Assembly (NCBI GenBank): GCA_963422735.1
Contig: OY730476.1
Coordinates: 3,936,001 to 4,000,000, forward strand
Direction of reading: 5' to 3'
DNA from: Candidatus Latescibacterota bacterium
GTDB lineage: Bacteria > Latescibacterota > UBA2968 > UBA8231
DNA: 64,000 nt
In this document: in pieces, positions 1 to 64,000 of the stretch
How positions within the stretch are numbered: position 1 is the first letter of the stretch
How the letters are laid out: every line of letters starts with the position of its first letter
The notes under the pieces: model-generated
Databases searched by the model: none
What the model was told of the DNA's origin: nothing
What the model saw: only the letters and a program-made list of their open reading frames with translations
Program-made: the position numbers and the translations under genes

Positions 1-420
1 AGCACTCGCCGGGTGGAAGCTGCGATGGATGCGGTCACCGAAGAAGGAATCCAAGGTCAGTTGCGCCGCCCGGCGCGGTCCCAGAACGTAACCTATGCAG
101 ATGTGGCACTTATGGCTTGGCACTTTGAGGTAAACTATGCAGCGGCGGTGTGGCGGCTGCGCGGCTTGAATCTCGTCAGCCAAGAACATGCCCAGACGCT
201 TCTCGGGCAGACTGAAGAGGCCAAGTGCTATCTCCGCGCTGTATCGGATGTCGAGGATTCCGCAGACGGCGCCCATTGGGAGCACGAGTTGAATTGGCAG
301 ATTCTATCGCTGGCTTTGGAGGCGCGGTGGCGCGGGGAGATTTCGCAGGGTCGTCTGTTGGAAGTGGGGCAGCTGTTGGGCATTGACGACGAGACGCTTC
401 TCGACTTAGCTGAATGCTGA
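1..420 (+). CDS. C-terminal part of an ImmA/IrrE-family (XRE-HTH + Zn-peptidase) protein, cut by the window edge
   Basis: 'MAWHFEVNYAAAVWRLRGLNLVS' and 'GEISQGRLLEVGQLLGID' resemble ImmA/IrrE C-termini; followed by a PIN gene, a common pairing. Confidence 0.6.
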   Translation, partial: STRRVEAAMDAVTEEGIQGQLRRPARSQNVTYADVALMAWHFEVNYAAAVWRLRGLNLVSQEHAQTLLGQTEEAKCYLRAVSDVEDSADGAHWEHELNWQILSLALEARWRGEISQGRLLEVGQLLGIDDETLLDLAEC

Positions 421-483
421 ATTGGCTTCGACGACTCGATTGAGCTCAGCCGAAACGCAAGTGGCCTTCCTTGGATTCTGTAA

Positions 484-996
484 ATGCAGCAGAAAGATCC
501 AACGCCGATTGTTATTGATGCTTCGGTCCTGCTGAATTTCGTGAAAATTGGTCGTGTTGAGTTGCTTAGTCATCTCGGCCCAGCGGTCGTGTTGCCCGAC
601 CAAGTGCTCGATGAAATAAGGCGTCCAGAATAAAAGAAGGCGGTCGAAGATGCTGTGGCAGCGGGCATACTTGACTTACAAAGCGTTGACGGCCTAGCGG
701 AAGTTGCTCTATTCGCCAAACTTCAAGCAGACGGCCGGCTTGGTGCAGGCGAGTGCGATGTCCTCGCCGTTGCACTCATGCAGGGTTGGGTCGCCGGGCT
801 TCAGGACCGCAGGGCGCGAGTTGAAGGGCAACGCCGGCGTAGAGACTTGGTAATCTATCAGACGGAGGACTTGGTGCTGAAGTTGATCGAGAATGAAACC
901 TTGACCGTTGAAGAAGCTGACGGGTTTCTCTCTGAGTGGGCGGCGAATCACCAGAAGGAGAGTTTAAACAATAGAAAGATAACAAGTTGGCTATAA
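484..996 (+). pseudogene. PIN-domain ribonuclease with premature stop
   Basis: ATG 484 reads 'IVIDASVLLNF...VLDEIRRPE', then TAA at 631-633; the same frame continues 'LGAGECDVLAVA...LQDRRAR' (PIN acidic motifs). Confidence 0.75.
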
Positions 997-1049
997 AGAC
1001 TATAGTTCGTTTCGGGCTGAACAGGATAGACTTGCCGAATATTGTGGCT

Positions 1050-1664
1050 GCTCCACCGATGCTCAATACACGCGGCATGTCCATCGCCGCGCTGATGCGT
1101 TGCAAGTTCCTCCTCGCCAAGAAAATCGGAAACAAGATCGCCGCCATTCGCCAAGAGGAACGAAGCAGCGTCTATCAGCAGTACCTCTTGGTGCCCGAAG
1201 CCAACACAGCGGTCTCTTTCGACATGGCTTTCGCGTTTACGGGCAACATGTACTGGGATCAAAAGCACTATCGCGGGCGCTGGAAACCGGGCAAGCACTT
1301 CTTAGGCCCGGATCGCGTTCCCGCCTTTGACGGCGCGGAAATGTGATGCGCTCGGGTCATTGATAGTCTGGCGGCCGTGCAGTACTGGATTCGCAATGTA
1401 GCGCGCCATCCCAACTCGTTTTGGCTGCCCACCGCAACGGACAAATTCTACCCGGACTTTGTCGCCTTGCTAAACGACGGTCGTCTCCTCGTTGTCGAAT
1501 ACAAGGGCGCACATCTCGCCGAAGGGACTGATACCAACGAAAAGCGGACTATTGGTGCCCTTTGGGAGCGAGAGAGCAAAGGCATGGGCTTCTTCATCAT
1601 CGCGGAGAAAATGGTCCATGGGAAGGACGTGTGGCAGCAATTAGAAGAGAAAATCGGAATTTGA
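1050..1664 (+). pseudogene. C-terminal remnant of a type III restriction enzyme Res subunit
   Basis: 'YWIRNVARHPNSFWLPTATDKFYPDFVA...LVVEYKG' PD-(D/E)xK tail; in-frame TGA at 1344-1346; no helicase domain; 5' boundary approximate. Confidence 0.75.
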
Positions 1665-1760
1665 AATATGTTTCCGGCGGACGATTTGAAGTTTGCGAGA
1701 GCGAGACGCCCACGCTCTCAGAGGCGTTGATATCTCAAGCAGTTTGGTCCTTTTCTGGAT

Positions 1761-1827
1761 GTCATGCCTAAAAGCCTGCGCCCGTGAAAACGGGTGGCGC
1801 GGTGAAGCCCGCCTACGCGGGAATGAC
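1761..1827. repeat. Degenerate dRS3/REP-like palindromic element
   Basis: GTCAT at 1761 ... CCCGCCTACGCGGGAATGAC at 1808-1827. Confidence 0.4.
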
Positions 1828-1944
1828 AGCGCGGGCCGTCGTTCAAGATCAACCGAAAGCAAAATGAGTTTTGAAAACGCTTCTTAGGAGGGATGTTCAC
1901 CGCTTCACCCTCTTCACTGCTGTACCTCGTTTTCGGATGCGTAG

Positions 1945-3222
1945 ATGAGCTATGCCCAGCTAACCCGCTTCATGTTGCCCCTAGTGGTGACGGCGCTGGT
2001 GCAAGAGCTTAGTGGCCAGTTCCTCAACGGCGGCATGGCGCGCATGCCGCGGGCAGTCGAAACGCTGGCTGCCTTCGGCTTGGCCTTTGGCTTGGCTGTC
2101 TTCCTCGCCGGCACCTTATCCCAGGTGCGGCAGCTCGGCTTGGTCCTCGTCGAGCACACCCAAGGCTACCGAGTCTGCTCCCGCTTTGTGCTCGCCGCCG
2201 GGCTGCTGTTGGCCGGCATCTTGGCCAGCTTGGCGCTGACGCCTTTGGGGACTTGGATTATCAACGACCTGCACGGGGTTGATCCCGCACTCGGCGACGC
2301 GGTGCGCTTGGCCCTGCTGTGGCTCGTCCCCTACCCCGTCCTGCAGGGGATGACGCGCTTTTACAGCGGCGAACTCATCCGCGTTCGCCGCACCGACGTC
2401 CCCGCCTATGCCACCACCACTGGGATCGTCCTCAGCATCCTCGCGGTCTTTGCCCTGCTGCCGCTTGGCTTTGTCCGCCAGACCCCCATCTTACTGCCGG
2501 TCTTAGCCACGTACACAGGTGCCCTTACCGAGCTTTGCGTGGTCGCGTGGGGCCGCTGGCGCTTAGTGCGCCGGCCCGCACAAGCCACTGCACCGGCCCT
2601 GACCTACTTCTACGTCCTGCGCTTTTTCTGGCCCTTGGCGCTAATCATGGCCGTGCAGGCTGGTACCCGGCCGCTGATCAACATGTTCGTCGCCCGCAGC
2701 ATCGACGGCACCCAAGCGCTGGCCGTGCTGACCATCGTCTATGCGCTCGGCCACATCCCCTATGGCTGGCTCAACGAACTGCGCAACCTGCCGACGGCCT
2801 TCCGCCAAGAAGGGGACTTGGCCAAGATTCGCCGCTTCTGCTTGGGCTGTTGTCTGTTTTCCTGTGCGTGGATGGCGGCCCTGTTTTGGACGCCGGCTGT
2901 CAATTACATACTCGGCACTTGGATCGGCATCGGCTCCGAGTTGATCGCCGACTGCAAGACGCCCCTGCTCCTCTTTACGGGCTTTCCTTTTGTCGTCAGC
3001 CTGCGCAGCTACTTCCACGGCATTGGTCTACTCCAGCACCGCACCCAAGCTATGGCACCGAGTGCCCCGTCGCGGGTAGCGACCGTCTTGCTGATGCTGG
3101 GTCTGCTTTCCAACTTCGATCTCCACGGCGCAACCCAAGCCGTGGGTGCCTTAATCAGCGGCCACACCGTAGAGGCCCTAGTCGTCTGGTGGAGCATCGG
3201 GCGCGGTCGGCGAGCCTCTTGA
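1945..3222 (+). CDS. ANKH-like (MATE/MOP superfamily) membrane transporter
   Basis: Multi-TM 425 aa; 'FFWPLALIMAVQAGTRPLINMFVAR' and 'YALGHIPYGWLNELR' match ANKH motifs as recalled. Confidence 0.75.
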   Translation: MSYAQLTRFMLPLVVTALVQELSGQFLNGGMARMPRAVETLAAFGLAFGLAVFLAGTLSQVRQLGLVLVEHTQGYRVCSRFVLAAGLLLAGILASLALTPLGTWIINDLHGVDPALGDAVRLALLWLVPYPVLQGMTRFYSGELIRVRRTDVPAYATTTGIVLSILAVFALLPLGFVRQTPILLPVLATYTGALTELCVVAWGRWRLVRRPAQATAPALTYFYVLRFFWPLALIMAVQAGTRPLINMFVARSIDGTQALAVLTIVYALGHIPYGWLNELRNLPTAFRQEGDLAKIRRFCLGCCLFSCAWMAALFWTPAVNYILGTWIGIGSELIADCKTPLLLFTGFPFVVSLRSYFHGIGLLQHRTQAMAPSAPSRVATVLLMLGLLSNFDLHGATQAVGALISGHTVEALVVWWSIGRGRRAS

Positions 3223-3268
3223 CGCAGCTAGGGCTGTATCCAACGTTCTCTACGTGAATTTTGCGGGA

Positions 3269-3293
3269 GGGCAACCACAAGGATTGCCCCTAC
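3269..3293. repeat. REP-like palindrome, copy 1
   Basis: GGGCAACCACAAGGATTGCCCCTAC; related copy at 33238-33262. Confidence 0.55.
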
Positions 3294-3342
3294 AAAACGG
3301 TCTTGACCCAACAACAAACCCCGGATAAAGGACGCCATACCC

Positions 3343-4983
3343 ATGAACGGCAACCAAGCCATTGCTCACATCCTCAAGGCCGAAGGCATCGCGTGGCTGT
3401 CGGCTTTTCCCGCCCAGTCGCTGATTGACGAGGCGGCACGCGCTGGGATCCGGCCCGTTATCTGCCGCCAAGAGCGGACGGGCGTCAACATGGCCGACGG
3501 CTTCAGCCGCACGACCAATGGCCGCCCCTTTGGCGTCTTCACCATGCAGACCGGGCCGGGGGCTGAAAACGCGCTCGGCGGCGTGGCCCAGGCCTACGCC
3601 GATTCCATCCCGGTGTTGCTCCTGCCCGGCGGCGTGTTCACGGCCCGCACGCAAGTGCCGCCCAACTTCGACGCGGTGCCCAACTACCGAGGCATCACCA
3701 AATGGGCTGCCAACATCAACCAAGTCGAACGCATTCCCGAGCTGATGCGCCGCGCCTTCAGCCAGCTCGTCCACGGTCGCCTCGGGCCGGTGCTCTTGGA
3801 AATCCCCAGCGACTTGGCCACCGCTGAGCTCCCAGACGACGCCCTCGACTATCAACCGGTCAAAGCCTACAAGTCGGGGGCCGACCCAGACGCGGTCCGC
3901 GATTTGGTTGCCGCGCTCGTCAAGGCCGAATGCCCGGTCGTCAACGCGGGGCACGGCGTACTGTGGGCCGAAGCCACGGACCTGCTCGTAGCCCTCGCCG
4001 AGCTGCTCAACGCGCCCGTTATGACCACCTTGGCTGGCAAGAGCGCGTTTCCCGAAAACCATCCACTCGCGCTGGGCACCGGCGGTCACACTGGCACGCT
4101 GATGGTCGATCGCTTCCTGCAAAAGACCGATTTCGTCTTGGGCGTGGGCACCAGCTTTACCATCTCGGCCTTCAATGCCCCCATGCCCGACCGCGCCGTC
4201 TTGGCGCAGGTGACCAACTGCGCGGAGGATCTCAACAAAGACTACCGAATCGACTTGGGGGTCATCGGCGATGCGCGGATCGTGCTGGAACAGATCATCG
4301 AGGAAGTCCGTCGGCAGCTTGGGGCCGACGGGCGCGCCGACGGGCGCGGGACTGCGGCCGAGATTGCGGCCATCCGCGCTGAATTCAACGCCGCGTGGGC
4401 TCCGAGATTCCGCTCGGACGAGGTGCCGATAAACCCCTACCGGGTCTTCGCCGAGCTCGCCCGCGCCGTGGATGTGCCCAACACCATCATCACCCACGAC
4501 TCGGGCTATCCCCGCGATCAGCTCGTGCCGTTCTGGCGGCCTCAAATCCCCAGAGGGTACATCGGCTGGGGCAAATCGACCCAACTCGGCTACGGCTTGG
4601 GTTTGGCATTAGGGGCCAAGTTAGCCGCGCCGGACAAGCAGATCATCAACATCATGGGCGACGCGGCTTTTGGCATGGCGGGTCTCGACATCGAGACCGC
4701 GGTGCGCGCAGAAATTCCCATTCTCACGGTGGTGCTCAACAACGGCGTGATGACCCACTACGACCAGCACATGCCCTACGCTAGCGAGCACTGGCAGAGC
4801 AACCAGCTCGGCGGCCACTACGCACAGGTGGCCGAGGCCCTCGGTGCCCACGCCGAGCGCGTCGAATCGCCCCCGGACTTGGCACCGGCCATCCAACGTG
4901 CGCTCGTGGCCAACCGCGAAGGCCGCGCCGCTCTAGTGGAAGTAATGACTAAGGCGGAAGAAAACATCGCCAAATTTTGGTAA
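3343..4983 (+). CDS. Thiamine-pyrophosphate-dependent enzyme (acetolactate synthase-like)
   Basis: 'RQERTGVNMADG', 'GPGAEN', TPP motif 'GDAAF...LNNG'. Confidence 0.9.
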   Translation: MNGNQAIAHILKAEGIAWLSAFPAQSLIDEAARAGIRPVICRQERTGVNMADGFSRTTNGRPFGVFTMQTGPGAENALGGVAQAYADSIPVLLLPGGVFTARTQVPPNFDAVPNYRGITKWAANINQVERIPELMRRAFSQLVHGRLGPVLLEIPSDLATAELPDDALDYQPVKAYKSGADPDAVRDLVAALVKAECPVVNAGHGVLWAEATDLLVALAELLNAPVMTTLAGKSAFPENHPLALGTGGHTGTLMVDRFLQKTDFVLGVGTSFTISAFNAPMPDRAVLAQVTNCAEDLNKDYRIDLGVIGDARIVLEQIIEEVRRQLGADGRADGRGTAAEIAAIRAEFNAAWAPRFRSDEVPINPYRVFAELARAVDVPNTIITHDSGYPRDQLVPFWRPQIPRGYIGWGKSTQLGYGLGLALGAKLAAPDKQIINIMGDAAFGMAGLDIETAVRAEIPILTVVLNNGVMTHYDQHMPYASEHWQSNQLGGHYAQVAEALGAHAERVESPPDLAPAIQRALVANREGRAALVEVMTKAEENIAKFW

Positions 4984-4993
4984 GGAGGAGAAA

Positions 4994-6076
4994 ATGAACC
5001 CATACAAAGCCGTTCTCATCGGCTGCAGCCGCATGGGTGCTTTTATCGACAACGAGGTTCCTGCCGATATGCGCCCGTACTCCCACGCCGCCGGGTACGA
5101 GGCTTGTGAGCGTACGGACCTTATCGCCTGCTCGGACCTGCGCCCCGAGGTGATGGGAAGGGTCGGCAAGCGCTACGGCATCCCCGCGGACAAGCAATAC
5201 ACCGACCATCGAGAGATGCTCGTGCGCGAAAAGCCGGACATCGTCAGCGTCGCCACCCAGCCCGAGCACCGCGCCGAAATCGTCATCGCAGCGACCGAAG
5301 CAGGTGCCCGCGCCATCTACGCGGAAAAGGCGTTCTCGGCCTCGCTAGAGGAAGCCGATCGCATGGTCGCAGCCTGCCAGCGCCACAACGTCGTGCTCAA
5401 CATGGGCACCAATCGCCGCTTCCACCCCGGCTACGACCAAATGAAGGCCGTCATCGACTCCGGGAGAATTGGTGCGTTGCAAACCCTCATCATCCACCAG
5501 ACCAGTGCGCTCTTCAACGGTGCCAGCCACAGCTTTGACCTGCTCCAGCGTCTCAACTCCGACGCCCCTGCCGCTTGGGTGCAAGCGCATTTGCCCAATG
5601 GCGACGAGATCATCGACGGCGATGTCCTGCGCGAGGACCCGGTCGGGCACGGCATCATCCAGTTCGCCAACGGGGTCACCGCGTACGCGCTCAATTCGGG
5701 TCGGGGATTGGAAGTGGAGGCCGTCTGCGAAAAGGGCGTGGTGACGGCACTGGGCACTGATAAAGAGTGGCAGTTGCGGGCACCGGTAGCACGCGATCAC
5801 CGGGGCCGCGATACATTGGGTTTGGTGGAATTTCCCTCTTTCGAGCACCGGGCTTCGACGCTCTGTCTAATCGAGGATCTGGTCCGCGCACTCGATACGG
5901 GCGAGCCTCCGCGCGGCGGTGCCGAGCTAGCACGGGCCAATACCGAGCTAATTTTCGCATTTGTCGAGTCGCACCAACGCGGCGGTGCTCGCGTAGAGTT
6001 GCCGCTTGCCGGGAGCAAGTATCGGCTGGCGCGGGATCGCGCGCCGCGGCAGCCTAAGTACGAGGCGGGCGTTTGA
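4994..6076 (+). CDS. Gfo/Idh/MocA-family oxidoreductase
   Basis: 'LIGCSRMG', 'YAEKA', 'NRRFHP'; AGGAGG RBS upstream. Confidence 0.85.
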   Translation: MNPYKAVLIGCSRMGAFIDNEVPADMRPYSHAAGYEACERTDLIACSDLRPEVMGRVGKRYGIPADKQYTDHREMLVREKPDIVSVATQPEHRAEIVIAATEAGARAIYAEKAFSASLEEADRMVAACQRHNVVLNMGTNRRFHPGYDQMKAVIDSGRIGALQTLIIHQTSALFNGASHSFDLLQRLNSDAPAAWVQAHLPNGDEIIDGDVLREDPVGHGIIQFANGVTAYALNSGRGLEVEAVCEKGVVTALGTDKEWQLRAPVARDHRGRDTLGLVEFPSFEHRASTLCLIEDLVRALDTGEPPRGGAELARANTELIFAFVESHQRGGARVELPLAGSKYRLARDRAPRQPKYEAGV

Positions 6077-6222
6077 GTCTGTCTGGCGTTAGATAAACCG
6101 ACAAACTGTTTCTCATATCCTAAGAGAAATTCTACTTGGCTCCATGCGTTTCGATGAGTGACGATAGTTTCGGTGGAGCCTCGCTGCCCCTCGCGTACAA
6201 ACCAAAAGATGGGACTAAACCC

Positions 6223-6714
6223 TCATTGCTCTAACTTTACGGTCAATGACCGGGTGCGTTGAGCAATGGTCTTGGATTCGTCGAGTTCGCCATCTCCAAC
6301 GTTCAACTCCTGAAATCGCCGCATAGGGGGCAAGACTCTGCGCTCCAGCGAACCGATGGGCCGATTGTAACTCTCAATAGTCTGATCGATACGCCACCTC
6401 AAATTGTTGAGGTGGCGAAAGAATGGTTCCATGCGCTGGTAGAGCTCTTTGCTCGTAGCTGCTATTTGACGTGCATTTTTAGACACCGCTTGTTGTTGCC
6501 ATTCATAAGCAACAGCCTTCAAGAGTGCCAAAAGCGTCACAGGTGTCGCTATCAGTACCTTACTTTTCAAGGCATCGTCTAACAAATTTGGCTCTTCTAT
6601 AAATGCCGCCTCAACACTGGCTTCGACTGGCACAAACATGACGACAAACTCCGGAGCCTTTTCGAATTGCGCCCAGTAGGCTTTTTGTTCCAATTCGCGC
6701 ACCCGATTATGCAC
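6223..6714 (-). pseudogene. rmuC: C-terminal fragment of DNA recombination protein RmuC
   Basis: 'PEFVVMFVPVE...VLIATPVTLLALLKAVAYEWQQ...GSLERRVLP'; N-terminal coiled-coil part missing. Confidence 0.8.
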
Positions 6715-7140
6715 TATGCGAGAACAGCGGCAGTAGTGCTGCGCCCAACGCCACCCTTGACCGAGAACAACGTGTAGCGCATCGGCGTCCTTTGCGGGTC
6801 TGAATCGCCGACTGTCCACCAATCGCGGCTGGTTACTAGACGATCGACCCAATACACGCCGGGAAGAATCTCTTGCGCCATGTCGTTGAGTGCTTTCAGC
6901 ATGGCGTCATCCACGAACAGAACGGCCTCTTCGGCAGGGTAGCCATGTTTGCCGAGCGTTTTGTGTAGGCCAGCGGCGAGGCGTTGCAGCGTACTATCCT
7001 CTTGAACTGCGTCCGACACCAATATACGCACCCTTCCGAACAAATCTCGCGCCAAGTAGATGGAAGTAGTCTCGTCGGGAATTGCCTCGCTTTTGAGCAT
7101 ATCGGTCACGCGCTGCTGCATGGCATCGAAGGAAACGAAG
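6714..7140 (-). pseudogene. N-terminal fragment of a KGGVGR-motif ParA-like ATPase
   Basis: 'RDLFGRVRILV' and 'LFSVKGGVGRSTTAAVLA', then TAG immediately after the Walker A. Confidence 0.75.
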
Positions 7141-7518
7141 TAGCCATCCTGTTCTGCGCGTTGAACCATATAATAAACCGTACAAGCTGCTTTGCGATGC
7201 GGCTCCACGTCTGCTCTTTGGAAATGGCATCCACGGGCATAGCGGTTGTGATGCGACCAGTTATGGAACGGGTCGCCGTTCGGGATTTGACTCAGGTACT
7301 GCGATCCATTCCTACCGTTGACGAAGCTCTTGAAGATCAGCCACAGCTTCTTCACATGATTTTGGTGCTGTTCATCAGTCGGTTTTCCATCCGATTCGAC
7401 AGACATCCCAAGGGCCTTCATCACCGCCTTGCTGAACCCGTATAACTGATCGGCGTTTGCACAGCGACTCTGGTCGGAGAGTAGCTCCGCGTCTTGCCAG
7501 TGGCGTCGGCAGGATGTA
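7141..7518 (-). pseudogene. HEPN-like protein remnant, in frame with the ATPase fragment
   Basis: 'RRHWQDAELL...ANADQLYGFS(gap)KAVM...PFHNWSHHNRY'; no start codon seen after the PhyH stop. Confidence 0.55.
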
Positions 7519-8817
7519 TCACTGTCGGGTTTCACCGTTATCTGACCGCGCCCAAGTAGCCACAAATTTGTCCACGCCAAAGCCTTCGGGCATCTCGCTG
7601 TTAAAGGTGCGCAGCGGCCGAGATTCAAAGTTCGGCGGGTCGGCTGCGGGCCGGAGGGCTGTGTATATATTGCTGTAATGTTGGTGGACGCGAGCCTCGT
7701 CTTGCTGCAATTGCTCGTTGAGTGCGGCAAAGCGGGTTTGCAGGGCCGTGGCCTCAGCAGCGGTGAAGCGCTGCGCCATATCCTCGGCGTAGTATGCAGG
7801 CGGCGATCCGTCGATCAGTGGCTGGCGCTCTTGCATGGACATTTGGGCGATCTCCGGCCGATGCAGGAGGACGACCTTGTTGGCGATCCGGCACAACAGC
7901 ACCACGCTCACCATGCGGCCGAACTCGCCCGGGTGCAGCTCGGCCAAGCAATGGCGGAACTTTTGCTCGTCGCTGGCAATCAGCGCGCAGAAGGTCTCCT
8001 CAATCTGGTCGCGCTCCTGATCGTAGTACTTGGCCCAGTGGGCAAAATGGGCCTCGGCCGCGGACGGGATGTATTGCCGGAAGCCATCGGTGTGATACCA
8101 GTCGAGATGGTGGTGATACGAGAGAATCTGGCCGCCGAAGGAGCGATAGCCGAGGTGGATGGTGCGGCGTAGCTGGCTGGTGTACTTGCTGCCCCAGTGC
8201 ATCATCAGGTTGGGATAGACGATCCCGTCGCCGGGCTGTAGCTCGACGGGGATTCCGCCTTCTAGCGGTGCTTTTGGGTCCAGCATGAGCTGCCGCCGCT
8301 GCGCTTCGTTGGTCGGCTGCTTGTGACTGGTGGGCAGGATCCAGAATACGTCGTCTTCGTAGAGCGCGATGTTCCACTGCACATATCCTGGGGCGTTGGC
8401 CATTAGATCCGCTTGCATGCCGCTGAGCGGTGCCTGCTCAGCCGAGCTCGCGTCGCGGTGCCAGTCCGTGTACCCATAATCGATCAGCCCGCTGCACAGC
8501 GCACCAAAGGCGGTGAGGGCCGTCACCGGAGCCTGCATGAGCTGGGCACTGACGCCGAAGGTGGTCTCGCCGAGACAAAAGTCGATGACATCGGCGGTCT
8601 CGGTGCCAATCGAATTCATGTTCAGCCGCGGATGGATGCTCTCGTACCAAGTACTGCCGAGCGGCTCGCCGGGTTGGTGCGCGGCTGCCGAGCATGCCTT
8701 TTCCTGGTCCACCATCCACTCGATGGCGAGCCGCATCGCGCCCAACCGCTCGGGCGGCACGACGTTGCGCAAGATCAGATAGCCTTTGCGGCGGAATTGT
8801 TGCAGATCGACTTGCAT
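7519..8817 (-). CDS. Phytanoyl-CoA dioxygenase (PhyH) family protein
   Basis: 'FRRKGYLILRNVV', 'WHRD', 'LPTSH', 'MHWGS'. Confidence 0.85.
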   Translation of the reverse strand: MQVDLQQFRRKGYLILRNVVPPERLGAMRLAIEWMVDQEKACSAAAHQPGEPLGSTWYESIHPRLNMNSIGTETADVIDFCLGETTFGVSAQLMQAPVTALTAFGALCSGLIDYGYTDWHRDASSAEQAPLSGMQADLMANAPGYVQWNIALYEDDVFWILPTSHKQPTNEAQRRQLMLDPKAPLEGGIPVELQPGDGIVYPNLMMHWGSKYTSQLRRTIHLGYRSFGGQILSYHHHLDWYHTDGFRQYIPSAAEAHFAHWAKYYDQERDQIEETFCALIASDEQKFRHCLAELHPGEFGRMVSVVLLCRIANKVVLLHRPEIAQMSMQERQPLIDGSPPAYYAEDMAQRFTAAEATALQTRFAALNEQLQQDEARVHQHYSNIYTALRPAADPPNFESRPLRTFNSEMPEGFGVDKFVATWARSDNGETRQ

Positions 8818-8829
8818 GACTCTCTCCTA

Positions 8830-10236
8830 TCAGCTAGGGGACCGCTGGGCGGCTTGTTCGATCAAAAGCCGATTCTGCTGGCTTTGCCGTACCTGCGCCT
8901 CTAAAGCGACCGGGTCCCACTCGGACAATAGCCGCTCTTGGAGGTCGGCTAAGGTGGCCGCGTAGGCTGGAAGGCCCGCTAGGTCGTCGAATTCGTTGGG
9001 GTCGGCCTCTACGTCGTATAGCTGGGGTGGATCCCCCAAGCTGTAGTGGAGCTTGTAGCGGCCGCGTCGCAACATGGCCGTTGGCCGCGCCACGCCGTGG
9101 GCTAGGTATTCGGAAAAGGCTTCGTCTTTCCAGTCTGCGCCTTGCCCTTGCAGCAATCCCAATAGACTATCGCCGTTCAGCGGTCCCGAGCTGGGTGCGC
9201 CGGCCACATCGACGATGGTCGCCACCATATCCACCAGCGACACTACTTCGCCGATGTGCCGACCGGCCGGGATCTGCCCGGGATAGACCATTTGCAGCGG
9301 CACCTTGGCGGACGCCTCGTACAGGCTCGACTTCCGCCACATACCGTGCTCGCCGTTCATTTCTCCGTGATCGCTGAAGTGCACGATGAGCGTGTTGTCG
9401 CGCTGCCCGGTTTCCTCTAGGGCAGCAAGCAGGCGGCCGATCTTTTCGTCTAGATAGGTAATCAGCCCGTAGTAGCCAGCGCGTGCGCGGCGCACTTGTT
9501 CTTCGGGGAAATCGCCCGCCCCGAACATCGCCCGCATCCGCTGGTGTACGGGGTGTTGGCTTTCGAGATGGCCGGGGGGAATCTCCGGCATGTCGATTTG
9601 CTCGAGGGGATAGAGATTGAAAAACCGCTCGGGCACCACGAGCGGAAAATGCGGCGCAATAAACGAGACATTCAGTGCCCAAGGCCGCTGCTTGCGGCCC
9701 GGGTCGCGCAGATAGGCCAGCGCTTGTTTCTCCACCAGATCATCGACTTCGATCTCTTGGGTCGTCCCCGGCCCGGCCTCGGCGACCCCACCCCAAGGTG
9801 CTTTGGCCGGTGGTGTGCCCTTGCTCCAGTCGGGTGTACCGCGTGGGACGCCATCTTTGGTCCACAGCTCGGCGTGCAAATCGCGCGCTAGCTGGGCGCG
9901 GAAGCCGTGCAATTGGTCCGGGCCGCAAAAGTGCTGTTTGCCCGAGAGCACCACATCGTAGCCAACGGCGCGCAGCCGATGGGCCCAAGTGACCGCATCC
10001 GACGGCAGGGGGCTGGCATTGTCAAAGGACCCGATCTGGCTGATGTAGCGGCCGGTCATAAATGACATCCGCGACGGTAGGCAGAGCGGAGAGTTGCAAT
10101 AGGCGTTGTCAAAGGTCGCGCCCTCGGCGGCCAATTGATCCATAAAGGGTGTCTGCACGAGCGGATGCCGGTAGGGGCCGCTGTACATGGGCGCGTGTTC
10201 GTCCGTCATAATGAGCAGTATGTTGGGGCGATTCAC
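8830..10236 (-). CDS. Sulfatase (choline-sulfatase-like)
   Basis: 'RPNILLIMTDEH', CxPxR 'CLPSRMSFMTG', 'GKQH', 'SDHGE'. Confidence 0.92.
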   Translation of the reverse strand: MNRPNILLIMTDEHAPMYSGPYRHPLVQTPFMDQLAAEGATFDNAYCNSPLCLPSRMSFMTGRYISQIGSFDNASPLPSDAVTWAHRLRAVGYDVVLSGKQHFCGPDQLHGFRAQLARDLHAELWTKDGVPRGTPDWSKGTPPAKAPWGGVAEAGPGTTQEIEVDDLVEKQALAYLRDPGRKQRPWALNVSFIAPHFPLVVPERFFNLYPLEQIDMPEIPPGHLESQHPVHQRMRAMFGAGDFPEEQVRRARAGYYGLITYLDEKIGRLLAALEETGQRDNTLIVHFSDHGEMNGEHGMWRKSSLYEASAKVPLQMVYPGQIPAGRHIGEVVSLVDMVATIVDVAGAPSSGPLNGDSLLGLLQGQGADWKDEAFSEYLAHGVARPTAMLRRGRYKLHYSLGDPPQLYDVEADPNEFDDLAGLPAYAATLADLQERLLSEWDPVALEAQVRQSQQNRLLIEQAAQRSPS

Positions 10237-10312
10237 GGGTTGCTCCTAGTTTGCAGGCGTGAAAAGTTGCGGGCGAAGATAAGCCAAACAAATTGCGTCA
10301 ACCAGCCGCCGC

Positions 10313-10740
10313 TCAGCCATCAGCCCGTACGCCCAAGCCGTGTACATAGACCAATTCGCTGCCGCAGTAGCCCGTCCACAAGACCAAGCCGCCGATCAGG
10401 ACGCCGAGGGCGATCCACGTATAGAGCGGCCACCCCGCAAGCCGTCCCTTGAGGTGCAAGGGCAAGCGTCCGAGAACGGCCCCCAATCCCAACAGCAAAG
10501 TCCAAGTAGCGAGGGAGTCGTGCGTGGCTAACGACGCGGCGGCCGGCCTTCCCAAGCCTTGGCTGCGGCTGCGTTGCCGCTGAGTACGGCTGCCGTTGCC
10601 GCTAGTACGCCCAACACCAGCAAGCCGTACGCTAGATGGTGTCCGGCGCGGCGACCTAGCCACAGCGCACCTAGATCGCACAGTGGACTCAGCGACAAGA
10701 GCGCGATGGGGTAGTGGACGATGAAGGGATGCCAATCCAT
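10313..10740 (-). pseudogene. DUF2231-like membrane protein, frameshifted near 10545
   Basis: One frame 'WHPFIVHYPIALL'; another frame 'THDSLA...WTGYCGSELVYVHGLGV'. Confidence 0.7.
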
Positions 10741-10765
10741 ATTGTTAAGGATAGCTAAGTAAAAC

Positions 10766-10855
10766 AGTGGTTAGTGGCCAGTGACCAGTTCCAACCCATC
10801 CTCGGGCCGGCGCGGACTAACCACAGGCCACTAACCACAGGCCACTAACCACTAA
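10766..10855. repeat. Inverted heptamer-repeat hairpin, copy 1
   Basis: AGTGGTT AGTGGCC AGTGACC ... AACCACA GGCCACT AACCACA GGCCACT AACCACT. Confidence 0.75.
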
Positions 10856-10871
10856 TTGCGGAGCATGCCCC

Positions 10872-12164
10872 ATGGCCACAGACCTGTGCCAACACATCGC
10901 CGATACGCTGCTAATCGACACGCACGAGCACCTGCGCCCCGAGCGCGACTGGATCGAGAACGGCCCGGACATCCTGCAAGACCTTTTTGGCAACTACGTG
11001 CCCGCCGACCTGATCGCCGCCGGTGCTACTCGCGAGGACTTGCACAAGCTCAACGACGCTTCCGACCCGGACTTTGGTGCGCGCTTTGACCGCATCCGCT
11101 CGGCCTTTGCGGCCATCCGCTTCACCGGCTACGGCGAGGCCGTGCGCATCCTCGCGCACGAAGTTTACGGCATGGCCGATTTTAGCGGAGACGAGCTGCA
11201 CAAGGCGCAAGAGAAACTCACTGCTTGGCGCCGGCCCGGCGGGCGGCACGAGTTGCTCAGCCAAGTAGGTCGGCTCGATCACGTGCAGACCGACGACTTT
11301 TCTTGGCCCTGCCCGCCCGACGAGTCCGGTGTGGACTTTTTCCTCTACGACTTGTCGTGGGCCACCTTTTGCAACGGCCAAATCGACGCCGAGGCCATTG
11401 AGCGAGAAACCGGCGTGGCCGTCACCGACCTAGCTAGCCTCAAGCAGGGCATGGAAGCCCTCTTCGCCCAGCACGGCCCCCACGCTATAGCGGTCAAAGC
11501 CCAGCACGCGTACAACCGCACGCTGCGCTGGGAAGAGCGCGCCGACGCCGACGCCGAGCGCGTGCTCCAACGCTTGCTGCAGGGCGCGGAACTCGACGAG
11601 CCGAGCCGGTTGCTTTTGGGCGACTGGTGCTGGGCACGGGGCACAGAGCTGGCGATCGAATACGAGCTGCCGTTCAAGATCCATACCGGCTACTACGCTG
11701 GCAACGACCGCATGCCCGTTGACCGCATCAAAAGCGGCCACCTCTGCCCCTTGCTGGCCCGCTACCTCGATTGCCGCTTTGTGCTGATGCACATTGCCTA
11801 TCCTTATTCCAACGAATTGGTCGCGCTGGCCAAACACTACCGCAACGCGTACGCCGACCTGTGCTGGGCGTGGTCCATTGACCCGTACAGCGCGTGCGAC
11901 TTTGTGCGCCGCTTTATCCGCGCCGCGCCCGCGTCCAAGCTATTCGCCTTTGGCGGCGACACCGGCTGGCCGACCAGCTCGGTAGCCTACGCGATTCAGG
12001 CGCGTCGCTGGCTCGCCCGCGCACTGCAAGGCGAGATAGACGACGGCTTATTGACCGAGGCCGAAGCCATAGAGCTAGCGACGCGCTTTATGCGCGGCAA
12101 CCAAGAGGCCTGTTTCGACTTGACTGGGACGCGGCAGGTGCTGCGGGTTTCAGCGGCTAGCTAG
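10872..12164 (+). CDS. Amidohydrolase-family metallohydrolase
   Basis: 'IDTHEH', 'KIHTG', 'LMH', 'FGGD'. Confidence 0.85.
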   Translation: MATDLCQHIADTLLIDTHEHLRPERDWIENGPDILQDLFGNYVPADLIAAGATREDLHKLNDASDPDFGARFDRIRSAFAAIRFTGYGEAVRILAHEVYGMADFSGDELHKAQEKLTAWRRPGGRHELLSQVGRLDHVQTDDFSWPCPPDESGVDFFLYDLSWATFCNGQIDAEAIERETGVAVTDLASLKQGMEALFAQHGPHAIAVKAQHAYNRTLRWEERADADAERVLQRLLQGAELDEPSRLLLGDWCWARGTELAIEYELPFKIHTGYYAGNDRMPVDRIKSGHLCPLLARYLDCRFVLMHIAYPYSNELVALAKHYRNAYADLCWAWSIDPYSACDFVRRFIRAAPASKLFAFGGDTGWPTSSVAYAIQARRWLARALQGEIDDGLLTEAEAIELATRFMRGNQEACFDLTGTRQVLRVSAAS

Positions 12165-12302
12165 GTTGCATTAGGGCAGGAACGCCAACAGACGCTCGCG
12201 GTGTGCCCGGACTTTCTACCTTTATTCACCACAAGCCCGCTACCGAGTCGCGGTGAAGCGTTCGGGTCGTGACGTTTGCATAGGTGCGGCCCAAATCGGC
12301 AT

Positions 12303-12443
12303 CTAGCGTGGAAATATCGGCGAAACGTCCAAAAAGGTTGTCTTGCCAGACGCATTCGGCCCAACGAGGACGTGAAAAGGGCGCAGCGGCCTATGTACAT
12401 ACCGCAAACAGCGATAATTCAAGGCTTCAACTCGCGTTATCAT
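12303..12443 (-). pseudogene. N-terminal fragment of an AAA_15/AAA_21-type ATPase
   Basis: Hand translation MITRVEALNYRCLRYVHRPLRPFHVLVGPNASGKTTFLDV, then an early stop; Walker A present. Confidence 0.7.
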
Positions 12444-12604
12444 CAGTCGGCTCCATCTGCGTTGTCTGTCATAGGGCTATTCATAAACCAAATTTTACTT
12501 TGCGGAATTCTTCTAAGACTAGACGCGAGAAAACGCTCAGCAATTATAGCGCAGCATCGCTCTTTAGTCCGCATCTTCTCCGACGCCACAGTAAGCCACT
12601 CACC

Positions 12605-13339
12605 CTACTGAAACAACTGCGTCGTCGGCTTGATCACCAAGAGGGGTACGCAGGCGCGGGGCGGCAGCGAGGCGACGAAGAGCGCGGCTTGGGCTAGCTC
12701 TTCGGGTTGCAACATGGCGGCCCGGCGTTGGGCACTGACGGGTTCGGGCCGCTGGGCCAAAATCGGCGTCTCTACCTCGCCGGGACAAATCGCGCAGGCG
12801 CGGATGCCGGACGCGACTTCCTCCTCGTTGATCGAGTTGGTTAGAGCCACCGCCCCGTGCTTGGAGGCTGAGTACGCGGCACCGGCCAGCTTGCTGGCCC
12901 GCAGGCCGGCGATGGACGAAATCGTGATGATGAGACCGTCGTTTTTTTGCCGCATCCCAGGCAGCACCGCCCGCACCATGTTGTACACCCCGGTGAGATT
13001 GATGGCAATGGTCTGGTCCCAGTCCTCGGGTGCCACTGCGCCGACCGCACGCGGATTGGTGTTGATGCCGGCGTTGTTGACTAGTACATCGACAGCACCC
13101 CACTCGGCCTTGACAGCCGATGCTAGGGCTTCGACAGCGCGGCGGTCGGATACGTCGCAGGAGTAGAGCAAAATCCGATCGGCATCGAGGCCAGCGGCCG
13201 CGGCAGCGAGCGGCTCAGGACGTCGGCCAACAAACGCCACCCGCGCTCCTGCGTCAGCAAAATCGCGCGCTATGGCCGCGCCGATCCCAGTGCCCGCGCC
13301 GGTGACTACAACGACGTTATCGGCGAATTGCTGCATCAT
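12605..13339 (-). CDS. Short-chain dehydrogenase/reductase
   Basis: 'TGAGTGIG', 'NNAG', 'YSASK'; start overlaps the upstream stop. Confidence 0.92.
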
Positions 13340-14805
13340 TCCGCTCCCTTTTTGAGTGCTTGCAAGTGCTGGGCTTCCTCGCGCTGCTTGTAAAACGAGT
13401 CGAGGGGAAAGCAGCCGGAAATCATGCCGTTGCGTGGCGCGGTCGTGCAATCGGAAAACGTGCGGCAGATGAGGCGGCGTTGCAGTTGGCCGGTTTGCAA
13501 CACGTCGCAGGGCAGGTCGGGATAGGACAAAACCATCCGCCCCAAGCCGATAAAATCTACCATGCTCGCCCGCACGAGAGCTTGCCCCACGTGTGGCAGA
13601 TACTCCTGCAAGTAGGAATAACCCGACCCGACGAACAGACTGCGCGGGAAGCGCGCCTTGAGCCGGGCGACCACTTCTACTTGCCGCGCCACCCCGCACA
13701 GCGGGTCTTCCGGTGGCAGGTATCCATCGGAAGGGGGAAAGAGCGCTGGCCGCTGGATGTGCGGATTATAGTAAGGGCTGCCACAGGACAGGTTAAACAG
13801 CTCCACGCCCAAGCTTTCCAACGAGGCGATGAACTGCTCGGCCTCGCCTAAGTCAAGTTGCCGAGGATCGGCCTGATTGACCCCAAAGCCGTACTCGTAG
13901 GGCAGGCAGCTTTGGTGCGGCTCGGGCACCCCATGCCCGGGCTTGCCGTCGATACTCGCGTCTGGATCGGGCCGGAAGGGCACCAAGTCGAAGGCACTCA
14001 GCCGTACGCCGATGCCGAGGCCGGGTGCTCGGTTGCGGATCCCCTCGATGATGGAGCGGACAAAGCGCGTGCGATTTGTAAAAGAGCCGCCAAAAGGGCC
14101 GGGCCGCGTAAATGCGCTGAGGAATTCGTGCCCTAGGTAGCCGTGGCAATGCTTGATATCCACGAAGTGGTAGCCCAACTCATGGGCGATTTGTGCGCTA
14201 GTAACATAGCGGTCGATCAACTCCTCGATATAGGCGTCCGTCAAGAGCGGATGGTCCGCGGCAAGGCCGAATTTGCAATCCAAGATCGGGTGGTGATAGA
14301 GAATGGCTGGCGCGGCTCGATCCTTGCAATAGGGCCGGCAAAACCGCCCCGAATGCGTTAGTTGCAGCCCGAGGAGCAGGTCGTCGGTGGTGCCGAATCG
14401 CTCGCGGTGCGCCGACAGGAGGATGTCGCGCAGCTCGGCCATGCCGGCGCGGTTTTCTTGGCGCGCCATGAGCTGGTTCGGGTTGGCGCGGCCCTCGGGC
14501 ACCACGGCAAACGCCTCCCCGCCCCAGATGAGCTTGGCCCCGCTGCGCCCGAAATTCCGCCAGCGTCGGCGCGTCAAGTCGCTGGGCTGGCCGTCCTTAG
14601 TCCCATCCCACCCTTCCATCGGCTGAATGGCAAAGCGGTTGCCGATGCGGATGTCGCCGCTGCGGGCCGCTTGGGCCAGCGGGGATGTGGGGGCGGTTGC
14701 TATCTGGTCGTCGCAGGGCAATTCCGCACCTAAACGGGCCAGATGGGCGCGGAAATCCGCCGCCTGCTTAAAGCTAGAGATGCGCGGATAACGCACCTTG
14801 GCCAT
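13336..14805 (-). CDS. NADH:flavin oxidoreductase (Old Yellow Enzyme family)
   Basis: '[10 protein letters not shown]', 'QLTHSGR', '[13 protein letters not shown]', '[10 protein letters not shown]'. Confidence 0.88.
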
Positions 14806-15557
14806 TAAGGGGCCTCCCGGCGTTGCAGATACAGCATCAGCCCCAAGCCGAAGGCGATCATGGCGATGCTGAGGAGTTGGGCTTGGCTCAGGTCCCACAG
14901 CACACGCGGGTTGATTCGAATGAATTCCACCAAGAACCGCGCCAGCCCGGCGAGGATGAGATAGAGGCTGAACAACAGGCCCGAAGTTGCGACGTGGGTC
15001 CGTCTCCTCCACAGGAAGGCAGCGATCCCCAAGTGCGCGAGGGTTTCGTACACTGGCGCGGGATGGACCTTTTCAAGGGTCGGCACCACCCCGTTGGGAT
15101 AGGCCATGCCCCAGGGAAGATCCGTCGGCACCCCGTAGTCGCCATCGCCGGCGAGTTGGCAGCCGATTCGCCCGATCCCGTAGCCCACGGCAAGGGCAAT
15201 GCCCATCGAGTCGGCGACTTGGCCCAGCGGCGCACTGTGGCGGCGAATTTGCCAAAGTGCGCCAGCGGCGGCGACGACAAATCCCCCGTACCAAGTCAAG
15301 CCGTAGCCGGAAAACAGTAGGTCGAACACGTCGCCCCAAGTCTCAGGAGACGTTTCAAATATCACAAAGTAGAGCTTGGCACCGACTAGCCCGCCGATCA
15401 TACAGGTGGTGACAATCGTCGATCCCAGCTCTTCGTGTAGCCCTTGGCGCTTGAACTCGCGGTTGAGCACATGCAGGGCCGTTAGGAAACCGAGGGCGAC
15501 CATGAGGCCAAACGTGCCAATGTTAATGGGACCGATCTCGAATAGGTAGGGATACAT
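14805..15557 (-). CDS. lgt: Prolipoprotein diacylglyceryl transferase
   Basis: 'GLTWYGG', '[14 protein letters not shown]', 'HPAPVYE', 'RFLVEFIR'. Confidence 0.9.
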
Positions 15558-15559
15558 AA

Positions 15560-18500
15560 TCAGATATTTTTGCGGCCCAGAGCCTCGATCTGTCGCTTAA
15601 GTGCCGCGGCGATCTCGTAGTAAATCTCATAGGGGCTCAACGTCTCGGTGCATCCCTTAAAAGAGATAGTTTCCAAGGGAGGGCCAAAGAGCAGGCGCAA
15701 GGGGTGGCGCGCTGGTTTGCGCGTCCCCTTGGGCAAGGCTTCGCGGGTGCCGGCAATGTGCAGGGGCACTACGGGCGCGTCCAGCTCGTAGGCCAAAAGC
15801 CCCACGCCCGCCTTAAACGACTGTAGCTGGCTGCTGACCGAGCACGTGCCTTCGGGAAAGACCAGCAGCGGGCGGCGTACCCCCACCGATTGCCGCGCCC
15901 GTACCAAGCCTGCGGCAAAGTCGCCGTGGCCGTTGAAAGGGACGGCGTTGACAAAGGTGTACAAAAACCAGCGCAGCTCGGAGTCGGCAAGGTAATGCTC
16001 GCTGGTTGCGATATTGAGGTGGTCCACGTGGGAGCGCACGGCCGCGTACACGCAAGCACCGTCGAGATGGCTGGCGTGGTTGGCGGCAATCAGGTATGGC
16101 CGATCTTGCGGCAAGTGCTCTAGGCCACCGGCCCGGAGGTCGAAAAAGCGGCGGAACAAAGGGCCGCCGGTCTCCCACAGGATTTCCTGCAGCATCTTTT
16201 TGCCGGCCTCGCTTTCTGGCTCGGCACTCGGCTCGGCGTACAAAATGCCCGACCAGTACGCGGGCGACCGCTCCACCTCCCAGTCCACCCCGTCGCGCAA
16301 GTGATCCTCTATCTGTGCCAAGACGCTGCGGAGCGTGCTCTGTGTACGCAAAAACCCATCGACTTGGGTCCCCAGCCGCTGGCCGAGCCACGCGGCGAAC
16401 TCCACCGCCATCAGCGAATCCAGCAAGGTATCGAGTGGCGCGTCTATATGAGCCGCTACTTCTCCGGTGCTCAGACCAGCGAGCAGGCCGATTTGGCGCT
16501 GGATCGCCCGCTCCCATTCCGGCAGGGCTGTGCCCGGGCAGTCTTCGCTCTCGATGGCGGACAACAGGGCTTGGCGGTCCACGGTGCCGTCGTCTAGCCT
16601 CGGCAGCGGTCGGGTCCAAAAGTGCAGGCACTGGATCCGGTGATGGCTGGGCAAGGTGCGCGAAATCTCGTAGGCCTCGCGCAGGGCCTCGGCTTCCTCG
16701 GCGTTGCGGTTGAGCACGGCCACGCCGCGCACTTCTTCATCCCCAGTGCGAGCCGAGGGCACGCCGACTACGCTCAGCTCGGCCACATGCGGCAAGCCGT
16801 AGTAGAGCGATTCAACTTCGCGTAGATAGGCGTTGTGGTCAGCCCCATTGACGAGCAGGTCTTTGCTCCGCCCTTCGACGAAGAGATATCCTTCGTCGTC
16901 GAGGCAACCAAGGTCGCCGGTATGTAACCACCCGTCGCGCAACACCGCTTGGGTTAGCTCCTCTTGGGAGAAGTATCCCTTCATGACGTTGGCACCTTGC
17001 ACCAAAACCTCGCCGACGCCGCGCTCGTCCGGCTCGGCGATCTGCACTTGCTGCCCAGGCAGCACCTGTCCCACCGACCGGGCTTTGTCCTGCTTGGGCG
17101 CGTTGACCGCCACGATTGAGGCCGCTTCGCTCAGTCCATATCCTTGACAAATCGTCACGCCGAGACGCTCATAAGCGCCGATGAGGTCGTCAGACAGAGC
17201 CGCGCCGATGCTGACGACCCGCCTCAGAGCGGCTAGCGCAGCCGTAGCTCTGGCCCCGAGGTGCTCGATGCGGTCGGCCAAGACGCGCAACAGGCGCGGC
17301 GCGGTCAACAGCACGGTCGTATCCGTATCGCGCAGGGCTCGGAGTATCTCGCGGCTGTTGACAGCCTCTAAATACGTGATGGTGGCCCCGCCGACCAGTG
17401 GCAGCAGCAAGCCGCCGGTGAATTCGAGAGCTTGGTGCAGAGGCAGAGTCGAGAGCATGCGGTCGGATTCGTAGATGCGCAGCACCTCGCCTTGGGCGAG
17501 GACGTTGGAAATGAGATTGCGATGACTCAACACCACTCCGCGCGACTCGATGACCGAGGTAAAGATGATCGACGCCGTGGCGTCTGGCTCGACTCGCGGC
17601 GGCTTCCAAGGGCCTTCTCCGACGGACGCGGCTGACTCGGGAGCGCACCCGAACGGCAGACCGTCGCGATCTAAATTAAAAAAGGCCATCTCCTTGTGGG
17701 CTGCCACGCCCTCGGGTGAGAGCTGGGAAAAGCACTTTTCCGCTGCAATCAACGCCTTCGCTTGGACAAAGTCACACAGCCTCCAGATGTCTTCCTCGTG
17801 CGTCTGCGGGTCGATGGGCACGACTGCTAGCCCGTGCAGGCTGGCCGCCATGTAGGCGACGACCCACTCCGGCCCGTTGTCCCCGCATAGCAGGACCCGT
17901 GTACCAGCCGACATGCCCTGTGCTTGCCAACTGCGTGCCACGCGCTCGGCGCGGGTGATCAACTCACCGTAGCTGATCCGCGTCCAGCCGGCTCGGCGCT
18001 CGATTTGCAAGGCCGTTCTGGCGGCGTAGCGGCCGCAGGCCCAGCGCAACAGGTCCGGGATAGTGCGGATGCTTTCCTCGATGCGCCAGCGCTGCTCTTC
18101 GCCCCCCACTTCGCCCGGTGCCGCGCTCAACGGCTCTTGGTCGTCGGCCCCGCCTAGCTCGTGGCTCCGGAGGCCGGGTAGGTGGGTCTTTTGATAATAT
18201 TGATACCAGTCGATCCGCCGTACGTCCATGTTGAATATCCGCTGCTCTTCGGGGGGCAGCGACTCGTAAAGGGCCAACATGCGCTTGGTTTCATAACGGC
18301 AATCGAGGGTCGTGTACGGGCTGAACAGGTCGGTGAAGTACTGGACGCGCTTGAGCCGCGTCTTGAGCGCGGCCAAGCGGCGCTTCTTCTGGGCCGGTGC
18401 CCAACGCTCGGGCAGGTATTCGTAGAGCTTTTGCTTTATCTCTAGAGGATAGAGGTACTTCCAGTTGAAGACGCGCTGGAAGCGGGCTACCGTCGGGAAG

Positions 18501-19768
18501 GTCCAATCCACTAGCTCGGGCCGCGAGCCGTCCTTGTTGAGGAGGGGGTGCTCCTCAAAATAGCCTTTGACGTACTTGAACATCCGGGTGTTGGGTAGCG
18601 GGTTTTCTTCGCTGGTCGCCGCGTGGAAGACTTCCACGGTGGAGGCCGTGGCCTGCGCGGCTGCGGTCAGCACGGTATTGACGACGATGTCCACAGGTAC
18701 CAAGTCCATGGGTGCGCCGATTGCGGCTGGGAAGTCCGGGACGATCCCCCGCCCGTAGGCCACCACTAGCGGATCGGTCACTTTAAGCCCGTGTATCCAG
18801 CCTGGATGCGGGTCTTCGAGCGCACCTTCGGTGACGCTGGGCCGCACGATGGCCAGCGGCACTTGGCCGCGGTGCTTGACGAGTAGTTGTTCGCCCATGG
18901 CCTTGGTAAAAGTGTACACGTCATTCCAGCCATGCTGCCGCGCTCGGCGCATCCCTTCCTCGACCAGCTTGCGCTCGATCCAGCGGCGACAGCGGTCGTC
19001 AATCAGCTTTTGCAAGCGGCTGTCCGAGAGTGTGCGGCGGTGGCTCTGCTCGACGATCTCGCGGCGGAATGCTTGCTGTTGCTCGGTGCTTTGCGCTTGG
19101 GCACGGATTGTTTGGCAGAGGGCTTGCGCTTGGGCGATCTCTTCTTCGGGGACGAAAGGTTGTGGAGGCGTGCTGCCGTCGATTAGGTGCTGAATGGTGC
19201 GATCGACCGGCAGTACTCGCTCGGGGACGGCACCGGTGAGGCGCCCGTTGACGTACGCGGTTGATACGTGTACTAAGATGGGCTTTTTGCGGCCTTCGCG
19301 GGCCAGCCGCAAAAGCTCCTGAGGTGCCAAGGTGTTGAATTGGATCGCCGAGTCGAGCGGTTCGTCGAAGGTGACGCTGGCCGCGTTGCCGATGATGAGG
19401 TCAACTTCCGCAAGCAGCTCGTCGCGCGACACTTCGTCTAGCCCGAGGCCCGGCTGTCGCATGTCGCAGGCGAGGGCGCGCACCTTCTGTCGCGCCGCGG
19501 CAAAGGCGGCTGGTTCCTCTTGGCGGAAGCGGTCGAAGACGACCCGCTTGAAAAGCTCGTCCAGCCGCTCCTCTACCGGCAGTGCGGCCCCACCAGGACC
19601 CCGACCGGGCCGCAACACGAGGTACAAGCGCCGCACGCCGGGCAAATAGCGCAGGATCTTGGCCGTCAGCCCCTGCCCGTAAAACCCGGTGCCGCCGGTC
19701 AGCAATACGGTGCGGTCCTGATAGAATTCTCTAATCATAGCGGAATGCCCTGCCACAAGGAGGCTCAC
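15560..19768 (-). CDS. ElbD-like multidomain enzyme: fatty acyl reductase + AMP-binding + ACP + acyltransferase (start GTG 19768 or ATG 19738)
   Basis: FAR 'TGGTGFYG','HVSTAYV','YTFTK','RPS'; A-domain 'GYGLSEA','WLHTGDLG'; ACP 'LDSLM'; PlsC 'NHASHLD','FPEGT'. Confidence 0.88.
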   Translation of the reverse strand: MSLLVAGHSAMIREFYQDRTVLLTGGTGFYGQGLTAKILRYLPGVRRLYLVLRPGRGPGGAALPVEERLDELFKRVVFDRFRQEEPAAFAAARQKVRALACDMRQPGLGLDEVSRDELLAEVDLIIGNAASVTFDEPLDSAIQFNTLAPQELLRLAREGRKKPILVHVSTAYVNGRLTGAVPERVLPVDRTIQHLIDGSTPPQPFVPEEEIAQAQALCQTIRAQAQSTEQQQAFRREIVEQSHRRTLSDSRLQKLIDDRCRRWIERKLVEEGMRRARQHGWNDVYTFTKAMGEQLLVKHRGQVPLAIVRPSVTEGALEDPHPGWIHGLKVTDPLVVAYGRGIVPDFPAAIGAPMDLVPVDIVVNTVLTAAAQATASTVEVFHAATSEENPLPNTRMFKYVKGYFEEHPLLNKDGSRPELVDWTFPTVARFQRVFNWKYLYPLEIKQKLYEYLPERWAPAQKKRRLAALKTRLKRVQYFTDLFSPYTTLDCRYETKRMLALYESLPPEEQRIFNMDVRRIDWYQYYQKTHLPGLRSHELGGADDQEPLSAAPGEVGGEEQRWRIEESIRTIPDLLRWACGRYAARTALQIERRAGWTRISYGELITRAERVARSWQAQGMSAGTRVLLCGDNGPEWVVAYMAASLHGLAVVPIDPQTHEEDIWRLCDFVQAKALIAAEKCFSQLSPEGVAAHKEMAFFNLDRDGLPFGCAPESAASVGEGPWKPPRVEPDATASIIFTSVIESRGVVLSHRNLISNVLAQGEVLRIYESDRMLSTLPLHQALEFTGGLLLPLVGGATITYLEAVNSREILRALRDTDTTVLLTAPRLLRVLADRIEHLGARATAALAALRRVVSIGAALSDDLIGAYERLGVTICQGYGLSEAASIVAVNAPKQDKARSVGQVLPGQQVQIAEPDERGVGEVLVQGANVMKGYFSQEELTQAVLRDGWLHTGDLGCLDDEGYLFVEGRSKDLLVNGADHNAYLREVESLYYGLPHVAELSVVGVPSARTGDEEVRGVAVLNRNAEEAEALREAYEISRTLPSHHRIQCLHFWTRPLPRLDDGTVDRQALLSAIESEDCPGTALPEWERAIQRQIGLLAGLSTGEVAAHIDAPLDTLLDSLMAVEFAAWLGQRLGTQVDGFLRTQSTLRSVLAQIEDHLRDGVDWEVERSPAYWSGILYAEPSAEPESEAGKKMLQEILWETGGPLFRRFFDLRAGGLEHLPQDRPYLIAANHASHLDGACVYAAVRSHVDHLNIATSEHYLADSELRWFLYTFVNAVPFNGHGDFAAGLVRARQSVGVRRPLLVFPEGTCSVSSQLQSFKAGVGLLAYELDAPVVPLHIAGTREALPKGTRKPARHPLRLLFGPPLETISFKGCTETLSPYEIYYEIAAALKRQIEALGRKNI

Positions 19769-19911
19769 TGCGCGGGACGCTTAGGATCGCGACCCTTGCC
19801 GCCGCACCGATTCCGGTCTAGCCCTTGCTTTGTGATATAGGGGTGTTCGACCTGTTTTTCCAGTTCGCGGCGCTTGTCGGCCCACTCGATGTCCCGTTTT
19901 CGCTTGGCCAT
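19765..19911 (-). CDS. Putative 48-aa basic protein
   Basis: MAKRKRDIEWADKRRELEKQVEHPYITKQGLDRNRCGGKGRDPKRPAQ; its TGA overlaps the GTG of the next gene. Confidence 0.5.
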   Translation of the reverse strand: MAKRKRDIEWADKRRELEKQVEHPYITKQGLDRNRCGGKGRDPKRPAQ

Positions 19912-19977
19912 GTTTTGATGTTATCTTTGTATCAAGGTTAATCTACGCGCAAGGCCGCTCATAAGACAACCCAAGCT

Positions 19978-20883
19978 ATGTCCAAACACTGGGTCTTGAT
20001 AGCCAATCCAACGGCGGGCAGTACCCGCGCCCGCAGCTTCGCCGAGCAGGCCGCCCTGGCCCTGCAAGCTGCCGGCCAAGCGGTCGAATTGCACTACACG
20101 CGGGCCAAGGGCCACGCAGCCGAGCTGGCGCAGCAGGCCGTGGCCGAGGGTGCTGAGCGGCTCGTGGTCTGCGGCGGCGACGGCACGATCAGCGAGACGC
20201 TCGCACCCCTCGCTGGCTCGCACGCGGCCTTGGGGCTGCTACCCTGCGGCACGTGCAACGACTTGGCCCGCGCCCTCGCCGTGCCGCTCCGGGTGGAAGC
20301 GGCCATAGGCAACCTGCTCCACGGCAGGGTGCGCGCCATAGACTTGGGGCGGGCCGACGACCGCTTCTTCGCCACAATCGCCGCCTTTGGCTTTGACGCC
20401 GAAGTCAACCGTCGCATGGAAAGCGTCCAAGGGCCTCTGTCCGGGCGGGTCCGCTATATCCTGGAAGCATTGCGGCACGTCGCTTGCTATCAGCCGGCTC
20501 GGGTTCGCCTCTGCGGCGATTTCGGGGAGATTGAGCAAGAGGTGCTGCAAGTATCTACCGCCAATGCGCGGAACTATGGGGGCAATTTGTGCGTTGCCCC
20601 AGATGCCGACCTCGGCGATGGCCTCTTCGACGTGGTCGTCGTCGATGCGGTGCCGCGGCGGGCGATCCTGTCGCTGATGCTCCGCCTTTTTTGGCAAGGA
20701 CACATCCGCCATCCAGCCGTGCGCTTGATGCGCACGGCCCGCCTAGTGCTGCACACCGATGCGCCGCACAGCGTATATGCAGACGGCGACTACTTGGGCC
20801 AGACGCCACTCGTGCTGGAAATTAGCCCGGCCGCTCTGCAGGTGGTGGTGCCGAGTTCTTGCTCGCAGGGGGTGCGTTGCTGA
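19978..20883 (+). CDS. Diacylglycerol/lipid kinase (YegS/BmrU family)
   Basis: 'IANPTAG', 'GGDGT', 'LPCGTCNDLAR', 'NARNYGG', 'ADGD'. Confidence 0.92.
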   Translation: MSKHWVLIANPTAGSTRARSFAEQAALALQAAGQAVELHYTRAKGHAAELAQQAVAEGAERLVVCGGDGTISETLAPLAGSHAALGLLPCGTCNDLARALAVPLRVEAAIGNLLHGRVRAIDLGRADDRFFATIAAFGFDAEVNRRMESVQGPLSGRVRYILEALRHVACYQPARVRLCGDFGEIEQEVLQVSTANARNYGGNLCVAPDADLGDGLFDVVVVDAVPRRAILSLMLRLFWQGHIRHPAVRLMRTARLVLHTDAPHSVYADGDYLGQTPLVLEISPAALQVVVPSSCSQGVRC

Positions 20884-20884
20884 T

Positions 20885-20978
20885 GTTAGTGGCCAGTGGC
20901 CAGTGGCCAGTGACCAGTGGTCAGTGGTCCGTCCTCGCACGGCACCCTAGGGGAGAGGGACAGGCCACTAACCACAGG
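20885..20978. repeat. Inverted heptamer-repeat hairpin, copy 2
   Basis: (AGTGGCC)x3 AGTGACC (AGTGGTC)x2 ... CACCCTAGGGG ... GGCCACT AACCACA. Confidence 0.75.
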
Positions 20979-21310
20979 CGTCTTTGTGAACTACCTGCCC
21001 TGCGAGTGAGGATGACATGCTTGAGACACCCTTCGGGAGTAGGTCGATGCAAGCGAATAGAAACTTGGCCAACATGCTGCACATACAGGCACTTGTCTTG
21101 CAGCTTGCACCCGTCGCCATGTCGGTATTCGAGAGACCGAAAGCGATTGGCCCCCTTGAATCGCGGGAAGCCCGGGGTGTCTCCGGCTCTCAGACGACGA
21201 AAAAAGGCTCGGAATGCCTTATCCAAGCGACGGAGTATTTGCTGCATACTAGTTGCATTGAGCAGGCCAAAATCCTCAAGATGCAGACGATATTGGCGAG
21301 TGCGCTGCAT
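20979..21310 (-). mobile_element. tnpB: IS200/IS605 TnpB remnant (internally deleted, RuvC domain missing)
   Basis: 'MQRTRQYRLH' joined directly to 'LNATSMQQILRRLDKAFRAFFRR...PGFPRFKG'. Confidence 0.8.
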
Positions 21311-21444
21311 GTCTTACACGCCCTTTTGTTCAGTAATATACCGCTCAATCGTTTTTGTCTATACACGACCTATACTAGCGACAAAATAACTGCGGGACCA
21401 CGAGGTAGAAAGACGGTCAAGACGGCAGTGCCCCGCTGAGTACT

Positions 21445-22422
21445 ATGGCTACCCGAGCACAGCAAATACGCCTGGGCATCTTCTTCTTGGTTTCTCTCGC
21501 CGTTCTCGCGCTCTTCTTCATCGTCGTCGCTGGCAGCCATATCCTGCGCCAGCGCGATACCTATTACATCGAGTCCAACTCGCCCGTCAGCGGCCTCAAC
21601 AAAGGCGCGGACGTCAAGTACTTGGGCTTTAGCATTGGCCGAGTCGAGGGCATCGCAATCGCACAGGATCATCTCTCTACGGTAGTAGTCGAGATTTCGG
21701 TTGAGAGGCGGCTGGCCGAAAACGCCATCCGCACCGACGCGCAAGCGCGAATGGCCTCGCTGGGGATCACCGGCCTGAAGTTCATTGAGCTTTTTGGGGG
21801 CAGCGACGACGCCCCGCCCCTCCCTCCGGGGTCCACAATTGTCGCGGACGAGACCTTTTTTAGCAGCATGCAAGAGCGCGCCGAAGTGCTCAGTGCCAAG
21901 GTTGAACAGACCATCGACAACCTAAACGCGCTGCTCAGCAGCGAAAACCAGCGCGTCTTCACCGAGTTGCTGAGCAACGCGGGCAACCTGCTGGCGACGG
22001 CCAACGCGCTGGTTGAGGACAACCGCTCTGCATTCGACGAGGCGGCGGCCAATATGGTCGCCACCAGTCGCTCGCTCGCCAAAACCAGCGCGACGTTGGC
22101 GGCGACGGCCGATTCCCTGCACATCTTGCTCGTGGGCGAGAAGCTGCAACAGACGGTTGACGATCTGCAAGTGACGATGCACAAGTTGCGCCAGCAAATG
22201 GACGGTCCGGTTCCCCTGCTCGTCGCACGGATGGACACCGTGATAAGCCATATCGACCAGACCTTTGTGGGCATCGACCAGACCGTAGGGGCTAGCCGAC
22301 AGAATCTCTTGCGCGCCATGCAGGAACTGGAGGAAACTTTGCAGAATATCCGCGAAACCACCGAACTAATCCGCGAGAACCCCGCGGTGCTCATCCGAGG
22401 TCGCAGTGGTGCGACCCAATAA
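21445..22422 (+). CDS. mlaD: MCE/MlaD-family protein with long helical C-terminus
   Basis: N-terminal TM, 'VSGLNKGADVKYLGFSIGRV', 'GITGLKFIEL'. Confidence 0.9.
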   Translation: MATRAQQIRLGIFFLVSLAVLALFFIVVAGSHILRQRDTYYIESNSPVSGLNKGADVKYLGFSIGRVEGIAIAQDHLSTVVVEISVERRLAENAIRTDAQARMASLGITGLKFIELFGGSDDAPPLPPGSTIVADETFFSSMQERAEVLSAKVEQTIDNLNALLSSENQRVFTELLSNAGNLLATANALVEDNRSAFDEAAANMVATSRSLAKTSATLAATADSLHILLVGEKLQQTVDDLQVTMHKLRQQMDGPVPLLVARMDTVISHIDQTFVGIDQTVGASRQNLLRAMQELEETLQNIRETTELIRENPAVLIRGRSGATQ

Positions 22423-23164
22423 CCGAGTGCGCCGCTGCGGTCAGGTCCTCGTCTTGGTCATAGCGCTAGCCGGCTGCGCCCAGTTGCTAGGCGGCGAAAC
22501 CAAGCTGCCGCAACGGCGCTATTTCAAGTTGCCTATCGAACCCTTGCGCGGTAGTGTGGAAGATTCCGAGCGCCCGTACCCTTTCCAAGTGCAGGTCAAG
22601 GGCTTTGAGGTGCCCCGAGCGTATGACCGCACCCACATCATCCGCCGCCGCGACCAGTACGAGCTGCAGCGCGACAACCTCCACCACTGGATGGAGCGGC
22701 CCGGCGACATGATCACCGACGCGGTCAAGCAGTACTTGCGCCAAGCCGACCTCTTTACCTATATCGGCGGGGATCGCGATTTTTTCGAGCACCGTCCGGA
22801 TTACGTGTTCAGCGGCTCGATCAAAGCCATTGAGCGCTTCGACAGCGGCGATCTGTGGGCGGCCCATCTCGTTATGACGATGAAACTAGTGAGGCAAGCC
22901 GATGGCAAGGTTATATGGCAGGACGATTTCGACGAGGAGAAACAGGTTTTCTCCCCGGCCGTGAAATACACGGTGGCCGCGTTGAGCGGGATTTTGGGCC
23001 AGCGGATGAAAAAGGCGATCGGAGAGATCGACTTCAAGTTCAGCAACAAGCAGCGGCCCGCGCCCATCGCGTCCGACGCGGAAGCTGCACCAGCGGCCCG
23101 AGATACAGTGCTGCAGACCGAAGCCGATCACTACGAGCTCATACCGGGGAAGCTGGTCCCCTAG
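22406..23164 (+). CDS. PqiC-like ABC auxiliary lipoprotein
   Basis: Lipobox 'LAGC'; 'HWMERPGDMI', 'GSIKAIER'; follows mlaD. Confidence 0.75.
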   Translation: MVRPNNRVRRCGQVLVLVIALAGCAQLLGGETKLPQRRYFKLPIEPLRGSVEDSERPYPFQVQVKGFEVPRAYDRTHIIRRRDQYELQRDNLHHWMERPGDMITDAVKQYLRQADLFTYIGGDRDFFEHRPDYVFSGSIKAIERFDSGDLWAAHLVMTMKLVRQADGKVIWQDDFDEEKQVFSPAVKYTVAALSGILGQRMKKAIGEIDFKFSNKQRPAPIASDAEAAPAARDTVLQTEADHYELIPGKLVP

Positions 23165-23172
23165 GACTTGGC

Positions 23173-24675
23173 ATGTACAAGCTGCTCTATATCCTGATCG
23201 CCCTACCGTTGCTCGCCGGCCCCGCTGCGGGCAACAGCTATACTTGGGTCGCCCCACCTGGGCGCGGCCAACTCGAACAGGATCCAACCCTGATTCCCAA
23301 GGGCAAGGGCTTTCTCTTCGTGCCGACGATGACCGGCTCCCTCAACGAGCCCAGTTTCCTCGTCTTACAGGGCAACAGACCTATCCGCGAAGCCTCCCCC
23401 GGCACCGGCGTGTTGCTCTCGCCCGGCAACTACAAATTGCTGGTCGGCTCGGGCGCGGACATCCAGATGATGAGCCGCACCGTGCCAATCCAAGAGGGCA
23501 TGACGACCTTGATAAAGCCCTTCTGGGCCGGACTAGTCATCAACGTCATATCCGAGAACCGCGCATCGATCAACGAATCCTATGAACTGTACCGGGAGTC
23601 CTCTCAGGAAAACTACGGCCTCGGCTTCGGCCTCGAGGAGGAGCGAGGCGAGGCGGTCAAAACTTGGCTTCTGCCCCCAGGCGTTTACTCGGTAGTGCAA
23701 GTCGGCGACAATGTATCAACCACCCGCAAGTTCAGCGTCCGTTTAGAGCCGGGCGAGTTGGTCCAGCGCAATCTAGTAGTGGACACCAGCGACGATACCT
23801 TCATCGGCTTCTACCCCCCGACTCAACAGGGTTTTCTCACCCAAGTAGCTGACTCGCGCTGGAAGACCTCCTTGCAGCTAAGCGGCTCACCCCGGCTGTC
23901 CACCTCGCAGAATACCACCGGCGCAGATCGCTCGGTCCTCTTGCTCTCCGCTGAGGTCATCGGCAGCAGCGTCTATAACACGGACCGCCACTACGCCAAT
24001 CTGCGGTTGGACTTTGAAGAGGGCTTCACCCGCGAGGAGGGCGACGACTTCCGCAAGTTCATCGACAAGTTCGAGGTCCGCGCTACGTATATCTATCGGC
24101 TTTCCAAGCGGATCGGCCCCTATTTGCGCGGGGTGTTCAACACCAAGCTATTCGCCACTGAGGACCGCTTCGACCAGCCGCGCAATCTTCTGATCCGCGA
24201 TGGCGAGATCGAGGGCATGATGGGCATTAGCGAATTTATCCTCTCTCCGCCCTTCAGCCCCCTTGAACTGCGCCAAGGCATTGGCATCAACTCCCAGGTC
24301 ATCAGCAGCTTTCCCCTGAACCTCGACATGCGCGTTGGTTTTGGGGCACGTCAAAGCTATGTTACCGATACCTATGACCTAAACTCCTCCCGCACCATCG
24401 CCGACAAGTTGCAGGACAAGACCGCCACCGGCTTGGAGGCCGTGCTGCTCCTCCGGTCGCGTTTCTCGCGCTTCCCCAGCTTGGATTCGGAGTTTGACAT
24501 CCTAATCCCGGAGACGGCCACCGACACTTGGGAGTTCACTTGGGAAAACCGCTTGCGCTTGCCGCTTAGTCGCTTCATCAACATGGTCGTCGTCTTCGAT
24601 TTCGAGCGCAAGCTGCCGGTCCAGCGGCTGCAATCTATGCAACAGGTCCTGCTGCGCCTCAACTATTTGCTATGA
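23173..24675 (+). CDS. Exported protein, probable C-terminal outer-membrane beta-barrel
   Basis: Signal peptide 'MYKLLYILIALPLLAGPAAG'; amphipathic strands; ends 'LLRLNYLL'; ATGA overlap with mlaE. Confidence 0.6.
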   Translation: MYKLLYILIALPLLAGPAAGNSYTWVAPPGRGQLEQDPTLIPKGKGFLFVPTMTGSLNEPSFLVLQGNRPIREASPGTGVLLSPGNYKLLVGSGADIQMMSRTVPIQEGMTTLIKPFWAGLVINVISENRASINESYELYRESSQENYGLGFGLEEERGEAVKTWLLPPGVYSVVQVGDNVSTTRKFSVRLEPGELVQRNLVVDTSDDTFIGFYPPTQQGFLTQVADSRWKTSLQLSGSPRLSTSQNTTGADRSVLLLSAEVIGSSVYNTDRHYANLRLDFEEGFTREEGDDFRKFIDKFEVRATYIYRLSKRIGPYLRGVFNTKLFATEDRFDQPRNLLIRDGEIEGMMGISEFILSPPFSPLELRQGIGINSQVISSFPLNLDMRVGFGARQSYVTDTYDLNSSRTIADKLQDKTATGLEAVLLLRSRFSRFPSLDSEFDILIPETATDTWEFTWENRLRLPLSRFINMVVVFDFERKLPVQRLQSMQQVLLRLNYLL

Positions 24676-25763
24676 CGTGGGTGCAGAGCGACGGCTTGGG
24701 GATCGCGCTCGGTGGCGCGCTTTCGCTACGCACCATCGGTGCCCTCGCTCCCCAGGCCCGCGCACTCATCGCCGAGCATCCGCGTTCCGCGCTCCGCGCC
24801 GACTTGCGCCAAGTCGAACACCTCGACATCGCAGGGGCCGTTTTCCTGCGCGGATTATCCGACCTCGCCCTCTCCTTGGACAAGGAACTCCGCCTCGCCG
24901 AGCTGCCGGCCCATTTGCAGCCTGTCTTCGACTTTGCCACGCCCGCGCCGCCCGCGCCGCCCGCGCTGCGCCTCGCCGCCCTTGAACGCCTCGGCGCTTG
25001 GGTGCGTGCTCAAGGCGTCTGCGCTGCCGATTTTCTCTATCTGATGGCCGACCTGAGCGTTTTCTCGGTCCTATCCCTATTCCGCCGCGATCAGATTCGC
25101 CGGGGCAGTTTTGGCGAGCAAGCGTACGCGATTGGTGCGCAGGCCCTGCAGATCGTCGGGTTGATTCTCTTTCTCGTCGGCGCGGTTTCGGCTCTCCAGT
25201 CGGCAGCTCAACTCCGCCAGTTCGGGGCCGATATTTTCGTCGCCAACCTGCTGGGGATTGGCCTGACCCGCGAGTTGGGGCCGCTGATGACCGCGATCAT
25301 GGTATCTGGCCGCTCTGGGTCGGCCATTGCCGCCGAGATCGCCACCATGAAGTTCACCGAGGAGTTGGACGCCCTGCAGACTATGGGAATCGACCCGCTG
25401 CGCTTTGTGGTCGTGCCCAAGCTGTGGGCCATGATCGTCTGCATGCCGCTTTTGACGATCATGGCCAACTTCGTTGGCATCCTCGGAGGCACCTTCATCG
25501 GCTTGGTGTCGCTGGACATCCCGGCTACTGTGTTTCTCAACCAGGTCTTCTCGTCGCTCTTTCTCAAGGACTTGCTCACCGGGCTGGTCAAAAGCGCGTC
25601 CTTTGCGTGGCTTATCGCGATCATCTCGGTTCATCACGGCCTCAATTTCAGCGGCGGAGCCGAGGGTGTCGGCCGGGCGACGACCTCGGCGGTCGTGTCT
25701 TCGCTGTTTGGCATCATTGTCCTCGACGCCTTCTGGGGTATTGTCTTCTACCTCAAATGGTGA
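24672..25763 (+). CDS. mlaE: MlaE permease with N-terminal STAS domain
   Basis: 'VEHLDIAG' STAS; 'RELGPLMTAIMVSGRSGSAIAAEIATMK'. Confidence 0.92.
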   Translation: MTWVQSDGLGIALGGALSLRTIGALAPQARALIAEHPRSALRADLRQVEHLDIAGAVFLRGLSDLALSLDKELRLAELPAHLQPVFDFATPAPPAPPALRLAALERLGAWVRAQGVCAADFLYLMADLSVFSVLSLFRRDQIRRGSFGEQAYAIGAQALQIVGLILFLVGAVSALQSAAQLRQFGADIFVANLLGIGLTRELGPLMTAIMVSGRSGSAIAAEIATMKFTEELDALQTMGIDPLRFVVVPKLWAMIVCMPLLTIMANFVGILGGTFIGLVSLDIPATVFLNQVFSSLFLKDLLTGLVKSASFAWLIAIISVHHGLNFSGGAEGVGRATTSAVVSSLFGIIVLDAFWGIVFYLKW

Positions 25764-26503
25764 CTCGCGCCATCGACATCCAAAACCTCTGCGTGTCCTA
25801 CGGCGAGACGGCCGTCCTAAGCGGGATTGACGCGTACATAGAAGAAGGGGAAATCGCCGTTGTGCTCGGCGGCAGCGGCTGCGGCAAGAGTACCTTGCTC
25901 AAGGCGATCATCGGCTTGGTGCAACCCGCCTCAGGCCGCGTCGAAATCCTCGGTCAAGACGCGACGGCCCTCGACGACGAGGAGCTGGCGGCCCTGCGCA
26001 AGCGGCTGGGTGTCATGTTTCAATACGGTGCTTTGCTCAACTCGTTGACGATTGAGCAAAACGTCGCCCTGCCCTTGGAAATGCACACGGACCTAGAGCC
26101 GGCCCTGATTGGGGAGATCGTGCGCACCCGCCTCGCCTTGGTGGGCTTAGGGCACGCCTGCGACCGCTACCCCAGCGAGCTATCGGGCGGGATGCGCAAA
26201 CGCGCCGCCCTCGCGCGGGCCATGGTCATGGACCCAGAGATTCTCTTCTGCGACGAGCCGGGCGCGGGCCTCGACCCGGTCACCGCCGCCGAGATCGACG
26301 CGCTCCTCCTCGCGCTCAACCGCGAATTGGGCATCACCATCGCTATTATTACCCACGAGTTACTTAGCATCGAGCGGCTCGACGGTCGCCTCATCATGCT
26401 CGACCAAGGCCGCGTGGCATTTACCGGCACGGTCGCCGGGGCCAAGCGAGCGCAGCACCCGGTGGTCCGCTCTTTCTTTTACCCGTCCGATTCGTCCGCA
26501 TGA
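25757..26503 (+). CDS. mlaF: MlaF-type ABC ATP-binding protein
   Basis: 'GGSGCGKST', 'LSGGMRKR', 'CDEP'. Confidence 0.92.
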   Translation: MVTRAIDIQNLCVSYGETAVLSGIDAYIEEGEIAVVLGGSGCGKSTLLKAIIGLVQPASGRVEILGQDATALDDEELAALRKRLGVMFQYGALLNSLTIEQNVALPLEMHTDLEPALIGEIVRTRLALVGLGHACDRYPSELSGGMRKRAALARAMVMDPEILFCDEPGAGLDPVTAAEIDALLLALNRELGITIAIITHELLSIERLDGRLIMLDQGRVAFTGTVAGAKRAQHPVVRSFFYPSDSSA

Positions 26504-26976
26504 AAACCATCCTCATCGCCGCCCTGAGCGAGAACAGGGTCATTGGCCGCGCCAACGCCATCCCGTGGCACTACCCGGCCGACATGAAGCACTTCGTCCG
26601 CGTCACTCGGGAGCACGCGGTCGTGGCCGGTCGCAAAACCTACGAGACCTTTCAGACGCGCCCCTTGCCCCGGCGCCTCAACTTCGTCCTCACCCGCAAT
26701 TCAGACTACGCGGTCGCAGAGGGCGCGGTTGTCTGCACGAGCTTGGCCGAGGTGTTGCAGCGTGCCCGCGCCCACGGCAGCGAAAAACTCTTCGTGCTCG
26801 GAGGGGCCCAAGTCTATGTGCAGGCCCTGCCCTTGGCCGACGAAATGATCCTGACGCACTTGCCCATCCAAGTCGAGGGCGACGCGTTCTTTCCGAGGTG
26901 GGACGAAGGCGAGTGGGAGGTGGTAGAAAGGCGCTGCACAGGCGAGTTGGTTTTTGCCACCTATCGCCGCCGTTGA
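26500..26976 (+). CDS. folA: Dihydrofolate reductase
   Basis: 'VIGRANAIPWHYPADMKHF', 'GRKTYE', 'PLPRR', 'GGAQVY'. Confidence 0.93.
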   Translation: MKTILIAALSENRVIGRANAIPWHYPADMKHFVRVTREHAVVAGRKTYETFQTRPLPRRLNFVLTRNSDYAVAEGAVVCTSLAEVLQRARAHGSEKLFVLGGAQVYVQALPLADEMILTHLPIQVEGDAFFPRWDEGEWEVVERRCTGELVFATYRRR

Positions 26977-27047
26977 GGAGGCCTACCCGCATTGATCGAT
27001 AGCTAACCAAAAGAGGACATAAAACCATGAGTAAGAGAAGGCAGATC

Positions 27048-28232
27048 ATGTTTCAACAGTTAGAAATGGCGCCGGCGGACCCCATCTTGGGGCTGAGCGC
27101 GGCGTTCAAGAGCGACGCGAATCCAAACAAAATCAACCTCAGCGTTGGCGTCTATCGGGATGCGAGCGGCCAGACGCCGGTTTTGGCTTCAGTGCAAACG
27201 GCGCAAGAGCGCGTCTTGGCTGCGGAAAAGACCAAGAGCTATTTGAGCATTGAGGGCAGCCCGGAATACGGCACTGCCGTGCGGGAGCTAATTTTGGGCG
27301 TTGGGCACGAAGCGGCCAAACGCGCCATCACCGTGCAAAGCCCCGGCGGCACTGGAGCCTTGCGCCTAGCGGGCGATTTCCTCGCCCAGCACCTAGGCAA
27401 CCGGTCCGTGTGGATAAGCGACCCGACTTGGGCCAATCATCCCAAGGTCTTTGCCGCAGCCGGCCTACAAGTCGAGACCTATTCCTATTTTGACGCCCGT
27501 GCCAACAGCCTCGATGCCGACGCCTTACTCGCCGCGCTCGGGCAAATTCCCTCTGGCCACGTGGTGCTGTTGCACGGCTGTTGCCACAACCCCACCGGCT
27601 GCGACCCCACCCCGGACACTTGGCGGCAGATCGCTGAGGTCGTTGCCGAGCGCGGCCTGTTGCCCTTAGTCGATTTTGCCTATCAGGGATTCGGCGATGG
27701 GTTGTGCGAGGACGCGGCTGGCCTGCTGGCACTCTGCGACGCGGGCTGCGAGCTACTCGTGGCTAGCTCCTTTTCCAAAAACTTCAGCCTGTACAACGAG
27801 CGCGTCGGTGCCCTGACTTTGATCGCCGCGGACGCCGAGGCCGCGCTCAGGGCCTTGAGCCATCTCAAAATCGCAGCGCGCACCAGCTACTCCAATCCCC
27901 CGGCCCACGGCGCGGCCATTGTCAGTGAAATCCTCGGCGACTCGGTGCTTTGCCGCCAATGGGAAGGCGAATTGGCCCAGATGCGCGAGCGAATCAACCG
28001 CGTGCGCCAACGGCTCGTCGCTCGGCTCAGCGAGCAGGGCGTAGGGCGCGACTTTTCGTTTATTGAGCGGCAGCGAGGGATGTTCTCTTTCTCGGGCTTG
28101 AACGCCGAGCAGGTCGAGGTGCTGCGGGAACAGTACGCGATCTACATCGTAGCGGGAGGGCGCATCAACGTCGCCGGCCTGACCGAAGACAACCTCGATT
28201 ACTTCTGCGCCTCGGTGGCCGCCGTCCTGTGA
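27048..28232 (+). CDS. aspC: Aspartate/aromatic amino acid aminotransferase (AspC/TyrB type)
   Basis: 'PADPILGL', 'GGTGAL', 'HNPTG', 'DFAYQG', 'SFSKNFSLYNERVG'. Confidence 0.92.
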   Translation: MFQQLEMAPADPILGLSAAFKSDANPNKINLSVGVYRDASGQTPVLASVQTAQERVLAAEKTKSYLSIEGSPEYGTAVRELILGVGHEAAKRAITVQSPGGTGALRLAGDFLAQHLGNRSVWISDPTWANHPKVFAAAGLQVETYSYFDARANSLDADALLAALGQIPSGHVVLLHGCCHNPTGCDPTPDTWRQIAEVVAERGLLPLVDFAYQGFGDGLCEDAAGLLALCDAGCELLVASSFSKNFSLYNERVGALTLIAADAEAALRALSHLKIAARTSYSNPPAHGAAIVSEILGDSVLCRQWEGELAQMRERINRVRQRLVARLSEQGVGRDFSFIERQRGMFSFSGLNAEQVEVLREQYAIYIVAGGRINVAGLTEDNLDYFCASVAAVL

Positions 28233-28233
28233 G

Positions 28234-29298
28234 CTATTGCACCGAAAAGCTCACAGCGCGCACCAGCACCGGGGTGCCGGTGAGGATTTCCGCTTGGCTC
28301 GACAAGGTGTTGCCGTCGTCGTACACAAAGGTCTCTGGCCGGCCTAGGTAAATATCCTCGTTGCCGCGCAAAATCTCGAGGGGTTCGAGGTGCTGGAGAA
28401 AGTCGATCAGTGCCTGATCGAGCATTTCTAGCCCGGTGAAGCGGTCGATTTGCCCCTCTTGGACAAGCGTGGCGAATTGCTCGTAGAACGGCTCGGCGTT
28501 TTCGGCCAGTAGCCGTGGGCCAGCGAGGAAGTACAGGGTATAGACTTGATCGATCTCGTTGAAGGTGATCCAATTGTTCTCGCCTGGGCCATATTGGACG
28601 ATGTCCGAATAGACGAATTGTTCGTCAAATAAGGTCTCTAACGCGCCGGCGGAGCTGCATAAAAAGGCGTGGACCTCGACGTCTCGGCTCAGTTTGAAGC
28701 GCAGTTGCAGTTGGTCGCCTTGCTGCAATTGTACGCCCTCTGCCAGTTCGACAGTTTGGGCGACGCCTCCTTCTTCGCGTTTGGCAATCAGGTGCAATTC
28801 TACTTCAACTGGCCCATCGCTCGCGTCGGTTCCACGCTGGCGCAAGGCGACCTCATGGCGCACGTCCCGCTCCAAGATGCGGGCGGTGCGGGCCGCCACT
28901 AGTTCGCCGCTGGCCCGCTCGACTAAAAACATCCGCACGTACATCCACGGGGCGTCCGCTTCGAGCCGTCCGCCCAATGCGAGCGCGGCGCGCCCTCCTT
29001 GCTTTAGGCCCACTAATTCCTCGTTGCGCCACCGCTTCCCGGTCGTGTCCGCCAGCCCCACCGCGACCTCGGCCCCCATTAGCGCGGATAGCAAGTAGTC
29101 GTCGAGTACCTTGGTCGCCTCGGTCTGTACGCCGGCGGGGTCGCGCAATCCCAGCCAGTCAACCTCGCCCTCCCGGCCCTCGACGATCGCCGCTAGGTTT
29201 TGGGCCGTAGTCGCTAGCTGACGGCTTTGCTTCTGCCCGCCGACAAAGGGTACACAGCCGCTAAGAGAGAGTATGAGTACAATCACCAGCGCAGCCAT
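28234..29298 (-). CDS. Lipoprotein, possible DUF4384 domain
   Basis: Lipobox 'LSGC'; 'LQQGDQLQLRFKLSRDVEVHAF'. Confidence 0.55.
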   Translation of the reverse strand: MAALVIVLILSLSGCVPFVGGQKQSRQLATTAQNLAAIVEGREGEVDWLGLRDPAGVQTEATKVLDDYLLSALMGAEVAVGLADTTGKRWRNEELVGLKQGGRAALALGGRLEADAPWMYVRMFLVERASGELVAARTARILERDVRHEVALRQRGTDASDGPVEVELHLIAKREEGGVAQTVELAEGVQLQQGDQLQLRFKLSRDVEVHAFLCSSAGALETLFDEQFVYSDIVQYGPGENNWITFNEIDQVYTLYFLAGPRLLAENAEPFYEQFATLVQEGQIDRFTGLEMLDQALIDFLQHLEPLEILRGNEDIYLGRPETFVYDDGNTLSSQAEILTGTPVLVRAVSFSVQ

Positions 29299-29299
29299 G

Positions 29300-31009
29300 T
29301 CACTTCTCCAGCCGCCGCAAAACGGGCAACAGCATATCCTCGGCCACGCGCTCCCAACTCATCTTCCGAGCCGCCGCATAGCCTTCGGCAAGCAGCCTGT
29401 TGCGGCCGGTCGCGCCCGCGGCCAACTGACTGGCCAAAGCGCTGGCTACCACCCGGCTTTGCAATGCTTCGACCTGTGTGCGTTCCCGCAAGCCAATCGG
29501 TTGGTCGGCGCGGCCCACCTCGTCGAGTTGGGTATAGGCTCCCTCGATAAAGCCGTCCAGCCCCGCCTCTCCGGCTGCTTGGCGCACAAAGCCGCGGCAG
29601 CCGCACACATCGCTGATCACGCTGATGGTGCCAGAGCTTAAGCACTCGACTTGGGAAATGCCGAAAGGCTCGTAAATTGACTGTCCGAACTCCACGTCGC
29701 TGCCTCGGCGCAAATCGGCAAACTCCGCATTGGCCGGCAGGAAAGTGCCACAGCTTTGTTGGTCCCAACCGAATTGGTTGACAAAAAGTGCCTTGACGGC
29801 ACGTGTGCGCGCATTAAAGGCGCGGACTAAAAGGTCGAATTTTAGCTCGCCGCTGCTGAGATCGCTCCCCCCCTCGCGGTGGACCAGCGGCCAACCGTAA
29901 GCGACCATCTGCTGGACATCCTCGGGATCGCGGCGGCCGGTCTCGGTTGTCAACGCGATAAACAGCACCTGTTGCCCTCGCTTCCACAGGTGGCGATCGA
30001 GGTGTTCGAGCACCAGCAAATCGCGCCACAATCCCTTGCTCTCGACTAGGCGAGCGACGTGCGTGAAGATCAGATCTGGGGTCCAACCCAAGAGCGCGGA
30101 CCCGCTGGCCTGCATTTTTTTTCGCGCCGCCTCCCGATCGGCCGCGGACAACTCAGCGGCCGGCACCCCATTATACACGAGGTCAATGGGACGAGCGGCG
30201 AATTCCGGCCCGAGAAAGCGCAACTCCTCCACCACCCAATCGCCGACGGCGAGGACTGCGTCGAGACGATAGGCTTGGCTGACGAGGGCGTGTTTGAAAT
30301 AGCCGTCTTGAGGACCGAATAGCTCGTCGATGTACTGGCCATTTGCTCGCGCTTGGCGCAGCGCATTGTAAAAGGCAATGTCGCGCCCGGGCCGCTCCTC
30401 CACTAAGGGCCGCACGGTGGCCACTTCGTGCGCGTAGAACAGGGTCTTACACGCCGCATCGCTCATCAGGGCCTTGAAGGCGGTACCTAGCCCCATGAAC
30501 TCATGCGCCAACAGCAAGAAGGGCGCGTCCCCAACCAGTGAGCGCACGGCCGCGAAACCCGGCTCGGCTAAGCGCATGTATTGCTCGTATTCCCAGTCCT
30601 GTTCGTAGCGGTGTGATTCGAGGCCAAAGTGGAGGAATAGATCGCGTTTGAATTCGTTCAGCCGCTGAGGTGGGTGGCTCACATCCACCAGCAGCACCTC
30701 TGGCGAGGCTCGGTGCCCGTCTTGGGTCAGCAAGCGTCGGCCATAGACCAATCGCACGCCAAATTCCCGCTCGACTGAGCTGAGTCGGTTGGCGACGTTG
30801 GCGGCGCGGATGCTGCGGCTGGCGTCGTAGAGGATCTCGCCGTCTGGGCCGAGTGGTTGGGCACTGTTTGGATCGACTAGGGGGCCGAGCAGGATGGTGC
30901 GTTGGCAATGGCTCTGGTAGCTGCGGGCCGTGATCAGGCCGCGCAGGACCGTGCCAATGCCACCGGCTTGCTGCACGGCTTCGTGCGTGACGTGGACGAG
31001 CGTGGCCAT
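29300..31009 (-). CDS. GT-B glycosyltransferase resembling GT3 glycogen synthase
   Basis: 'HEAVQQAGGIGTV', 'AHEFM', 'VYNG', 'SIYEPFGISQVE'. Confidence 0.7.
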   Translation of the reverse strand: MATLVHVTHEAVQQAGGIGTVLRGLITARSYQSHCQRTILLGPLVDPNSAQPLGPDGEILYDASRSIRAANVANRLSSVEREFGVRLVYGRRLLTQDGHRASPEVLLVDVSHPPQRLNEFKRDLFLHFGLESHRYEQDWEYEQYMRLAEPGFAAVRSLVGDAPFLLLAHEFMGLGTAFKALMSDAACKTLFYAHEVATVRPLVEERPGRDIAFYNALRQARANGQYIDELFGPQDGYFKHALVSQAYRLDAVLAVGDWVVEELRFLGPEFAARPIDLVYNGVPAAELSAADREAARKKMQASGSALLGWTPDLIFTHVARLVESKGLWRDLLVLEHLDRHLWKRGQQVLFIALTTETGRRDPEDVQQMVAYGWPLVHREGGSDLSSGELKFDLLVRAFNARTRAVKALFVNQFGWDQQSCGTFLPANAEFADLRRGSDVEFGQSIYEPFGISQVECLSSGTISVISDVCGCRGFVRQAAGEAGLDGFIEGAYTQLDEVGRADQPIGLRERTQVEALQSRVVASALASQLAAGATGRNRLLAEGYAAARKMSWERVAEDMLLPVLRRLEK

Positions 31010-31050
31010 TGTAGAGTTGGGTCAAAGAAGGAGAAAGTTAGTTCGGCGAT

Positions 31051-31197
31051 CTACTCCCTAGCCGCCGCGTCGTCTTGGTTATTCTTACGACTTCTCACTT
31101 GCTGCAAACCGTGGGTCGAAGATAATGCGCTCAAATCCCAGTATTGATCCCCCTCAGTGGAGGGCCGATTCGTGGAGTGCGTATATGTACAGTTCAT
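31051..31197 (-). other. 48-codon ORF with ATGA overlap to the TIR gene (small gene or truncated remnant)
   Basis: ATG 31197 overlaps the TIR stop; TAG at 31051-31053. Confidence 0.35.
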
Positions 31198-31808
31198 TTC
31201 AGCAGAGGTACTGGATATCCACACATGATCCTCTGTAATAGGTGCGGTTCGTCTTCAAAGAAGGATTGGAAACTGGGGTCGTTCTGAACCTGATCTGCTA
31301 GAAAAGCCCCACGTCTCTCTTCCTGCCTGATGAAGGCTATAATTTGTTGAGTTGCCCAATGCACTGCTCCGCTATCTACTCGTCTTGGTGGGTAGAATCG
31401 TCCACGTTCAACGAGGGGTCCCCATGATGATCTCAGCAGATTCGCCTCGTCTTGGGGCACGAAGAACAAGGGAAATTGGATGTGGCACAATTCCAAGCGG
31501 AAACTCAGGTTTTCCTGAAGCAGATTTGAATAGGCCAATTCGACGCTGGTCCATCCACGCCCTTGCGAGAGAAAGTTTGCCGTGACAAAATACACAACGT
31601 GCCGGCAGCGTATAATGCCCTCTCGAAGGGCGGCAAACGCTTCTTGGCCTCTAGGGTAATGATGACGGTCGAGCCACGGCCAGTACTCGTTGTTTTCTAG
31701 CGCATTGAACGCGGGCTGCACTAGGTGAACTCGATCTTCAGCACAATGTAAGAGAAACACATGATGGGTACAACGCGGTAGATGCTTGATCTTCCAATCG
31801 CCGATCAT
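31194..31808 (-). CDS. TIR-domain protein
   Basis: 'HVFLLHCAED', 'PWLDR', 'VVYFVTANFL...WTSVELAY' with the conserved Glu; lower GC. Confidence 0.8.
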   Translation of the reverse strand: MIGDWKIKHLPRCTHHVFLLHCAEDRVHLVQPAFNALENNEYWPWLDRHHYPRGQEAFAALREGIIRCRHVVYFVTANFLSQGRGWTSVELAYSNLLQENLSFRLELCHIQFPLFFVPQDEANLLRSSWGPLVERGRFYPPRRVDSGAVHWATQQIIAFIRQEERRGAFLADQVQNDPSFQSFFEDEPHLLQRIMCGYPVPLLK

Positions 31809-31817
31809 TCAAGCGGC

Positions 31818-32135
31818 CTATTCATCCAGCGGAGGGAAGGGTGCCACTTCCAGAGTAGATGCGGCGATGCCTGTAAGCGCAGTAATCAACTCCTCGCCAA
31901 GGGAGGTCGGACAAGCGAATATACGATGCTTAATTTCCATAACACCGCCTTCGGCCATGTTTTCACACGCCTTCATAATAGGGCCGAGCGTGTATTTCTC
32001 ATCCAAAGCCGAATACAGGGATTGGTACGACAAGCCATAGCCAACCTTGCGCGTCGGATTGAACTGTGGGAAAGCGGCGAGGATATCGCGGTATATCTCA
32101 GGTAAGCTATTAATGTATTCGTCGGATATTGGCAT
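31818..32135 (-). CDS. Small putative winged-helix protein
   Basis: AGAGG RBS; helical with a 'CPTSLGEELI' wing-like end; lower GC. Confidence 0.6.
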   Translation of the reverse strand: MPISDEYINSLPEIYRDILAAFPQFNPTRKVGYGLSYQSLYSALDEKYTLGPIMKACENMAEGGVMEIKHRIFACPTSLGEELITALTGIAASTLEVAPFPPLDE

Positions 32136-32312
32136 TCATACCTCTTTTATACTGATTATGAAAGGTTAAAATAGATCGCCGCCTAAGCCTCGACAAGGAA
32201 GCCAGAGCGTCTTACAGGTTCAAGTGCGATTCCCAAAACACCCTTGGTGTCGTGTAGTTAGATTCGCACTCTTTCTCGTCCATGCTCGCAATCTACTTTC
32301 CAGCGAGGAACC

Positions 32313-33176
32313 ATGCCCCCTAGCACTTCCCTCCATCCCACCGCTTATGACCCGCTCATTGACCTAGCCTTGCGGGAGGACCTCGGTGCTGTAGATGTAG
32401 AAGCCGATCTGACCGCTGCTTGGACCGTGGCGAGCAATGCCGAAGCTCGCGCTCGCATCATCGCCCGCCAAGCCGGCGTCGTCGCTGGCATCGAAATCGC
32501 TCGCGCAGTATTCGCCCGTCTCGACCAAAACGTTGCCGCATGGGCCGACGTCGCCGACGGGGACGAAGTAGCAGCAGGCCAGACCCTCGTCCGCTTGCAG
32601 GGCCGCGCTCGCTCGCTTTTGGCCGGGGAGCGCACCGCGCTCAATTTTCTGCAACAGCTTTCGGGCGTGGCCACTCTGACCCAGCGCTATGTGGAGGCCC
32701 TAACCGGCACGACCACCCGCATCACCGACACCCGCAAAACCACCCCGGGCTGGCGGTACTTACAGAAGTGGGCCGTGCGCTTGGGCGGCGGAGTCAATCA
32801 CCGCATGGGCCTGTACGACGCCGTGCTGATCAAGGAAAACCACGCCGCCGCCGCGGGTGGCGTCCGCGCTGCCATCCGCAAGGCACGGGGCCAAGCAGCA
32901 CCGATTTACGTGGAAGCCGAAAATCTCGGGGAGGTTGAGGAGGCCCTTGCGGGCGGCCCGGACCGCATCCTGCTCGACAACATGGACGCGCCGACCCTGC
33001 GCCGGGCCGTAGCAATCATCCGCGCCGCCAATCCCGCCGTTGAGATTGAGGCCACCGGCGGTTATACCTTGGCGACCGTGCGCGAGGCCGCTGCCGCTGG
33101 CGTGGATCTCGTCTCGATCGGTGCTTTGACGCATTCGGCACCGGCGTTGGATCTGAGCATGCTTTTTGAGGAATAG
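32313..33176 (+). CDS. nadC: Nicotinate-nucleotide pyrophosphorylase (carboxylating)
   Basis: 'GERTALNF', 'DTRKTTPG', 'HRMGLYDAVLIKENH', 'LLDNM'. Confidence 0.96.
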   Translation: MPPSTSLHPTAYDPLIDLALREDLGAVDVEADLTAAWTVASNAEARARIIARQAGVVAGIEIARAVFARLDQNVAAWADVADGDEVAAGQTLVRLQGRARSLLAGERTALNFLQQLSGVATLTQRYVEALTGTTTRITDTRKTTPGWRYLQKWAVRLGGGVNHRMGLYDAVLIKENHAAAAGGVRAAIRKARGQAAPIYVEAENLGEVEEALAGGPDRILLDNMDAPTLRRAVAIIRAANPAVEIEATGGYTLATVREAAAAGVDLVSIGALTHSAPALDLSMLFEE

Positions 33177-33237
33177 AAACTATCTCATAAATGCCACCAA
33201 TCCCATAGGGATCAGCCTCTGCACTGGTCTAAACGAC

Positions 33238-33262
33238 GGGCGACCACAAAGGGCGCCCCTAT
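33238..33262. repeat. REP-like palindrome, copy 2
   Basis: GGGCGACCACAAAGGGCGCCCCTAT between convergent genes. Confidence 0.5.
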
Positions 33263-33738
33263 TTCTGACCGTCCCGCCATTTGTAGTAGGGATTGAGTAC
33301 GAGGTTGGCGTTGTAATAGCGTGGATCGTCCGATACTTCGACGCCGGCCCAAGGCGGCTTTTCCACGGCCTCTTCCCGGCTGCTCAGCTCGACTTCGGCC
33401 AGCACCAACCCCTCATTTTCTCCAGAAAATACGTCAATGGACCAGACCTTGCCCGCCCAAGGCAGAGTGTAGCGCGTCTTTTCGATGTGGGGCCGCTGGC
33501 ACAGGGTTGTTAGGATGCTCTCGGCGTCTTGGTGCGGGATTTCGCATTCGTACTCGCGGCGCGCGATGCCGCTAGTCGCCCCCTTGAGCGTGAGCACCGC
33601 CCGCTCCCCTTCAATTCGTACGCGCACCACGCCTCCGTCTTGGGTGGGAATGTAGCCCTGCCGAAAGGCGATGCCCTCTAGCTGGCTGAAGCAAGAGCAG
33701 TCGGCCACGAGGTACTTGCGCTCGATTTCCCAGGACAT
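33259..33738 (-). CDS. CYTH-domain triphosphatase/adenylate cyclase-like protein
   Basis: 'EIERKYL', 'VRVR', 'EKTRY', 'AEVEL'. Confidence 0.92.
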   Translation of the reverse strand: MSWEIERKYLVADCSCFSQLEGIAFRQGYIPTQDGGVVRVRIEGERAVLTLKGATSGIARREYECEIPHQDAESILTTLCQRPHIEKTRYTLPWAGKVWSIDVFSGENEGLVLAEVELSSREEAVEKPPWAGVEVSDDPRYYNANLVLNPYYKWRDGQK

Positions 33739-33741
33739 CGC

Positions 33742-35025
33742 TTAGTCGGAAGCGGCGCGGTCGATGAGGCTGTGTCGCTCTGGCCCCACGGAGACGTAGC
33801 GAATGCGGCAGCCGACGAGCCGTTCGATTTCCAGCACATAAGCGCGCGCCGCTGAGGGCAAATCGCCAAAGTGCCGATGCGAACGGATGTCTTCTTGCCA
33901 ACCCTTCATTTCTTGATAGATGGGTTGCGCTTTGTCCAAAACCGGATTCAAGGGGAATTGATCTACGCGCCGTCCATTGCACTCATAGTGCGTACAGATG
34001 AGCAAAGGATCGAGGCCGGACAAGCTATCGAGCTTAGTCAGGGCGATTTCCGTGGCTCCTTGCACCTGGGCACCGTAGCGCGAGGCGAGGGCGTCGAAGT
34101 GGCCAATCCGGCGGGGCCGGCCCGTGGCCGCGCCGTACTCGTACGCCGTTTCGCGAAGGTCGCCAGCTTGTTCGCCTTCCATTTCGGTGGCAAAACTACC
34201 GGCCCCAACGCAAGAGGAGAAAGCCTTCATCACGCCGATAACTCGATCTGGGAAGTGGCCGATGAGGCCGCCGCCAATGGGGGCAAAAGACGCCAGACAA
34301 CACGAAGACGACGTATAGGGATAGATGCCGTACACGACGTCGCGCAATGCGCCTAATTGGGTCTCGAACAAAATGTTGCTCCTGCGTTGTGCGGCTTCTT
34401 TGAGCAGGCTCGCGGTGTCGCAGATCAGATCCTTGATTTGCTCGCCATAGGATAAGACGTACTCCAGCACCTCGCTGTATTGTATGGCGTCTTGGCGTCC
34501 GTACACGCCAGCGGCGATCAAGTTCTTCCACTCCACGAGGGGCCTGAGCCGTTCCTTGAGGCGATCTGGGTACAGCAATTCGCCGACTTGGATGCCCTTC
34601 TTGAGGAAGCGATCGCCGTACGCTGGGGCAATGCCGCGCTTCGTCGAGCCAAAGGCGTGCTGACCCAGCCGCTCTTCTTCCCATTCGTCTTCTATCCTGT
34701 GGAAAGGAAAGCAAATAGTCGCCCGATCAGACAACCGCACTGAGCCGGTTGCAATCCCGGCTGCGGACAGATCGTTTAGTTCTTCTGCCAAGACTTGGAG
34801 GTCAACGACCACGCCCGGCCCCAACACGTTGACCACCGCCGGGTTGAAGATCCCCGAGGGCACCAAGTGCATCTTAAAAGTGCCGCATTCGTTTACTACG
34901 GTGTGGCCGGCGTTGGCTCCCCCTTGGAAACGGACGACGACATCCGCGTCTTGAGCTAGATAGTCGATCATCCGACCCTTTCCTTCATCTCCCCAATTCG
35001 TCCCACAAACGACCGATATGGTCAT
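33742..35025 (-). CDS. purA: Adenylosuccinate synthetase
   Basis: 'WGDEGKG', 'GGANAGHTV', 'EYGAATGRPRRIG', 'TKLD'. Confidence 0.96.
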   Translation of the reverse strand: MTISVVCGTNWGDEGKGRMIDYLAQDADVVVRFQGGANAGHTVVNECGTFKMHLVPSGIFNPAVVNVLGPGVVVDLQVLAEELNDLSAAGIATGSVRLSDRATICFPFHRIEDEWEEERLGQHAFGSTKRGIAPAYGDRFLKKGIQVGELLYPDRLKERLRPLVEWKNLIAAGVYGRQDAIQYSEVLEYVLSYGEQIKDLICDTASLLKEAAQRRSNILFETQLGALRDVVYGIYPYTSSSCCLASFAPIGGGLIGHFPDRVIGVMKAFSSCVGAGSFATEMEGEQAGDLRETAYEYGAATGRPRRIGHFDALASRYGAQVQGATEIALTKLDSLSGLDPLLICTHYECNGRRVDQFPLNPVLDKAQPIYQEMKGWQEDIRSHRHFGDLPSAARAYVLEIERLVGCRIRYVSVGPERHSLIDRAASD

Positions 35026-35351
35026 GGCGTATGTTCCTTTAGGTGGTTGGCCAACCCGCGGGCTAAATCGCCGCGCAAAACGCCGATTACTTGGGCGTCC
35101 TCGCGGCCAAAGCCCTGAGTTAGCACTTGCATTGCCTGTACTTGAAAGATGCGCGTGCCGCTGCGCTCTAGGCGAGCCAACTCGCGCAGCGTGTGCTGTG
35201 CGAGCTGGCTGCTGGCAAATACAAAGGCCAGTCCCTTGGCGCGGCGCACGGCCGACAGGCCGACGACCGTAGCCCCAAAGCGGCAGCCGATCCCCAAGAG
35301 CGCGGACAGTTGCGCCGATGGGTTGAGGTGGGGCAGTACCTGCTCAGACAA
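35022..35351 (-). CDS. Putative L7Ae/YlxQ-like RNA-binding protein
   Basis: 'LSALLGIGCRFGATVVGLSAVRR...GFGREDAQVIGVLRGDLARGL'; overlaps both neighbours. Confidence 0.5.
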   Translation of the reverse strand: MSEQVLPHLNPSAQLSALLGIGCRFGATVVGLSAVRRAKGLAFVFASSQLAQHTLRELARLERSGTRIFQVQAMQVLTQGFGREDAQVIGVLRGDLARGLANHLKEHTP

Positions 35352-36363
35352 AGGCTGGCGCAATGGGCACCGACCCACGCGCTGCCGAAATGTTGGCTGC
35401 TTCGAGTACCCCGATTACCCGGCCCGCGGATTCGGGGGTAATGACGAGATCGGCGCGGCCTTGCAGGTGCGCGAAAACGTTTTCGTAGTACGCGTCCCAA
35501 TTGGACTCGGCGAAGGGCACCTCGGTGCTCATCTGGCGGCCGTTGATCATCGCCTTGACGAGAAATTTGCCGCCCGCATCCTCGATCGCGCCCTGTGTGC
35601 CCAGCACCCGCCAGCGCGGCTTCGGGCTCATCGACAGGTTGGACATCGTCAGGGTGACTGTGCAGCCGCTTTGGAAGCGCAGCGTGTATTCGGAGTGGTC
35701 CTCGTTGTCGTATTTTTCCCACGCTAGATTTTTGACTTGATAGCCGCTGACCGAGGCGATTTTTTCCGGGACGATATTCAAAATCCAATCCGTAAAATGC
35801 GCCCCCCAGTCGTAGATGGCTCCGCCGGAGATTTTGCGATTGGAGCGCCACCAAGTCCCCTGCTCTCCATAGCCGTAAAACCCGGCCTCAATGCGGAAGA
35901 CGCGGCCGATGATTTGCTCTTTGAGGATTAGATCGCGCAACACTACAAAGTCGCCGTCCCAGCGCCGGTTGTGAAACGTCGAGATCAGGGCCTTGTTTTT
36001 TTTGGCCGCCGTTTGCATGCGTTTGACTTCGGCACTTGTAATAGCAAGGGGCTTCTCGCAGACCACGTGTACCCCAGCGTCGAGGCACTGCACCGCTAGC
36101 TTAGCGTGCGTGTTGTGCGGGGTGATGATCGTCACTAAGTCCAAGTTCGCGCTCCGCAGCATGGTGCCGACGCGGCCGTAGGTTTTGATGCCGGGGAAGT
36201 CCTCTTCCGCTACTTGGCGCCGCTCGGCATCCAGTTCGCAAACAGCGGCTACTTCTATGCCTTCGTTTTTGGCCATGGAGGTCAAGTGCAACTGACCCAT
36301 ATTGAACGCGCCGCCGTAGCCTATGACACCGACGCGGAAGTGCTCTTGTTTTTTTGCCGCCAC
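35344..36363 (-). CDS. Gfo/Idh/MocA-family oxidoreductase
   Basis: 'VIGYG', 'CEKP', 'HNRRWDGD', 'DWGAH'. Confidence 0.9.
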   Translation of the reverse strand: MAAKKQEHFRVGVIGYGGAFNMGQLHLTSMAKNEGIEVAAVCELDAERRQVAEEDFPGIKTYGRVGTMLRSANLDLVTIITPHNTHAKLAVQCLDAGVHVVCEKPLAITSAEVKRMQTAAKKNKALISTFHNRRWDGDFVVLRDLILKEQIIGRVFRIEAGFYGYGEQGTWWRSNRKISGGAIYDWGAHFTDWILNIVPEKIASVSGYQVKNLAWEKYDNEDHSEYTLRFQSGCTVTLTMSNLSMSPKPRWRVLGTQGAIEDAGGKFLVKAMINGRQMSTEVPFAESNWDAYYENVFAHLQGRADLVITPESAGRVIGVLEAANISAARGSVPIAPAFV

Positions 36364-36495
36364 AGTGTGTTCCTTTGTTAAAAGTTTATGCCGCGAATTT
36401 GCAAAATGCCGCTGTGCGCGTCAATGAGGTTGGTTTGTCCACGCCCTAGCCTTTTGTTATGTTGTCCCCTCCACAATTTAGTCCCCATACGACAG

Positions 36496-39400
36496 ATGGA
36501 AACAAAACTAACGAGAAAAGACCTAGCTTTTATCGGCGGCTGTTTGCTCGTCGCCGCCGCGAGCTTGGTCGTTGGAGTCCACTACTTCTATCGGGCCTTT
36601 CCCGAAGCCTCAATCGACTTCCGCGTCACCCGCGACGAAGCGAAGATGCAGGCGGCCGATTTCCTCGCCGCCCGCGGCTTTGACCTCGCCGACTACCGCC
36701 ACAGTGCCATTTTTCGCTACGATAACCAGACCAAGACCTTCCTCGAGCGCGAGCTGGGTCTCGAGGGGGCTACGCAGGTCATTGGCGATCCCGTGCAGTT
36801 GTGGCGCTGGAGCAACCGCTGGGTGCGGGAACTGGAAAAGGAGGAGTTCCAAGCTACGGTTACGACTTCTGGCGAGCTCGTCAGTTTTAGCCATCTCATT
36901 GAGGAAGAAGCGCCCGGCGCGAGCCTCGAAGAAGCCGAAGCCCGCCGTTTGGCCGAGAGCTTTCTCATCGGCGAGCTTGGCCGCGACCTCGCCGCGCTCG
37001 ACTTCGTAGAAGCGCAGGCTCAGGAGCGACCCAACCGCATCGACTACACCTTTAGCTGGAAGCTGCGCGACTTCGCCGTTGGCGAGGCCCACTACCGCTT
37101 CTACGTGCGCTTGCAAGGCGACGAGATCGGCGGGTTTGGCGAGTACCTCAAAATCCCCGAGGCCTGGGAGCGAGACTACGCCGAGTTGCGATCGCGCAAT
37201 GAGACCACGGGCTTGGTGGCCGGAACCTTACTCATCCTGACCGTGCTAGCGATGCTGGTCTCGTTTTTTGGCGGCGTCCGAGCCCGAGACATTCGCTGGA
37301 AGACCGCGGCGATCTTTGGGGCCATTGCCGCGGTCCTAACCCTGCTAGCCCAACTCAACAATTTGCCGCTGACCGCGTTTAACTACGACACGACCGATAC
37401 ATACGGGTCTTTCCTGACGGGTCAGCTGCTCACCAGCCTGTTCGCCGCTGCTAGCCAAGGCATCCTCATCTTCTTTCTCACAGCGGCTGCCGAGCCTTTG
37501 TACCGGCGCTACTACGCGAACCAAATCCAGATCGGGGGCCAGTTTACGCCAGCGGGTCTGCGCACGAAGCGCTTTCTCCTCGGCACCATCCTCGGTTTGG
37601 CCATGACTCCGGCCTTCTTGGCCTACCAGGTCCTCTTTTACATCACAGCCGAGCAATTCGGTGCTTGGACCCCAGCGGACATTCCCTATAGCGAGATGGT
37701 CAACACGTATATCCCGTGGATCATGGTGCTGTTGATCGGCTTTATGCCCGCGGTCTCCGAGGAGTTCATATCCCGGGCGTTTTCAATTCCCTTCCTCCAC
37801 AAATACCTCAAGTCGCGCTGGGCCGCAGTCTTTATTGCAGCCCTTATATGGGGGTTCGCCCATGCCGGCTATCCGCAACAGCCCTTTTACATCCGCGGCC
37901 TTGAGGTGGGCGTCGCCGGTATTGTCGTCGGCTATATTTTCCTCCGCTTCGGGATTCTCGCCCCCCTCGTATGGCACTACACGATCGATGCCCTGTACAC
38001 GTCCTTAATCCTCTTCCGCTCGTCCAACAGCTACTTCGTCGCTTCAGCGGCCTTGTCGGCGGGCTTAATGCTCCTGCCCTTGGCAGTGGCGCTCGTCCTC
38101 TACCTGCGGCAGCGCCGCTTTGCCGACCCGACGCTCCTGCTCAACAAAAGCGCTGCGCCCGCAGCCCCGGATGCCGGCGCGGACGAGCCTACAACAGTGC
38201 AACAGCCCGCAGCCTTGGCCCCCGCGTTTGCCTATACCCCGCTGTCTAAGCGGCGCATGGGTTGGGCTGCCGCGGTAGTCGTGGCCTCGCTGGGCTTTTT
38301 TGCCCTCGACTACGAAGAGCCGCTCGACTTTGTCGATGTTCATCTGACTCGGGGCGAGGCCGAGGATAAGGCCATTGAGCATCTAGCGGCGACCGGCGCG
38401 GATGCCTCGGCATACGAGGTGGTCACCTACTATCAAAACCAACCGAGCACGATGGCGATCCGGTACATCCTAGAGCGCGACTCGGTGGCCGTCGTCAACC
38501 GCCTATACCAAGAAGATCTTTTGGCTAGCTTGTGGGTGACGCGCTTTTTCCGCTACGGAGAAAAGGAGGAATACAGGGTCGCCGTCCATCCAGAAGACGG
38601 CTCCCTCTACAGCATAAATCATCTGCTAGCCGAAGAGGCCGAGGGTGCCGACCTTGAAGAGGCACAAGCCGAGGCAATAGCCGTCGATCATCTGCGCACC
38701 TACGGTTTTGACATCGATCTCCTCAAACTCAAGGAATCCTCTTCAGAAAAGCTCCCCAACCGCCGCGATCACCGCTTCGTCTTTGAGGCCGCTGAGGGCG
38801 ACGAGCGCAACGTCGATGAGTTGCGCTATCGGGTGCGGGTCAAAGTCGCTGGCGACGAGCCGGTTTCTATCTATCGCTTCCTCCACGTGCCCGAGGCTTG
38901 GGAGCGCGAGTACAATGAGAGCACCACGCTCAAAACCGCGCTTTTCGGCCTGCTCATCGTCTTAATTGCCGCCGTAGTGCTGCACGGCCTGTGGCTACTC
39001 GTGCGTCGCGTGCGAAACGAGGGCATAGATTGGGCACCACTGGTCAAAATCGCCGCAGTGGGCGCGGCCTTCTTCCTACTCAACTTTCTCAATGGCCTGT
39101 CGGTTATCGAACGCGCCTATGATACCCGCCTCACGCTGTCGATCTTTACCATTACTCAGATACTCAGCATTGTCTTGGGCAGCTTGGGGATCGGCTTGAT
39201 GATTCTCGCAGCTCTCGGCTTGGCCACCAGCCTCTATCCAGACTGGCCGGCGCGCTTGCGGGCCGTGCGGCGCATGCCCGAATTCCGCGATGCTGTTGTC
39301 GGGGTCGCGCTAGTCCTCGTTGCCGGAGCGGCGTGGCAGCACTTGCGCGGCTACATAGAGAGCCGCTTCATTGCCTCCGACCCGAGTCTCGGCCTTGGGC

Positions 39401-39849
39401 TGCCCTCTGAACTGGACCAGTATTTGCCTTTTTGGAATCCCCTGTCCGACGGCGCAATGGGGGCCATCTTCGTCCCGATTGTCGCGGGCCTAGTGCTCTA
39501 CTATAGCCGCGTCGTTGTAAAAAAGAGACTCTACGCAGTCGTGGTGGGCTTGGGAGTGGGCTTGATTATGTCTGGCAGCAATGCCGGCCACTTCGACGAA
39601 TTCCTCTTTGAGTTGTTGGCGTTTGTCTCCAGTGTTGGCTTCGCCGTAGCCGCAATCGTCTTGGTCTTGCGGAACAACCTCCTCGCCTACGCGCTATTGG
39701 GGTTTGCCCCGGTCCTCTCGGCGGTCAAGAGCCTCAACGCGCTGTCCGCTCCGGCCTATCAGTTGCAAGCCGGCGTCCTGTTGCTGCTGGCTCTTGTGGT
39801 AGTCTTCTGCCTGTGGTGGCACTTGGGCAGAAAGCGCGAGGCATCCTAG
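36496..39849 (+). CDS. Large CPBP (CAAX/Abi) intramembrane metalloprotease with duplicated periplasmic domain
   Basis: 'SEEFISR', 'WGFAH', 'WHYTID'; repeated module ending 'PEAWER(D/E)Y'. Confidence 0.82.
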   Translation: METKLTRKDLAFIGGCLLVAAASLVVGVHYFYRAFPEASIDFRVTRDEAKMQAADFLAARGFDLADYRHSAIFRYDNQTKTFLERELGLEGATQVIGDPVQLWRWSNRWVRELEKEEFQATVTTSGELVSFSHLIEEEAPGASLEEAEARRLAESFLIGELGRDLAALDFVEAQAQERPNRIDYTFSWKLRDFAVGEAHYRFYVRLQGDEIGGFGEYLKIPEAWERDYAELRSRNETTGLVAGTLLILTVLAMLVSFFGGVRARDIRWKTAAIFGAIAAVLTLLAQLNNLPLTAFNYDTTDTYGSFLTGQLLTSLFAAASQGILIFFLTAAAEPLYRRYYANQIQIGGQFTPAGLRTKRFLLGTILGLAMTPAFLAYQVLFYITAEQFGAWTPADIPYSEMVNTYIPWIMVLLIGFMPAVSEEFISRAFSIPFLHKYLKSRWAAVFIAALIWGFAHAGYPQQPFYIRGLEVGVAGIVVGYIFLRFGILAPLVWHYTIDALYTSLILFRSSNSYFVASAALSAGLMLLPLAVALVLYLRQRRFADPTLLLNKSAAPAAPDAGADEPTTVQQPAALAPAFAYTPLSKRRMGWAAAVVVASLGFFALDYEEPLDFVDVHLTRGEAEDKAIEHLAATGADASAYEVVTYYQNQPSTMAIRYILERDSVAVVNRLYQEDLLASLWVTRFFRYGEKEEYRVAVHPEDGSLYSINHLLAEEAEGADLEEAQAEAIAVDHLRTYGFDIDLLKLKESSSEKLPNRRDHRFVFEAAEGDERNVDELRYRVRVKVAGDEPVSIYRFLHVPEAWEREYNESTTLKTALFGLLIVLIAAVVLHGLWLLVRRVRNEGIDWAPLVKIAAVGAAFFLLNFLNGLSVIERAYDTRLTLSIFTITQILSIVLGSLGIGLMILAALGLATSLYPDWPARLRAVRRMPEFRDAVVGVALVLVAGAAWQHLRGYIESRFIASDPSLGLGLPSELDQYLPFWNPLSDGAMGAIFVPIVAGLVLYYSRVVVKKRLYAVVVGLGVGLIMSGSNAGHFDEFLFELLAFVSSVGFAVAAIVLVLRNNLLAYALLGFAPVLSAVKSLNALSAPAYQLQAGVLLLLALVVVFCLWWHLGRKREAS

Positions 39850-39855
39850 GCGCAG

Positions 39856-41094
39856 ATGATGGAGCTTACTCTGCTGTGGGAATGGTTCGTGCGCCTAGTG
39901 GCGTGGATCCCGCGCTTCCCCATCGCCGCCGCGGCAGCGTACGTCCTCTTCTATTGTACAACGCTAGCCTTGGTCGCCCTTGTACATCGGCACTGGTGGC
40001 GCGTCGTTTGGTTCCGCCGCGTACTCTACTGGCAGTTTCCCGTAGCCCTATTAGGCGTGGCGTTCTGCGTCCTGAGCCGCTACCGCGATGCGCCTTGGCT
40101 CTGGGCCATCGGCATGGGCCAGTTCTCGGCCCTCACTCTTTACCTCGGGGCCTTCCTCGTTGCCGCATTGCTGGTGACGCCGGTCGTCTTGGGCGTTTTG
40201 CTCTACGACCGCTTGCGGCAAGGGGGGACGGAGGGGCCTAGCTCGTTTGAGCGGCGGCGTTTCCTCAGCCGCGGCCTCGCTGTGGTGCCCGCTCTCGGGG
40301 CGGCGGGCGTTAGCCACGGCATCTACACCTCTTACACTCGCGTGCGCATGCCTGTGGTGCCGCTTTGCTATCCCGACCTGCCCGCCGATCTAGAGGGCTT
40401 GAAGATCCTCCATCTCAGCGACATCCACATTGGGCCGTACATCCAGCTTGCCGACCTTGAAGCCCTGCTCGCGCGCGCGGCCCAAGCTGCACCGGACATA
40501 GTTTTGATCACTGGTGATATATGCGATCACAACCCGGAGTACTTGGCGGCCCTGCGCCTACTCGAAAGCGTTCCGGCTCGGCTTGGGGCCTACGCCAGCT
40601 TGGGCAACCACGAGTACATGCGGGGCATCCGCCGCATCCGCCAGCACTTCGACCAGACCGCGATCCCCTTACTCGTGGACGAAGGGCTGGCGGTGCCTGT
40701 GGGCGCGGCGACTCTCTACCTCGGCGGGGTTGACGACCCGCACTTCCTGCGCAGCCCGGCGTCCTACGGGCAACTCCGCAACTCGGTAGAAAAGGCTGTA
40801 AGCGCGTCGCCGAGCGATGCCTTCACCGTGCTGCTGAGCCACCGCTCGCAAGCCCTCGACTACGCCGCGCCCCTCGGCGGTACCGACCTGATTCTGGCCG
40901 GCCACACGCATGGTTTCCAGTTCGGCTTGGCCGGCCGCAGCGTTTTTGAACCGTTTTTCCCGCAGCGGTACATTTGGGGTCACTACAAAAAGGGAACCAC
41001 CCAACTCTACACTACAGCCGGAGTTGGGCACTGGTTGCCCTTCCGCTTCGGCTGCCCACCCGAGGCCCCGATTATCACCCTGCACCGGGCCTAA
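39856..41094 (+). CDS. Membrane-anchored metallophosphoesterase (YkuE-like)
   Basis: 'SDIH', 'TGD', 'GNHE', 'GHTHG'. Confidence 0.9.
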   Translation: MMELTLLWEWFVRLVAWIPRFPIAAAAAYVLFYCTTLALVALVHRHWWRVVWFRRVLYWQFPVALLGVAFCVLSRYRDAPWLWAIGMGQFSALTLYLGAFLVAALLVTPVVLGVLLYDRLRQGGTEGPSSFERRRFLSRGLAVVPALGAAGVSHGIYTSYTRVRMPVVPLCYPDLPADLEGLKILHLSDIHIGPYIQLADLEALLARAAQAAPDIVLITGDICDHNPEYLAALRLLESVPARLGAYASLGNHEYMRGIRRIRQHFDQTAIPLLVDEGLAVPVGAATLYLGGVDDPHFLRSPASYGQLRNSVEKAVSASPSDAFTVLLSHRSQALDYAAPLGGTDLILAGHTHGFQFGLAGRSVFEPFFPQRYIWGHYKKGTTQLYTTAGVGHWLPFRFGCPPEAPIITLHRA

Positions 41095-41109
41095 AGAAAG
41101 GAAATTACG

Positions 41110-41808
41110 ATGCGCGTACTCGTAACCGGCGCAGCCGGCCGCGTCGGCTTCACAGTGGCCCGTGGCCTCGAGGACCGCCACGAGGTGCGCGGGCACGACC
41201 GCGTACCCATGCCCGACCTCGCCGATACGGTCGTCTCCGACCTCGCCGATTTCGACGCCATGCTAGAGGCCACGCACGGCGTGGACGCGGTTGCTCACAT
41301 TGGAGGCCTGGCCGGCGGCCACGAGTGGGAGACCATGCTGCAGAGCAATTTCATCGGCACGTACAACGTGTTTGAGGCCGCTCGCCAAAACGGCGTCAAG
41401 CGCGTCGCCTATGCCAGTCGCGCCGGGGTCTTAACGCTCTATCCGCGCAGCATCCGCCGCACGGTCGAGATGCCTACCACTCCGGTGGGCATCTACACGG
41501 TCAGTAAGGTTTTCGCCGAGGCCCTAGCCCATTCTTTTGCCCATCAGCACGACATGGAATTTGTCTGCGTGCGCATCGGCAACTTCAACCTCGAGCGCGA
41601 CCAACCCGAACACCCGCACCATCTCAGCCACGGCGACTGCGTGCGGGTTTTTGAGCAGGCGCTGATTCATCCGGGCGTAAAGTTTGAAATCGTCTTTGGA
41701 GTGTCGGGCAGTAACTGGCCGCTTTACGATGTCGAACACGGCAAAAGGGCGATTGGTTACGAGCCGCAGGATTATTCGGAGGTGCCGGAGGAGGAGTGGG
41801 GGAGGTAA
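41110..41808 (+). CDS. NAD-dependent epimerase/dehydratase (uronate dehydrogenase-like)
   Basis: 'TGAAGRVG', 'YTVSK', 'RIGN'. Confidence 0.88.
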   Translation: MRVLVTGAAGRVGFTVARGLEDRHEVRGHDRVPMPDLADTVVSDLADFDAMLEATHGVDAVAHIGGLAGGHEWETMLQSNFIGTYNVFEAARQNGVKRVAYASRAGVLTLYPRSIRRTVEMPTTPVGIYTVSKVFAEALAHSFAHQHDMEFVCVRIGNFNLERDQPEHPHHLSHGDCVRVFEQALIHPGVKFEIVFGVSGSNWPLYDVEHGKRAIGYEPQDYSEVPEEEWGR

Positions 41809-42001
41809 GGCTGCTTAGACCACCAATGAGACGCCGATGGCGGTAAAGCGCGTTGATTGGTGAGGCACTTTCACTTCACGAGCCTCAGCATAGGCAACAT
41901 CGCAAATGTCCAAGTCAAGACTCCATGCCGGCTATGCTGAAGCAGAAGGAGTTTTCTCGGGGATATATGGCTAAGAAGCTGGGGGCAGGGAGTAGGCACA
42001 A

Positions 42002-42432
42002 TTACTTGTACAGCTCAATCGAGAACATCCTATAGCCACGCCGCTCATAGAATCGATACGTGCGCAACCAGTCTATGTTATTTGAACCAACCATGGAGCG
42101 GCTAATTCCCTCCGATGCTGATCTTGATAGCCACGCCTCGATGAGTCGATCTCCAACTCCCTTTTCGCGATGGTCAACATGGACAAAGACCTCGTGAACC
42201 TCTAAAAATCGCTCGCCCTCGGATTTGAATATTGCATTTTTCCCGACTTTCCCGACTCCCGCAGCGTAAGCTATGACAACACCCTCATACTCACCGACAA
42301 AAAAATAGCCGCCGTCAAACCAAGACTGGAGACGCTTGTCGTCTTCCATTAACGCGACATAGCCGGTGTTTCGATAAACCTACGACCGAATGTACATCGT
42401 CAGTTCTTGCTGGCCTAACTTGATAACCTAGG
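42002..42432 (-). pseudogene. GNAT acetyltransferase, N-terminus in a different frame
   Basis: 'VFVHVDHREKGVG...FYERRGY' in 42002-42349; 'YQVRPARTDDVHSV' upstream in another frame. Confidence 0.65.
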
Positions 42433-42505
42433 GCGTCTGTCACCTTCTTTTTGACCTCCAAATTAGTTCCCAATGGGTCGTCGCAACGCGCGCCGGACCG
42501 CAGAA

Positions 42506-44407
42506 TCACCCCACTAAAATCCGCACATCCCCCCGCCGCGCCGTCAGTCCCTCGGCGTCAAAATAGCCCAAAAGCGCGATGGCGCATTTGCGATTGCTGC
42601 CAATTAGCGTGCGAAATTCGGCTGCCGCAATCTCGCCATCGCGTTCGAGAAAGTCGCTCAGCAGCTTCCGCGTGCGGGCGAGGGCCTCGCAATGGATCAG
42701 CAAGCCCCCCTCCAACGCGACCACCGTCCCCAGTGCTTGCAGTGCTTGGACCATATCCGCTACCTGTGGCAGCGAGGCGTCGGGGGATTGTGCTAGCTCG
42801 GCCATCGTAGGCAAGTTGGCGAAATTCGCGGTATTGAGCCGCGCCTCCACCGCCGCCTTCAGCACCTCTTGCTCCGGGGTGAAGCAAATGCGGTGCGACG
42901 CAGCCCGCACCACGGCCCCGTCCAGCGCGACCCGCCCTGCTTCCTCCAAGTAGCGCAACACGCAGTCGAACAGTTCGGGCTGGATGTAGCGCGCACTCAA
43001 ATTGCGCAGCGCCTCGCGGGGCAAGCCCAACTTGAGCGGCTGGGCGCGGTGAAAGCGCGCGAGCGCGGTCTCGATCTGTGCGCCCCAGTGCTCGCACACG
43101 TCCAGATGCAAAACGTGCGCTGGCCCCTCCGACACCACGCGCACGGCGCGACCAGCGGCTACGAGCGCGTCTATCCAGTGCGCCAACCGCTCCACGCCAA
43201 TGCCCATCTCGCCGGCCAGCACCTGCTGGCTCTTGAGCTGGTCGTCCGCGTGGCGGAGCCAGCACTCGACGACTTCGGGCAGGTCGGCACGGGCCAACGC
43301 CTGCAAGTGCGCGAGCAACGCTGGCTCGAAGCGCCGGTGCTTGGCCGGGTGCGGATTGAGTACGCGGCCGCCGCCGATAGTGAGCGCGGGCGAGTACCGG
43401 CGCAGCACAAAGCGGTCGCCCCACGCCGCGACTACGGGAGCCTCCAAGCGAAGCTGGGCGAAACCCTCCTGCCCGGGCGTCAAGGGCTTGGCATTGGGAA
43501 GCACGACCCGCGCCATAATCTCCCGCGTACCTAAGTGCAGGCGCACGCGGGTGCGCGACGCCATGGTCATGGGGCTTGAGGCGAGGAGCTGCACTTGGGC
43601 GTCTAGCATCTGCGTGGGACGAAAAAACCCGGGCGCGACCAGCGAATGACCGCGCGCGATTTGGCCCTGCTCTACGCCGGCCAAATTGATCGCGATGCGG
43701 TCGCCGGCCCGCACCTCTTGTACCGTCGCGCCGTGCTGTTGCAAGCGGCGTACGCGCGCCACCCGACCTTCGGGCGCGATCTCGACGCGGGCACTCTCGG
43801 CCAAGGCCCCGGCCTGCACCGTACCCGTACAGACGAGACCAAAGCCCTTGACCCCAAAGGCCCGATCTACGGGCAGGCGAAACGGCGCGTCGGTGCGCTT
43901 GGCCGCGGTGCTCGCGGCCATGGCCAACAGCCGCTGCCGCAGCGGGTCAATGCCCGCGCCGCTGAGCGCAGAGACGCGAAAGATCTCGGCCTGCGCCAAA
44001 AAAGTTCCATGCACAAACTCCCGCACCTCTTCCTCCACCAAGTCCAACCACTCCTCTTCCGCTAAGTCGGCCTTGTTGATCACCACCACCCCGCGTTCGA
44101 CCCCCAAAAGCTGTAGCACGTCGAGATGCTCCCGCGACTGCGGCATCACCCCGTCGTCCGCGGCAATAACCAGCATGGCCACGTCAATGGTGCTGACGCC
44201 CGCGACCATGGTCTTGACGAAGCGCTCGTGTCCGGGCACGTCGATGATCGTGGCCTGATCCCCCAAAAAGGCAAAGCCGAGTTCAATGGTAATCCCCCGC
44301 GCCCGCTCTTCTGGAGCTTGGTCGGTATCCATGCCGGTCAGGGCCTTGACCAACAGGGTTTTGCCGTGGTCAATGTGCCCAGCCGTGCCAATAACAGTGT
44401 GCGCCAT
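42506..44407 (-). CDS. selB: Selenocysteine-specific elongation factor
   Basis: 'GHIDHGKT', 'RGITIELG', 'DVPGHE', 'NKAD', C-terminal winged helices '[12 protein letters not shown]'. Confidence 0.95.
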
Positions 44408-44424
44408 CTGCTCAAAGTCCTATG

Positions 44425-44452
44425 TTGACGTGCTCTTCTTGGCGTATATTAT
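44425..44452 (+). promoter_or_regulatory. Putative sigma70 promoter
   Basis: TTGACG-N16-TATTAT, upstream of AAGGA RBS and ATG 44488. Confidence 0.5.
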
Positions 44453-44487
44453 GTCCAATTCCGCGCATACAACTAAGGAACTTCTCC

Positions 44488-45222
44488 ATGTACCTCAAGC
44501 ACCTGCGTCCCTACCAACTCACAGATGCGGCGGCCCAAGGGCATCCCCTGCTAGTGCCGGCTGGCTGCATCGAGACTCACGGCCCGCACATGGCCATCGG
44601 CCACGATACCCTCATCGTCGAGGAGATTTGCGACCGCGTAGCTGCACGGACCCCTTCCGTGATTGCCCCGTCGTTTGACTACGGCCCCACTGGCTATGCC
44701 CTCGGCGGCCCGGCCGACGGGACCATTGACCCAGACTACGATGCCTTTGGCCGCTTGGCCAAGAGCATCCTGCGCAACTTTATCGAGATGGGCTTCCGCA
44801 AAACCTACGTCATCATCATGCACCAAGGCATGGGCGGCCCCCTCGCCTTGGCCTTCAGCAAGGCCGCGGCCGAGCTGGCATTCGAGCAGGTGCTCGCCGA
44901 GGGGCACCCACGCGGCTGGTGGGGCGACCGCGACGCGCTCGACCGGGCTAGCTCTTGGGGCGGGCGCATAGAAGTGCAGCCCATGATCCTCCCGGAATCG
45001 AGTCCCCCGGCTGGGGGAGATCACGCCGGATACAATGAGACCTCCTTCCTGCTCGCCGCACGCCCCGAACTCGTGGAGCAAGACCGCCTCGGCGACGACC
45101 CGCCTTGGTATTGCCAGCAAGACGAAGCGCGAAACAGCTACGCGGCCAACGCCGAACACGGCCAGGCCATGATCGCGGCCGTCGTCGAGGCGTGGGTCGC
45201 CAAAATCGACCAGGAGCGCTAG
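44488..45222 (+). CDS. Creatininase family protein
   Basis: '[15 protein letters not shown]', 'DHAGYNETS'. Confidence 0.88.
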
Positions 45223-45223
45223 A

Positions 45224-45847
45224 ATGGCCCAAGTACTGACCGTGCATCCCGACCGCCTCAAAGGCCGCCACATCCAGCGCGCCACCGAGGTGCTCCGCCA
45301 AGGCGGCGTCATCGTCTATCCCACCGATACGATCTACGGGCTTGGCTGCGACATCACCAACAAGCAGGCGATTGAGCGCGTGCAGCGCATCAAGGGCCGC
45401 AATAAAAAGAAGCCCATGTCCTTTGTGTGCGCCGACCTGACCCACATCAGCGGCTACGCCCGCGTCTCCAACTACGCCCACCGCATCCTCAAGCAGTGCC
45501 TGCCGGGCGCGTACACCTTCGTGTTGCCGGCTACCCGCCAGACGCCGCGCATCCTCCAAACCAAACAGAAGACCATCGGCCTGCGGATTCCCGATCACCC
45601 GGTGCCGCTGGCCTTGGTCCGCGCCCTTGGCCAACCCATCCTGAGCACGAGTGCCAACTACGCCGATCAAGAAGTGCTGGCCGAGCCGTGGGCCTTGGAG
45701 GAAGAGCTGGGGCCACAGGTGGATTTGATCTTGGAGTGCGGGCCGCTGCCCGTGGAGGCTTCGAGCGTGGTGTCATTGGTGGGAGATCGAGCCGAAGTGT
45801 TGCGGGCGGGCAAAGGGGATTTGCGCTTGTTTGCCGAGGAAGATTAG
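45224..45847 (+). CDS. Sua5/YciO/TsaC family protein
   Basis: 'YPTDTIYGLGC', 'IKGR', 'PGAYT', 'STSAN'. Confidence 0.92.
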   Translation: MAQVLTVHPDRLKGRHIQRATEVLRQGGVIVYPTDTIYGLGCDITNKQAIERVQRIKGRNKKKPMSFVCADLTHISGYARVSNYAHRILKQCLPGAYTFVLPATRQTPRILQTKQKTIGLRIPDHPVPLALVRALGQPILSTSANYADQEVLAEPWALEEELGPQVDLILECGPLPVEASSVVSLVGDRAEVLRAGKGDLRLFAEED

Positions 45848-45848
45848 C

Positions 45849-45992
45849 AGCGCGTCCTCGGAGAAGACGATTCGGAATTATCTCAACGTCTGTGTTACTT
45901 TCGTCATCGACGGAGATCGTCCGCAGGTACTCTTTGAGAAACCGATCTTTCAGATGACTGCTCAACTATTATCAGATAGGCTATTCAAATGA
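45849..45992 (+). pseudogene. Probable 3' remnant of a gene once coupled to the helicase
   Basis: Open frame '...EKTIRNYLNVCVTFVIDGDRPQVLFEKP...RLFK' whose TGA overlaps the helicase ATG; no start at its 5' end. Confidence 0.4.
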
Positions 45993-48237
45993 CTGACATC
46001 GCAAAACTCATAGAACAACTAAAAGAATTCGACGCGCTGCGCAATGACGATAAAATAAAAACAGGTACTGTTGATCGCATCGAACCGCAATACGCAGATG
46101 AGTGGCCTGATCAACTACACTCGTCCATCCGCGATGCACTAACCACTATTCGGCCATATCGTCATCAGGCCGACGCTATTATCAAGGCACTAAGTGACGT
46201 AGACGTGGTTATGGAATCGCCTACCGCCAGTGGAAAGACGCTGGCATTCACCGCACCAATGCTCGACTCCTTGATGCGAAATAAGGGATCCCATGCGTTA
46301 ATGATCTATCCCATGAAGGCATTGGCTTTTGACCAAAGGGAGCAGATTCGGAACGTCTGCGAACCGCTTGGGATTGAATCGTGGCCCTACGACGGCGATA
46401 CTGAAGATCAAGACAAACAATTGTTAAGAAAAAACCCACCGCAAATTTTGATGACCAATCCTGAATATCTGAATACGTCGTTTCTGATGTGGAAGGAACA
46501 GTGGAAAGAATTTCTGCTGAATCTGCGTTATTTAGTCATTGACGAAATGCACGAATACCGGGGCTTTTTCGGCGGCAACGTGGCACTTTTGCTGCGGCGA
46601 TTCTTTCTGCACCTAGAGCGGATTGGCGCGTCTCCCCGTGTGTTCCTCTCAACGGCAACCTGTGCCAACCCTGCTGAGCACGCCAAGAAGCTGACAGGAC
46701 GGGATGTAGAACTCGTATCAGCGAGAGAAGTATTTCGTCCGAAAAGGCATTTCATATTTGTCAACCCTGATAATATTCCCGACTTCAGGTATAGAGAGAT
46801 TCTCCGATTACGAGTAGAGCACGCCGCTCTAACCGTTCTTGCCGAGAGATTGCAGGCACTGGTATTTTGCCCGACAAAGCGATTCCTTGAAGACGCCTTT
46901 CGCAACTGCCAGCGCAAGGCCGAAGAACGCGGGATAGACCGAGAGAGGATATCTGCGTTCCACGCCGACTTAAAGAACGAAGATCGGCAGGATATACAGC
47001 AGAAAATCAAATCGGGCAACATCAGCGTGGTGTTTACGACCAATGCCTTGGAACTTGGATTGGACATCGGCGGATTGGACGGAATTATACTGGCCGGATT
47101 TCCGTCCAATATTATGTCCGCTTGGCAGCAAATTGGGCGCGCTGGGCGCGGTTGGAACAAGGACTCATTTGTGTTGTTCTATGCTATGAACGATCCGATT
47201 GACCGCTTTTTCGTGGATAATTTGGATGCTTTTCTGAACAAGCCCTTTGACGAATTGGTGGTTGACCCGGAGAACGAACAACTGATCGAGAATCACCTCG
47301 CCATGCTCATAGCAGAAACCGACGGAAAATTGTCTCCCTCGGACAAATCCATCCTCGGCAGTGCATTCTATGACAAAGCGAAAAATGACCGAGGAAAGCC
47401 TGTCAAAGGTTATCAACCACACCCTCGTCTGAATATGCGTGGCGGAATCGGGCAGTCTTTCAAGTTGAAACGCGGGAATGAGAAAGTGGGTCAAATCTCG
47501 GCCATGCGGCGATTCCGCGAAGCCTACATCGGTGCCATATTTACCTTTTTTGGCCAGAAGTACCGCGTACATTCCCACGGACAGGATACCGTTGTCTTGG
47601 CTGAGGTTGAGCCGAATCTGAAGACTGATGCTGGTTTTTTTGCAGTACTGTCTCGAAAGGACATTTTTGAAGGATATGCTTATGGAGACATTGAGGTCTA
47701 TTATGGTTCGCTGAATCTCGTGGTAAACTTCACTGGCTACAAGTTGGTAGACGAGCTCACAGAAGAAGAGAAAGACTCTGTCCACTCTAGCGAGGCACAT
47801 TATGAAAATAACCTGCACGCCTTCTGGATAGACTTTCCGACAGATGAATGTACCATGCCGGGATTGGTGCGCTAGAACACATGATCCGAGTCGGTGCCAT
47901 GTTTGCAATTCCGGCTGACCGGTTTGACACCAGTACTTACTCGAAGACTAACGACTATCCCACAGCCTATTATTACGAAAATTATTCCGGCGGTATTGGC
48001 GTTGCCAAAAAACTGTTCGAGGTATGGAAAGAGGCTCTAAAAAAAGGGATGGAGATTGCCAGCAATTGCAAATGCGAGTCGGGATGCCAGAATTGCATTG
48101 AGCCGGCCAAGTCCTACAACATCGGCAACGAGGATATCTCTAAAATGCGCGGCATTGAACTGGCAAATAATCTTCTTGCAGCAGTGGAGCGCGGCCCCGA
48201 CCACCAATTCGACAACGGACGAATGGTTCCATTGTAA
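45989..48237 (+). pseudogene. DEAD/DEAH helicase with DUF1998 (MrfA/Hrq1-like), frameshifted near 47855
   Basis: 'SPTASGKT', 'DEMH', 'QQIGRAGR'; 'GALEHM...YENYSGGIG...CKCESGCQNC' lies in another frame; lower GC. Confidence 0.85.
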
Positions 48238-48313
48238 CAGCAAATATCGGTGTGTACGCCCAAGCCAGTACACCCAAACCATCATCCCCTCCACTCGCTA
48301 TGAGGACTAAAGG

Positions 48314-50623
48314 ATGATTGCAGCCCTCTCTCTGTGCGCTTTTCTCGCCGTTAGCACTGCCCACGCGGAATACGCTGAGCGCGGAGAATTCGCGCTCGCC
48401 CCTTCCGGTGCGCTCGACATAGGACTCTACGGATACGCCAATCCCGCGCTGCTCAGCTATGTCGAGGGTTTGGAGCAGGGGTTCGCTTGGTCAGACAGCA
48501 GCTCCGTCCATTCGTGGGGCCTTTTTACGGCCGTGCCCCGTTTGGGGTTTGGGATGGTAAACGGCCGCCGCGACCGCGAGTACCGGGCTGGACTCAGCAG
48601 CGGCGACCGCGACTTCAGCCTCGGGGTGGGCATGGGGTGGGGAAGTGTGCGGCACGTTGTCCTCGGGGGGCTTTGGCGGCCCGGACCGCGTCTCTCACTG
48701 GGAGGCACTTGGACTTCGACCTTTGCGGACGCGGGCCGCGAAGGAGCTGTCGATCTATCCCTGCGTCCTTGGGGAGACGAGCGGCTAACCTTGTATGCGG
48801 ATTACGCGTACGCTGGTGGTGCGGATTTCTGGAGCACCGGAGCCATAGTCGGGTTGGGGCCGGGACTGGCGCTGACCGGGCGCTTCTTCTCAGACCGCGC
48901 CCTGAGCGTTGGCTTGCGCATCGGGCTGGGCGGAGCCGATTTCCAAGCGCAGACGCGGGGACGCGCCTTGCAGACCTATGCGGTGCGCCTCGGAGCGCAG
49001 CGGGGGAACCTGTTCCAGCCGCGGGCGCGCTACTTGTCGCTGGAATTGTCCGGGCCGGTTGGCCACCGCCGCTTTGCCTTCTTCGACAACTCGCAGAGCC
49101 TGCTCGACCTAATCGCCTTGCTGGAGCGCGTGCGCCGCGATCCCTCGATCAGGGGCCTTGCTATCAATGCTTCAGGCCTGCGGATTAGCCCGGCGCTCGG
49201 CTGGGAACTGCGGGAGAAGCTGCGCCAAGTCCGCGCTGGGGGGCAGCGGGTCGTGGTGTACATCGACCGCGTGGACATGTACGGCTATCACTGGGCCTCG
49301 GTGGCCGAGCACTTGGTGCTCGACCCGGCCGGCGCGGTTGGCTTGCAGGGCTATGTGGCGGGACACACGTACTTCAAGGGCGCACTGGACAAGCTCGGGA
49401 TTGGCTTTGACGAGTGGCGGCTTTTCCAGTACAAGTCCGCGACCGAAGCATACGTCCGCCGCGACCTATCCGCGGGCGAGCGCGAGCAGCTAACGGCCCT
49501 GCTCGACGACTGGTACGCTCTCGCCCGCCGCGACATCAGCACCGCTCGCTCGCTTGCGCCCGAGCACTTCGACCGCCTCGTGGAAGAGACCGCAGTCTTC
49601 CTGCCTCAAGAGGCCCTCAACGCCGGCTTAGTGGATCGCCTCGGACGCTGGAGCGAAATCGACCGCATGGTTGAGGCCCTCAATGTCGTCGCGGCCGATT
49701 CGTACGCACGGCCAGCCAACCGGCGCTGGGGGCAGCGCAAGCGCATTGCCATTGTCTATGCGCTCGGCATCTGCGCCATGGACACCGGCATTGGTGCGCG
49801 GCGGCTCGTCGGCGAGATAGCCTCGGCCTGCGCGGCGGCAGACGCCATGGTGCTGCGCGTCGATTCTCCGGGCGGAGACATCCTGCCCTCGGCGCTGGTG
49901 GCCGACGCCGTGCTGCAATGCCGCGAGCACAAGCCGGTCATCGTCTCGCAGGGCTACCTCGCGGCTTCGGGCGGCTACATGCTCTCGCTGCCCGGTGATG
50001 CGATCGTCGCCGCACCCAACACCATCACCGGCTCGATTGGGGTTGTTGCCGGCTGGGCGTACAACAAAGGTCTCAAGGAAAAGCTCGGCTTGAGCACGAG
50101 TCGCGTACAGGTGGGTCGCCACGCAGACTTGCCTTTTGGCATGACCCTGCCCCTGCTCGGCCTGCGCTTGCCAGACCGCACCCTCAGTGCCGACGAAAGT
50201 GTACGCATGGAGCACACCATCCGCTCGCTGTACGCGGACTTTGTCGCCAAGGTGGCCAACAGTCGCCACATCGCGCCAGACTCGGTCGAAGTCATGGCCC
50301 AAGGCCGCGTCTGGAGCGGCCAGCGCGCCGTACAACTCGGCCTCGCCGACCGGATTGGAGGGCTCGAAGTGGCCATCGCGCTAGCCAAGGAAAAAATCGG
50401 GCTGTCGGCGGACGCGACTGTCGAATTGATGGAGCGGCCCCGGCCCTCGCTTTTTTCGCCCTCGCTTTTTCGTCCGCGGCTTTTGGGCCTCGCTGTGCAG
50501 CCCGCCCCCGAACTTGACTACCTGCAATTTCGCCTCCAGCACAATGGCTTGCCCTTGTTGTTGGTTCCCGCCAATCATGTACCTAGCCCGGTGGGGCTGT
50601 ATGGAGAGAAAACCTATGAGTAA
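48314..50623 (+). CDS. sppA: Signal peptide peptidase SppA (S49) with N-terminal beta-rich domain
   Basis: 'YKSA', 'RVDSPGG', 'AASGGY', 'TITGSIGV', 'AQGRVWSG'. Confidence 0.85.
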   Translation: MIAALSLCAFLAVSTAHAEYAERGEFALAPSGALDIGLYGYANPALLSYVEGLEQGFAWSDSSSVHSWGLFTAVPRLGFGMVNGRRDREYRAGLSSGDRDFSLGVGMGWGSVRHVVLGGLWRPGPRLSLGGTWTSTFADAGREGAVDLSLRPWGDERLTLYADYAYAGGADFWSTGAIVGLGPGLALTGRFFSDRALSVGLRIGLGGADFQAQTRGRALQTYAVRLGAQRGNLFQPRARYLSLELSGPVGHRRFAFFDNSQSLLDLIALLERVRRDPSIRGLAINASGLRISPALGWELREKLRQVRAGGQRVVVYIDRVDMYGYHWASVAEHLVLDPAGAVGLQGYVAGHTYFKGALDKLGIGFDEWRLFQYKSATEAYVRRDLSAGEREQLTALLDDWYALARRDISTARSLAPEHFDRLVEETAVFLPQEALNAGLVDRLGRWSEIDRMVEALNVVAADSYARPANRRWGQRKRIAIVYALGICAMDTGIGARRLVGEIASACAAADAMVLRVDSPGGDILPSALVADAVLQCREHKPVIVSQGYLAASGGYMLSLPGDAIVAAPNTITGSIGVVAGWAYNKGLKEKLGLSTSRVQVGRHADLPFGMTLPLLGLRLPDRTLSADESVRMEHTIRSLYADFVAKVANSRHIAPDSVEVMAQGRVWSGQRAVQLGLADRIGGLEVAIALAKEKIGLSADATVELMERPRPSLFSPSLFRPRLLGLAVQPAPELDYLQFRLQHNGLPLLLVPANHVPSPVGLYGEKTYE

Positions 50624-51728
50624 GGAAGCCCGCGCCCTGTACGCGGATATGGGGGCGACGCCCGTGATCAACGCCCTCGGCCCGCGCACCCTCTTAGGGG
50701 GATCGTCCCCCCACCCGGACATCATCGCCGCCATGGAACTAGCCGGTCGCTACTATGTTGACATGGACGCCTTCTTGGCGAGTACGGGGCGGATCGTCGC
50801 CGACCTGCTCGGGGCCGAGGCCGCGCTGATTACCCCTGGCTGCGCGGCCGCGTTGGTCCTCGGCACGGCCGCCTGCTCAACCGGCGCAGATCCAGAGAAA
50901 ATGGCCCGCTTGCCCGATTCGATCGGTATGCCCAACCAAGTGGTCATCCAAAAGGCCCAGCGCTACAAATACGACCGCATGGTGCGCCTGCCCGGCGTCT
51001 CCCTTGTGGAGGCGGGCACCGAGCAAGGCACCACGGCCGACGAACTCGCCGCCGCCATCGGCCCCCAAACGGCCGCCGTGCTCTACCCGGCCATCGACAA
51101 CCCAGCCGCCATCGTCCCGCTGGACGCGGCCATTGACATTGCCCACGCTCGCGATGTCCCGATCTTTGTGGACGCGGCCTTCCGCGTCTATCCCCTAGAC
51201 GGCTTGACCCAATACATCGCGGCCGGGGCCGACTTAGTCGGCTATGGTGCCAAGTACGTGGGTGCGCCCAACTCTTCGGGCATTCTCTGCGGCCGCGCCG
51301 ACTTAATCGCAGCGGCTCACTTGCACAGCTTCGCCTGCTTTGAAACCCGCGACCTAGAAGGGGTTGGACGCCCGCTCAAGATCGACCGCCAAGAGGTCGT
51401 CGGCGTGGTGGTGGCTCTGCGCCGCTGGCTGGCCATGGACCACGACGCCCGCAGCCAAGGCGACGCCCGCCGCGCCGAGACCGTGCGTCAGCACTTAGGC
51501 GAACTACCCCATGTGCAAAGCTCGGTCGATGGCACGTCCTTGACCTTGACCTTGGACGAACAAGCCCTCGGCCAAACCGCCGCCGACCTAGAAGAAACCC
51601 TGCGCAACGGCAACCCCTCGGTCTGGCTCGCAGCGGCCCCGGGCCAACTTCACTTGGCGATGCCCACAGTGATCGACGGCGACGAGGTGCTCCTCGCCGC
51701 GCAAGTAAAAAAGGCGTTGGGTGGTTAG
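50616..51728 (+). CDS. SelA-like/DgaE-family PLP-dependent enzyme
   Basis: 'PVINALG', 'VDAA', 'YGAKYVGAP', 'GVGRPLKIDRQE'. Confidence 0.8.
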   Translation: MSKEARALYADMGATPVINALGPRTLLGGSSPHPDIIAAMELAGRYYVDMDAFLASTGRIVADLLGAEAALITPGCAAALVLGTAACSTGADPEKMARLPDSIGMPNQVVIQKAQRYKYDRMVRLPGVSLVEAGTEQGTTADELAAAIGPQTAAVLYPAIDNPAAIVPLDAAIDIAHARDVPIFVDAAFRVYPLDGLTQYIAAGADLVGYGAKYVGAPNSSGILCGRADLIAAAHLHSFACFETRDLEGVGRPLKIDRQEVVGVVVALRRWLAMDHDARSQGDARRAETVRQHLGELPHVQSSVDGTSLTLTLDEQALGQTAADLEETLRNGNPSVWLAAAPGQLHLAMPTVIDGDEVLLAAQVKKALGG

Positions 51729-51737
51729 TACTCTGGA

Positions 51738-52270
51738 ATGAGCACGGCGCAACAACAGGCCGAGGATCGGGCCTACCGCATCGGGCAACAGCAAGCGGTC
51801 AACCTCACTATATGGTCGGCAGCGGCACGATCGACGAATTCGTCAAGACGGTCCTCGAAACCAAGTCGGCGCTAATCGACCAACTCATCGAAGGCAGCGC
51901 CTTGCCCGAATATTTCCAGCGCGACGTGATGGAGGTCCTGCCCGCACCGCCCCCTGGCGCGATGGATGAGCCGCAGGTGGTGGAATTGTTGCGCGAGGCC
52001 GGGGCAGCCTTTGTCGCCGAGCAGCCCACAGTCAATCCGCAGGCCAAGTCGCGCTTGCCGTCGGCCGAGGCGGTGCGCGTGTTGGCAGGGCCAAAGCGAG
52101 CGGTGTACCGGGTGGATAGCTCGTCGAAGCCGGGGGCGTTCTACGCGTTGGAAGTGGAAGGGAACGATATAAGTTGCAGTTGTAAGGGGTTTTCTTATCG
52201 GGGGATTTGCCAACATGCGCGGGCGTTGAAGGAGGCACTGGTCAAAGGGGAGGGCCTGCCAGAGGTTTGA
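51738..52270 (+). pseudogene. C-terminal remnant of an SNF2 helicase with SWIM zinc finger
   Basis: 'QAEDRAYRIGQ' (SNF2 motif VI), frameshift near 51810, then 'GTIDEFV...CSCKGFSYRGICQH'. Confidence 0.75.
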
Positions 52271-52406
52271 CAAGTCCAGCAACCGTCGCGGCCGAGCTGT
52301 TCAGAAAATGTGCGCCTTTGACTATCTCTACTGCTTTGCCTGCTTTAGCTGAGCCGGGCAGAGGACAAAGTGGAATACTTTATCAACCATTATTGCGAGG
52401 AAGCGA

Positions 52407-55238
52407 GTGATGACTAAGATACTGAAAGCAGGCATGCTGGCGGTGGTGCTGGGCGGTCCGTCGGTCGCGCAGCACTCGCCCGGCCTCGACTGGCACCAGA
52501 TCCAGACGGAGCGATTCAGAATTGTTTTTCCCGCGGCGATCACCGCCGACGCCCAGCGGGTGGCCAATACGCTGGAACACATCTACAGCCCGGTCTCCAA
52601 AACGCTGCAGGGGCCGCAAAAGCCGCTGGAGGTGGTGCTGGTCAACCAAGTGGTCCAGCCCAACGGTTTTGTTGCCTTGGGGCCGCGCCGCAGCGTGTGG
52701 TTCAGTACCCCGCCCCAGAACGCTGGGCTGCTCAGCGGCGAGTGGTACCAACTGCTGGCACTCCACGAGATGCGCCACGTGGTGCAGTTCGACCGCATGC
52801 GCCGGGGCCTTGTCCGCCTAGCGTGGGGGCTGTTAGGCGAACAGGGCCAACAACTCGCGAGTTATCTTTTGGTGCCGCCGTGGTTCTGGGAGGGGGATGC
52901 AGTGGGGGTCGAGACGGCACTGAGCCCAAGCGGGCGCGGGCGCATGCCTCGGTTCGGCTTGGACATCCGGGCCCTGCTTCTGGCGGGGCAGCGCTATTCC
53001 TACTATAAGGCCCACCATGGCTCGTACCGCGATTGGTACCCCAGCCACTACCCCCTTGGGTATTTTATGACGACCTATGTCAAGCGCCGCTACGGTCCAG
53101 AGTTGTGGGACCAAGTGATAGGCCGCACCGCCCGCTGGGGGTTCCACCCCTTCGCCTTCAGCCGTGCGCTTAGGAAACAGACCGGTGCCAGCACCGCCCA
53201 AACCTACGAGCGGACCATGGACGAGTTGGCCGGGCTGTGGCGGGCGCAGCAGCAAGACCTGCCCACGACGCCGTTGCGGATGCTCCCCGGGCAGCAGGGC
53301 CGGTCGGGCATCTGGACCAACTACGAATACCCGCAACCGCTGGCCGACGGCAGCGTGCTGGCGAGCAAGAGCGGCCTAGCCGATCCGGCGACCCTAGTGC
53401 GGCTGTACCCCGACGGCCGCGAGGAGCGCGTGCGCTTCTACCAATCCTTCGGCAGCCTCCGCCTAGCCGGCGGTAAAGTGGCTTGGAACCGCTCCACCCC
53501 GGACCGACGCTGGGGCTACCGCAACTATTCCGACGTGGTGGTGCTGGACGTCGACAGCGGCCGGATGCGCCAGATCACCCACAAGGCGAAGTTGTTCGCG
53601 CCCGCCCCTTCGCCCGATGGCGCGCGCATCGCCGCCGTTGAATTCGGACCGGACCGGCGCTGTCACTTGGTGCTGTTGGAGACTGCCAGCGGCGCGATGC
53701 AGGCCCGTTTTCCGGCCCCGGACGGGGTGTTGTGGCACACACCGGCGTGGTCGGCGGACGGACAACATATCGCCGTGGTGCGGCAGGACGAACGCGGCAA
53801 CGCGCTCGAGCGCATTGACGCTGCCGATGGTCAGGGGCAGATCGTGTTGGAGCACACCCACGCCGATATCGGCTGGCCGGTCTTTTGGGGTTCCTACCTG
53901 CTGTTTGACGCCCCCTATGCGGGCATTGACAATATCCACGCTGTCCACCTGCCAAGCGGTGCCCGCTATCAAGTTACCTCCCGGCCACTAGCAGCCATCC
54001 ACGCGGCAGTGGCCGGCGATTCGCTCCTGTTCCAAGAATACACCGTCAATGGCTACCGCATCGCGGCCATGCCCCTAGATCCGGCCACTTGGACGCCGGT
54101 TGAGCAGGCCGCGGACCGCCGGGTGCGCTACTACGAACCGCTGCTTGCCCAAGAGCAGGGCGGCAGCGTGTTGGCGGACATCCCGCAGATGACCTACCCG
54201 GTGCGCCGCTACCGGCCGCTGGGCCATCTGCTCAAGGTCCATAGCTGGTATTTCTGGCCCTTGCAGCCGCGCTACACTCTCGGTCTCCTGTCCAGCGATT
54301 TGCTCGATCTCAGCCGCATGAGTGGCGGGCTCGAATACAACAGCAACGAGCGCGCCTTCAGCGTCTTGGGCGATCTCAGCCTAGCGGCGTGGTATCCCGT
54401 TTTTAGCTTGGGCGGCCGTTGGGGCGAGCGGGGCGGAACCTACCAGCTCAAAGGGCAAGACGTCACTGACAAGTGGAGCGAAAAAAGCCTGCGCGTCGGC
54501 GTCGAAGTACCCTTGAATTTTTCTCGCGGCCCTTGGCAGTCTTCCGCCCATTTGGGATTGCGGGCCGAGTGGACCGATATCGCGGACAAGAACGACCCGA
54601 ACCAGCCCGGTTCAAACGGCGCGTTCAAAGAAAACCAGAACGGACGCTTTGCGCCGCTGACGTACCAGCTAGCTTTCGAGCGGTCGCGCCAGCCGGCAAA
54701 GCGCGATCTGAATCCGGCTTGGGGCCAGAGCCTGCAGTTGACCTATCACCACACTCCTCTTGCGGGCGACTACGACGGCACCTTGCTGTCGGGGCGGCTG
54801 GGTCTGTTCTTTCCCGGTCTGGCGGCCCACCACAGCTTGCAACTAGAAGGTACTTACGAGTGGCAAAATCCCGCCGCCGATGCCGGGGCCAATCCCTACC
54901 GCTTTGCAAGCGAACAGACCTTTGTCCGCGGCTACGACTATCGCTTCCACCGCCGCTTTTACCAGGGGGCGGCCAACTATGCCCTGCCGCTGTTCTACCC
55001 GGACTGGAACCTAGGGGCCCTGGTGTACCTCAAGCGCCTCAAGGCCAACGGCTTTTACGACTACGGTCGCGGCGAGGATGGCTCTCGGCACACCATCTAC
55101 CAAACGGCCGGAGCGGAGTTGACGGCCAATTTTCATCTCTTTTCACTGCCGATCGAATGGGATATGGGCCTGAGGTACGCCTACCGTTTTGACGACGGGG
55201 ATTCGCGCTTTGGCGTGGTGTTCAACATGGGGTTTTGA
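52407..55238 (+). CDS. Outer-membrane protein: HExxH peptidase + TolB-like propeller + Omp85-like barrel
   Basis: Signal peptide; 'LHEMRH...WFWEGDA'; 'PAPSPDG','PAWSADG'; 'VRGY'; C-terminal Phe. Confidence 0.75.
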   Translation: MMTKILKAGMLAVVLGGPSVAQHSPGLDWHQIQTERFRIVFPAAITADAQRVANTLEHIYSPVSKTLQGPQKPLEVVLVNQVVQPNGFVALGPRRSVWFSTPPQNAGLLSGEWYQLLALHEMRHVVQFDRMRRGLVRLAWGLLGEQGQQLASYLLVPPWFWEGDAVGVETALSPSGRGRMPRFGLDIRALLLAGQRYSYYKAHHGSYRDWYPSHYPLGYFMTTYVKRRYGPELWDQVIGRTARWGFHPFAFSRALRKQTGASTAQTYERTMDELAGLWRAQQQDLPTTPLRMLPGQQGRSGIWTNYEYPQPLADGSVLASKSGLADPATLVRLYPDGREERVRFYQSFGSLRLAGGKVAWNRSTPDRRWGYRNYSDVVVLDVDSGRMRQITHKAKLFAPAPSPDGARIAAVEFGPDRRCHLVLLETASGAMQARFPAPDGVLWHTPAWSADGQHIAVVRQDERGNALERIDAADGQGQIVLEHTHADIGWPVFWGSYLLFDAPYAGIDNIHAVHLPSGARYQVTSRPLAAIHAAVAGDSLLFQEYTVNGYRIAAMPLDPATWTPVEQAADRRVRYYEPLLAQEQGGSVLADIPQMTYPVRRYRPLGHLLKVHSWYFWPLQPRYTLGLLSSDLLDLSRMSGGLEYNSNERAFSVLGDLSLAAWYPVFSLGGRWGERGGTYQLKGQDVTDKWSEKSLRVGVEVPLNFSRGPWQSSAHLGLRAEWTDIADKNDPNQPGSNGAFKENQNGRFAPLTYQLAFERSRQPAKRDLNPAWGQSLQLTYHHTPLAGDYDGTLLSGRLGLFFPGLAAHHSLQLEGTYEWQNPAADAGANPYRFASEQTFVRGYDYRFHRRFYQGAANYALPLFYPDWNLGALVYLKRLKANGFYDYGRGEDGSRHTIYQTAGAELTANFHLFSLPIEWDMGLRYAYRFDDGDSRFGVVFNMGF

Positions 55239-55437
55239 GTCGGCCGCCCACGGCCCTGGGTGGCGGGGAACAGCACCTATCCTTCGGTTGCGCTTGGTGT
55301 GAGCGGCTTGGAGAGCGATTTTCTGCTGCTCGCCGTGTAAATCCCGGCCGACCGGCAAAAAATTCAGTAGCCTGAGTACGCGCTGCGCCGATATGAGGAC
55401 GTTGCAAATGGACCTTTGAGTCCACTACCAGACAACC

Positions 55438-56562
55438 ATGCCCTACGATATATCACAAGAAAAAAGAGACTGGTACCGGGAAATCTCTGCTCGATCTAGG
55501 CAGAGGAAAAAAGCAGCGATCCGCGGTGAGTTTCAACGCGACCCAAGCAGAATTAACAAGCCGGTTTTGGAGCCAAATAAACTAATGCCCCAACAGCGAC
55601 AACAGGGTTTGAGGGCGATGTCCCTGTTTTCAGGGGGTGGCGGCTTGGACCTCGGTTTTGAGCGGGCCGGCTTTGAGCATGTTGCCAGTTTTGATTCATT
55701 GGAGATTTGCGGTGCCACGCTGCAGCACAATCGTCCCCAATGGAAGGTGCTATCGGGTCTAGATGGTGATGTAACAAAGGTTAATTGGGCAGCCTATCAA
55801 GGCACCGTCGATCTCATCCACGGCGGACCTCCATGCCAGCCTTTCTCGGTTGCTGGAAGACAAAATGGAAGTAAAGATACTAGGGATATGTGGCCGGCGT
55901 TTATTGACGCCGTGATGGCTATCAAACCCAATGCGTTTGTAGCTGAAAACGTTCCGGGATTGCTCGACCCTAAATTCAGTGAGTACGTGAACAAGGCGAT
56001 TTTAGCACCTTTAAAACCAAGCTATCACATCGTCAAGTTCAAAGCAGTTGCCTCCGAGTTTGGCGTCCCCCAAGTGCGGAAGCGAGTCATTTTCGTCGGG
56101 TTTAGATCACCCAAAGTAGCCAATGAATTCGAGGTTCCGCAGGCAACGCACTTTCCCAACGATAGTCTGTTTTCATCGGGCAGATGTACGCTGGGTGCTA
56201 GGGCGGCTTTGGGCCTAGGCGACATTGGATTCGACTGCTTTGCACCAACGATCCGTTCTGGCTTTACTGGTCCGAGAAAGACGACTAGCATTCTAAATAG
56301 CAAGGCTAGTCAAAGGGTGTGGGAAAAACTACTGATTTGGCCGAACGGTGTGCAGCGGTCGAGAGAGGAAGCCGTGATGTTTCCCCCAGAAAACGGACAT
56401 TTCAGGCTTTCCGTCCAAGATTGTGCTCTTCTGCAAGGCTTTCCAGAAGATTGGCTCTTTGAGGGTGCTGTGTACCAGATCCTTGGGCAAATCGGCAATT
56501 CCGTTTGTCCGCCGGTGAGTTATGCTATCGCAAAATCTGCAGCGAGCGCATTGAGGGCCTAA
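55438..56562 (+). CDS. C5-cytosine DNA methyltransferase
   Basis: 'SLFSGGGG', 'GGPPCQPFS', 'ENV', 'PQVRKR', 'QIGNSV'. Confidence 0.95.
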   Translation: MPYDISQEKRDWYREISARSRQRKKAAIRGEFQRDPSRINKPVLEPNKLMPQQRQQGLRAMSLFSGGGGLDLGFERAGFEHVASFDSLEICGATLQHNRPQWKVLSGLDGDVTKVNWAAYQGTVDLIHGGPPCQPFSVAGRQNGSKDTRDMWPAFIDAVMAIKPNAFVAENVPGLLDPKFSEYVNKAILAPLKPSYHIVKFKAVASEFGVPQVRKRVIFVGFRSPKVANEFEVPQATHFPNDSLFSSGRCTLGARAALGLGDIGFDCFAPTIRSGFTGPRKTTSILNSKASQRVWEKLLIWPNGVQRSREEAVMFPPENGHFRLSVQDCALLQGFPEDWLFEGAVYQILGQIGNSVCPPVSYAIAKSAASALRA

Positions 56563-57312
56563 GTGGCTGTCCAAGACGATAGCCGAGAAAAGGAAATGTG
56601 CCAGTTACTGGGCTTGCGGGAGGGAGCAGGCCGTTCCGAAGTGGACGCATTTTTTGACTTTGAAGCGAATGGGAGAGTTTACTCTACCCCCATAGAACTC
56701 AAATCGACGACGACAGGCTCTGTTTCAACTGCAAGGGATGTAGGCCCTACCCACATAGCAAAGTGGAGAGCCCGAATATGGATTTTCGGTTTTTACGACT
56801 CCTCGGGGATCTCTCTACAGAAACTGCTCGTACTAGGGCCCAATGAGATGGAAAGCTGGATAGGGAAAATTGAGCAATATATTAAACCTGATTTTGCGAT
56901 AGGGGACCGCATTGCAGAGAAGCTCGACGTTGAAGACTTATACATCATATACAAAAGAAAGAGCAAGTACAGCTTAGAGGATGCCAAGTCTCTCCATAAG
57001 CGACAGTGGAACCAAAATAAGTATCTTTCAGAAATGGATGATGCTGATGGTTATACCCCCGAGAAAATGCTCGAAATTCTCAAATTGCGAGCCATTTATC
57101 TCAATCAACGCGGTTCAACGCTGAACAATCCACATATTCCGAAGTCGTTTTTTACAAACTTCAGAGACCAAATGATCGATGTGGTACATTTCAGTGCAGA
57201 TGCACGAGCCGCTATATACCATACACTACGCGGCACAACGATTGCCAACAAAACATTAATTCATTCTCACCACCTGTCAATTTCCACAAAGGAGCCTGTT
57301 CATGGCCTCTGA
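56563..57312 (+). CDS. Putative type II restriction endonuclease
   Basis: Abuts the MTase; 'EVDA...IELKS' PD-(D/E)xK-like; lower GC. Confidence 0.7.
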   Translation: MAVQDDSREKEMCQLLGLREGAGRSEVDAFFDFEANGRVYSTPIELKSTTTGSVSTARDVGPTHIAKWRARIWIFGFYDSSGISLQKLLVLGPNEMESWIGKIEQYIKPDFAIGDRIAEKLDVEDLYIIYKRKSKYSLEDAKSLHKRQWNQNKYLSEMDDADGYTPEKMLEILKLRAIYLNQRGSTLNNPHIPKSFFTNFRDQMIDVVHFSADARAAIYHTLRGTTIANKTLIHSHHLSISTKEPVHGL

Positions 57313-57946
57313 AATTTTCGACTTTCGCCGAGAGGAACACATCAAAAACCTCCTCGTCACCCCGCACATCCGCTCTCGTTTCCTGCGCATGCAGCCGGGC
57401 GCGGTGGCCGATCTGCACAGCCACGACCTCGGCCACGAGATTTTCCTCATCCTGCAGGGCCGCTGCATCTTCCACATCGCCGGCAGCGAACAGGAGCTGT
57501 GCGCGGGCCAGCTCTGCGTTGCTCTCGCCGACGAGGTCCATCAGGTGCGGGCCATCGGCGACGAGCCCATGGTCATGTACCTGTCGGTCACGCCCCACAT
57601 CCAGCCGACCCACACCGGCCGCGATCCCGACGGAACCCGCCACCCGACTCGCTTCCAGCCCGCTAGCTCGTACGATGTGAAGACGGATACCGACACACCC
57701 ATCGACGAACTCATCGACAACTTCACGGCTGCAGCTACCGACTTGGCCCGTGCCGCCAGCGACCAAGCGACCGCCCAAAAAGAACGGAGCGACCAACTCA
57801 AGGCGGCTCTCGCGGCCGGCGACCAAGCACAGGCCACCCAGTTACGCGAAGCCATGTGGCAAGGCGTGTATCAGACCTTCAAGCGGACCTACGCCCTAGC
57901 TGATGTGTGGAACGACTTGACGCCCCGCGTCGGAAAGGTGGGTTGA
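57302..57946 (+). CDS. Cupin-domain protein
   Basis: 'HSHDLGHEIFLILQG...VHQV'. Confidence 0.85.
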   Translation: MASEIFDFRREEHIKNLLVTPHIRSRFLRMQPGAVADLHSHDLGHEIFLILQGRCIFHIAGSEQELCAGQLCVALADEVHQVRAIGDEPMVMYLSVTPHIQPTHTGRDPDGTRHPTRFQPASSYDVKTDTDTPIDELIDNFTAAATDLARAASDQATAQKERSDQLKAALAAGDQAQATQLREAMWQGVYQTFKRTYALADVWNDLTPRVGKVG

Positions 57947-57947
57947 C

Positions 57948-59024
57948 GTGGCCCCTATCCGCATCGGCGTCGTCGGCTGCGGAGCCGTCGCCCAAGTCCA
58001 GCACCTGCCCAACCTCACCGCGCTCAAGGACCTGTTTTCCGTAGAAATGGTCTGCGACCTTTCGCCGAGTTTGGCGCGGACAGTGGCACAGGAGTTCTAC
58101 GTGCCGCACCACACCAACGACTGGCGCACGCTGCTCGCTGCCGATCTCGACGCCGTACTCTTGTGCCACACCGATCCCAAGACCGAGATCGCCGTCGCCG
58201 CCTTTGAGGCTGGTAAACACGTCTTTATCGAAAAGCCGATCTGCTTTTCGCTGCAAGAGGCCGACCGGATCATTGCCGCCCGGCAGGCGGCTGGCACCGT
58301 TGGCTTAGCCGGTTATATGAAGGGGTACGATCCGGCTTTTGAGGCTGCGGCCCGCGCCGCCGCTGATATGGCCGCGATCCGCTTCGTGCAGATCCACCAC
58401 CTGCACACCAACAACGCGCATCATCTAGCGCACTTTTGCCTGCACCGCACAGACGATATACCCGCTGATGCTGTCGAGCGGACGACCGCGGCGCGTGCGG
58501 CGGCCGTGCGCGAGGCCATCGGCGAGGTCTCCACCGACGTGCAGGTTGCCTTTGGCCACCTCGCCGGCAGCATGATACACGACCTCTACGGCCTGCGCGC
58601 TATCATGGGTATGCCCGAAAGGGTCGCCAGCACCGAAATCTGGTACGATGGCTGGGGCGTTAGCACCATGCTCTCATACTCAAACGGCGCTCGGTGTGCG
58701 GCAACTTGGGTCGAACTGAGGGATGTGCGCGATTTCAAGGAGACCCTCGAAGTTTGCGGTGACGACCGCCGCGTACTGCTATCCTATCCGACCGGCTTTT
58801 CGCGGGGGATCCTCTCCACCTTGGAGATTCAGACCCTCGACGAGGCCGGGGAGGCCATCGTCCACTGCCCGGCCATCGCGTGGGAAGGCCCCTTCGTCCG
58901 CGAGCTGAAGCACTTCCACGCCTGTATTACTGAGGGCGCGCAGCCGCGTACCCCCTTGGAAGAGGCCCGCTGCGACATCGCCCTGATCATCGATATCGTC
59001 AAAGCCTATATACAGAGTGGATAG
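57948..59024 (+). CDS. Gfo/Idh/MocA-family oxidoreductase
   Basis: 'GVVGCG', 'IEKP', 'MIHD'. Confidence 0.88.
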   Translation: MAPIRIGVVGCGAVAQVQHLPNLTALKDLFSVEMVCDLSPSLARTVAQEFYVPHHTNDWRTLLAADLDAVLLCHTDPKTEIAVAAFEAGKHVFIEKPICFSLQEADRIIAARQAAGTVGLAGYMKGYDPAFEAAARAAADMAAIRFVQIHHLHTNNAHHLAHFCLHRTDDIPADAVERTTAARAAAVREAIGEVSTDVQVAFGHLAGSMIHDLYGLRAIMGMPERVASTEIWYDGWGVSTMLSYSNGARCAATWVELRDVRDFKETLEVCGDDRRVLLSYPTGFSRGILSTLEIQTLDEAGEAIVHCPAIAWEGPFVRELKHFHACITEGAQPRTPLEEARCDIALIIDIVKAYIQSG

Positions 59025-59077
59025 TGGTTAGTTCCCTTCCGCTCTTCACCCTAGGGGCGGGCGGAGTACTATCCACT
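59016..59077. repeat. Inverted heptamer-repeat hairpin, copy 3
   Basis: AGTGGAT AGTGGTT ... CACCCTAGGGG ... ACTATCCACT. Confidence 0.65.
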
Positions 59078-59102
59078 ATAAACTGCTAGCTGAGGAGGGG
59101 AC

Positions 59103-60686
59103 ATGGACCGCAAGCGGGAGGCACCGCCCATCATCTTCACCGACGACGGCTGGATTTTCACGGCCGAGGAGAACGTCTCGGTTGCCGACCTCAAAGAGAA
59201 AGTCGTCAACGGCTATGCCGGAACCGGCGGCGCACTCTGGTGGAGCACGGGTGATCACGAGGTCTATCAGTACGAGACGGAGATTGGCGAGCGATTCGGA
59301 GACGAAAGCAGCGGCCTCGACGCGACAGCCCCTTCCTTCGTCCACTCCTCTACGCCCGGCGTGGAGGAGCGGCTCGCCGCGAGCCTACAGAACCTGATCG
59401 CCGAGTGCGGCGGGCCGTTAACCGCGCTTGCAGGGCTATGCCGGGAGGTGGCGACCCCCTTCTTCCCCCGCATCCGCATGAACAGCCACTACGTCATCGA
59501 CCCGTCCCATCCCGGCTACGGTCGCTTCCGCCGCCAAAAGCCCCACCTGCTCATTGGCCGCCCCGGCGAAGAGTTTCCCGAAAAGTCGGTTGAGTGGGGC
59601 ATCCGCGCCGGCCTCGACTACGCCCACGCCGAGGTGCGCGAACACATGCGGCGCATTGCTTGTGAGGTCTTTGAGCACTTTGACGTCGATGGCATCGAAC
59701 TCGACTTCATGCGCCATCCGGCCTTCTTCCGCATGGCAGAAGCCTTGGCCAACAGCTACCTGATGACCGATCTGGTGCAAAAGATCAAGGCGCGGATCGA
59801 CGAGGTCAGTGCCCAACGGGGCAAACCGTTGCAACTAGCCGTCCGCGTCCCTCCGACCTTGGCCGATTCCCGGCGCATCGGCCTCAACGTTGATGAATGG
59901 ATCGAGACAGGCCTCGTCGATATCGTCGTCGTCGGGGGTGGTTTTATCTCCTTTGAGACTCCGGTCGATGAATTTGTCCGCGCTGCGGCCTCTACCCCCT
60001 GCCTCGTCTATGGCTGCATTGAGGCCACCCGCCACAGCGACCGACGCTTCCTCCGCGCCTTGGCCTTGCGCTGGCTCACCGACGGGGCCGACGGCATTTA
60101 TCTGTACAACTTCTACACTATGTCCCCGGGGTGGAACCGCCAAACAGCCGCTGAATTCTCCGATCTCGAAACCCTGAAAAAACTCGACAAGTGCTATGAA
60201 GTCGGCGGCACCATGTCCTTCAGCCCCACCGAGGGCCACAGTGCCGCCTTCCGCTTGGCCCACCCTTCGACGCCGCTTCCCGTGCCCTTGCCCGCCGACA
60301 GCCCGGGCTTGGGGCCGACGCTTTGCATCCGCGTCGCCGATGATGTGGCCGACGCCACCGGCGGCTTGGCCCTGCGTTTGAATCGCTTGCTCCCGGAGGA
60401 CCGCCTCGAAATCGTCCTCAACGGCCGCGCCCTCCCTTGGGGCCAAGCCCAAGTCTGCGCTGAGGGCTGGTCGCGCCAGCAGGTAGCATTGCTGTTTTGG
60501 GCCAGCTATCCAACCCGCTTGGTTGAGCAACAAATGGAAGGGGTTAGCGTGGGATTTGCAGTCGATGGTTCTCTTTTGCGGCAGGGAACCAACAAAATCG
60601 CCGTGCGGCTAGTGGCCGGGCAGAAAGATCGCCGCGAGCAAGTGGTACTGACCGGCGTCGAATTGGCTATCTCTCACTCTCCTTAG
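59103..60686 (+). CDS. GHL10-like TIM-barrel putative glycoside hydrolase
   Basis: 'RMNSH', 'LDYAHAEVR', 'DVDGIELDFMR', 'GADGIYLYNF'. Confidence 0.65.
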   Translation: MDRKREAPPIIFTDDGWIFTAEENVSVADLKEKVVNGYAGTGGALWWSTGDHEVYQYETEIGERFGDESSGLDATAPSFVHSSTPGVEERLAASLQNLIAECGGPLTALAGLCREVATPFFPRIRMNSHYVIDPSHPGYGRFRRQKPHLLIGRPGEEFPEKSVEWGIRAGLDYAHAEVREHMRRIACEVFEHFDVDGIELDFMRHPAFFRMAEALANSYLMTDLVQKIKARIDEVSAQRGKPLQLAVRVPPTLADSRRIGLNVDEWIETGLVDIVVVGGGFISFETPVDEFVRAAASTPCLVYGCIEATRHSDRRFLRALALRWLTDGADGIYLYNFYTMSPGWNRQTAAEFSDLETLKKLDKCYEVGGTMSFSPTEGHSAAFRLAHPSTPLPVPLPADSPGLGPTLCIRVADDVADATGGLALRLNRLLPEDRLEIVLNGRALPWGQAQVCAEGWSRQQVALLFWASYPTRLVEQQMEGVSVGFAVDGSLLRQGTNKIAVRLVAGQKDRREQVVLTGVELAISHSP

Positions 60687-60728
60687 TTGGGATTCTTGGA
60701 AAGACACCGCATCCTCAGCTATAGACCG

Positions 60729-61808
60729 TTAAAATTCGGCAGCGAACTGGACCGTAATCGTGCTGGCTTGCTCGCCGTTGCCACCTTCCTTGCTTGCGTA
60801 GTCCTCGTCGTGCGCCCATTCGATGGCCGGCGTGAACCACTCTGTTAGTTCCACCGAAAGCCCGGCGAGCAACCGCCGCGTGGGTAGTTCGAGTGCAAGT
60901 GCTTTACCCGTACCCTGATAGCCGGCGACAACCGTTGCCTCCTTGCCCGCAAGGCTGACAGCGCAAGCTGCCTCAAGCAACCAACTCGACGATTGGGCAC
61001 CGCGGCCGGCGAATTCCACTTCGTGGCCTGCAAAGCGCTTCCGCGAAGCTAGGTATTCGCCAATCAGCGATGCGTCTTTGTAACCCAGCTCGGCGCTGGC
61101 TGTCCAACCCGGCATATTATTGCGGCCACGAGTATCGGCGATCGCCCCTTGCAGGCCGTCTGAAGCGCCGATGTCACTGATGTACGACAGGTTCAAGCCG
61201 AACTCGGACTCGCTGCGTTCCAGCGAATAGCCGATCGCAGCACCGTAACCGCCATTTTGGTCCTTGTTGCCGTAGAAGCCGAAGATGGACCCGTGCAATC
61301 CGCCGGACGATAACCCGAATTGCAAGACAAGCTCGTTTGTTTCGCCGAGTTCAAGCGTCAGCGGATCGGAGATCAAGTTGGTTGCAAACACGCCGAATGG
61401 CGTGTATTGTCGGCCTGCCGTGAGAGACCACAAGCCTTCCGGCGCTCCGACCGTCAACGTTGCGACATCGATCGCGCTACTTGTGCTGTCTTCCCCGTCG
61501 TCCAGCCCAATATTCACGGTCTCGTATAGCAAGCCGACCTCGCCGCCAATCCAGTCGTTCACCGCAGCCTCGACCCCAAGCACGGCTTCCGCCACGCCGG
61601 CACCTGCGATGTTGTCTCCCGCGTCCGGACGCCGGTACACCCCTTCCGCGTCGATCTGACCCCCAACTTCCCACTCGCCAAACCATGCATTCACTTTGGG
61701 CTGCTCGGCCGTCCAGCGCTTCGTTTTGTCGGCTGATTCTTGGCCCAGCGCAAGCCCGTGCCAAGCTAGCAAAGTCGCGCCAGCGATGATGCAGGCTCTT
61801 ACCTTCAT
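60729..61808 (-). CDS. LbtU-like outer-membrane porin
   Basis: Signal peptide; 'GRQYTPFGVFATNLISDPLTLELGETNE'; ends 'QFAAEF'. Confidence 0.75.
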   Translation of the reverse strand: MKVRACIIAGATLLAWHGLALGQESADKTKRWTAEQPKVNAWFGEWEVGGQIDAEGVYRRPDAGDNIAGAGVAEAVLGVEAAVNDWIGGEVGLLYETVNIGLDDGEDSTSSAIDVATLTVGAPEGLWSLTAGRQYTPFGVFATNLISDPLTLELGETNELVLQFGLSSGGLHGSIFGFYGNKDQNGGYGAAIGYSLERSESEFGLNLSYISDIGASDGLQGAIADTRGRNNMPGWTASAELGYKDASLIGEYLASRKRFAGHEVEFAGRGAQSSSWLLEAACAVSLAGKEATVVAGYQGTGKALALELPTRRLLAGLSVELTEWFTPAIEWAHDEDYASKEGGNGEQASTITVQFAAEF

Positions 61809-61824
61809 CTATCTGTTCCTAGTC

Positions 61825-62964
61825 TCAATACTGGCGGTAGATTCGGCCGCCCTTGACCACAATTAACGGTTCCAATTGCTGTTGGCCAGTGCGCATTTCC
61901 CCGCCTGAATCGGCCAACTCGAACTGACCTCGGCGCACATCGAACACTACGGCATCGCCCCAAGCTCCTACCGCGAGGGTGCCGATCTCGTCCGGCATCC
62001 CAATGACTTGGGCCGGCACTGCGGAGACTTTGGCTAGAGCGGTGTCGAGGTCCATGCCCAAATGGAGGAATTTGGATACGACGTTGACCAAGTCATAAAC
62101 AGGCCCGTTGAGGTTGTACACATGCAGATCCGAGGAAATGGTATGCGGCGCAAGACCGGTGCTTAGGGCAGTCTCGGCCACCTCCCAAGAAAAGGAGCCA
62201 GCACCGTGCCCCACATCAAAGAGCACGCCTCGCTCTACAGCCTCGTGTACCGCAGGGCGCACTTGGCCGGTCTCGTCGAGGATGCCGCACTTCATGCCGT
62301 GGAAGCAATGCGTGAGGATATCGCCCTGTTTCATAACGGCCAGCACATCATCGAGGCTGTCACACCAAGCGTCTTGGGGATGGACCATAATGGGCAAACC
62401 GGCCGCATCCGCGGCCTCGCGGGCCCGGTGCAGGGGCAGCATCCCTGAGCGCTTGCTGACGATGCTGTTGCGGGTGAGCCGCACCTTGACCCCCAAGATG
62501 AGATCGCGGTGTTGTTCGATCATGCGGCAGGCTTTGCCTACGTCTGCGTACTCCGGGATCTCGAACTCGCCGATTTCGTGCGTCAACATGCCCTGCGAGG
62601 AAATATTGAGCTGGGCCAAGATGCGAGTGGCGCTGACGTCGATGATGAACTTGCGGAAGCCGGGAAAAGTATCGGCCCCGGCCGAACCCGCATCAACCGC
62701 AGTGGTGACGCCTCGGGCTAAGCAAGTGGGATCGGGTTCAATGCCAAAGTGACTGACCCCCCAGTACACGTGGACGTGCAGGTCGATGAGGCCGGGGGTT
62801 ACCACGTAGCCTGTGACATTGAGGGTCTGGTGCGCTTGGGCCGCGGGCAGGTCGGCCCCAACCGCAGCGACTTTGCCGTCGGCAAAAGCCACGTCGAGCA
62901 TCGCGTGCAGTTGCTGAGCGGGATCAACTAGAGTGCCGCCTTTGAGGAGCAGGTCGTAGAGCAT
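61825..62964 (-). CDS. Dihydroorotase-like amidohydrolase/deacetylase
   Basis: 'PGLIDLHVH', 'DAGSAG', 'THCFH', 'DVGHG', 'ISSD'. Confidence 0.88.
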   Translation of the reverse strand: MLYDLLLKGGTLVDPAQQLHAMLDVAFADGKVAAVGADLPAAQAHQTLNVTGYVVTPGLIDLHVHVYWGVSHFGIEPDPTCLARGVTTAVDAGSAGADTFPGFRKFIIDVSATRILAQLNISSQGMLTHEIGEFEIPEYADVGKACRMIEQHRDLILGVKVRLTRNSIVSKRSGMLPLHRAREAADAAGLPIMVHPQDAWCDSLDDVLAVMKQGDILTHCFHGMKCGILDETGQVRPAVHEAVERGVLFDVGHGAGSFSWEVAETALSTGLAPHTISSDLHVYNLNGPVYDLVNVVSKFLHLGMDLDTALAKVSAVPAQVIGMPDEIGTLAVGAWGDAVVFDVRRGQFELADSGGEMRTGQQQLEPLIVVKGGRIYRQY

Positions 62965-63134
62965 GGGCGTCTCCGAAAAGGGTGCGCTGGCTCTGGAGTT
63001 GGCCACGAATGAGGTCTTCTTTAAGTATAGGTCAACGCTGTGAAGGAAACGACAAAATCGCGCTGCTCGCGCCGGCGCATGGCAAAGCCGGCGGCAATGG
63101 AACACAGAGGATTGCCGTCCGGTGCAGCGCCTTG

Positions 63135-64000
63135 TTAGGGTGCATCATACGGGCCGAGAAACCGTTCGCCGTCAAAGTGGATCAAATGTGATGGAGCGTC
63201 GGCAACCCACACCTCGGTCTCCCAAGCAATTTCACCGAGGTAGCGGGCCATGACGGCGCGATTGAGAAAAGCAGTTACATAGACCAAGCCAGCCTTTGCG
63301 CCCGCAAACAATTCGGTCCGTTCGGCATGCCGTTTCCCATCAACCGGCCCATGACTGGTTACCGATTCCACCAATAGCAGCCACTTCTTCTCCAAGTAAT
63401 GCAAAAACGTCTGGCATCTTGCCGTGAGTGTCCACATTGACGCCGAGCTCGGCTAGCAGTGCTTCGTCAAAGTAGCCCCACTTATCGCCTGTGTCCCCGG
63501 CATAGACCAGCACACTGCCGGGTGCAAAGCGCGGAGTAAAATCCTCAATGATCGACCTGATCAGTCCGCTGTGCTCGCCGGGGCTGAGCGCAATTTGCTT
63601 GCCCGGCGCGGGCTGCACTGGGATGCGATTCTGTTGGCGTTCCTTTGCATAACGGGCGGTGAGAGTTCCGCGCTCGGCCAAGTAGGCCGTCAGATTGTCG
63701 CGCCATGCCAGCGTAGCAAAACTGCGAAGCAGAGTCAGCGCACTAGGCTCAATCTGATAGACGGCCATAGGGCTATTTACCGGTCGATCTGGCTTATCTG
63801 GATTGTACAGCGCAATACCGGCATTGACGAATTGGTGCATCGTCTGGCGACGCACTGTTTCGCGGGTGTTTGGCGCATAGTCCTTGTCGTAGTTTCCCGC
63901 GCCCAATCCATGATAGGCGTGATGCCCATAAGCGGAGCTTCAGCCTCGGCCCATGCCTCGCCAGGTACGAGGTTCAGCAGTGCCAGCAGGCAAAAGGCGG
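63135..64000 (-). pseudogene. BsuBI/PstI-family restriction endonuclease with two frameshifts; runs off the window
   Basis: 'MGITPIMDW' | 'YAPNTRETVRRQTMHQF...HGKMPDV' | 'VESVTSHGP...IAWETEVW'; shifts near 63893 and 63405. Confidence 0.88.

Follow-up and report, generated by a model that had tools for sequence, protein, structure and literature searches.

Tissue mineralisation in animals is controlled by ANKH, a membrane protein that releases citrate and ATP. The protein also underlies two disorders, craniometaphyseal dysplasia and calcium pyrophosphate deposition disease. In TCDB, bacterial members are listed under 2.A.66.9. The available text of PMC9333335 lists ANKH as SLC62A1, TC 2.A.66.9, with a MATE fold. 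Release of citrate, malate, succinate and NTPs by human ANKH is reported in the accessible part of PMC7371198, and loss of the release activity in the L244S variant in that of a preprint (bioRxiv 10.1101/2021.08.27.457978). The structure-function relations of ANKH are 'poorly defined' according to the available sections of a 2026 review (PMC13356900), which also list the human disease positions. Among MATE-fold transporters, the Na+ and H+ coupling of NorM-VC depends on residues D36, E255 and D371 (available text of PMC8113278), and the citrate exporter HvAACT1 carries basic residues in its C-lobe cavity, one of them on helix 7 (available text of PMC12358922). Bacteria are not mentioned in the accessible sections of the 2026 review or of a zebrafish phylogeny paper (PMC11417794). 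In the same sections, the latter treats vertebrates and found no invertebrate Ankh in Ensembl. Among the papers listed by literature searches, with subscription journals and TCDB pages outside their coverage, none dealt with a bacterial ANKH.

An ANKH-like gene is present in the window, the whole stretch of 64,000 nucleotides analysed here. It is single-copy in the source genome and forms an open frame from an ATG start to a TGA stop (Table 1). A first-pass annotation had singled out three motifs of its product as parallel to stretches of human ANKH that it quoted. These motifs were found, starting at residues 39, 226 and 260 (window 2059, 2620 and 2722), and the likeness is real: the protein scored 174.2 bits with the Pfam ANKH model PF07260 (E 5.8e-51; residues 2-294 on model positions 9-311 of 344; gathering cut-off of 22 bits), more than the protein of the choanoflagellate Monosiga (166.6 bits). 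The comparison of Pfam ANKH and MATE models suggested by the same annotation favored ANKH, since no other family, MatE included, matched the 425-aa protein at E ≤ 0.1. Pfam MurJ and Polysacc_synt gave no match, and no NCBIfam family was assigned.

Table 1. Coordinates of the ANKH-family gene, its motifs, its neighbors and the upstream inserts.
Feature	Position	Strand	Description
Right part of 2,944-bp insert	1..1944	.	End of HTH-IrrE gene (1-420); type III restriction-subunit remnant (1059-1655)
ANKH-family (PF07260) MOP-fold transporter gene	1945..3222	+	425 aa; 12 predicted membrane helices, two six-helix repeats
Helix 2 start motif	2059..2088	+	Residues 39-48; T40 at human M48 position
Helix 7 motif	2620..2697	+	Residues 226-251; L231 (= L244, human numbering), Q238 (NorM E255 position), invariant R242, N246
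Helix 8 motif	2722..2784	+	Residues 260-280; Y273, W275 (= W292), N277, E278, R280
Helix 10-helix 11	2995..3075	+	Residues 351-377; V351 (NorM D371 position), invariant R354, G359 (= G389), invariant R377
Thiamine-pyrophosphate (TPP) enzyme	3343..4983	+	NCBIfam PRK06154, over cut-off; neighbor conserved within the genus only
Gfo/Idh/MocA oxidoreductase	4994..6076	+	Neighbor conserved within the genus only
Hotspot inserts	Window 1-1944 and G000:C1:3935001-3937944; L026, L027, L028, L030, L032, L035, L037, L038, L044 and L047 upstream of position 6001

Human ANKH was represented by P0144, an ANKHB from a sturgeon-named cluster, and comparisons with the human protein run through fish numbering. 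P0144 agreed with the human motifs quoted in the annotation at 25/26, 18/21 and 10/10 positions, and its numbering fits the human disease positions P5, M48, L244, C331, S375, F377 and G389 (7/7 checked). The motifs of the window protein were like those of P0144 at 15/26, 15/21 and 6/10 positions. The alignment of the two proteins comprised 435 columns, of which 145 were identical (33%; E 6e-72; residues 3-414 with 10-444), indicating that the resemblance is real and full-length. Disease positions L244, C331, F377 and G389 are identical, S375 and M48 are replaced by Thr, and P5 has no counterpart. W292, which we take to be another human disease position, is conserved as W275. Identity to animal ANKHs (P0144 and Sycon P0142) was 33-38% end to end, and the polar and basic residues of helices 7, 8, 10 and 11 are the same. 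The window protein differs from them by the lack of the acidic C-terminal tail (425 aa versus about 450-530). Its membership of the ANKH family is virtually certain.

The AlphaFold2 model of the protein (mean pLDDT of 94.7, pTM of 0.90) has the 12-helix, two-repeat MATE/MOP fold, and the Foldseek and VIA matches were all MOP proteins among the rows listed. An internal repeat is evident from the similarity between its N- and C-terminal halves (hhalign probability of 99.8). In the VIA comparison with human MATE1, 407 residues were aligned (Z 34.9, rmsd 3.0, 12% identity), and the MATE antiporters NorM-VC, PfMATE and human MATE1 together gave Z values of 34-35 and rmsd values of about 3 at 11-14% identity. 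The matches of the model to MATE, WzxE and MurJ structures agree with the listing of ANKH as a MATE-fold protein (PMC9333335). Sequence searches of solved structures returned one antibody chain with the window protein (E 0.093, a chance match), no relative with fish ANKH, nothing with profile A2 and a single chance row with profile A4.

The common fold raises the possibility of an ordinary MATE drug or cation antiporter that resembles ANKH by chance, and some databases do label members 'MATE family efflux transporter'. Profile-profile comparison of the ANKH-like and MATE alignments also indicated remote homology (probability of 97.8, E 1.2e-12, 14% identity). Single-sequence comparisons with MATEs were not significant, and a MATE profile was therefore needed. 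The window protein scored -6.6 bits against a profile built from 31 MATEs of its phylum. Against the profile of the group to which the window protein belongs, the same 31 MATEs scored at most 2.3 bits and the named eukaryotic ANKHs 329-390. BLASTP with a MATE of the source genome gave an E value of 0.21, versus 6e-72 with fish ANKH. These results, the lack of a MatE match and the absence of the NorM carboxylates render this explanation extremely improbable, and they refute it as far as ancestry is concerned. Thus, the protein is not a generic MATE: clustering with such proteins, far from ANKH, was not observed, and the protein grouped with eukaryotic ANKH.

NorM residues D36, E255 and D371 fall on L27, Q238 and V351 of the window protein, a mapping obtained by chaining two low-identity alignments (source-genome MATE with NorM-VC, then profile alignment), the register of which may be off by a residue or two. 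No acidic residue is present within two residues of L27, Q238 or V351. Conversely, R242, R280, R354 and R377 are occupied by Arg or Lys in 25/25 members of the close bacterial group, in 9-10 of 10 animal-type rows and in 12/12 protist-type rows, and Q238, N246, Y273, W275, N277 and E410 are also common to the window protein and the ANKH rows. The arginine set was also detected in the next two bacterial tiers (6/6 or 5/6; 14/14) and is mostly missing from the outermost one, with identity at R242 and at R377 in 2/14 rows. The set therefore predates the eukaryote-like group and is not its sole mark. More distant bacterial ANKH-domain proteins (Pfam scores mostly of 20-80 bits; Bacillota, Chloroflexota and others) share the Pfam family, the two-repeat layout and, in the nearer tiers, these four arginines. 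They differ by their position outside the clade formed by the close group and the eukaryotes and, mostly, by the lack of Q238 and C302 and, beyond the next tier, of W275 and Y273.

The N lobe is less similar to that of eukaryotic ANKH. Fish positions 31, 142 and 168 are acidic in 7, 9 and 10 of the 10 animal-type rows and in 10, 7 and 10 of the 12 protist-type rows, but in only 1, 5 and 2 of the 25 group members, the window protein having G24, Q134 and G160. From an N-lobe acid set that we defined ourselves (fish D28, E31, D142 and D168), it retains only E21 (= D28). Fish R204 is replaced by E196, at a position that is acidic in 22/25 group members. The missing acids and the Glu residue at the R204 position suggest that the substrate or the coupling may differ from that of ANKH. 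The missing acids weaken the notion that the protein works exactly like ANKH, not its assignment to the family. The protist ANKH-like proteins (Monosiga, Salpingoeca and Hartaetosiga; one MMETSP and one EukProt record), all uncharacterised, display 29-35% identity to the window protein by BLASTP and are about as near to fish ANKH (203-219 bits) as it is (222 bits), but they keep most of the N-lobe acidic residues. At T40 (window 2062-2064), the position of the M48T allele, Thr is present in 21/25 bacterial group members and 7/12 protist-type rows.

The proposed mechanism is that of an inner-membrane transporter that would operate by alternating access between its two six-helix lobes. R242 (helix 7), R354 (helix 10), R377 (helix 11) and R280 (end of helix 8), together with Q238, N246 and N277, would form a cationic pocket in the C lobe, and the helix register suggests that the arginines line the cavity. 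The ligand of the pocket may be a small polyanionic metabolite, with di- or tricarboxylates and phosphorylated compounds as the most likely candidates, and it would be released outward. Because the cation-coupling carboxylates of NorM are absent, the main driving forces of efflux would be the substrate gradient and the inside-negative potential, possibly supplemented by proton coupling via E21 or E410. The absence of these carboxylates and the four C-lobe basic residues common with animals suggest export of a polyanionic metabolite. As judged from the residues, a polyanion is a fairly likely substrate and, for a substrate of this type, export is the probable direction. The plant exporter HvAACT1 offers a parallel, with the same fold (Z 32.2, rmsd 3.6, 405 residues aligned) and C-lobe basic residues including one on helix 7. 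It is, however, a true MATE with N-lobe Asp pairs and 14% identity, likened to the window protein by region, not residue by residue.

Cationic cavities also mark lipid-linked-sugar flippases. A MurJ- or Wzx-like flippase for an anionic lipid-linked precursor would have the same fold (WzxE: Z 30.0, rmsd 3.6, 394 aligned; MurJ: Z 28.1, rmsd 3.5, 406 aligned), and the conserved basic residues would suit a pyrophosphoryl group. A search of the source genome for the MurJ family found one partial match only (32 bits). This activity is nonetheless very unlikely, since no glycosyltransferase or polysaccharide gene was detected among the recurring and adjacent neighbors scanned (24 + 24 proteins), the gene is patchy (67/132 class genomes) and the nearest characterised kin releases soluble anions.

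In the genus, the gene order is amidohydrolase, ANKH gene, TPP enzyme and Gfo/Idh/MocA dehydrogenase. In the source genome, the 2,944-bp insert parts the ANKH gene from the usual upstream amidohydrolase gene, the end of which is located 1 kb left of the window, and the insert ends at the start codon. Of the 24 close loci, 13 have an ANKH gene whose start codon overlaps the stop of the amidohydrolase gene, 10 have other genes directly upstream, and one is cut. Among those 10 loci, four have the amidohydrolase gene 1.6-3.2 kb away and six have type III restriction-modification genes; in these six, the amidohydrolase end was not found within the 6 kb upstream examined. Outside the genus, the ANKH-like gene follows aldolases, a GDSL hydrolase, an aminotransferase or other genes, and a survey of 40 genome loci and 80 metagenome loci revealed no partner gene common to the whole group. 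This loose catabolic setting is compatible with the export of acid products or with import. The neighbors are not conserved beyond the genus and the organism is full of catabolic genes, so the context offers no more than a weak clue.

A transporter encoded in a catabolic operon is usually an importer. The window protein could accordingly take up an anionic catabolic substrate, such as a sugar acid or an acylated amino acid, feeding the amidohydrolase, the TPP enzyme and the dehydrogenase. The overlap with the amidohydrolase stop and the TPP enzyme gene that follows fit this possibility, as do the aldolases (DHDPS or HpcH families) often encoded upstream in more distant loci. To our knowledge, characterised MOP-fold proteins are exporters or flippases. 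In addition, the uptake of anions requires coupling to a cation and the protein lacks the carboxylates of NorM, the neighbors vary from lineage to lineage, and ANKH mediates release (available text of PMC7371198). We therefore regard an importer as quite unlikely. In the export model, the job of the protein would be the venting of organic-acid products of the surrounding catabolic genes.

The amidohydrolase stop and the ANKH start codon meet at an insertion hotspot, occupied in 10/24 close loci and in the source genome. The cargo comprises type III restriction-modification, SMODS nucleotidyltransferase, TIR-like, AAA ATPase, IS transposase and HTH-IrrE genes, and it ends at or just before the ANKH start codon. 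In L027, a copy of the six overlap bases flanks the insert on each side; no such repeat is present in the source genome, and no integrase was seen in the insert of the window. The gene following HTH-IrrE (window 484-996, +) is broken by a stop near position 631 and is presumably a PIN-domain partner, with no such Pfam match. The sequence at 1059-1655 (+) is the C-terminal remnant of a type III restriction subunit, in two frames and 79% identical to the intact copy of L026. At about 1755-1830, a short repeated element with an inverted repeat is the only part of the region with which many contigs from other places align, and it is probably a REP-like extragenic repeat. Downstream from the dehydrogenase gene, a stretch of low GC (6223-7730, -) contains an RmuC fragment and a 338-aa frame ending in the start of a ParA-like ATPase, and is likely to be another decayed insert. 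A second recurring setting was observed in more distant relatives (L060, L082, L098, L099, L105-L107, L129 and others), with a divergent Omp85-family gene, a DHDPS-family aldolase, the ANKH-like gene, a GNAT acetyltransferase, an outer-membrane barrel and MlaE/ABC genes.

Codon-position identities to five close relatives were 0.93-0.95, 0.94-0.97 and 0.74-0.82 for the first, second and third positions, respectively, indicating purifying selection; a sixth row, L043, was left out because indels put it out of register. The GC3 of the ANKH gene (0.80) is similar to that of its two downstream neighbors (0.82 and 0.76). Native-like GC3 and variation mostly at third positions are indicative of an old, maintained gene. 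In a few relatives (G116:C3, G117:C1 and G152:C84; frames of 248-303 aa), the gene appears to be split or truncated, through either sequencing error or decay. Metatranscriptome contigs of relatives, about 90% alike over 1945-2415, were found in two libraries of one study; they may be DNA and are no proof of transcription.

To place the protein within the family, 1.84 billion cluster representatives were searched with phmmer, which returned 1,175 matches at E ≤ 0.001, including 67 at E ≤ 1e-30. Among the best 150 of the 1,175 matches, the close bacterial group came first, followed by eukaryotic ANKHs (Sycon, 1.5e-63; fish, 8.8e-59; Monosiga, 8.1e-54) and then by other bacterial-type proteins (best E 2e-44). 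Bacterial ANKH-domain proteins were already present in public clusters, and the rarity implied by the first-pass annotation was overstated. The trees were built from full-length rows, all gathered with the window protein as the query, leaving out fragments, the repeat-laden long isoforms P0148 and P0168 and most near-duplicates of the close group. The clade groups were defined once the first trees had been inspected, and the eukaryote-type and bacterial-type labels include several eukaryote-type and most outer bacterial-type rows devoid of an organism name. The close group and eukaryotic ANKH formed one clade in all four trees, with supports of 99 (fasttree, 115 rows), 96 (quick mixture model, 62 rows), 99/98 (careful LG+G4, 34 rows) and 100/99 (careful mixture model, 26 rows, named eukaryotes only). 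Four further bacterial-type lineages branched outside this clade in each tree. For 10/10 named eukaryotic queries, the best bacterial-type score fell in the close group and was about twice the best of the next tier.

Approximately unbiased (AU) tests were performed with LG+G4 on the 34-row set. Grouping of the eukaryotes with the next bacterial tier to the exclusion of the close group was rejected (p 0.005), as were grouping of the close group with the next tier (p 0.0002), with animals (p 0.0006) and with animals plus choanoflagellates (p 9e-6). These results indicate that the close group contains the nearest sampled bacterial kin of eukaryotic ANKH and did not obtain its gene from animals. 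Among the lineages sampled, the close bacterial group is very likely to be the nearest bacterial kin of eukaryotic ANKH. The tree check proposed in the first-pass annotation thus separated the window protein, together with eukaryotic ANKH, from the other sampled bacterial ANKH-like proteins, and this clade supports the proposed bearing on the origin of the family. The suggestion of a host-interaction factor was not supported, in view of the rejected grouping with animals, the native GC3 and the setting among catabolic genes. Host-to-symbiont transfer from animals is rejected by the same AU test.

The AU tests did not reject eukaryotes as a single clade (p 0.195) or a close group nested within eukaryotes with three long rows outside (p 0.283). 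The second topology would correspond to the reverse origin, in which the bacterial group took the gene from an early eukaryote (protist), possibly for host interaction. The base of the clade is an open polytomy when the long-branch eukaryote-type rows P0145, P0165 and P0189 are included, the eukaryotic status of P0165 and P0189 being assumed. A homologue search with P0165 returned only P0165 itself, and a profile built from 14 protist-type rows retrieved seven proteins and no new named eukaryote. With named rows only, the eukaryotes were monophyletic (82/93) above an unresolved grade formed by the bacterial group, a topology that fits a bacterial donor. The four successive bacterial lineages branching outside also favor a bacterial origin.

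The distribution of the gene bears on the same question. The close group belongs mostly to one Latescibacterota class and is rare in Chloroflexota, its named members including Anaerolineae and Caldilineaceae. The proportion of other genomes with a Pfam ANKH match fell from 29/30 in the genus to 56/75 in the family and 66/168 in the phylum (controls, 0/14), the 66 genomes all belonging to two families. The close-group profile matched 67 of 132 class genomes at E ≤ 1e-60, a few of these matches being more distant paralogues. In the phylum of a Caldilineaceae carrier, 30/401 genomes matched at all and 2/401 strongly. Searches of viral contigs gave 68 pattern matches, none of which was confirmed, and plasmids gave only two distant partial matches (22-24% identity). 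According to cluster matches, ANKH is carried by sponges, cnidarians, echinoderms, a brachiopod and choanoflagellates. The narrowness of the bacterial group would fit acquisition from a eukaryote, and Latescibacterota include sponge associates with eukaryote-like proteins, ANKH being unmentioned in the available text (PMC12993501). However, the rejected groupings with animals and choanoflagellates and the monophyly of the named eukaryotes argue against acquisition from a eukaryote, and the relative L054 has a groundwater record. We consider such an acquisition unlikely. In the history that we propose instead, the family would have diversified in bacteria before this lineage passed the gene to an early eukaryote.

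Taken together, these data add the window protein to a family already known and place it in the sampled bacterial group closest to eukaryotic ANKH. The best explanation as a whole, which we favor by a modest measure, is that of an ANKH-family alternating-access polyanion exporter of the lineage nearest to eukaryotic ANKH. The tree extends the history of ANKH beyond vertebrates to protists and a defined bacterial group. At 425 aa, this compact bacterial member retains the key residues of the C lobe and four disease positions, opening the substrate, the coupling and the mechanism to direct tests, and the predicted transporter is a possible simple laboratory stand-in for human ANKH. A bolder and doubtful proposal is that eukaryotic ANKH came from one narrow bacterial lineage, centred on the Latescibacterota class, via an early eukaryote, and that the bacterial proteins still export citrate and/or nucleotides by the same cationic C-lobe pocket. 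If it were true, the protein would be the first easily expressed ANKH for structure determination and reconstituted assays, the human loss-of-function alleles L244S, C331R and G389R could each be modelled at the equivalent residue, and the Thr of 21/25 bacterial members at this position would render the human gain-of-function substitution M48T a return to the ancestral state.

Follow-up and report, generated by a model that had tools for sequence, protein, structure and literature searches.

The question raised by this locus is why the gene of a prolipoprotein diacylglyceryl transferase (lgt) stands directly behind that of an ElbD-type ether-lipid enzyme, and whether the two products share a reaction. 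The window (the whole stretch of DNA analysed, 64,000 nucleotides) belongs to a one-contig genome (4.95-Mb, 95%-complete) of a family referred to as f1. The features are collected in Table 1; the open reading frames lie where the first-pass annotation had placed them, and their Pfam matches are far beyond chance.

Table 1. Features of the ElbD-type locus and its flank, in nucleotide positions of the window.
Feature	Position	Strand	Description
Small ORF	19768..19911	(-)	48 aa, basic peptide, directly upstream of ElbD
ElbD-type enzyme	15560..19768	(-)	FAR + acyl-AMP ligase + carrier + PlsC-type acyltransferase
lgt	14805..15557	(-)	250 aa, prolipoprotein diacylglyceryl transferase, Pfam LGT
OYE-like FMN oxidoreductase	13336..14805	(-)	489 aa, Pfam Oxidored_FMN
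Classical SDR	12605..13336/13339	(-)	243/244 aa, Pfam adh_short
YegS/DgkB-type soluble lipid (diacylglycerol) kinase	19978..20883	(+)	301 aa, divergent
Mla-type lipid-transport genes	21445..26503	(+)	MlaD, ABC auxiliary lipoprotein, 606-aa protein, STAS-MlaE, ABC ATPase (Pfam); downstream of kinase

ElbD comprises 1402 aa if translation begins at GTG 19768 and 1392 aa, the length of database copy P0001, if it begins at ATG 19738; the length of the OYE-like protein (OYE) is counted from an in-frame ATG within a longer ORF of 558 aa. The proposal that ElbD forms a tight operon with lgt, OYE and the SDR was borne out by the junctions as read from the sequence: the ElbD/lgt junction is TGA-tt-ATG (2-nt gap), the lgt/OYE junction is TAATG (1-nt overlap), and at the OYE/SDR junction ATGATG is laid over TGA (4- or 1-nt overlap).

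The large protein is an ElbD-type ether-lipid multidomain enzyme, as judged from its domain order and conserved motifs. Pfam matches were obtained to NAD_binding_4 (195.6 bits, residues 23-365), Sterile (48.3 bits, 468-536), AMP-binding (211.8 bits, 575-933) and Acyltransferase (61.2 bits, 1214-1338); the carrier domain, searched as an isolated segment, gave a weak match (PP-binding, 20.5 bits versus a cut-off of 20.8). In an alignment of 16 proteins, T24, G25, F29, Y285, K289, the Asp-Ser pair of the carrier (D1117, S1118) and F1304-G1307 were invariant in all 16, and H1231 and D1236 were kept in at least 90%. The catalytic motifs are therefore intact, these positions being those of the Rossmann glycine motif and the Y-x3-K of the reductase, the phosphopantetheine serine, and the H-x4-D and FPEG motifs of the acyltransferase. 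ElbD homologues share the same Pfam domain set, and the Sterile/FAR domain within ElbD is the sole one of the genome. The architecture first proposed, with reductase, ligase, carrier and acyltransferase in this order in one protein, was confirmed.

ElbD is encoded in an ether-lipid operon of Myxococcus xanthus, reportedly the subject of a study by Lorenzen and co-workers in 2014. According to published descriptions, that enzyme is like the present one in its order of FAR, acyl-CoA synthetase/ligase, ACP and AGPAT-like domains and in its length of ~1400 aa, and M. xanthus likewise has a separate AGPS locus in the same genome (passages of PMC13012113). The elbABCDE operon contains NAD-epimerase genes (elbA, elbE), a HAD phosphohydrolase gene (elbB) and elbC besides elbD, according to passages of PMC9131029 and PMC13012113, whereas ElbD in the window is accompanied by the small ORF, lgt, the OYE-like gene, the classical SDR and the divergent kinase. 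The link to the myxobacterial enzyme is indirect, through the nearest myxobacterial sequence in the comparison, that of a Myxococcales MAG (locus L071, 29% identity over residues 19-1398). The ElbD proteins of elb-like clusters from Acidobacteriota, Poribacteria, Planctomycetota, Armatimonadota and Dehalococcoidia (loci L032-L047) are 32-36% identical to that of the window. Among the 12 clusters of other phyla that were passed through Pfam, a HAD gene was directly downstream in nine, a Zn-ADH gene was present in seven and a LarA-N-domain gene in three; the window, by contrast, has none of these. Two ElbB-type HAD queries gave no tblastn match in the genome, and no such gene lies in the operon. 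A LarN query from family f3 had no match in the genome and one from Planctomycetota reached just 33% identity over 219 aa, while matches to the Zn-ADH partner were at most 28% identical (tblastn). Helper genes of ElbD differ among phyla, and the f1 version, being without the HAD, Zn-ADH and LarA-like helpers yet located in a genome with AGPS, would argue for ElbD as a simple supplier. ElbD and AGPS homologues from Latescibacterota are already reported in passages of the literature. The arrangement itself had been called undescribed; this stands for the arrangement with lgt, for which no paper was found among the available passages, and falls for the adjacency of kinase and elbD, as DAG kinases beside elbD are named in bioRxiv 10.64898/2026.06.23.733905 (main-text passages).

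An AGPS homologue is encoded together with an SDR 0.83 Mb from the ElbD operon and was matched to mammalian AGPS (4BBY, E 5e-145, residues 39-603 of 615) and to 2UUU (E 1.3e-84). AGPS is present in 124 of the 132 genomes of the class and in 71/75 f1 genomes; genus g19 has the operon, but four of its five genomes are without an AGPS match at E 1e-100. The pathway initially suggested was not sustained as worded: with a true AGPS elsewhere, neither lgt nor OYE is needed for the ether bond. In families f2 and f4, FAR, a 645-aa protein, AGPS and SDR are encoded in one cluster, the orthologues of which in the window genome are 64% (AGPS), 56% (SDR) and 45-46% (a 646-aa protein) identical; the putative assignment of the 646-aa protein as GNPAT comes from a sub-threshold Pfam match (E 0.0013) and an Atlas lead (0.79) that is too weak to count. 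A eukaryote-like pathway of FAR, GNPAT, AGPS and alkyl-DHAP reductase is attributed to M. xanthus MXAN_1676-1674 in passages of PMC13012113; in contrast to it, the f1 cluster is dispersed and FAR is fused into ElbD beside lgt and OYE. Because AGPS is present and ElbD contains the only FAR domain, ElbD may act simply as supplier of both alcohol and acyl groups to the AGPS route.

The product of lgt is, by sequence comparison, the ordinary and only prolipoprotein diacylglyceryl transferase of the organism. It covers the whole Pfam LGT profile (164.6 bits versus a cut-off of 24.9; profile 1-240 of 240) but falls short of the cut-offs set for the NCBIfam equivalogs (TIGR00544, 97.7 versus 118.9; NF000778, 131.9 versus 334). 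A check of the genome for another lgt gave none: LGT and LspA were each matched once and LNT_N twice. Of 6533 ORFs, 219 have lipobox-like N-termini, an excess over the reversed-sequence control, where 25 of 2123 ORFs do. The lipoprotein pathway is accordingly complete, with this Lgt as the first enzyme that it needs. The window-type Lgt occurs across the phylum, its identity declining with distance from 58-92% in f1 through 45-53% in f2/f4 to 34-47% outside the class. In the tree, the operon Lgts of f1 form one clade (99/100), and the only Lgt of the sister family f2 branches next to it (100/98); the f2 gene lies between those of a Dam-type methylase and CysRS, unlinked to ElbD/FAR. The gene is taken to be a housekeeping one because it is the only copy, because LspA and Lnt are present, and because its orthologue in f2 is likewise a sole copy, there without linkage to ElbD/FAR. 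The only PDB match was E. coli Lgt (5AZB, E 3.9e-12). Like that enzyme (5AZB/5AZC), the window Lgt has a full-length LGT domain and equivalents of R143, R239 and E243 (HMMER alignment to 5AZB; 29-sequence alignment), the two arginines being essential in E. coli according to section 3.1 of PMC8048626. It differs in length (250 aa versus 291-300 aa) and, in the same alignments, in Y26 (F), His103 of the HGGL motif (Y) and N146 (C); the H103 equivalent is Tyr also in the sole f2 Lgt and His in f1 genera g13, g21 and g22. The substitutions at Y26, H103 and N146, together with the scores below the equivalog cut-offs, were counted against the explanation preferred below.

The OYE-like gene is, on its distribution, that of a class-wide housekeeping-type flavoenzyme. 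Its match to Oxidored_FMN is partial (64.7 bits versus 27; profile 9-231 of 342), PDB ene-reductases align over residues 49-273 (E 3e-15), and, when aligned with chromate reductase 5NUX, the protein retains the H-G-Y but has its first His one position off. It belongs to a subfamily of long proteins whose Cys-rich C-terminus is conserved, matches Atlas clusters with members some 485 aa in length (score 0.98), is single-copy in 126/132 genomes of the class (60-93% identity) and has orthologues also in two Acidobacteriota genomes. Elsewhere the gene lies next to mreBC (f2/f4) or, in f3 and Acidobacteriota, next to AP_endonuc_2 and GFO/IDH/MocA genes. A role of OYE as AGPS substitute or vinyl-ether reductase was considered and rejected, since a true AGPS is encoded and OYE is conserved in non-lipid contexts. 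The SDR (adh_short, 190.3 bits; NCBIfam matches FabG-like and under their cut-offs) adjoins OYE in genera g1 and g16 only, that is, in two of the nine f1 genera inspected with enough flank, and can no longer be regarded as a fixed member of the operon. The kinase (DAGK_cat, 109.4 bits; YegS_C, 119.5 bits; TIGR00147, 169.9 versus a cut-off of 118.65) is the only DAGK_cat gene product of the genome. Its proposed linkage held: a lipid kinase is near ElbD/FAR at 7/15 loci of other phyla as well as in sister families f2 and f3, and no other neighbour of these clusters is conserved as widely.

ElbD (or its FAR part alone), lgt and OYE were contiguous in 66 of the 75 other f1 genomes, the 66 covering 18 genera with ElbD identities down to 44% (tally made by hand; 64 on one contig, two with lgt interrupted by a contig break). 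The order was found in 0/34 genomes of the phylum outside f1. A profile search of genome contigs with the ElbD alignment gave 75 loci, mostly generic AMP-binding ligases, with 15 of ElbD or FAR-AT type; lgt or OYE beside ElbD was found at none of 15 loci in other phyla. For ElbD, lgt and OYE, the expected synteny is thus conserved within f1 but neither elsewhere in the phylum nor in other phyla. The conditions named for refuting the first proposal hold by half: lgt is the sole housekeeping copy, and its linkage is kept, but in f1 only. Within the family, 17 genomes are without the ligase/carrier/acyltransferase part yet have an intact core of small ORF, FAR, lgt and OYE. Among the eight f1 loci outside g1, the kinase is missing in four and the SDR in seven, the ElbD/FAR gene has MlaD beside it in all eight, and an amidohydrolase is located 3-4 kb away in six. 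Genus g8 has kept FAR-OYE with lgt located elsewhere, and g20 has kept ElbD with an lgt of another type and without OYE; from these exceptions it follows that lgt need not be encoded at the ElbD locus.

The operon is probably a lineage-specific version of the elb type, in which the linkage of lgt most likely reflects co-expression, with no dedicated shared reaction. From its domains and conserved motifs, ElbD would adenylate a fatty acid and load its own carrier domain; the N-terminal FAR domain would reduce the carrier-bound acyl group to the fatty aldehyde or alcohol, and the C-terminal PlsC-type domain would acylate a glycerol-phosphate or DHAP acceptor. The fatty alcohol may feed the eukaryote-like AGPS 0.83 Mb away, the SDR beside AGPS being a candidate alkyl-DHAP reductase and the putatively GNPAT-like 646-aa protein being encoded elsewhere. 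The divergent YegS-type kinase would return (alkyl)acylglycerol to phospholipid synthesis by phosphorylation. In the f1 ancestor, lgt and OYE would have come behind the FAR/ElbD gene and been retained since then with the new 48-aa ORF. The operon genes are probably co-transcribed and translationally coupled, and the most likely reason for their linkage appears to be that functions in envelope lipids and in lipoproteins are expressed together. Against this explanation counts the integrity of the core from small ORF to OYE despite losses around it, as pure hitch-hiking predicts looser linkage.

It is unlikely that ether-lipid synthesis is coupled to lipidation such that Lgt prefers the 1-O-alkyl-2-acyl-glyceryl group of ether-linked PG and ether-anchored lipoproteins are formed. 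Such coupling is suggested by the tightness of the FAR-lgt linkage over 18 genera, even with the FAR part alone, by the stop/start coupling at the operon junctions, by the substitutions of the Lgt lineage at Y26, H103 and N146, and by the archaeal precedent of ether-lipid-anchored lipoproteins (abstracts of PMC12462473 and PMC13631571). However, the same Lgt lineage, H103-to-Y included, is sole and unlinked in f2, which has FAR and AGPS, so linkage is not required for the function of a window-type Lgt; moreover, the branch lengths of the Lgt tree (0.53 versus 0.66) are without asymmetry, g8 and g20 have swapped the linked lgt for other types, and lgt occurs at 0/15 ElbD loci of other phyla. 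Doubtful to a greater degree is the wider proposal that small ORF, FAR/ElbD, Lgt and OYE are a single module making lipoproteins with S-(1-O-alkyl-2-acyl-glyceryl)cysteine or routing FAR-derived alkyl chains via Lgt; if true, the f1 module would be the first bacterial counterpart to the archaeal ether-lipid anchors. With its only lgt inside the operon, the organism offers a cheap and concrete test case for ether anchors on bacterial lipoproteins.

We regard it as improbable that the neighbourhood is inherited gene order only, without a shared transcript, so that proximity is uninformative on function. The wider region is indeed syntenic in f1 (MlaD and amidohydrolase, as above), and scans of positions 12000-21500 gave nothing above shuffles and were not informative (promoter-like sites, 0 versus a mean of 2.0 in shuffles; terminator-like sites, 9 versus 7.7). 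The 2-nt gap and the overlapping stop/start codons nevertheless argue for a single transcript, and the core has outlasted gene turnover on either side. As a weaker point, the lgt/OYE and OYE/SDR junctions are each bridged by RNA-library contigs, which do not prove one transcript, DNA carry-over being possible (depth unused; library X7 taken as RNA by guess only); for the ElbD/lgt junction, no bridging contig was found among the pieces listed from four runs.

Very little probability is given to the reading of the ligase-carrier-acyltransferase part as Aas-like, re-acylating lysophospholipids from the Lnt step and hence close to lgt. E. coli Aas repairs Lnt-derived lyso-PE, and models of acyl-[ACP]--phospholipid O-acyltransferase (Aas) are among the best NCBIfam matches of ElbD (PRK08633, 196 bits; PRK06814, 175.5 bits), but these scores are far under the equivalog cut-offs (1221 and 1349), and the conserved partner of lgt is FAR, the Aas-like part having been lost in the 17 f1 genomes that keep FAR-lgt-OYE. 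It is scarcely credible, and to our knowledge without precedent, that Lgt would itself form the ether bond, passing the diacylglyceryl group from PG to a fatty alcohol made by FAR in place of a cysteine thiol and so giving alkyl-diacylglycerols, with OYE/SDR supplying or trimming the alcohol: the invariant FAR-lgt adjacency, the absence of ElbB, Zn-ADH and LarA-like partners from the genome and the g19 genomes without an AGPS match are in line with it, but AGPS in 71/75 f1 genomes accounts for ether bonds, and the window Lgt is orthologous to the ordinary Lgt of the phylum.

The 48-aa ORF upstream of ElbD, unannotated and a candidate for a component or a regulator, is new and family-specific, as far as its sequence conservation indicates. 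No Pfam family match was found for it. Its TGA stop overlaps GTG 19768 and lies 27 nt before ATG 19738. The ORF is full-length in 21 loci of the genus besides that of the window (75-90% amino-acid identity), and its substitutions are distributed over the codon positions as 82:44:121 (summed over 15 of the 21 loci). The family-specific ORF arose at the same node as the linkage, which was counted against the preferred explanation. The core of the peptide is an invariant HPYITxQ, a motif that occurs once in the 4.95-Mb genome (six frames) and is found at the same position in eight further f1 loci from eight genera.

The first-pass annotation had claimed an ElbD-type protein followed by tightly packed lgt, OYE-like (OYE) and SDR genes. 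ORF calls and Pfam searches confirmed this arrangement and the naming of the family; the claimed 2-nt gaps or overlaps were exact, since the ElbD/lgt/OYE/SDR junctions read, in order, TGA-tt-ATG, TAATG and ATGATG over TGA. Features are collated in the table (GC of the window ~0.61).

Features of the ElbD locus and its flanks (window coordinates)
Feature	Position	Strand	Basis or remark
ElbD, 1402 aa	15560-19768	-	ORF call and Pfam
lgt, 250 aa	14805-15557	-	Pfam LGT, 164.6 bits
OYE, 489 aa	13336-14805	-	from in-frame ATG of a longer ORF; partial Oxidored_FMN, 64.7 bits
SDR, 243/244 aa	12605-13336/13339	-	adh_short, 190.3 bits
Lipid kinase, 301 aa	19978-20883	+	divergent; DAGK_cat and YegS_C (Pfam)
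Small ORF (sORF), 48 aa, basic	19768-19911	-	between kinase and ElbD; ElbD strand
Mla-type lipid transport (MlaD, ABC auxiliary lipoprotein, STAS-MlaE, ABC ATPase)	21445-26503	+	after lipid kinase
Sulfatase gene	8830-10236	-	downstream of operon
Amidohydro_2 gene	10872-12164	+	downstream of operon

The Pfam domains of ElbD are NAD_binding_4 and Sterile (together the fatty acyl reductase, FAR), then AMP-binding and last a PlsC-type Acyltransferase; the carrier domain between the latter two scored 20.5 bits against the PP-binding cut-off of 20.8 when the segment was searched alone. In an alignment of 16 homologues, the Asp-Ser pair of the carrier domain, Y285/K289 of the reductase and FPEG of the acyltransferase were invariant, and H1231/D1236 of the acyltransferase were conserved in at least 90% of the sequences. 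The genome (one contig, 4,953,052 bp, scored 95% complete) holds no Sterile/FAR domain other than that of ElbD, and no DAGK_cat gene other than the kinase of this locus. Among named records, the nearest were MAGs carrying the label Candidatus Latescibacterota (ElbD 86-91% identical); some 89%-identical proteins bear the label Gemmatimonadetes in other sources.

The compared genomes numbered 168 for the phylum, 132 for the class and 76 for the window's own family, f1 (18 genera). The ElbD/FAR gene, the Pfam LGT match and OYE were located across f1, and their coordinates were compared by hand. Besides the window's own, f1 has 75 genomes, and in 66 of these the three genes were contiguous and co-oriented, 64 times on one contig and twice (G088, G127) with a contig break inside lgt. 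Contig ends or absent matches prevented a verdict in six genomes (G007, G017, G019, G089, G105, G126); OYE directly follows FAR in G084 (genus g8), with lgt on another contig, and G118 and G119 (g20) keep ElbD without the window-type lgt and without OYE. ElbD identity within f1 fell to 44% at the lowest. The neighbour of lgt is a reductase-only protein of ~540-600 aa in 17 f1 genomes (genera g8, g9, g14, g15, g16 and g17, and G015 of g1), and the invariant core is therefore FAR-lgt-OYE rather than whole ElbD. Flanks were surveyed in eight 20-kb loci from eight f1 genera other than the window's: MlaD lay on the far side of the FAR gene in all eight and a syntenic amidohydrolase 3-4 kb off in six. 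Of the other proposed neighbours, the kinase was present in four of these loci and the SDR in one (g16).

The linkage does not extend beyond f1. FAR and lgt were both placed in 34 genomes outside f1 (25 of sister family f2, three of f3, four of f4 and two of other classes) and were adjacent in none. Likewise, no relatives of this lgt or OYE were found within flanks of up to 10 kb at 15 ElbD- or FAR-AT-type loci from Acidobacteriota, Poribacteria, Planctomycetota/Phycisphaerae, Armatimonadota, Dehalococcoidia and Myxococcales; the kinase was present in seven. The expected synteny thus stood for the core within f1 and failed beyond it.

The first-pass annotation had also asked whether another lgt exists, and none was found: this lgt is the sole LGT match in the genome. 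One LspA, two Lnt N-domain matches and an excess of lipoprotein-type N-termini in a rough lipobox scan (219 of 6533 long ORFs versus 25 of 2123 in the reversed-sequence control) indicate that Lgt is needed, and this is therefore the one. Relatives occur throughout the phylum, with identity to the window Lgt dropping with distance (58-92% in f1, 45-53% in f2 and part of f4, 34-47% in other classes). In a maximum-likelihood tree of 29 sequences, the 11 operon-linked f1 Lgts formed one clade (support 99/100), whose sister is the only Lgt of f2 (100/98), with similar stem lengths (0.53 and 0.66, respectively); the f2 gene lies between a Dam-type methylase and a cysteinyl-tRNA synthetase. Judged by tree and setting, the pattern is that of a vertically inherited housekeeping gene with a single change of place. 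In twelve f1 genomes an additional lgt with a higher score (~215-230 bits) lies elsewhere. Four of these copies were aligned (L125, L126, L127 and L135 from G009, G108, G095 and G093, three genera) and hardly differed (branch lengths 0.006-0.035), against differences of 30-40% between the operon copies from these genera, a contrast that suggests recent horizontal spread.

The window Lgt was aligned with E. coli Lgt, with residue roles taken from PMC8048626, where R143 and R239 are essential. Equivalents of both are kept; H103 is replaced by Tyr, a change shared with the only Lgt of f2 (His is retained in three f1 genera), and Y26 by Phe. N146 is replaced by Cys, as it is in another Lgt lineage in f3. 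Given this distribution, the substitutions are lineage traits rather than signs of an operon-linked new function.

OYE matched solved ene-reductases over residues ~49-275 only (best E 2.9e-15) and passed none of the NCBIfam cut-offs. It is single-copy in 126 of the 132 class genomes (60-93% identity), better conserved there than FAR. Orthologues scoring ~686-689 bits were found in two ElbD-bearing Acidobacteriota genomes; at E 1e-30, OYE was absent from three other ElbD-bearing genomes (Poribacteria, Planctomycetota, Phycisphaerae). In f2 and f4 it lies beside mreB-mreC, and in f3 and Acidobacteriota beside an AP_endonuc_2 protein with GFO/IDH/MocA oxidoreductases; Atlas clusters of ~485 aa from Acidobacteriota, Bacteroidota and Planctomycetota scored 0.98 to it. 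Class-wide occurrence, non-lipid neighbours and Atlas matches therefore mark OYE as a predicted member of a long OYE subfamily with a wide distribution. By association it does not count as an ether-lipid gene, and its recruitment beside FAR is confined to f1. An invariant C-terminal stretch of the subfamily holds three Cys (C-x5-C-x11-C; here within 13336-14805, minus strand), a spacing that recalls the Fe-S site after the barrel in FadH-type enzymes, one Cys short.

A probable source for the ether bond was found outside the window. The FAR cluster of f2 and f4 comprises FAR, a 645-aa protein, an alkyl-DHAP synthase (AGPS)-like flavoprotein and an SDR; in f2 the locus also includes the kinase at a greater distance. 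The window genome carries orthologues of AGPS (64% identity) and its SDR (56%) at 4.786-4.789 Mb and of the 645-aa protein (45-46%) at 1.75 Mb. Its AGPS matched mammalian AGPS 4BBY over nearly the full length (E 5e-145), and AGPS is present in 124 of the 132 class genomes, reductase-only genera included. The simplest reading of these homologies is a eukaryote-like ether-lipid route, in which FAR of ElbD would supply fatty alcohol, an acyltransferase would form acyl-DHAP, AGPS would swap acyl for alkyl, an SDR would reduce the ketone, and the kinase would return (alkyl)acylglycerol into phospholipid synthesis. The 646-aa protein of the window genome gave a sub-threshold acyltransferase match (PF01553, E 0.0013; Atlas 0.79), so its label as a candidate GNPAT-like acyltransferase is only a lead. 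Conserved proteins of ~645 aa that match no Pfam family at the standard threshold lie between FAR and AGPS (f2, f4) or FAR and HAD (f3) at L109:7801-9738, L110:7175-9169, L111:11145-13085 and L140:6847-8787. Genus g19 keeps full-length ElbD-lgt-OYE, and four of its five genomes (G113, G114, G116, G117) gave no AGPS match at E 1e-100 (the fifth has a copy 46% identical); it could serve as a natural test of AGPS-independent ElbD function.

The f3 cluster (ligase, FAR, 664-aa protein, HAD, Zn-ADH, LarA-N-domain protein, kinase) has the order seen downstream of ElbD in other phyla, where HAD followed ElbD in nine of 12 annotated loci (Zn-ADH in seven, Lar_N in three). HAD or LarA-type counterparts were not found in the window genome. 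The order ElbD-HAD-Zn-dependent ADH-LarA-N-domain protein-YegS kinase recurs at L034, L035, L036, L039, L042, L045 and L110, spanning Acidobacteriota, Armatimonadota, Planctomycetota, Dehalococcoidia and f3.

According to PMC9131029 and PMC13012113, the M. xanthus elb operon comprises epimerase, HAD, unknown, ElbD and epimerase genes. Homologues of ElbD and AGPS were reported in 50 and 67 of 92 Latescibacterota MAGs (PMC11868695, main text), and the main text of a preprint on elb-like clusters (bioRxiv 10.64898/2026.06.23.733905) lists standalone elbD matches in Latescibacterota and already names DAG kinases beside elbD; it gives UniProt Q1DC43 as the accession of M. xanthus ElbD. The words "lipoprotein" and "flavin" are absent from the main text of both, as are "lgt" and "diacylglyceryl" from that of the preprint. 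Full-text literature searches returned no paper joining Lgt with plasmalogen among the matches listed, none pairing "fatty acyl-CoA reductase" with "prolipoprotein diacylglyceryl transferase", and archaeal lipoprotein papers only for Lgt with ether lipid. The placing of lgt and OYE behind ElbD/FAR is thus real and holds across the family, and within the reach of these searches it is undescribed. Because lgt is an ordinary sole copy, OYE is general, AGPS explains the ether bond and the linkage is family-bound, the ElbD-lgt-OYE operon is best read as a variant of the known ElbD cluster, with AGPS the probable source of the ether bond. The dedicated link from ether lipids to lipoproteins that had been proposed is unlikely, although it keeps a minor share of the probability.

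The best argument for the operon being more than an accident is the sORF, an unannotated reading frame immediately upstream of ElbD/FAR; its stop and a possible ElbD GTG start overlap. Intact copies with 75-90% identity occur in 21 genus loci besides the window's own, with substitutions by codon position of 82:44:121 (summed over 15 of the 21). Its invariant HPYITxQ core recurs in an ORF in this position in eight more loci, from eight genera, occurs once in the six frames of the genome, and was found in none of the examined f2-f4 or other-phylum loci; in g15 there is only a diverged counterpart that lies in a different frame of the translation, a weak reading. No Pfam family matched. The sORF arose at the node where lgt and OYE were recruited.

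Two metatranscriptome runs from a single study gave contigs that were 90-95% identical to the window and hence stem from a relative; those of one further run, guessed to be RNA, were at least 99% identical. Contig bridging is a weak hint of operon expression, because a contig is no proof of a single transcript and carried-over DNA may contribute. Together the contigs cover all five genes; single ones bridge lgt/OYE (14669-14983) and OYE/SDR (13144-13404), and another extends from ElbD through the sORF as far as 19933.
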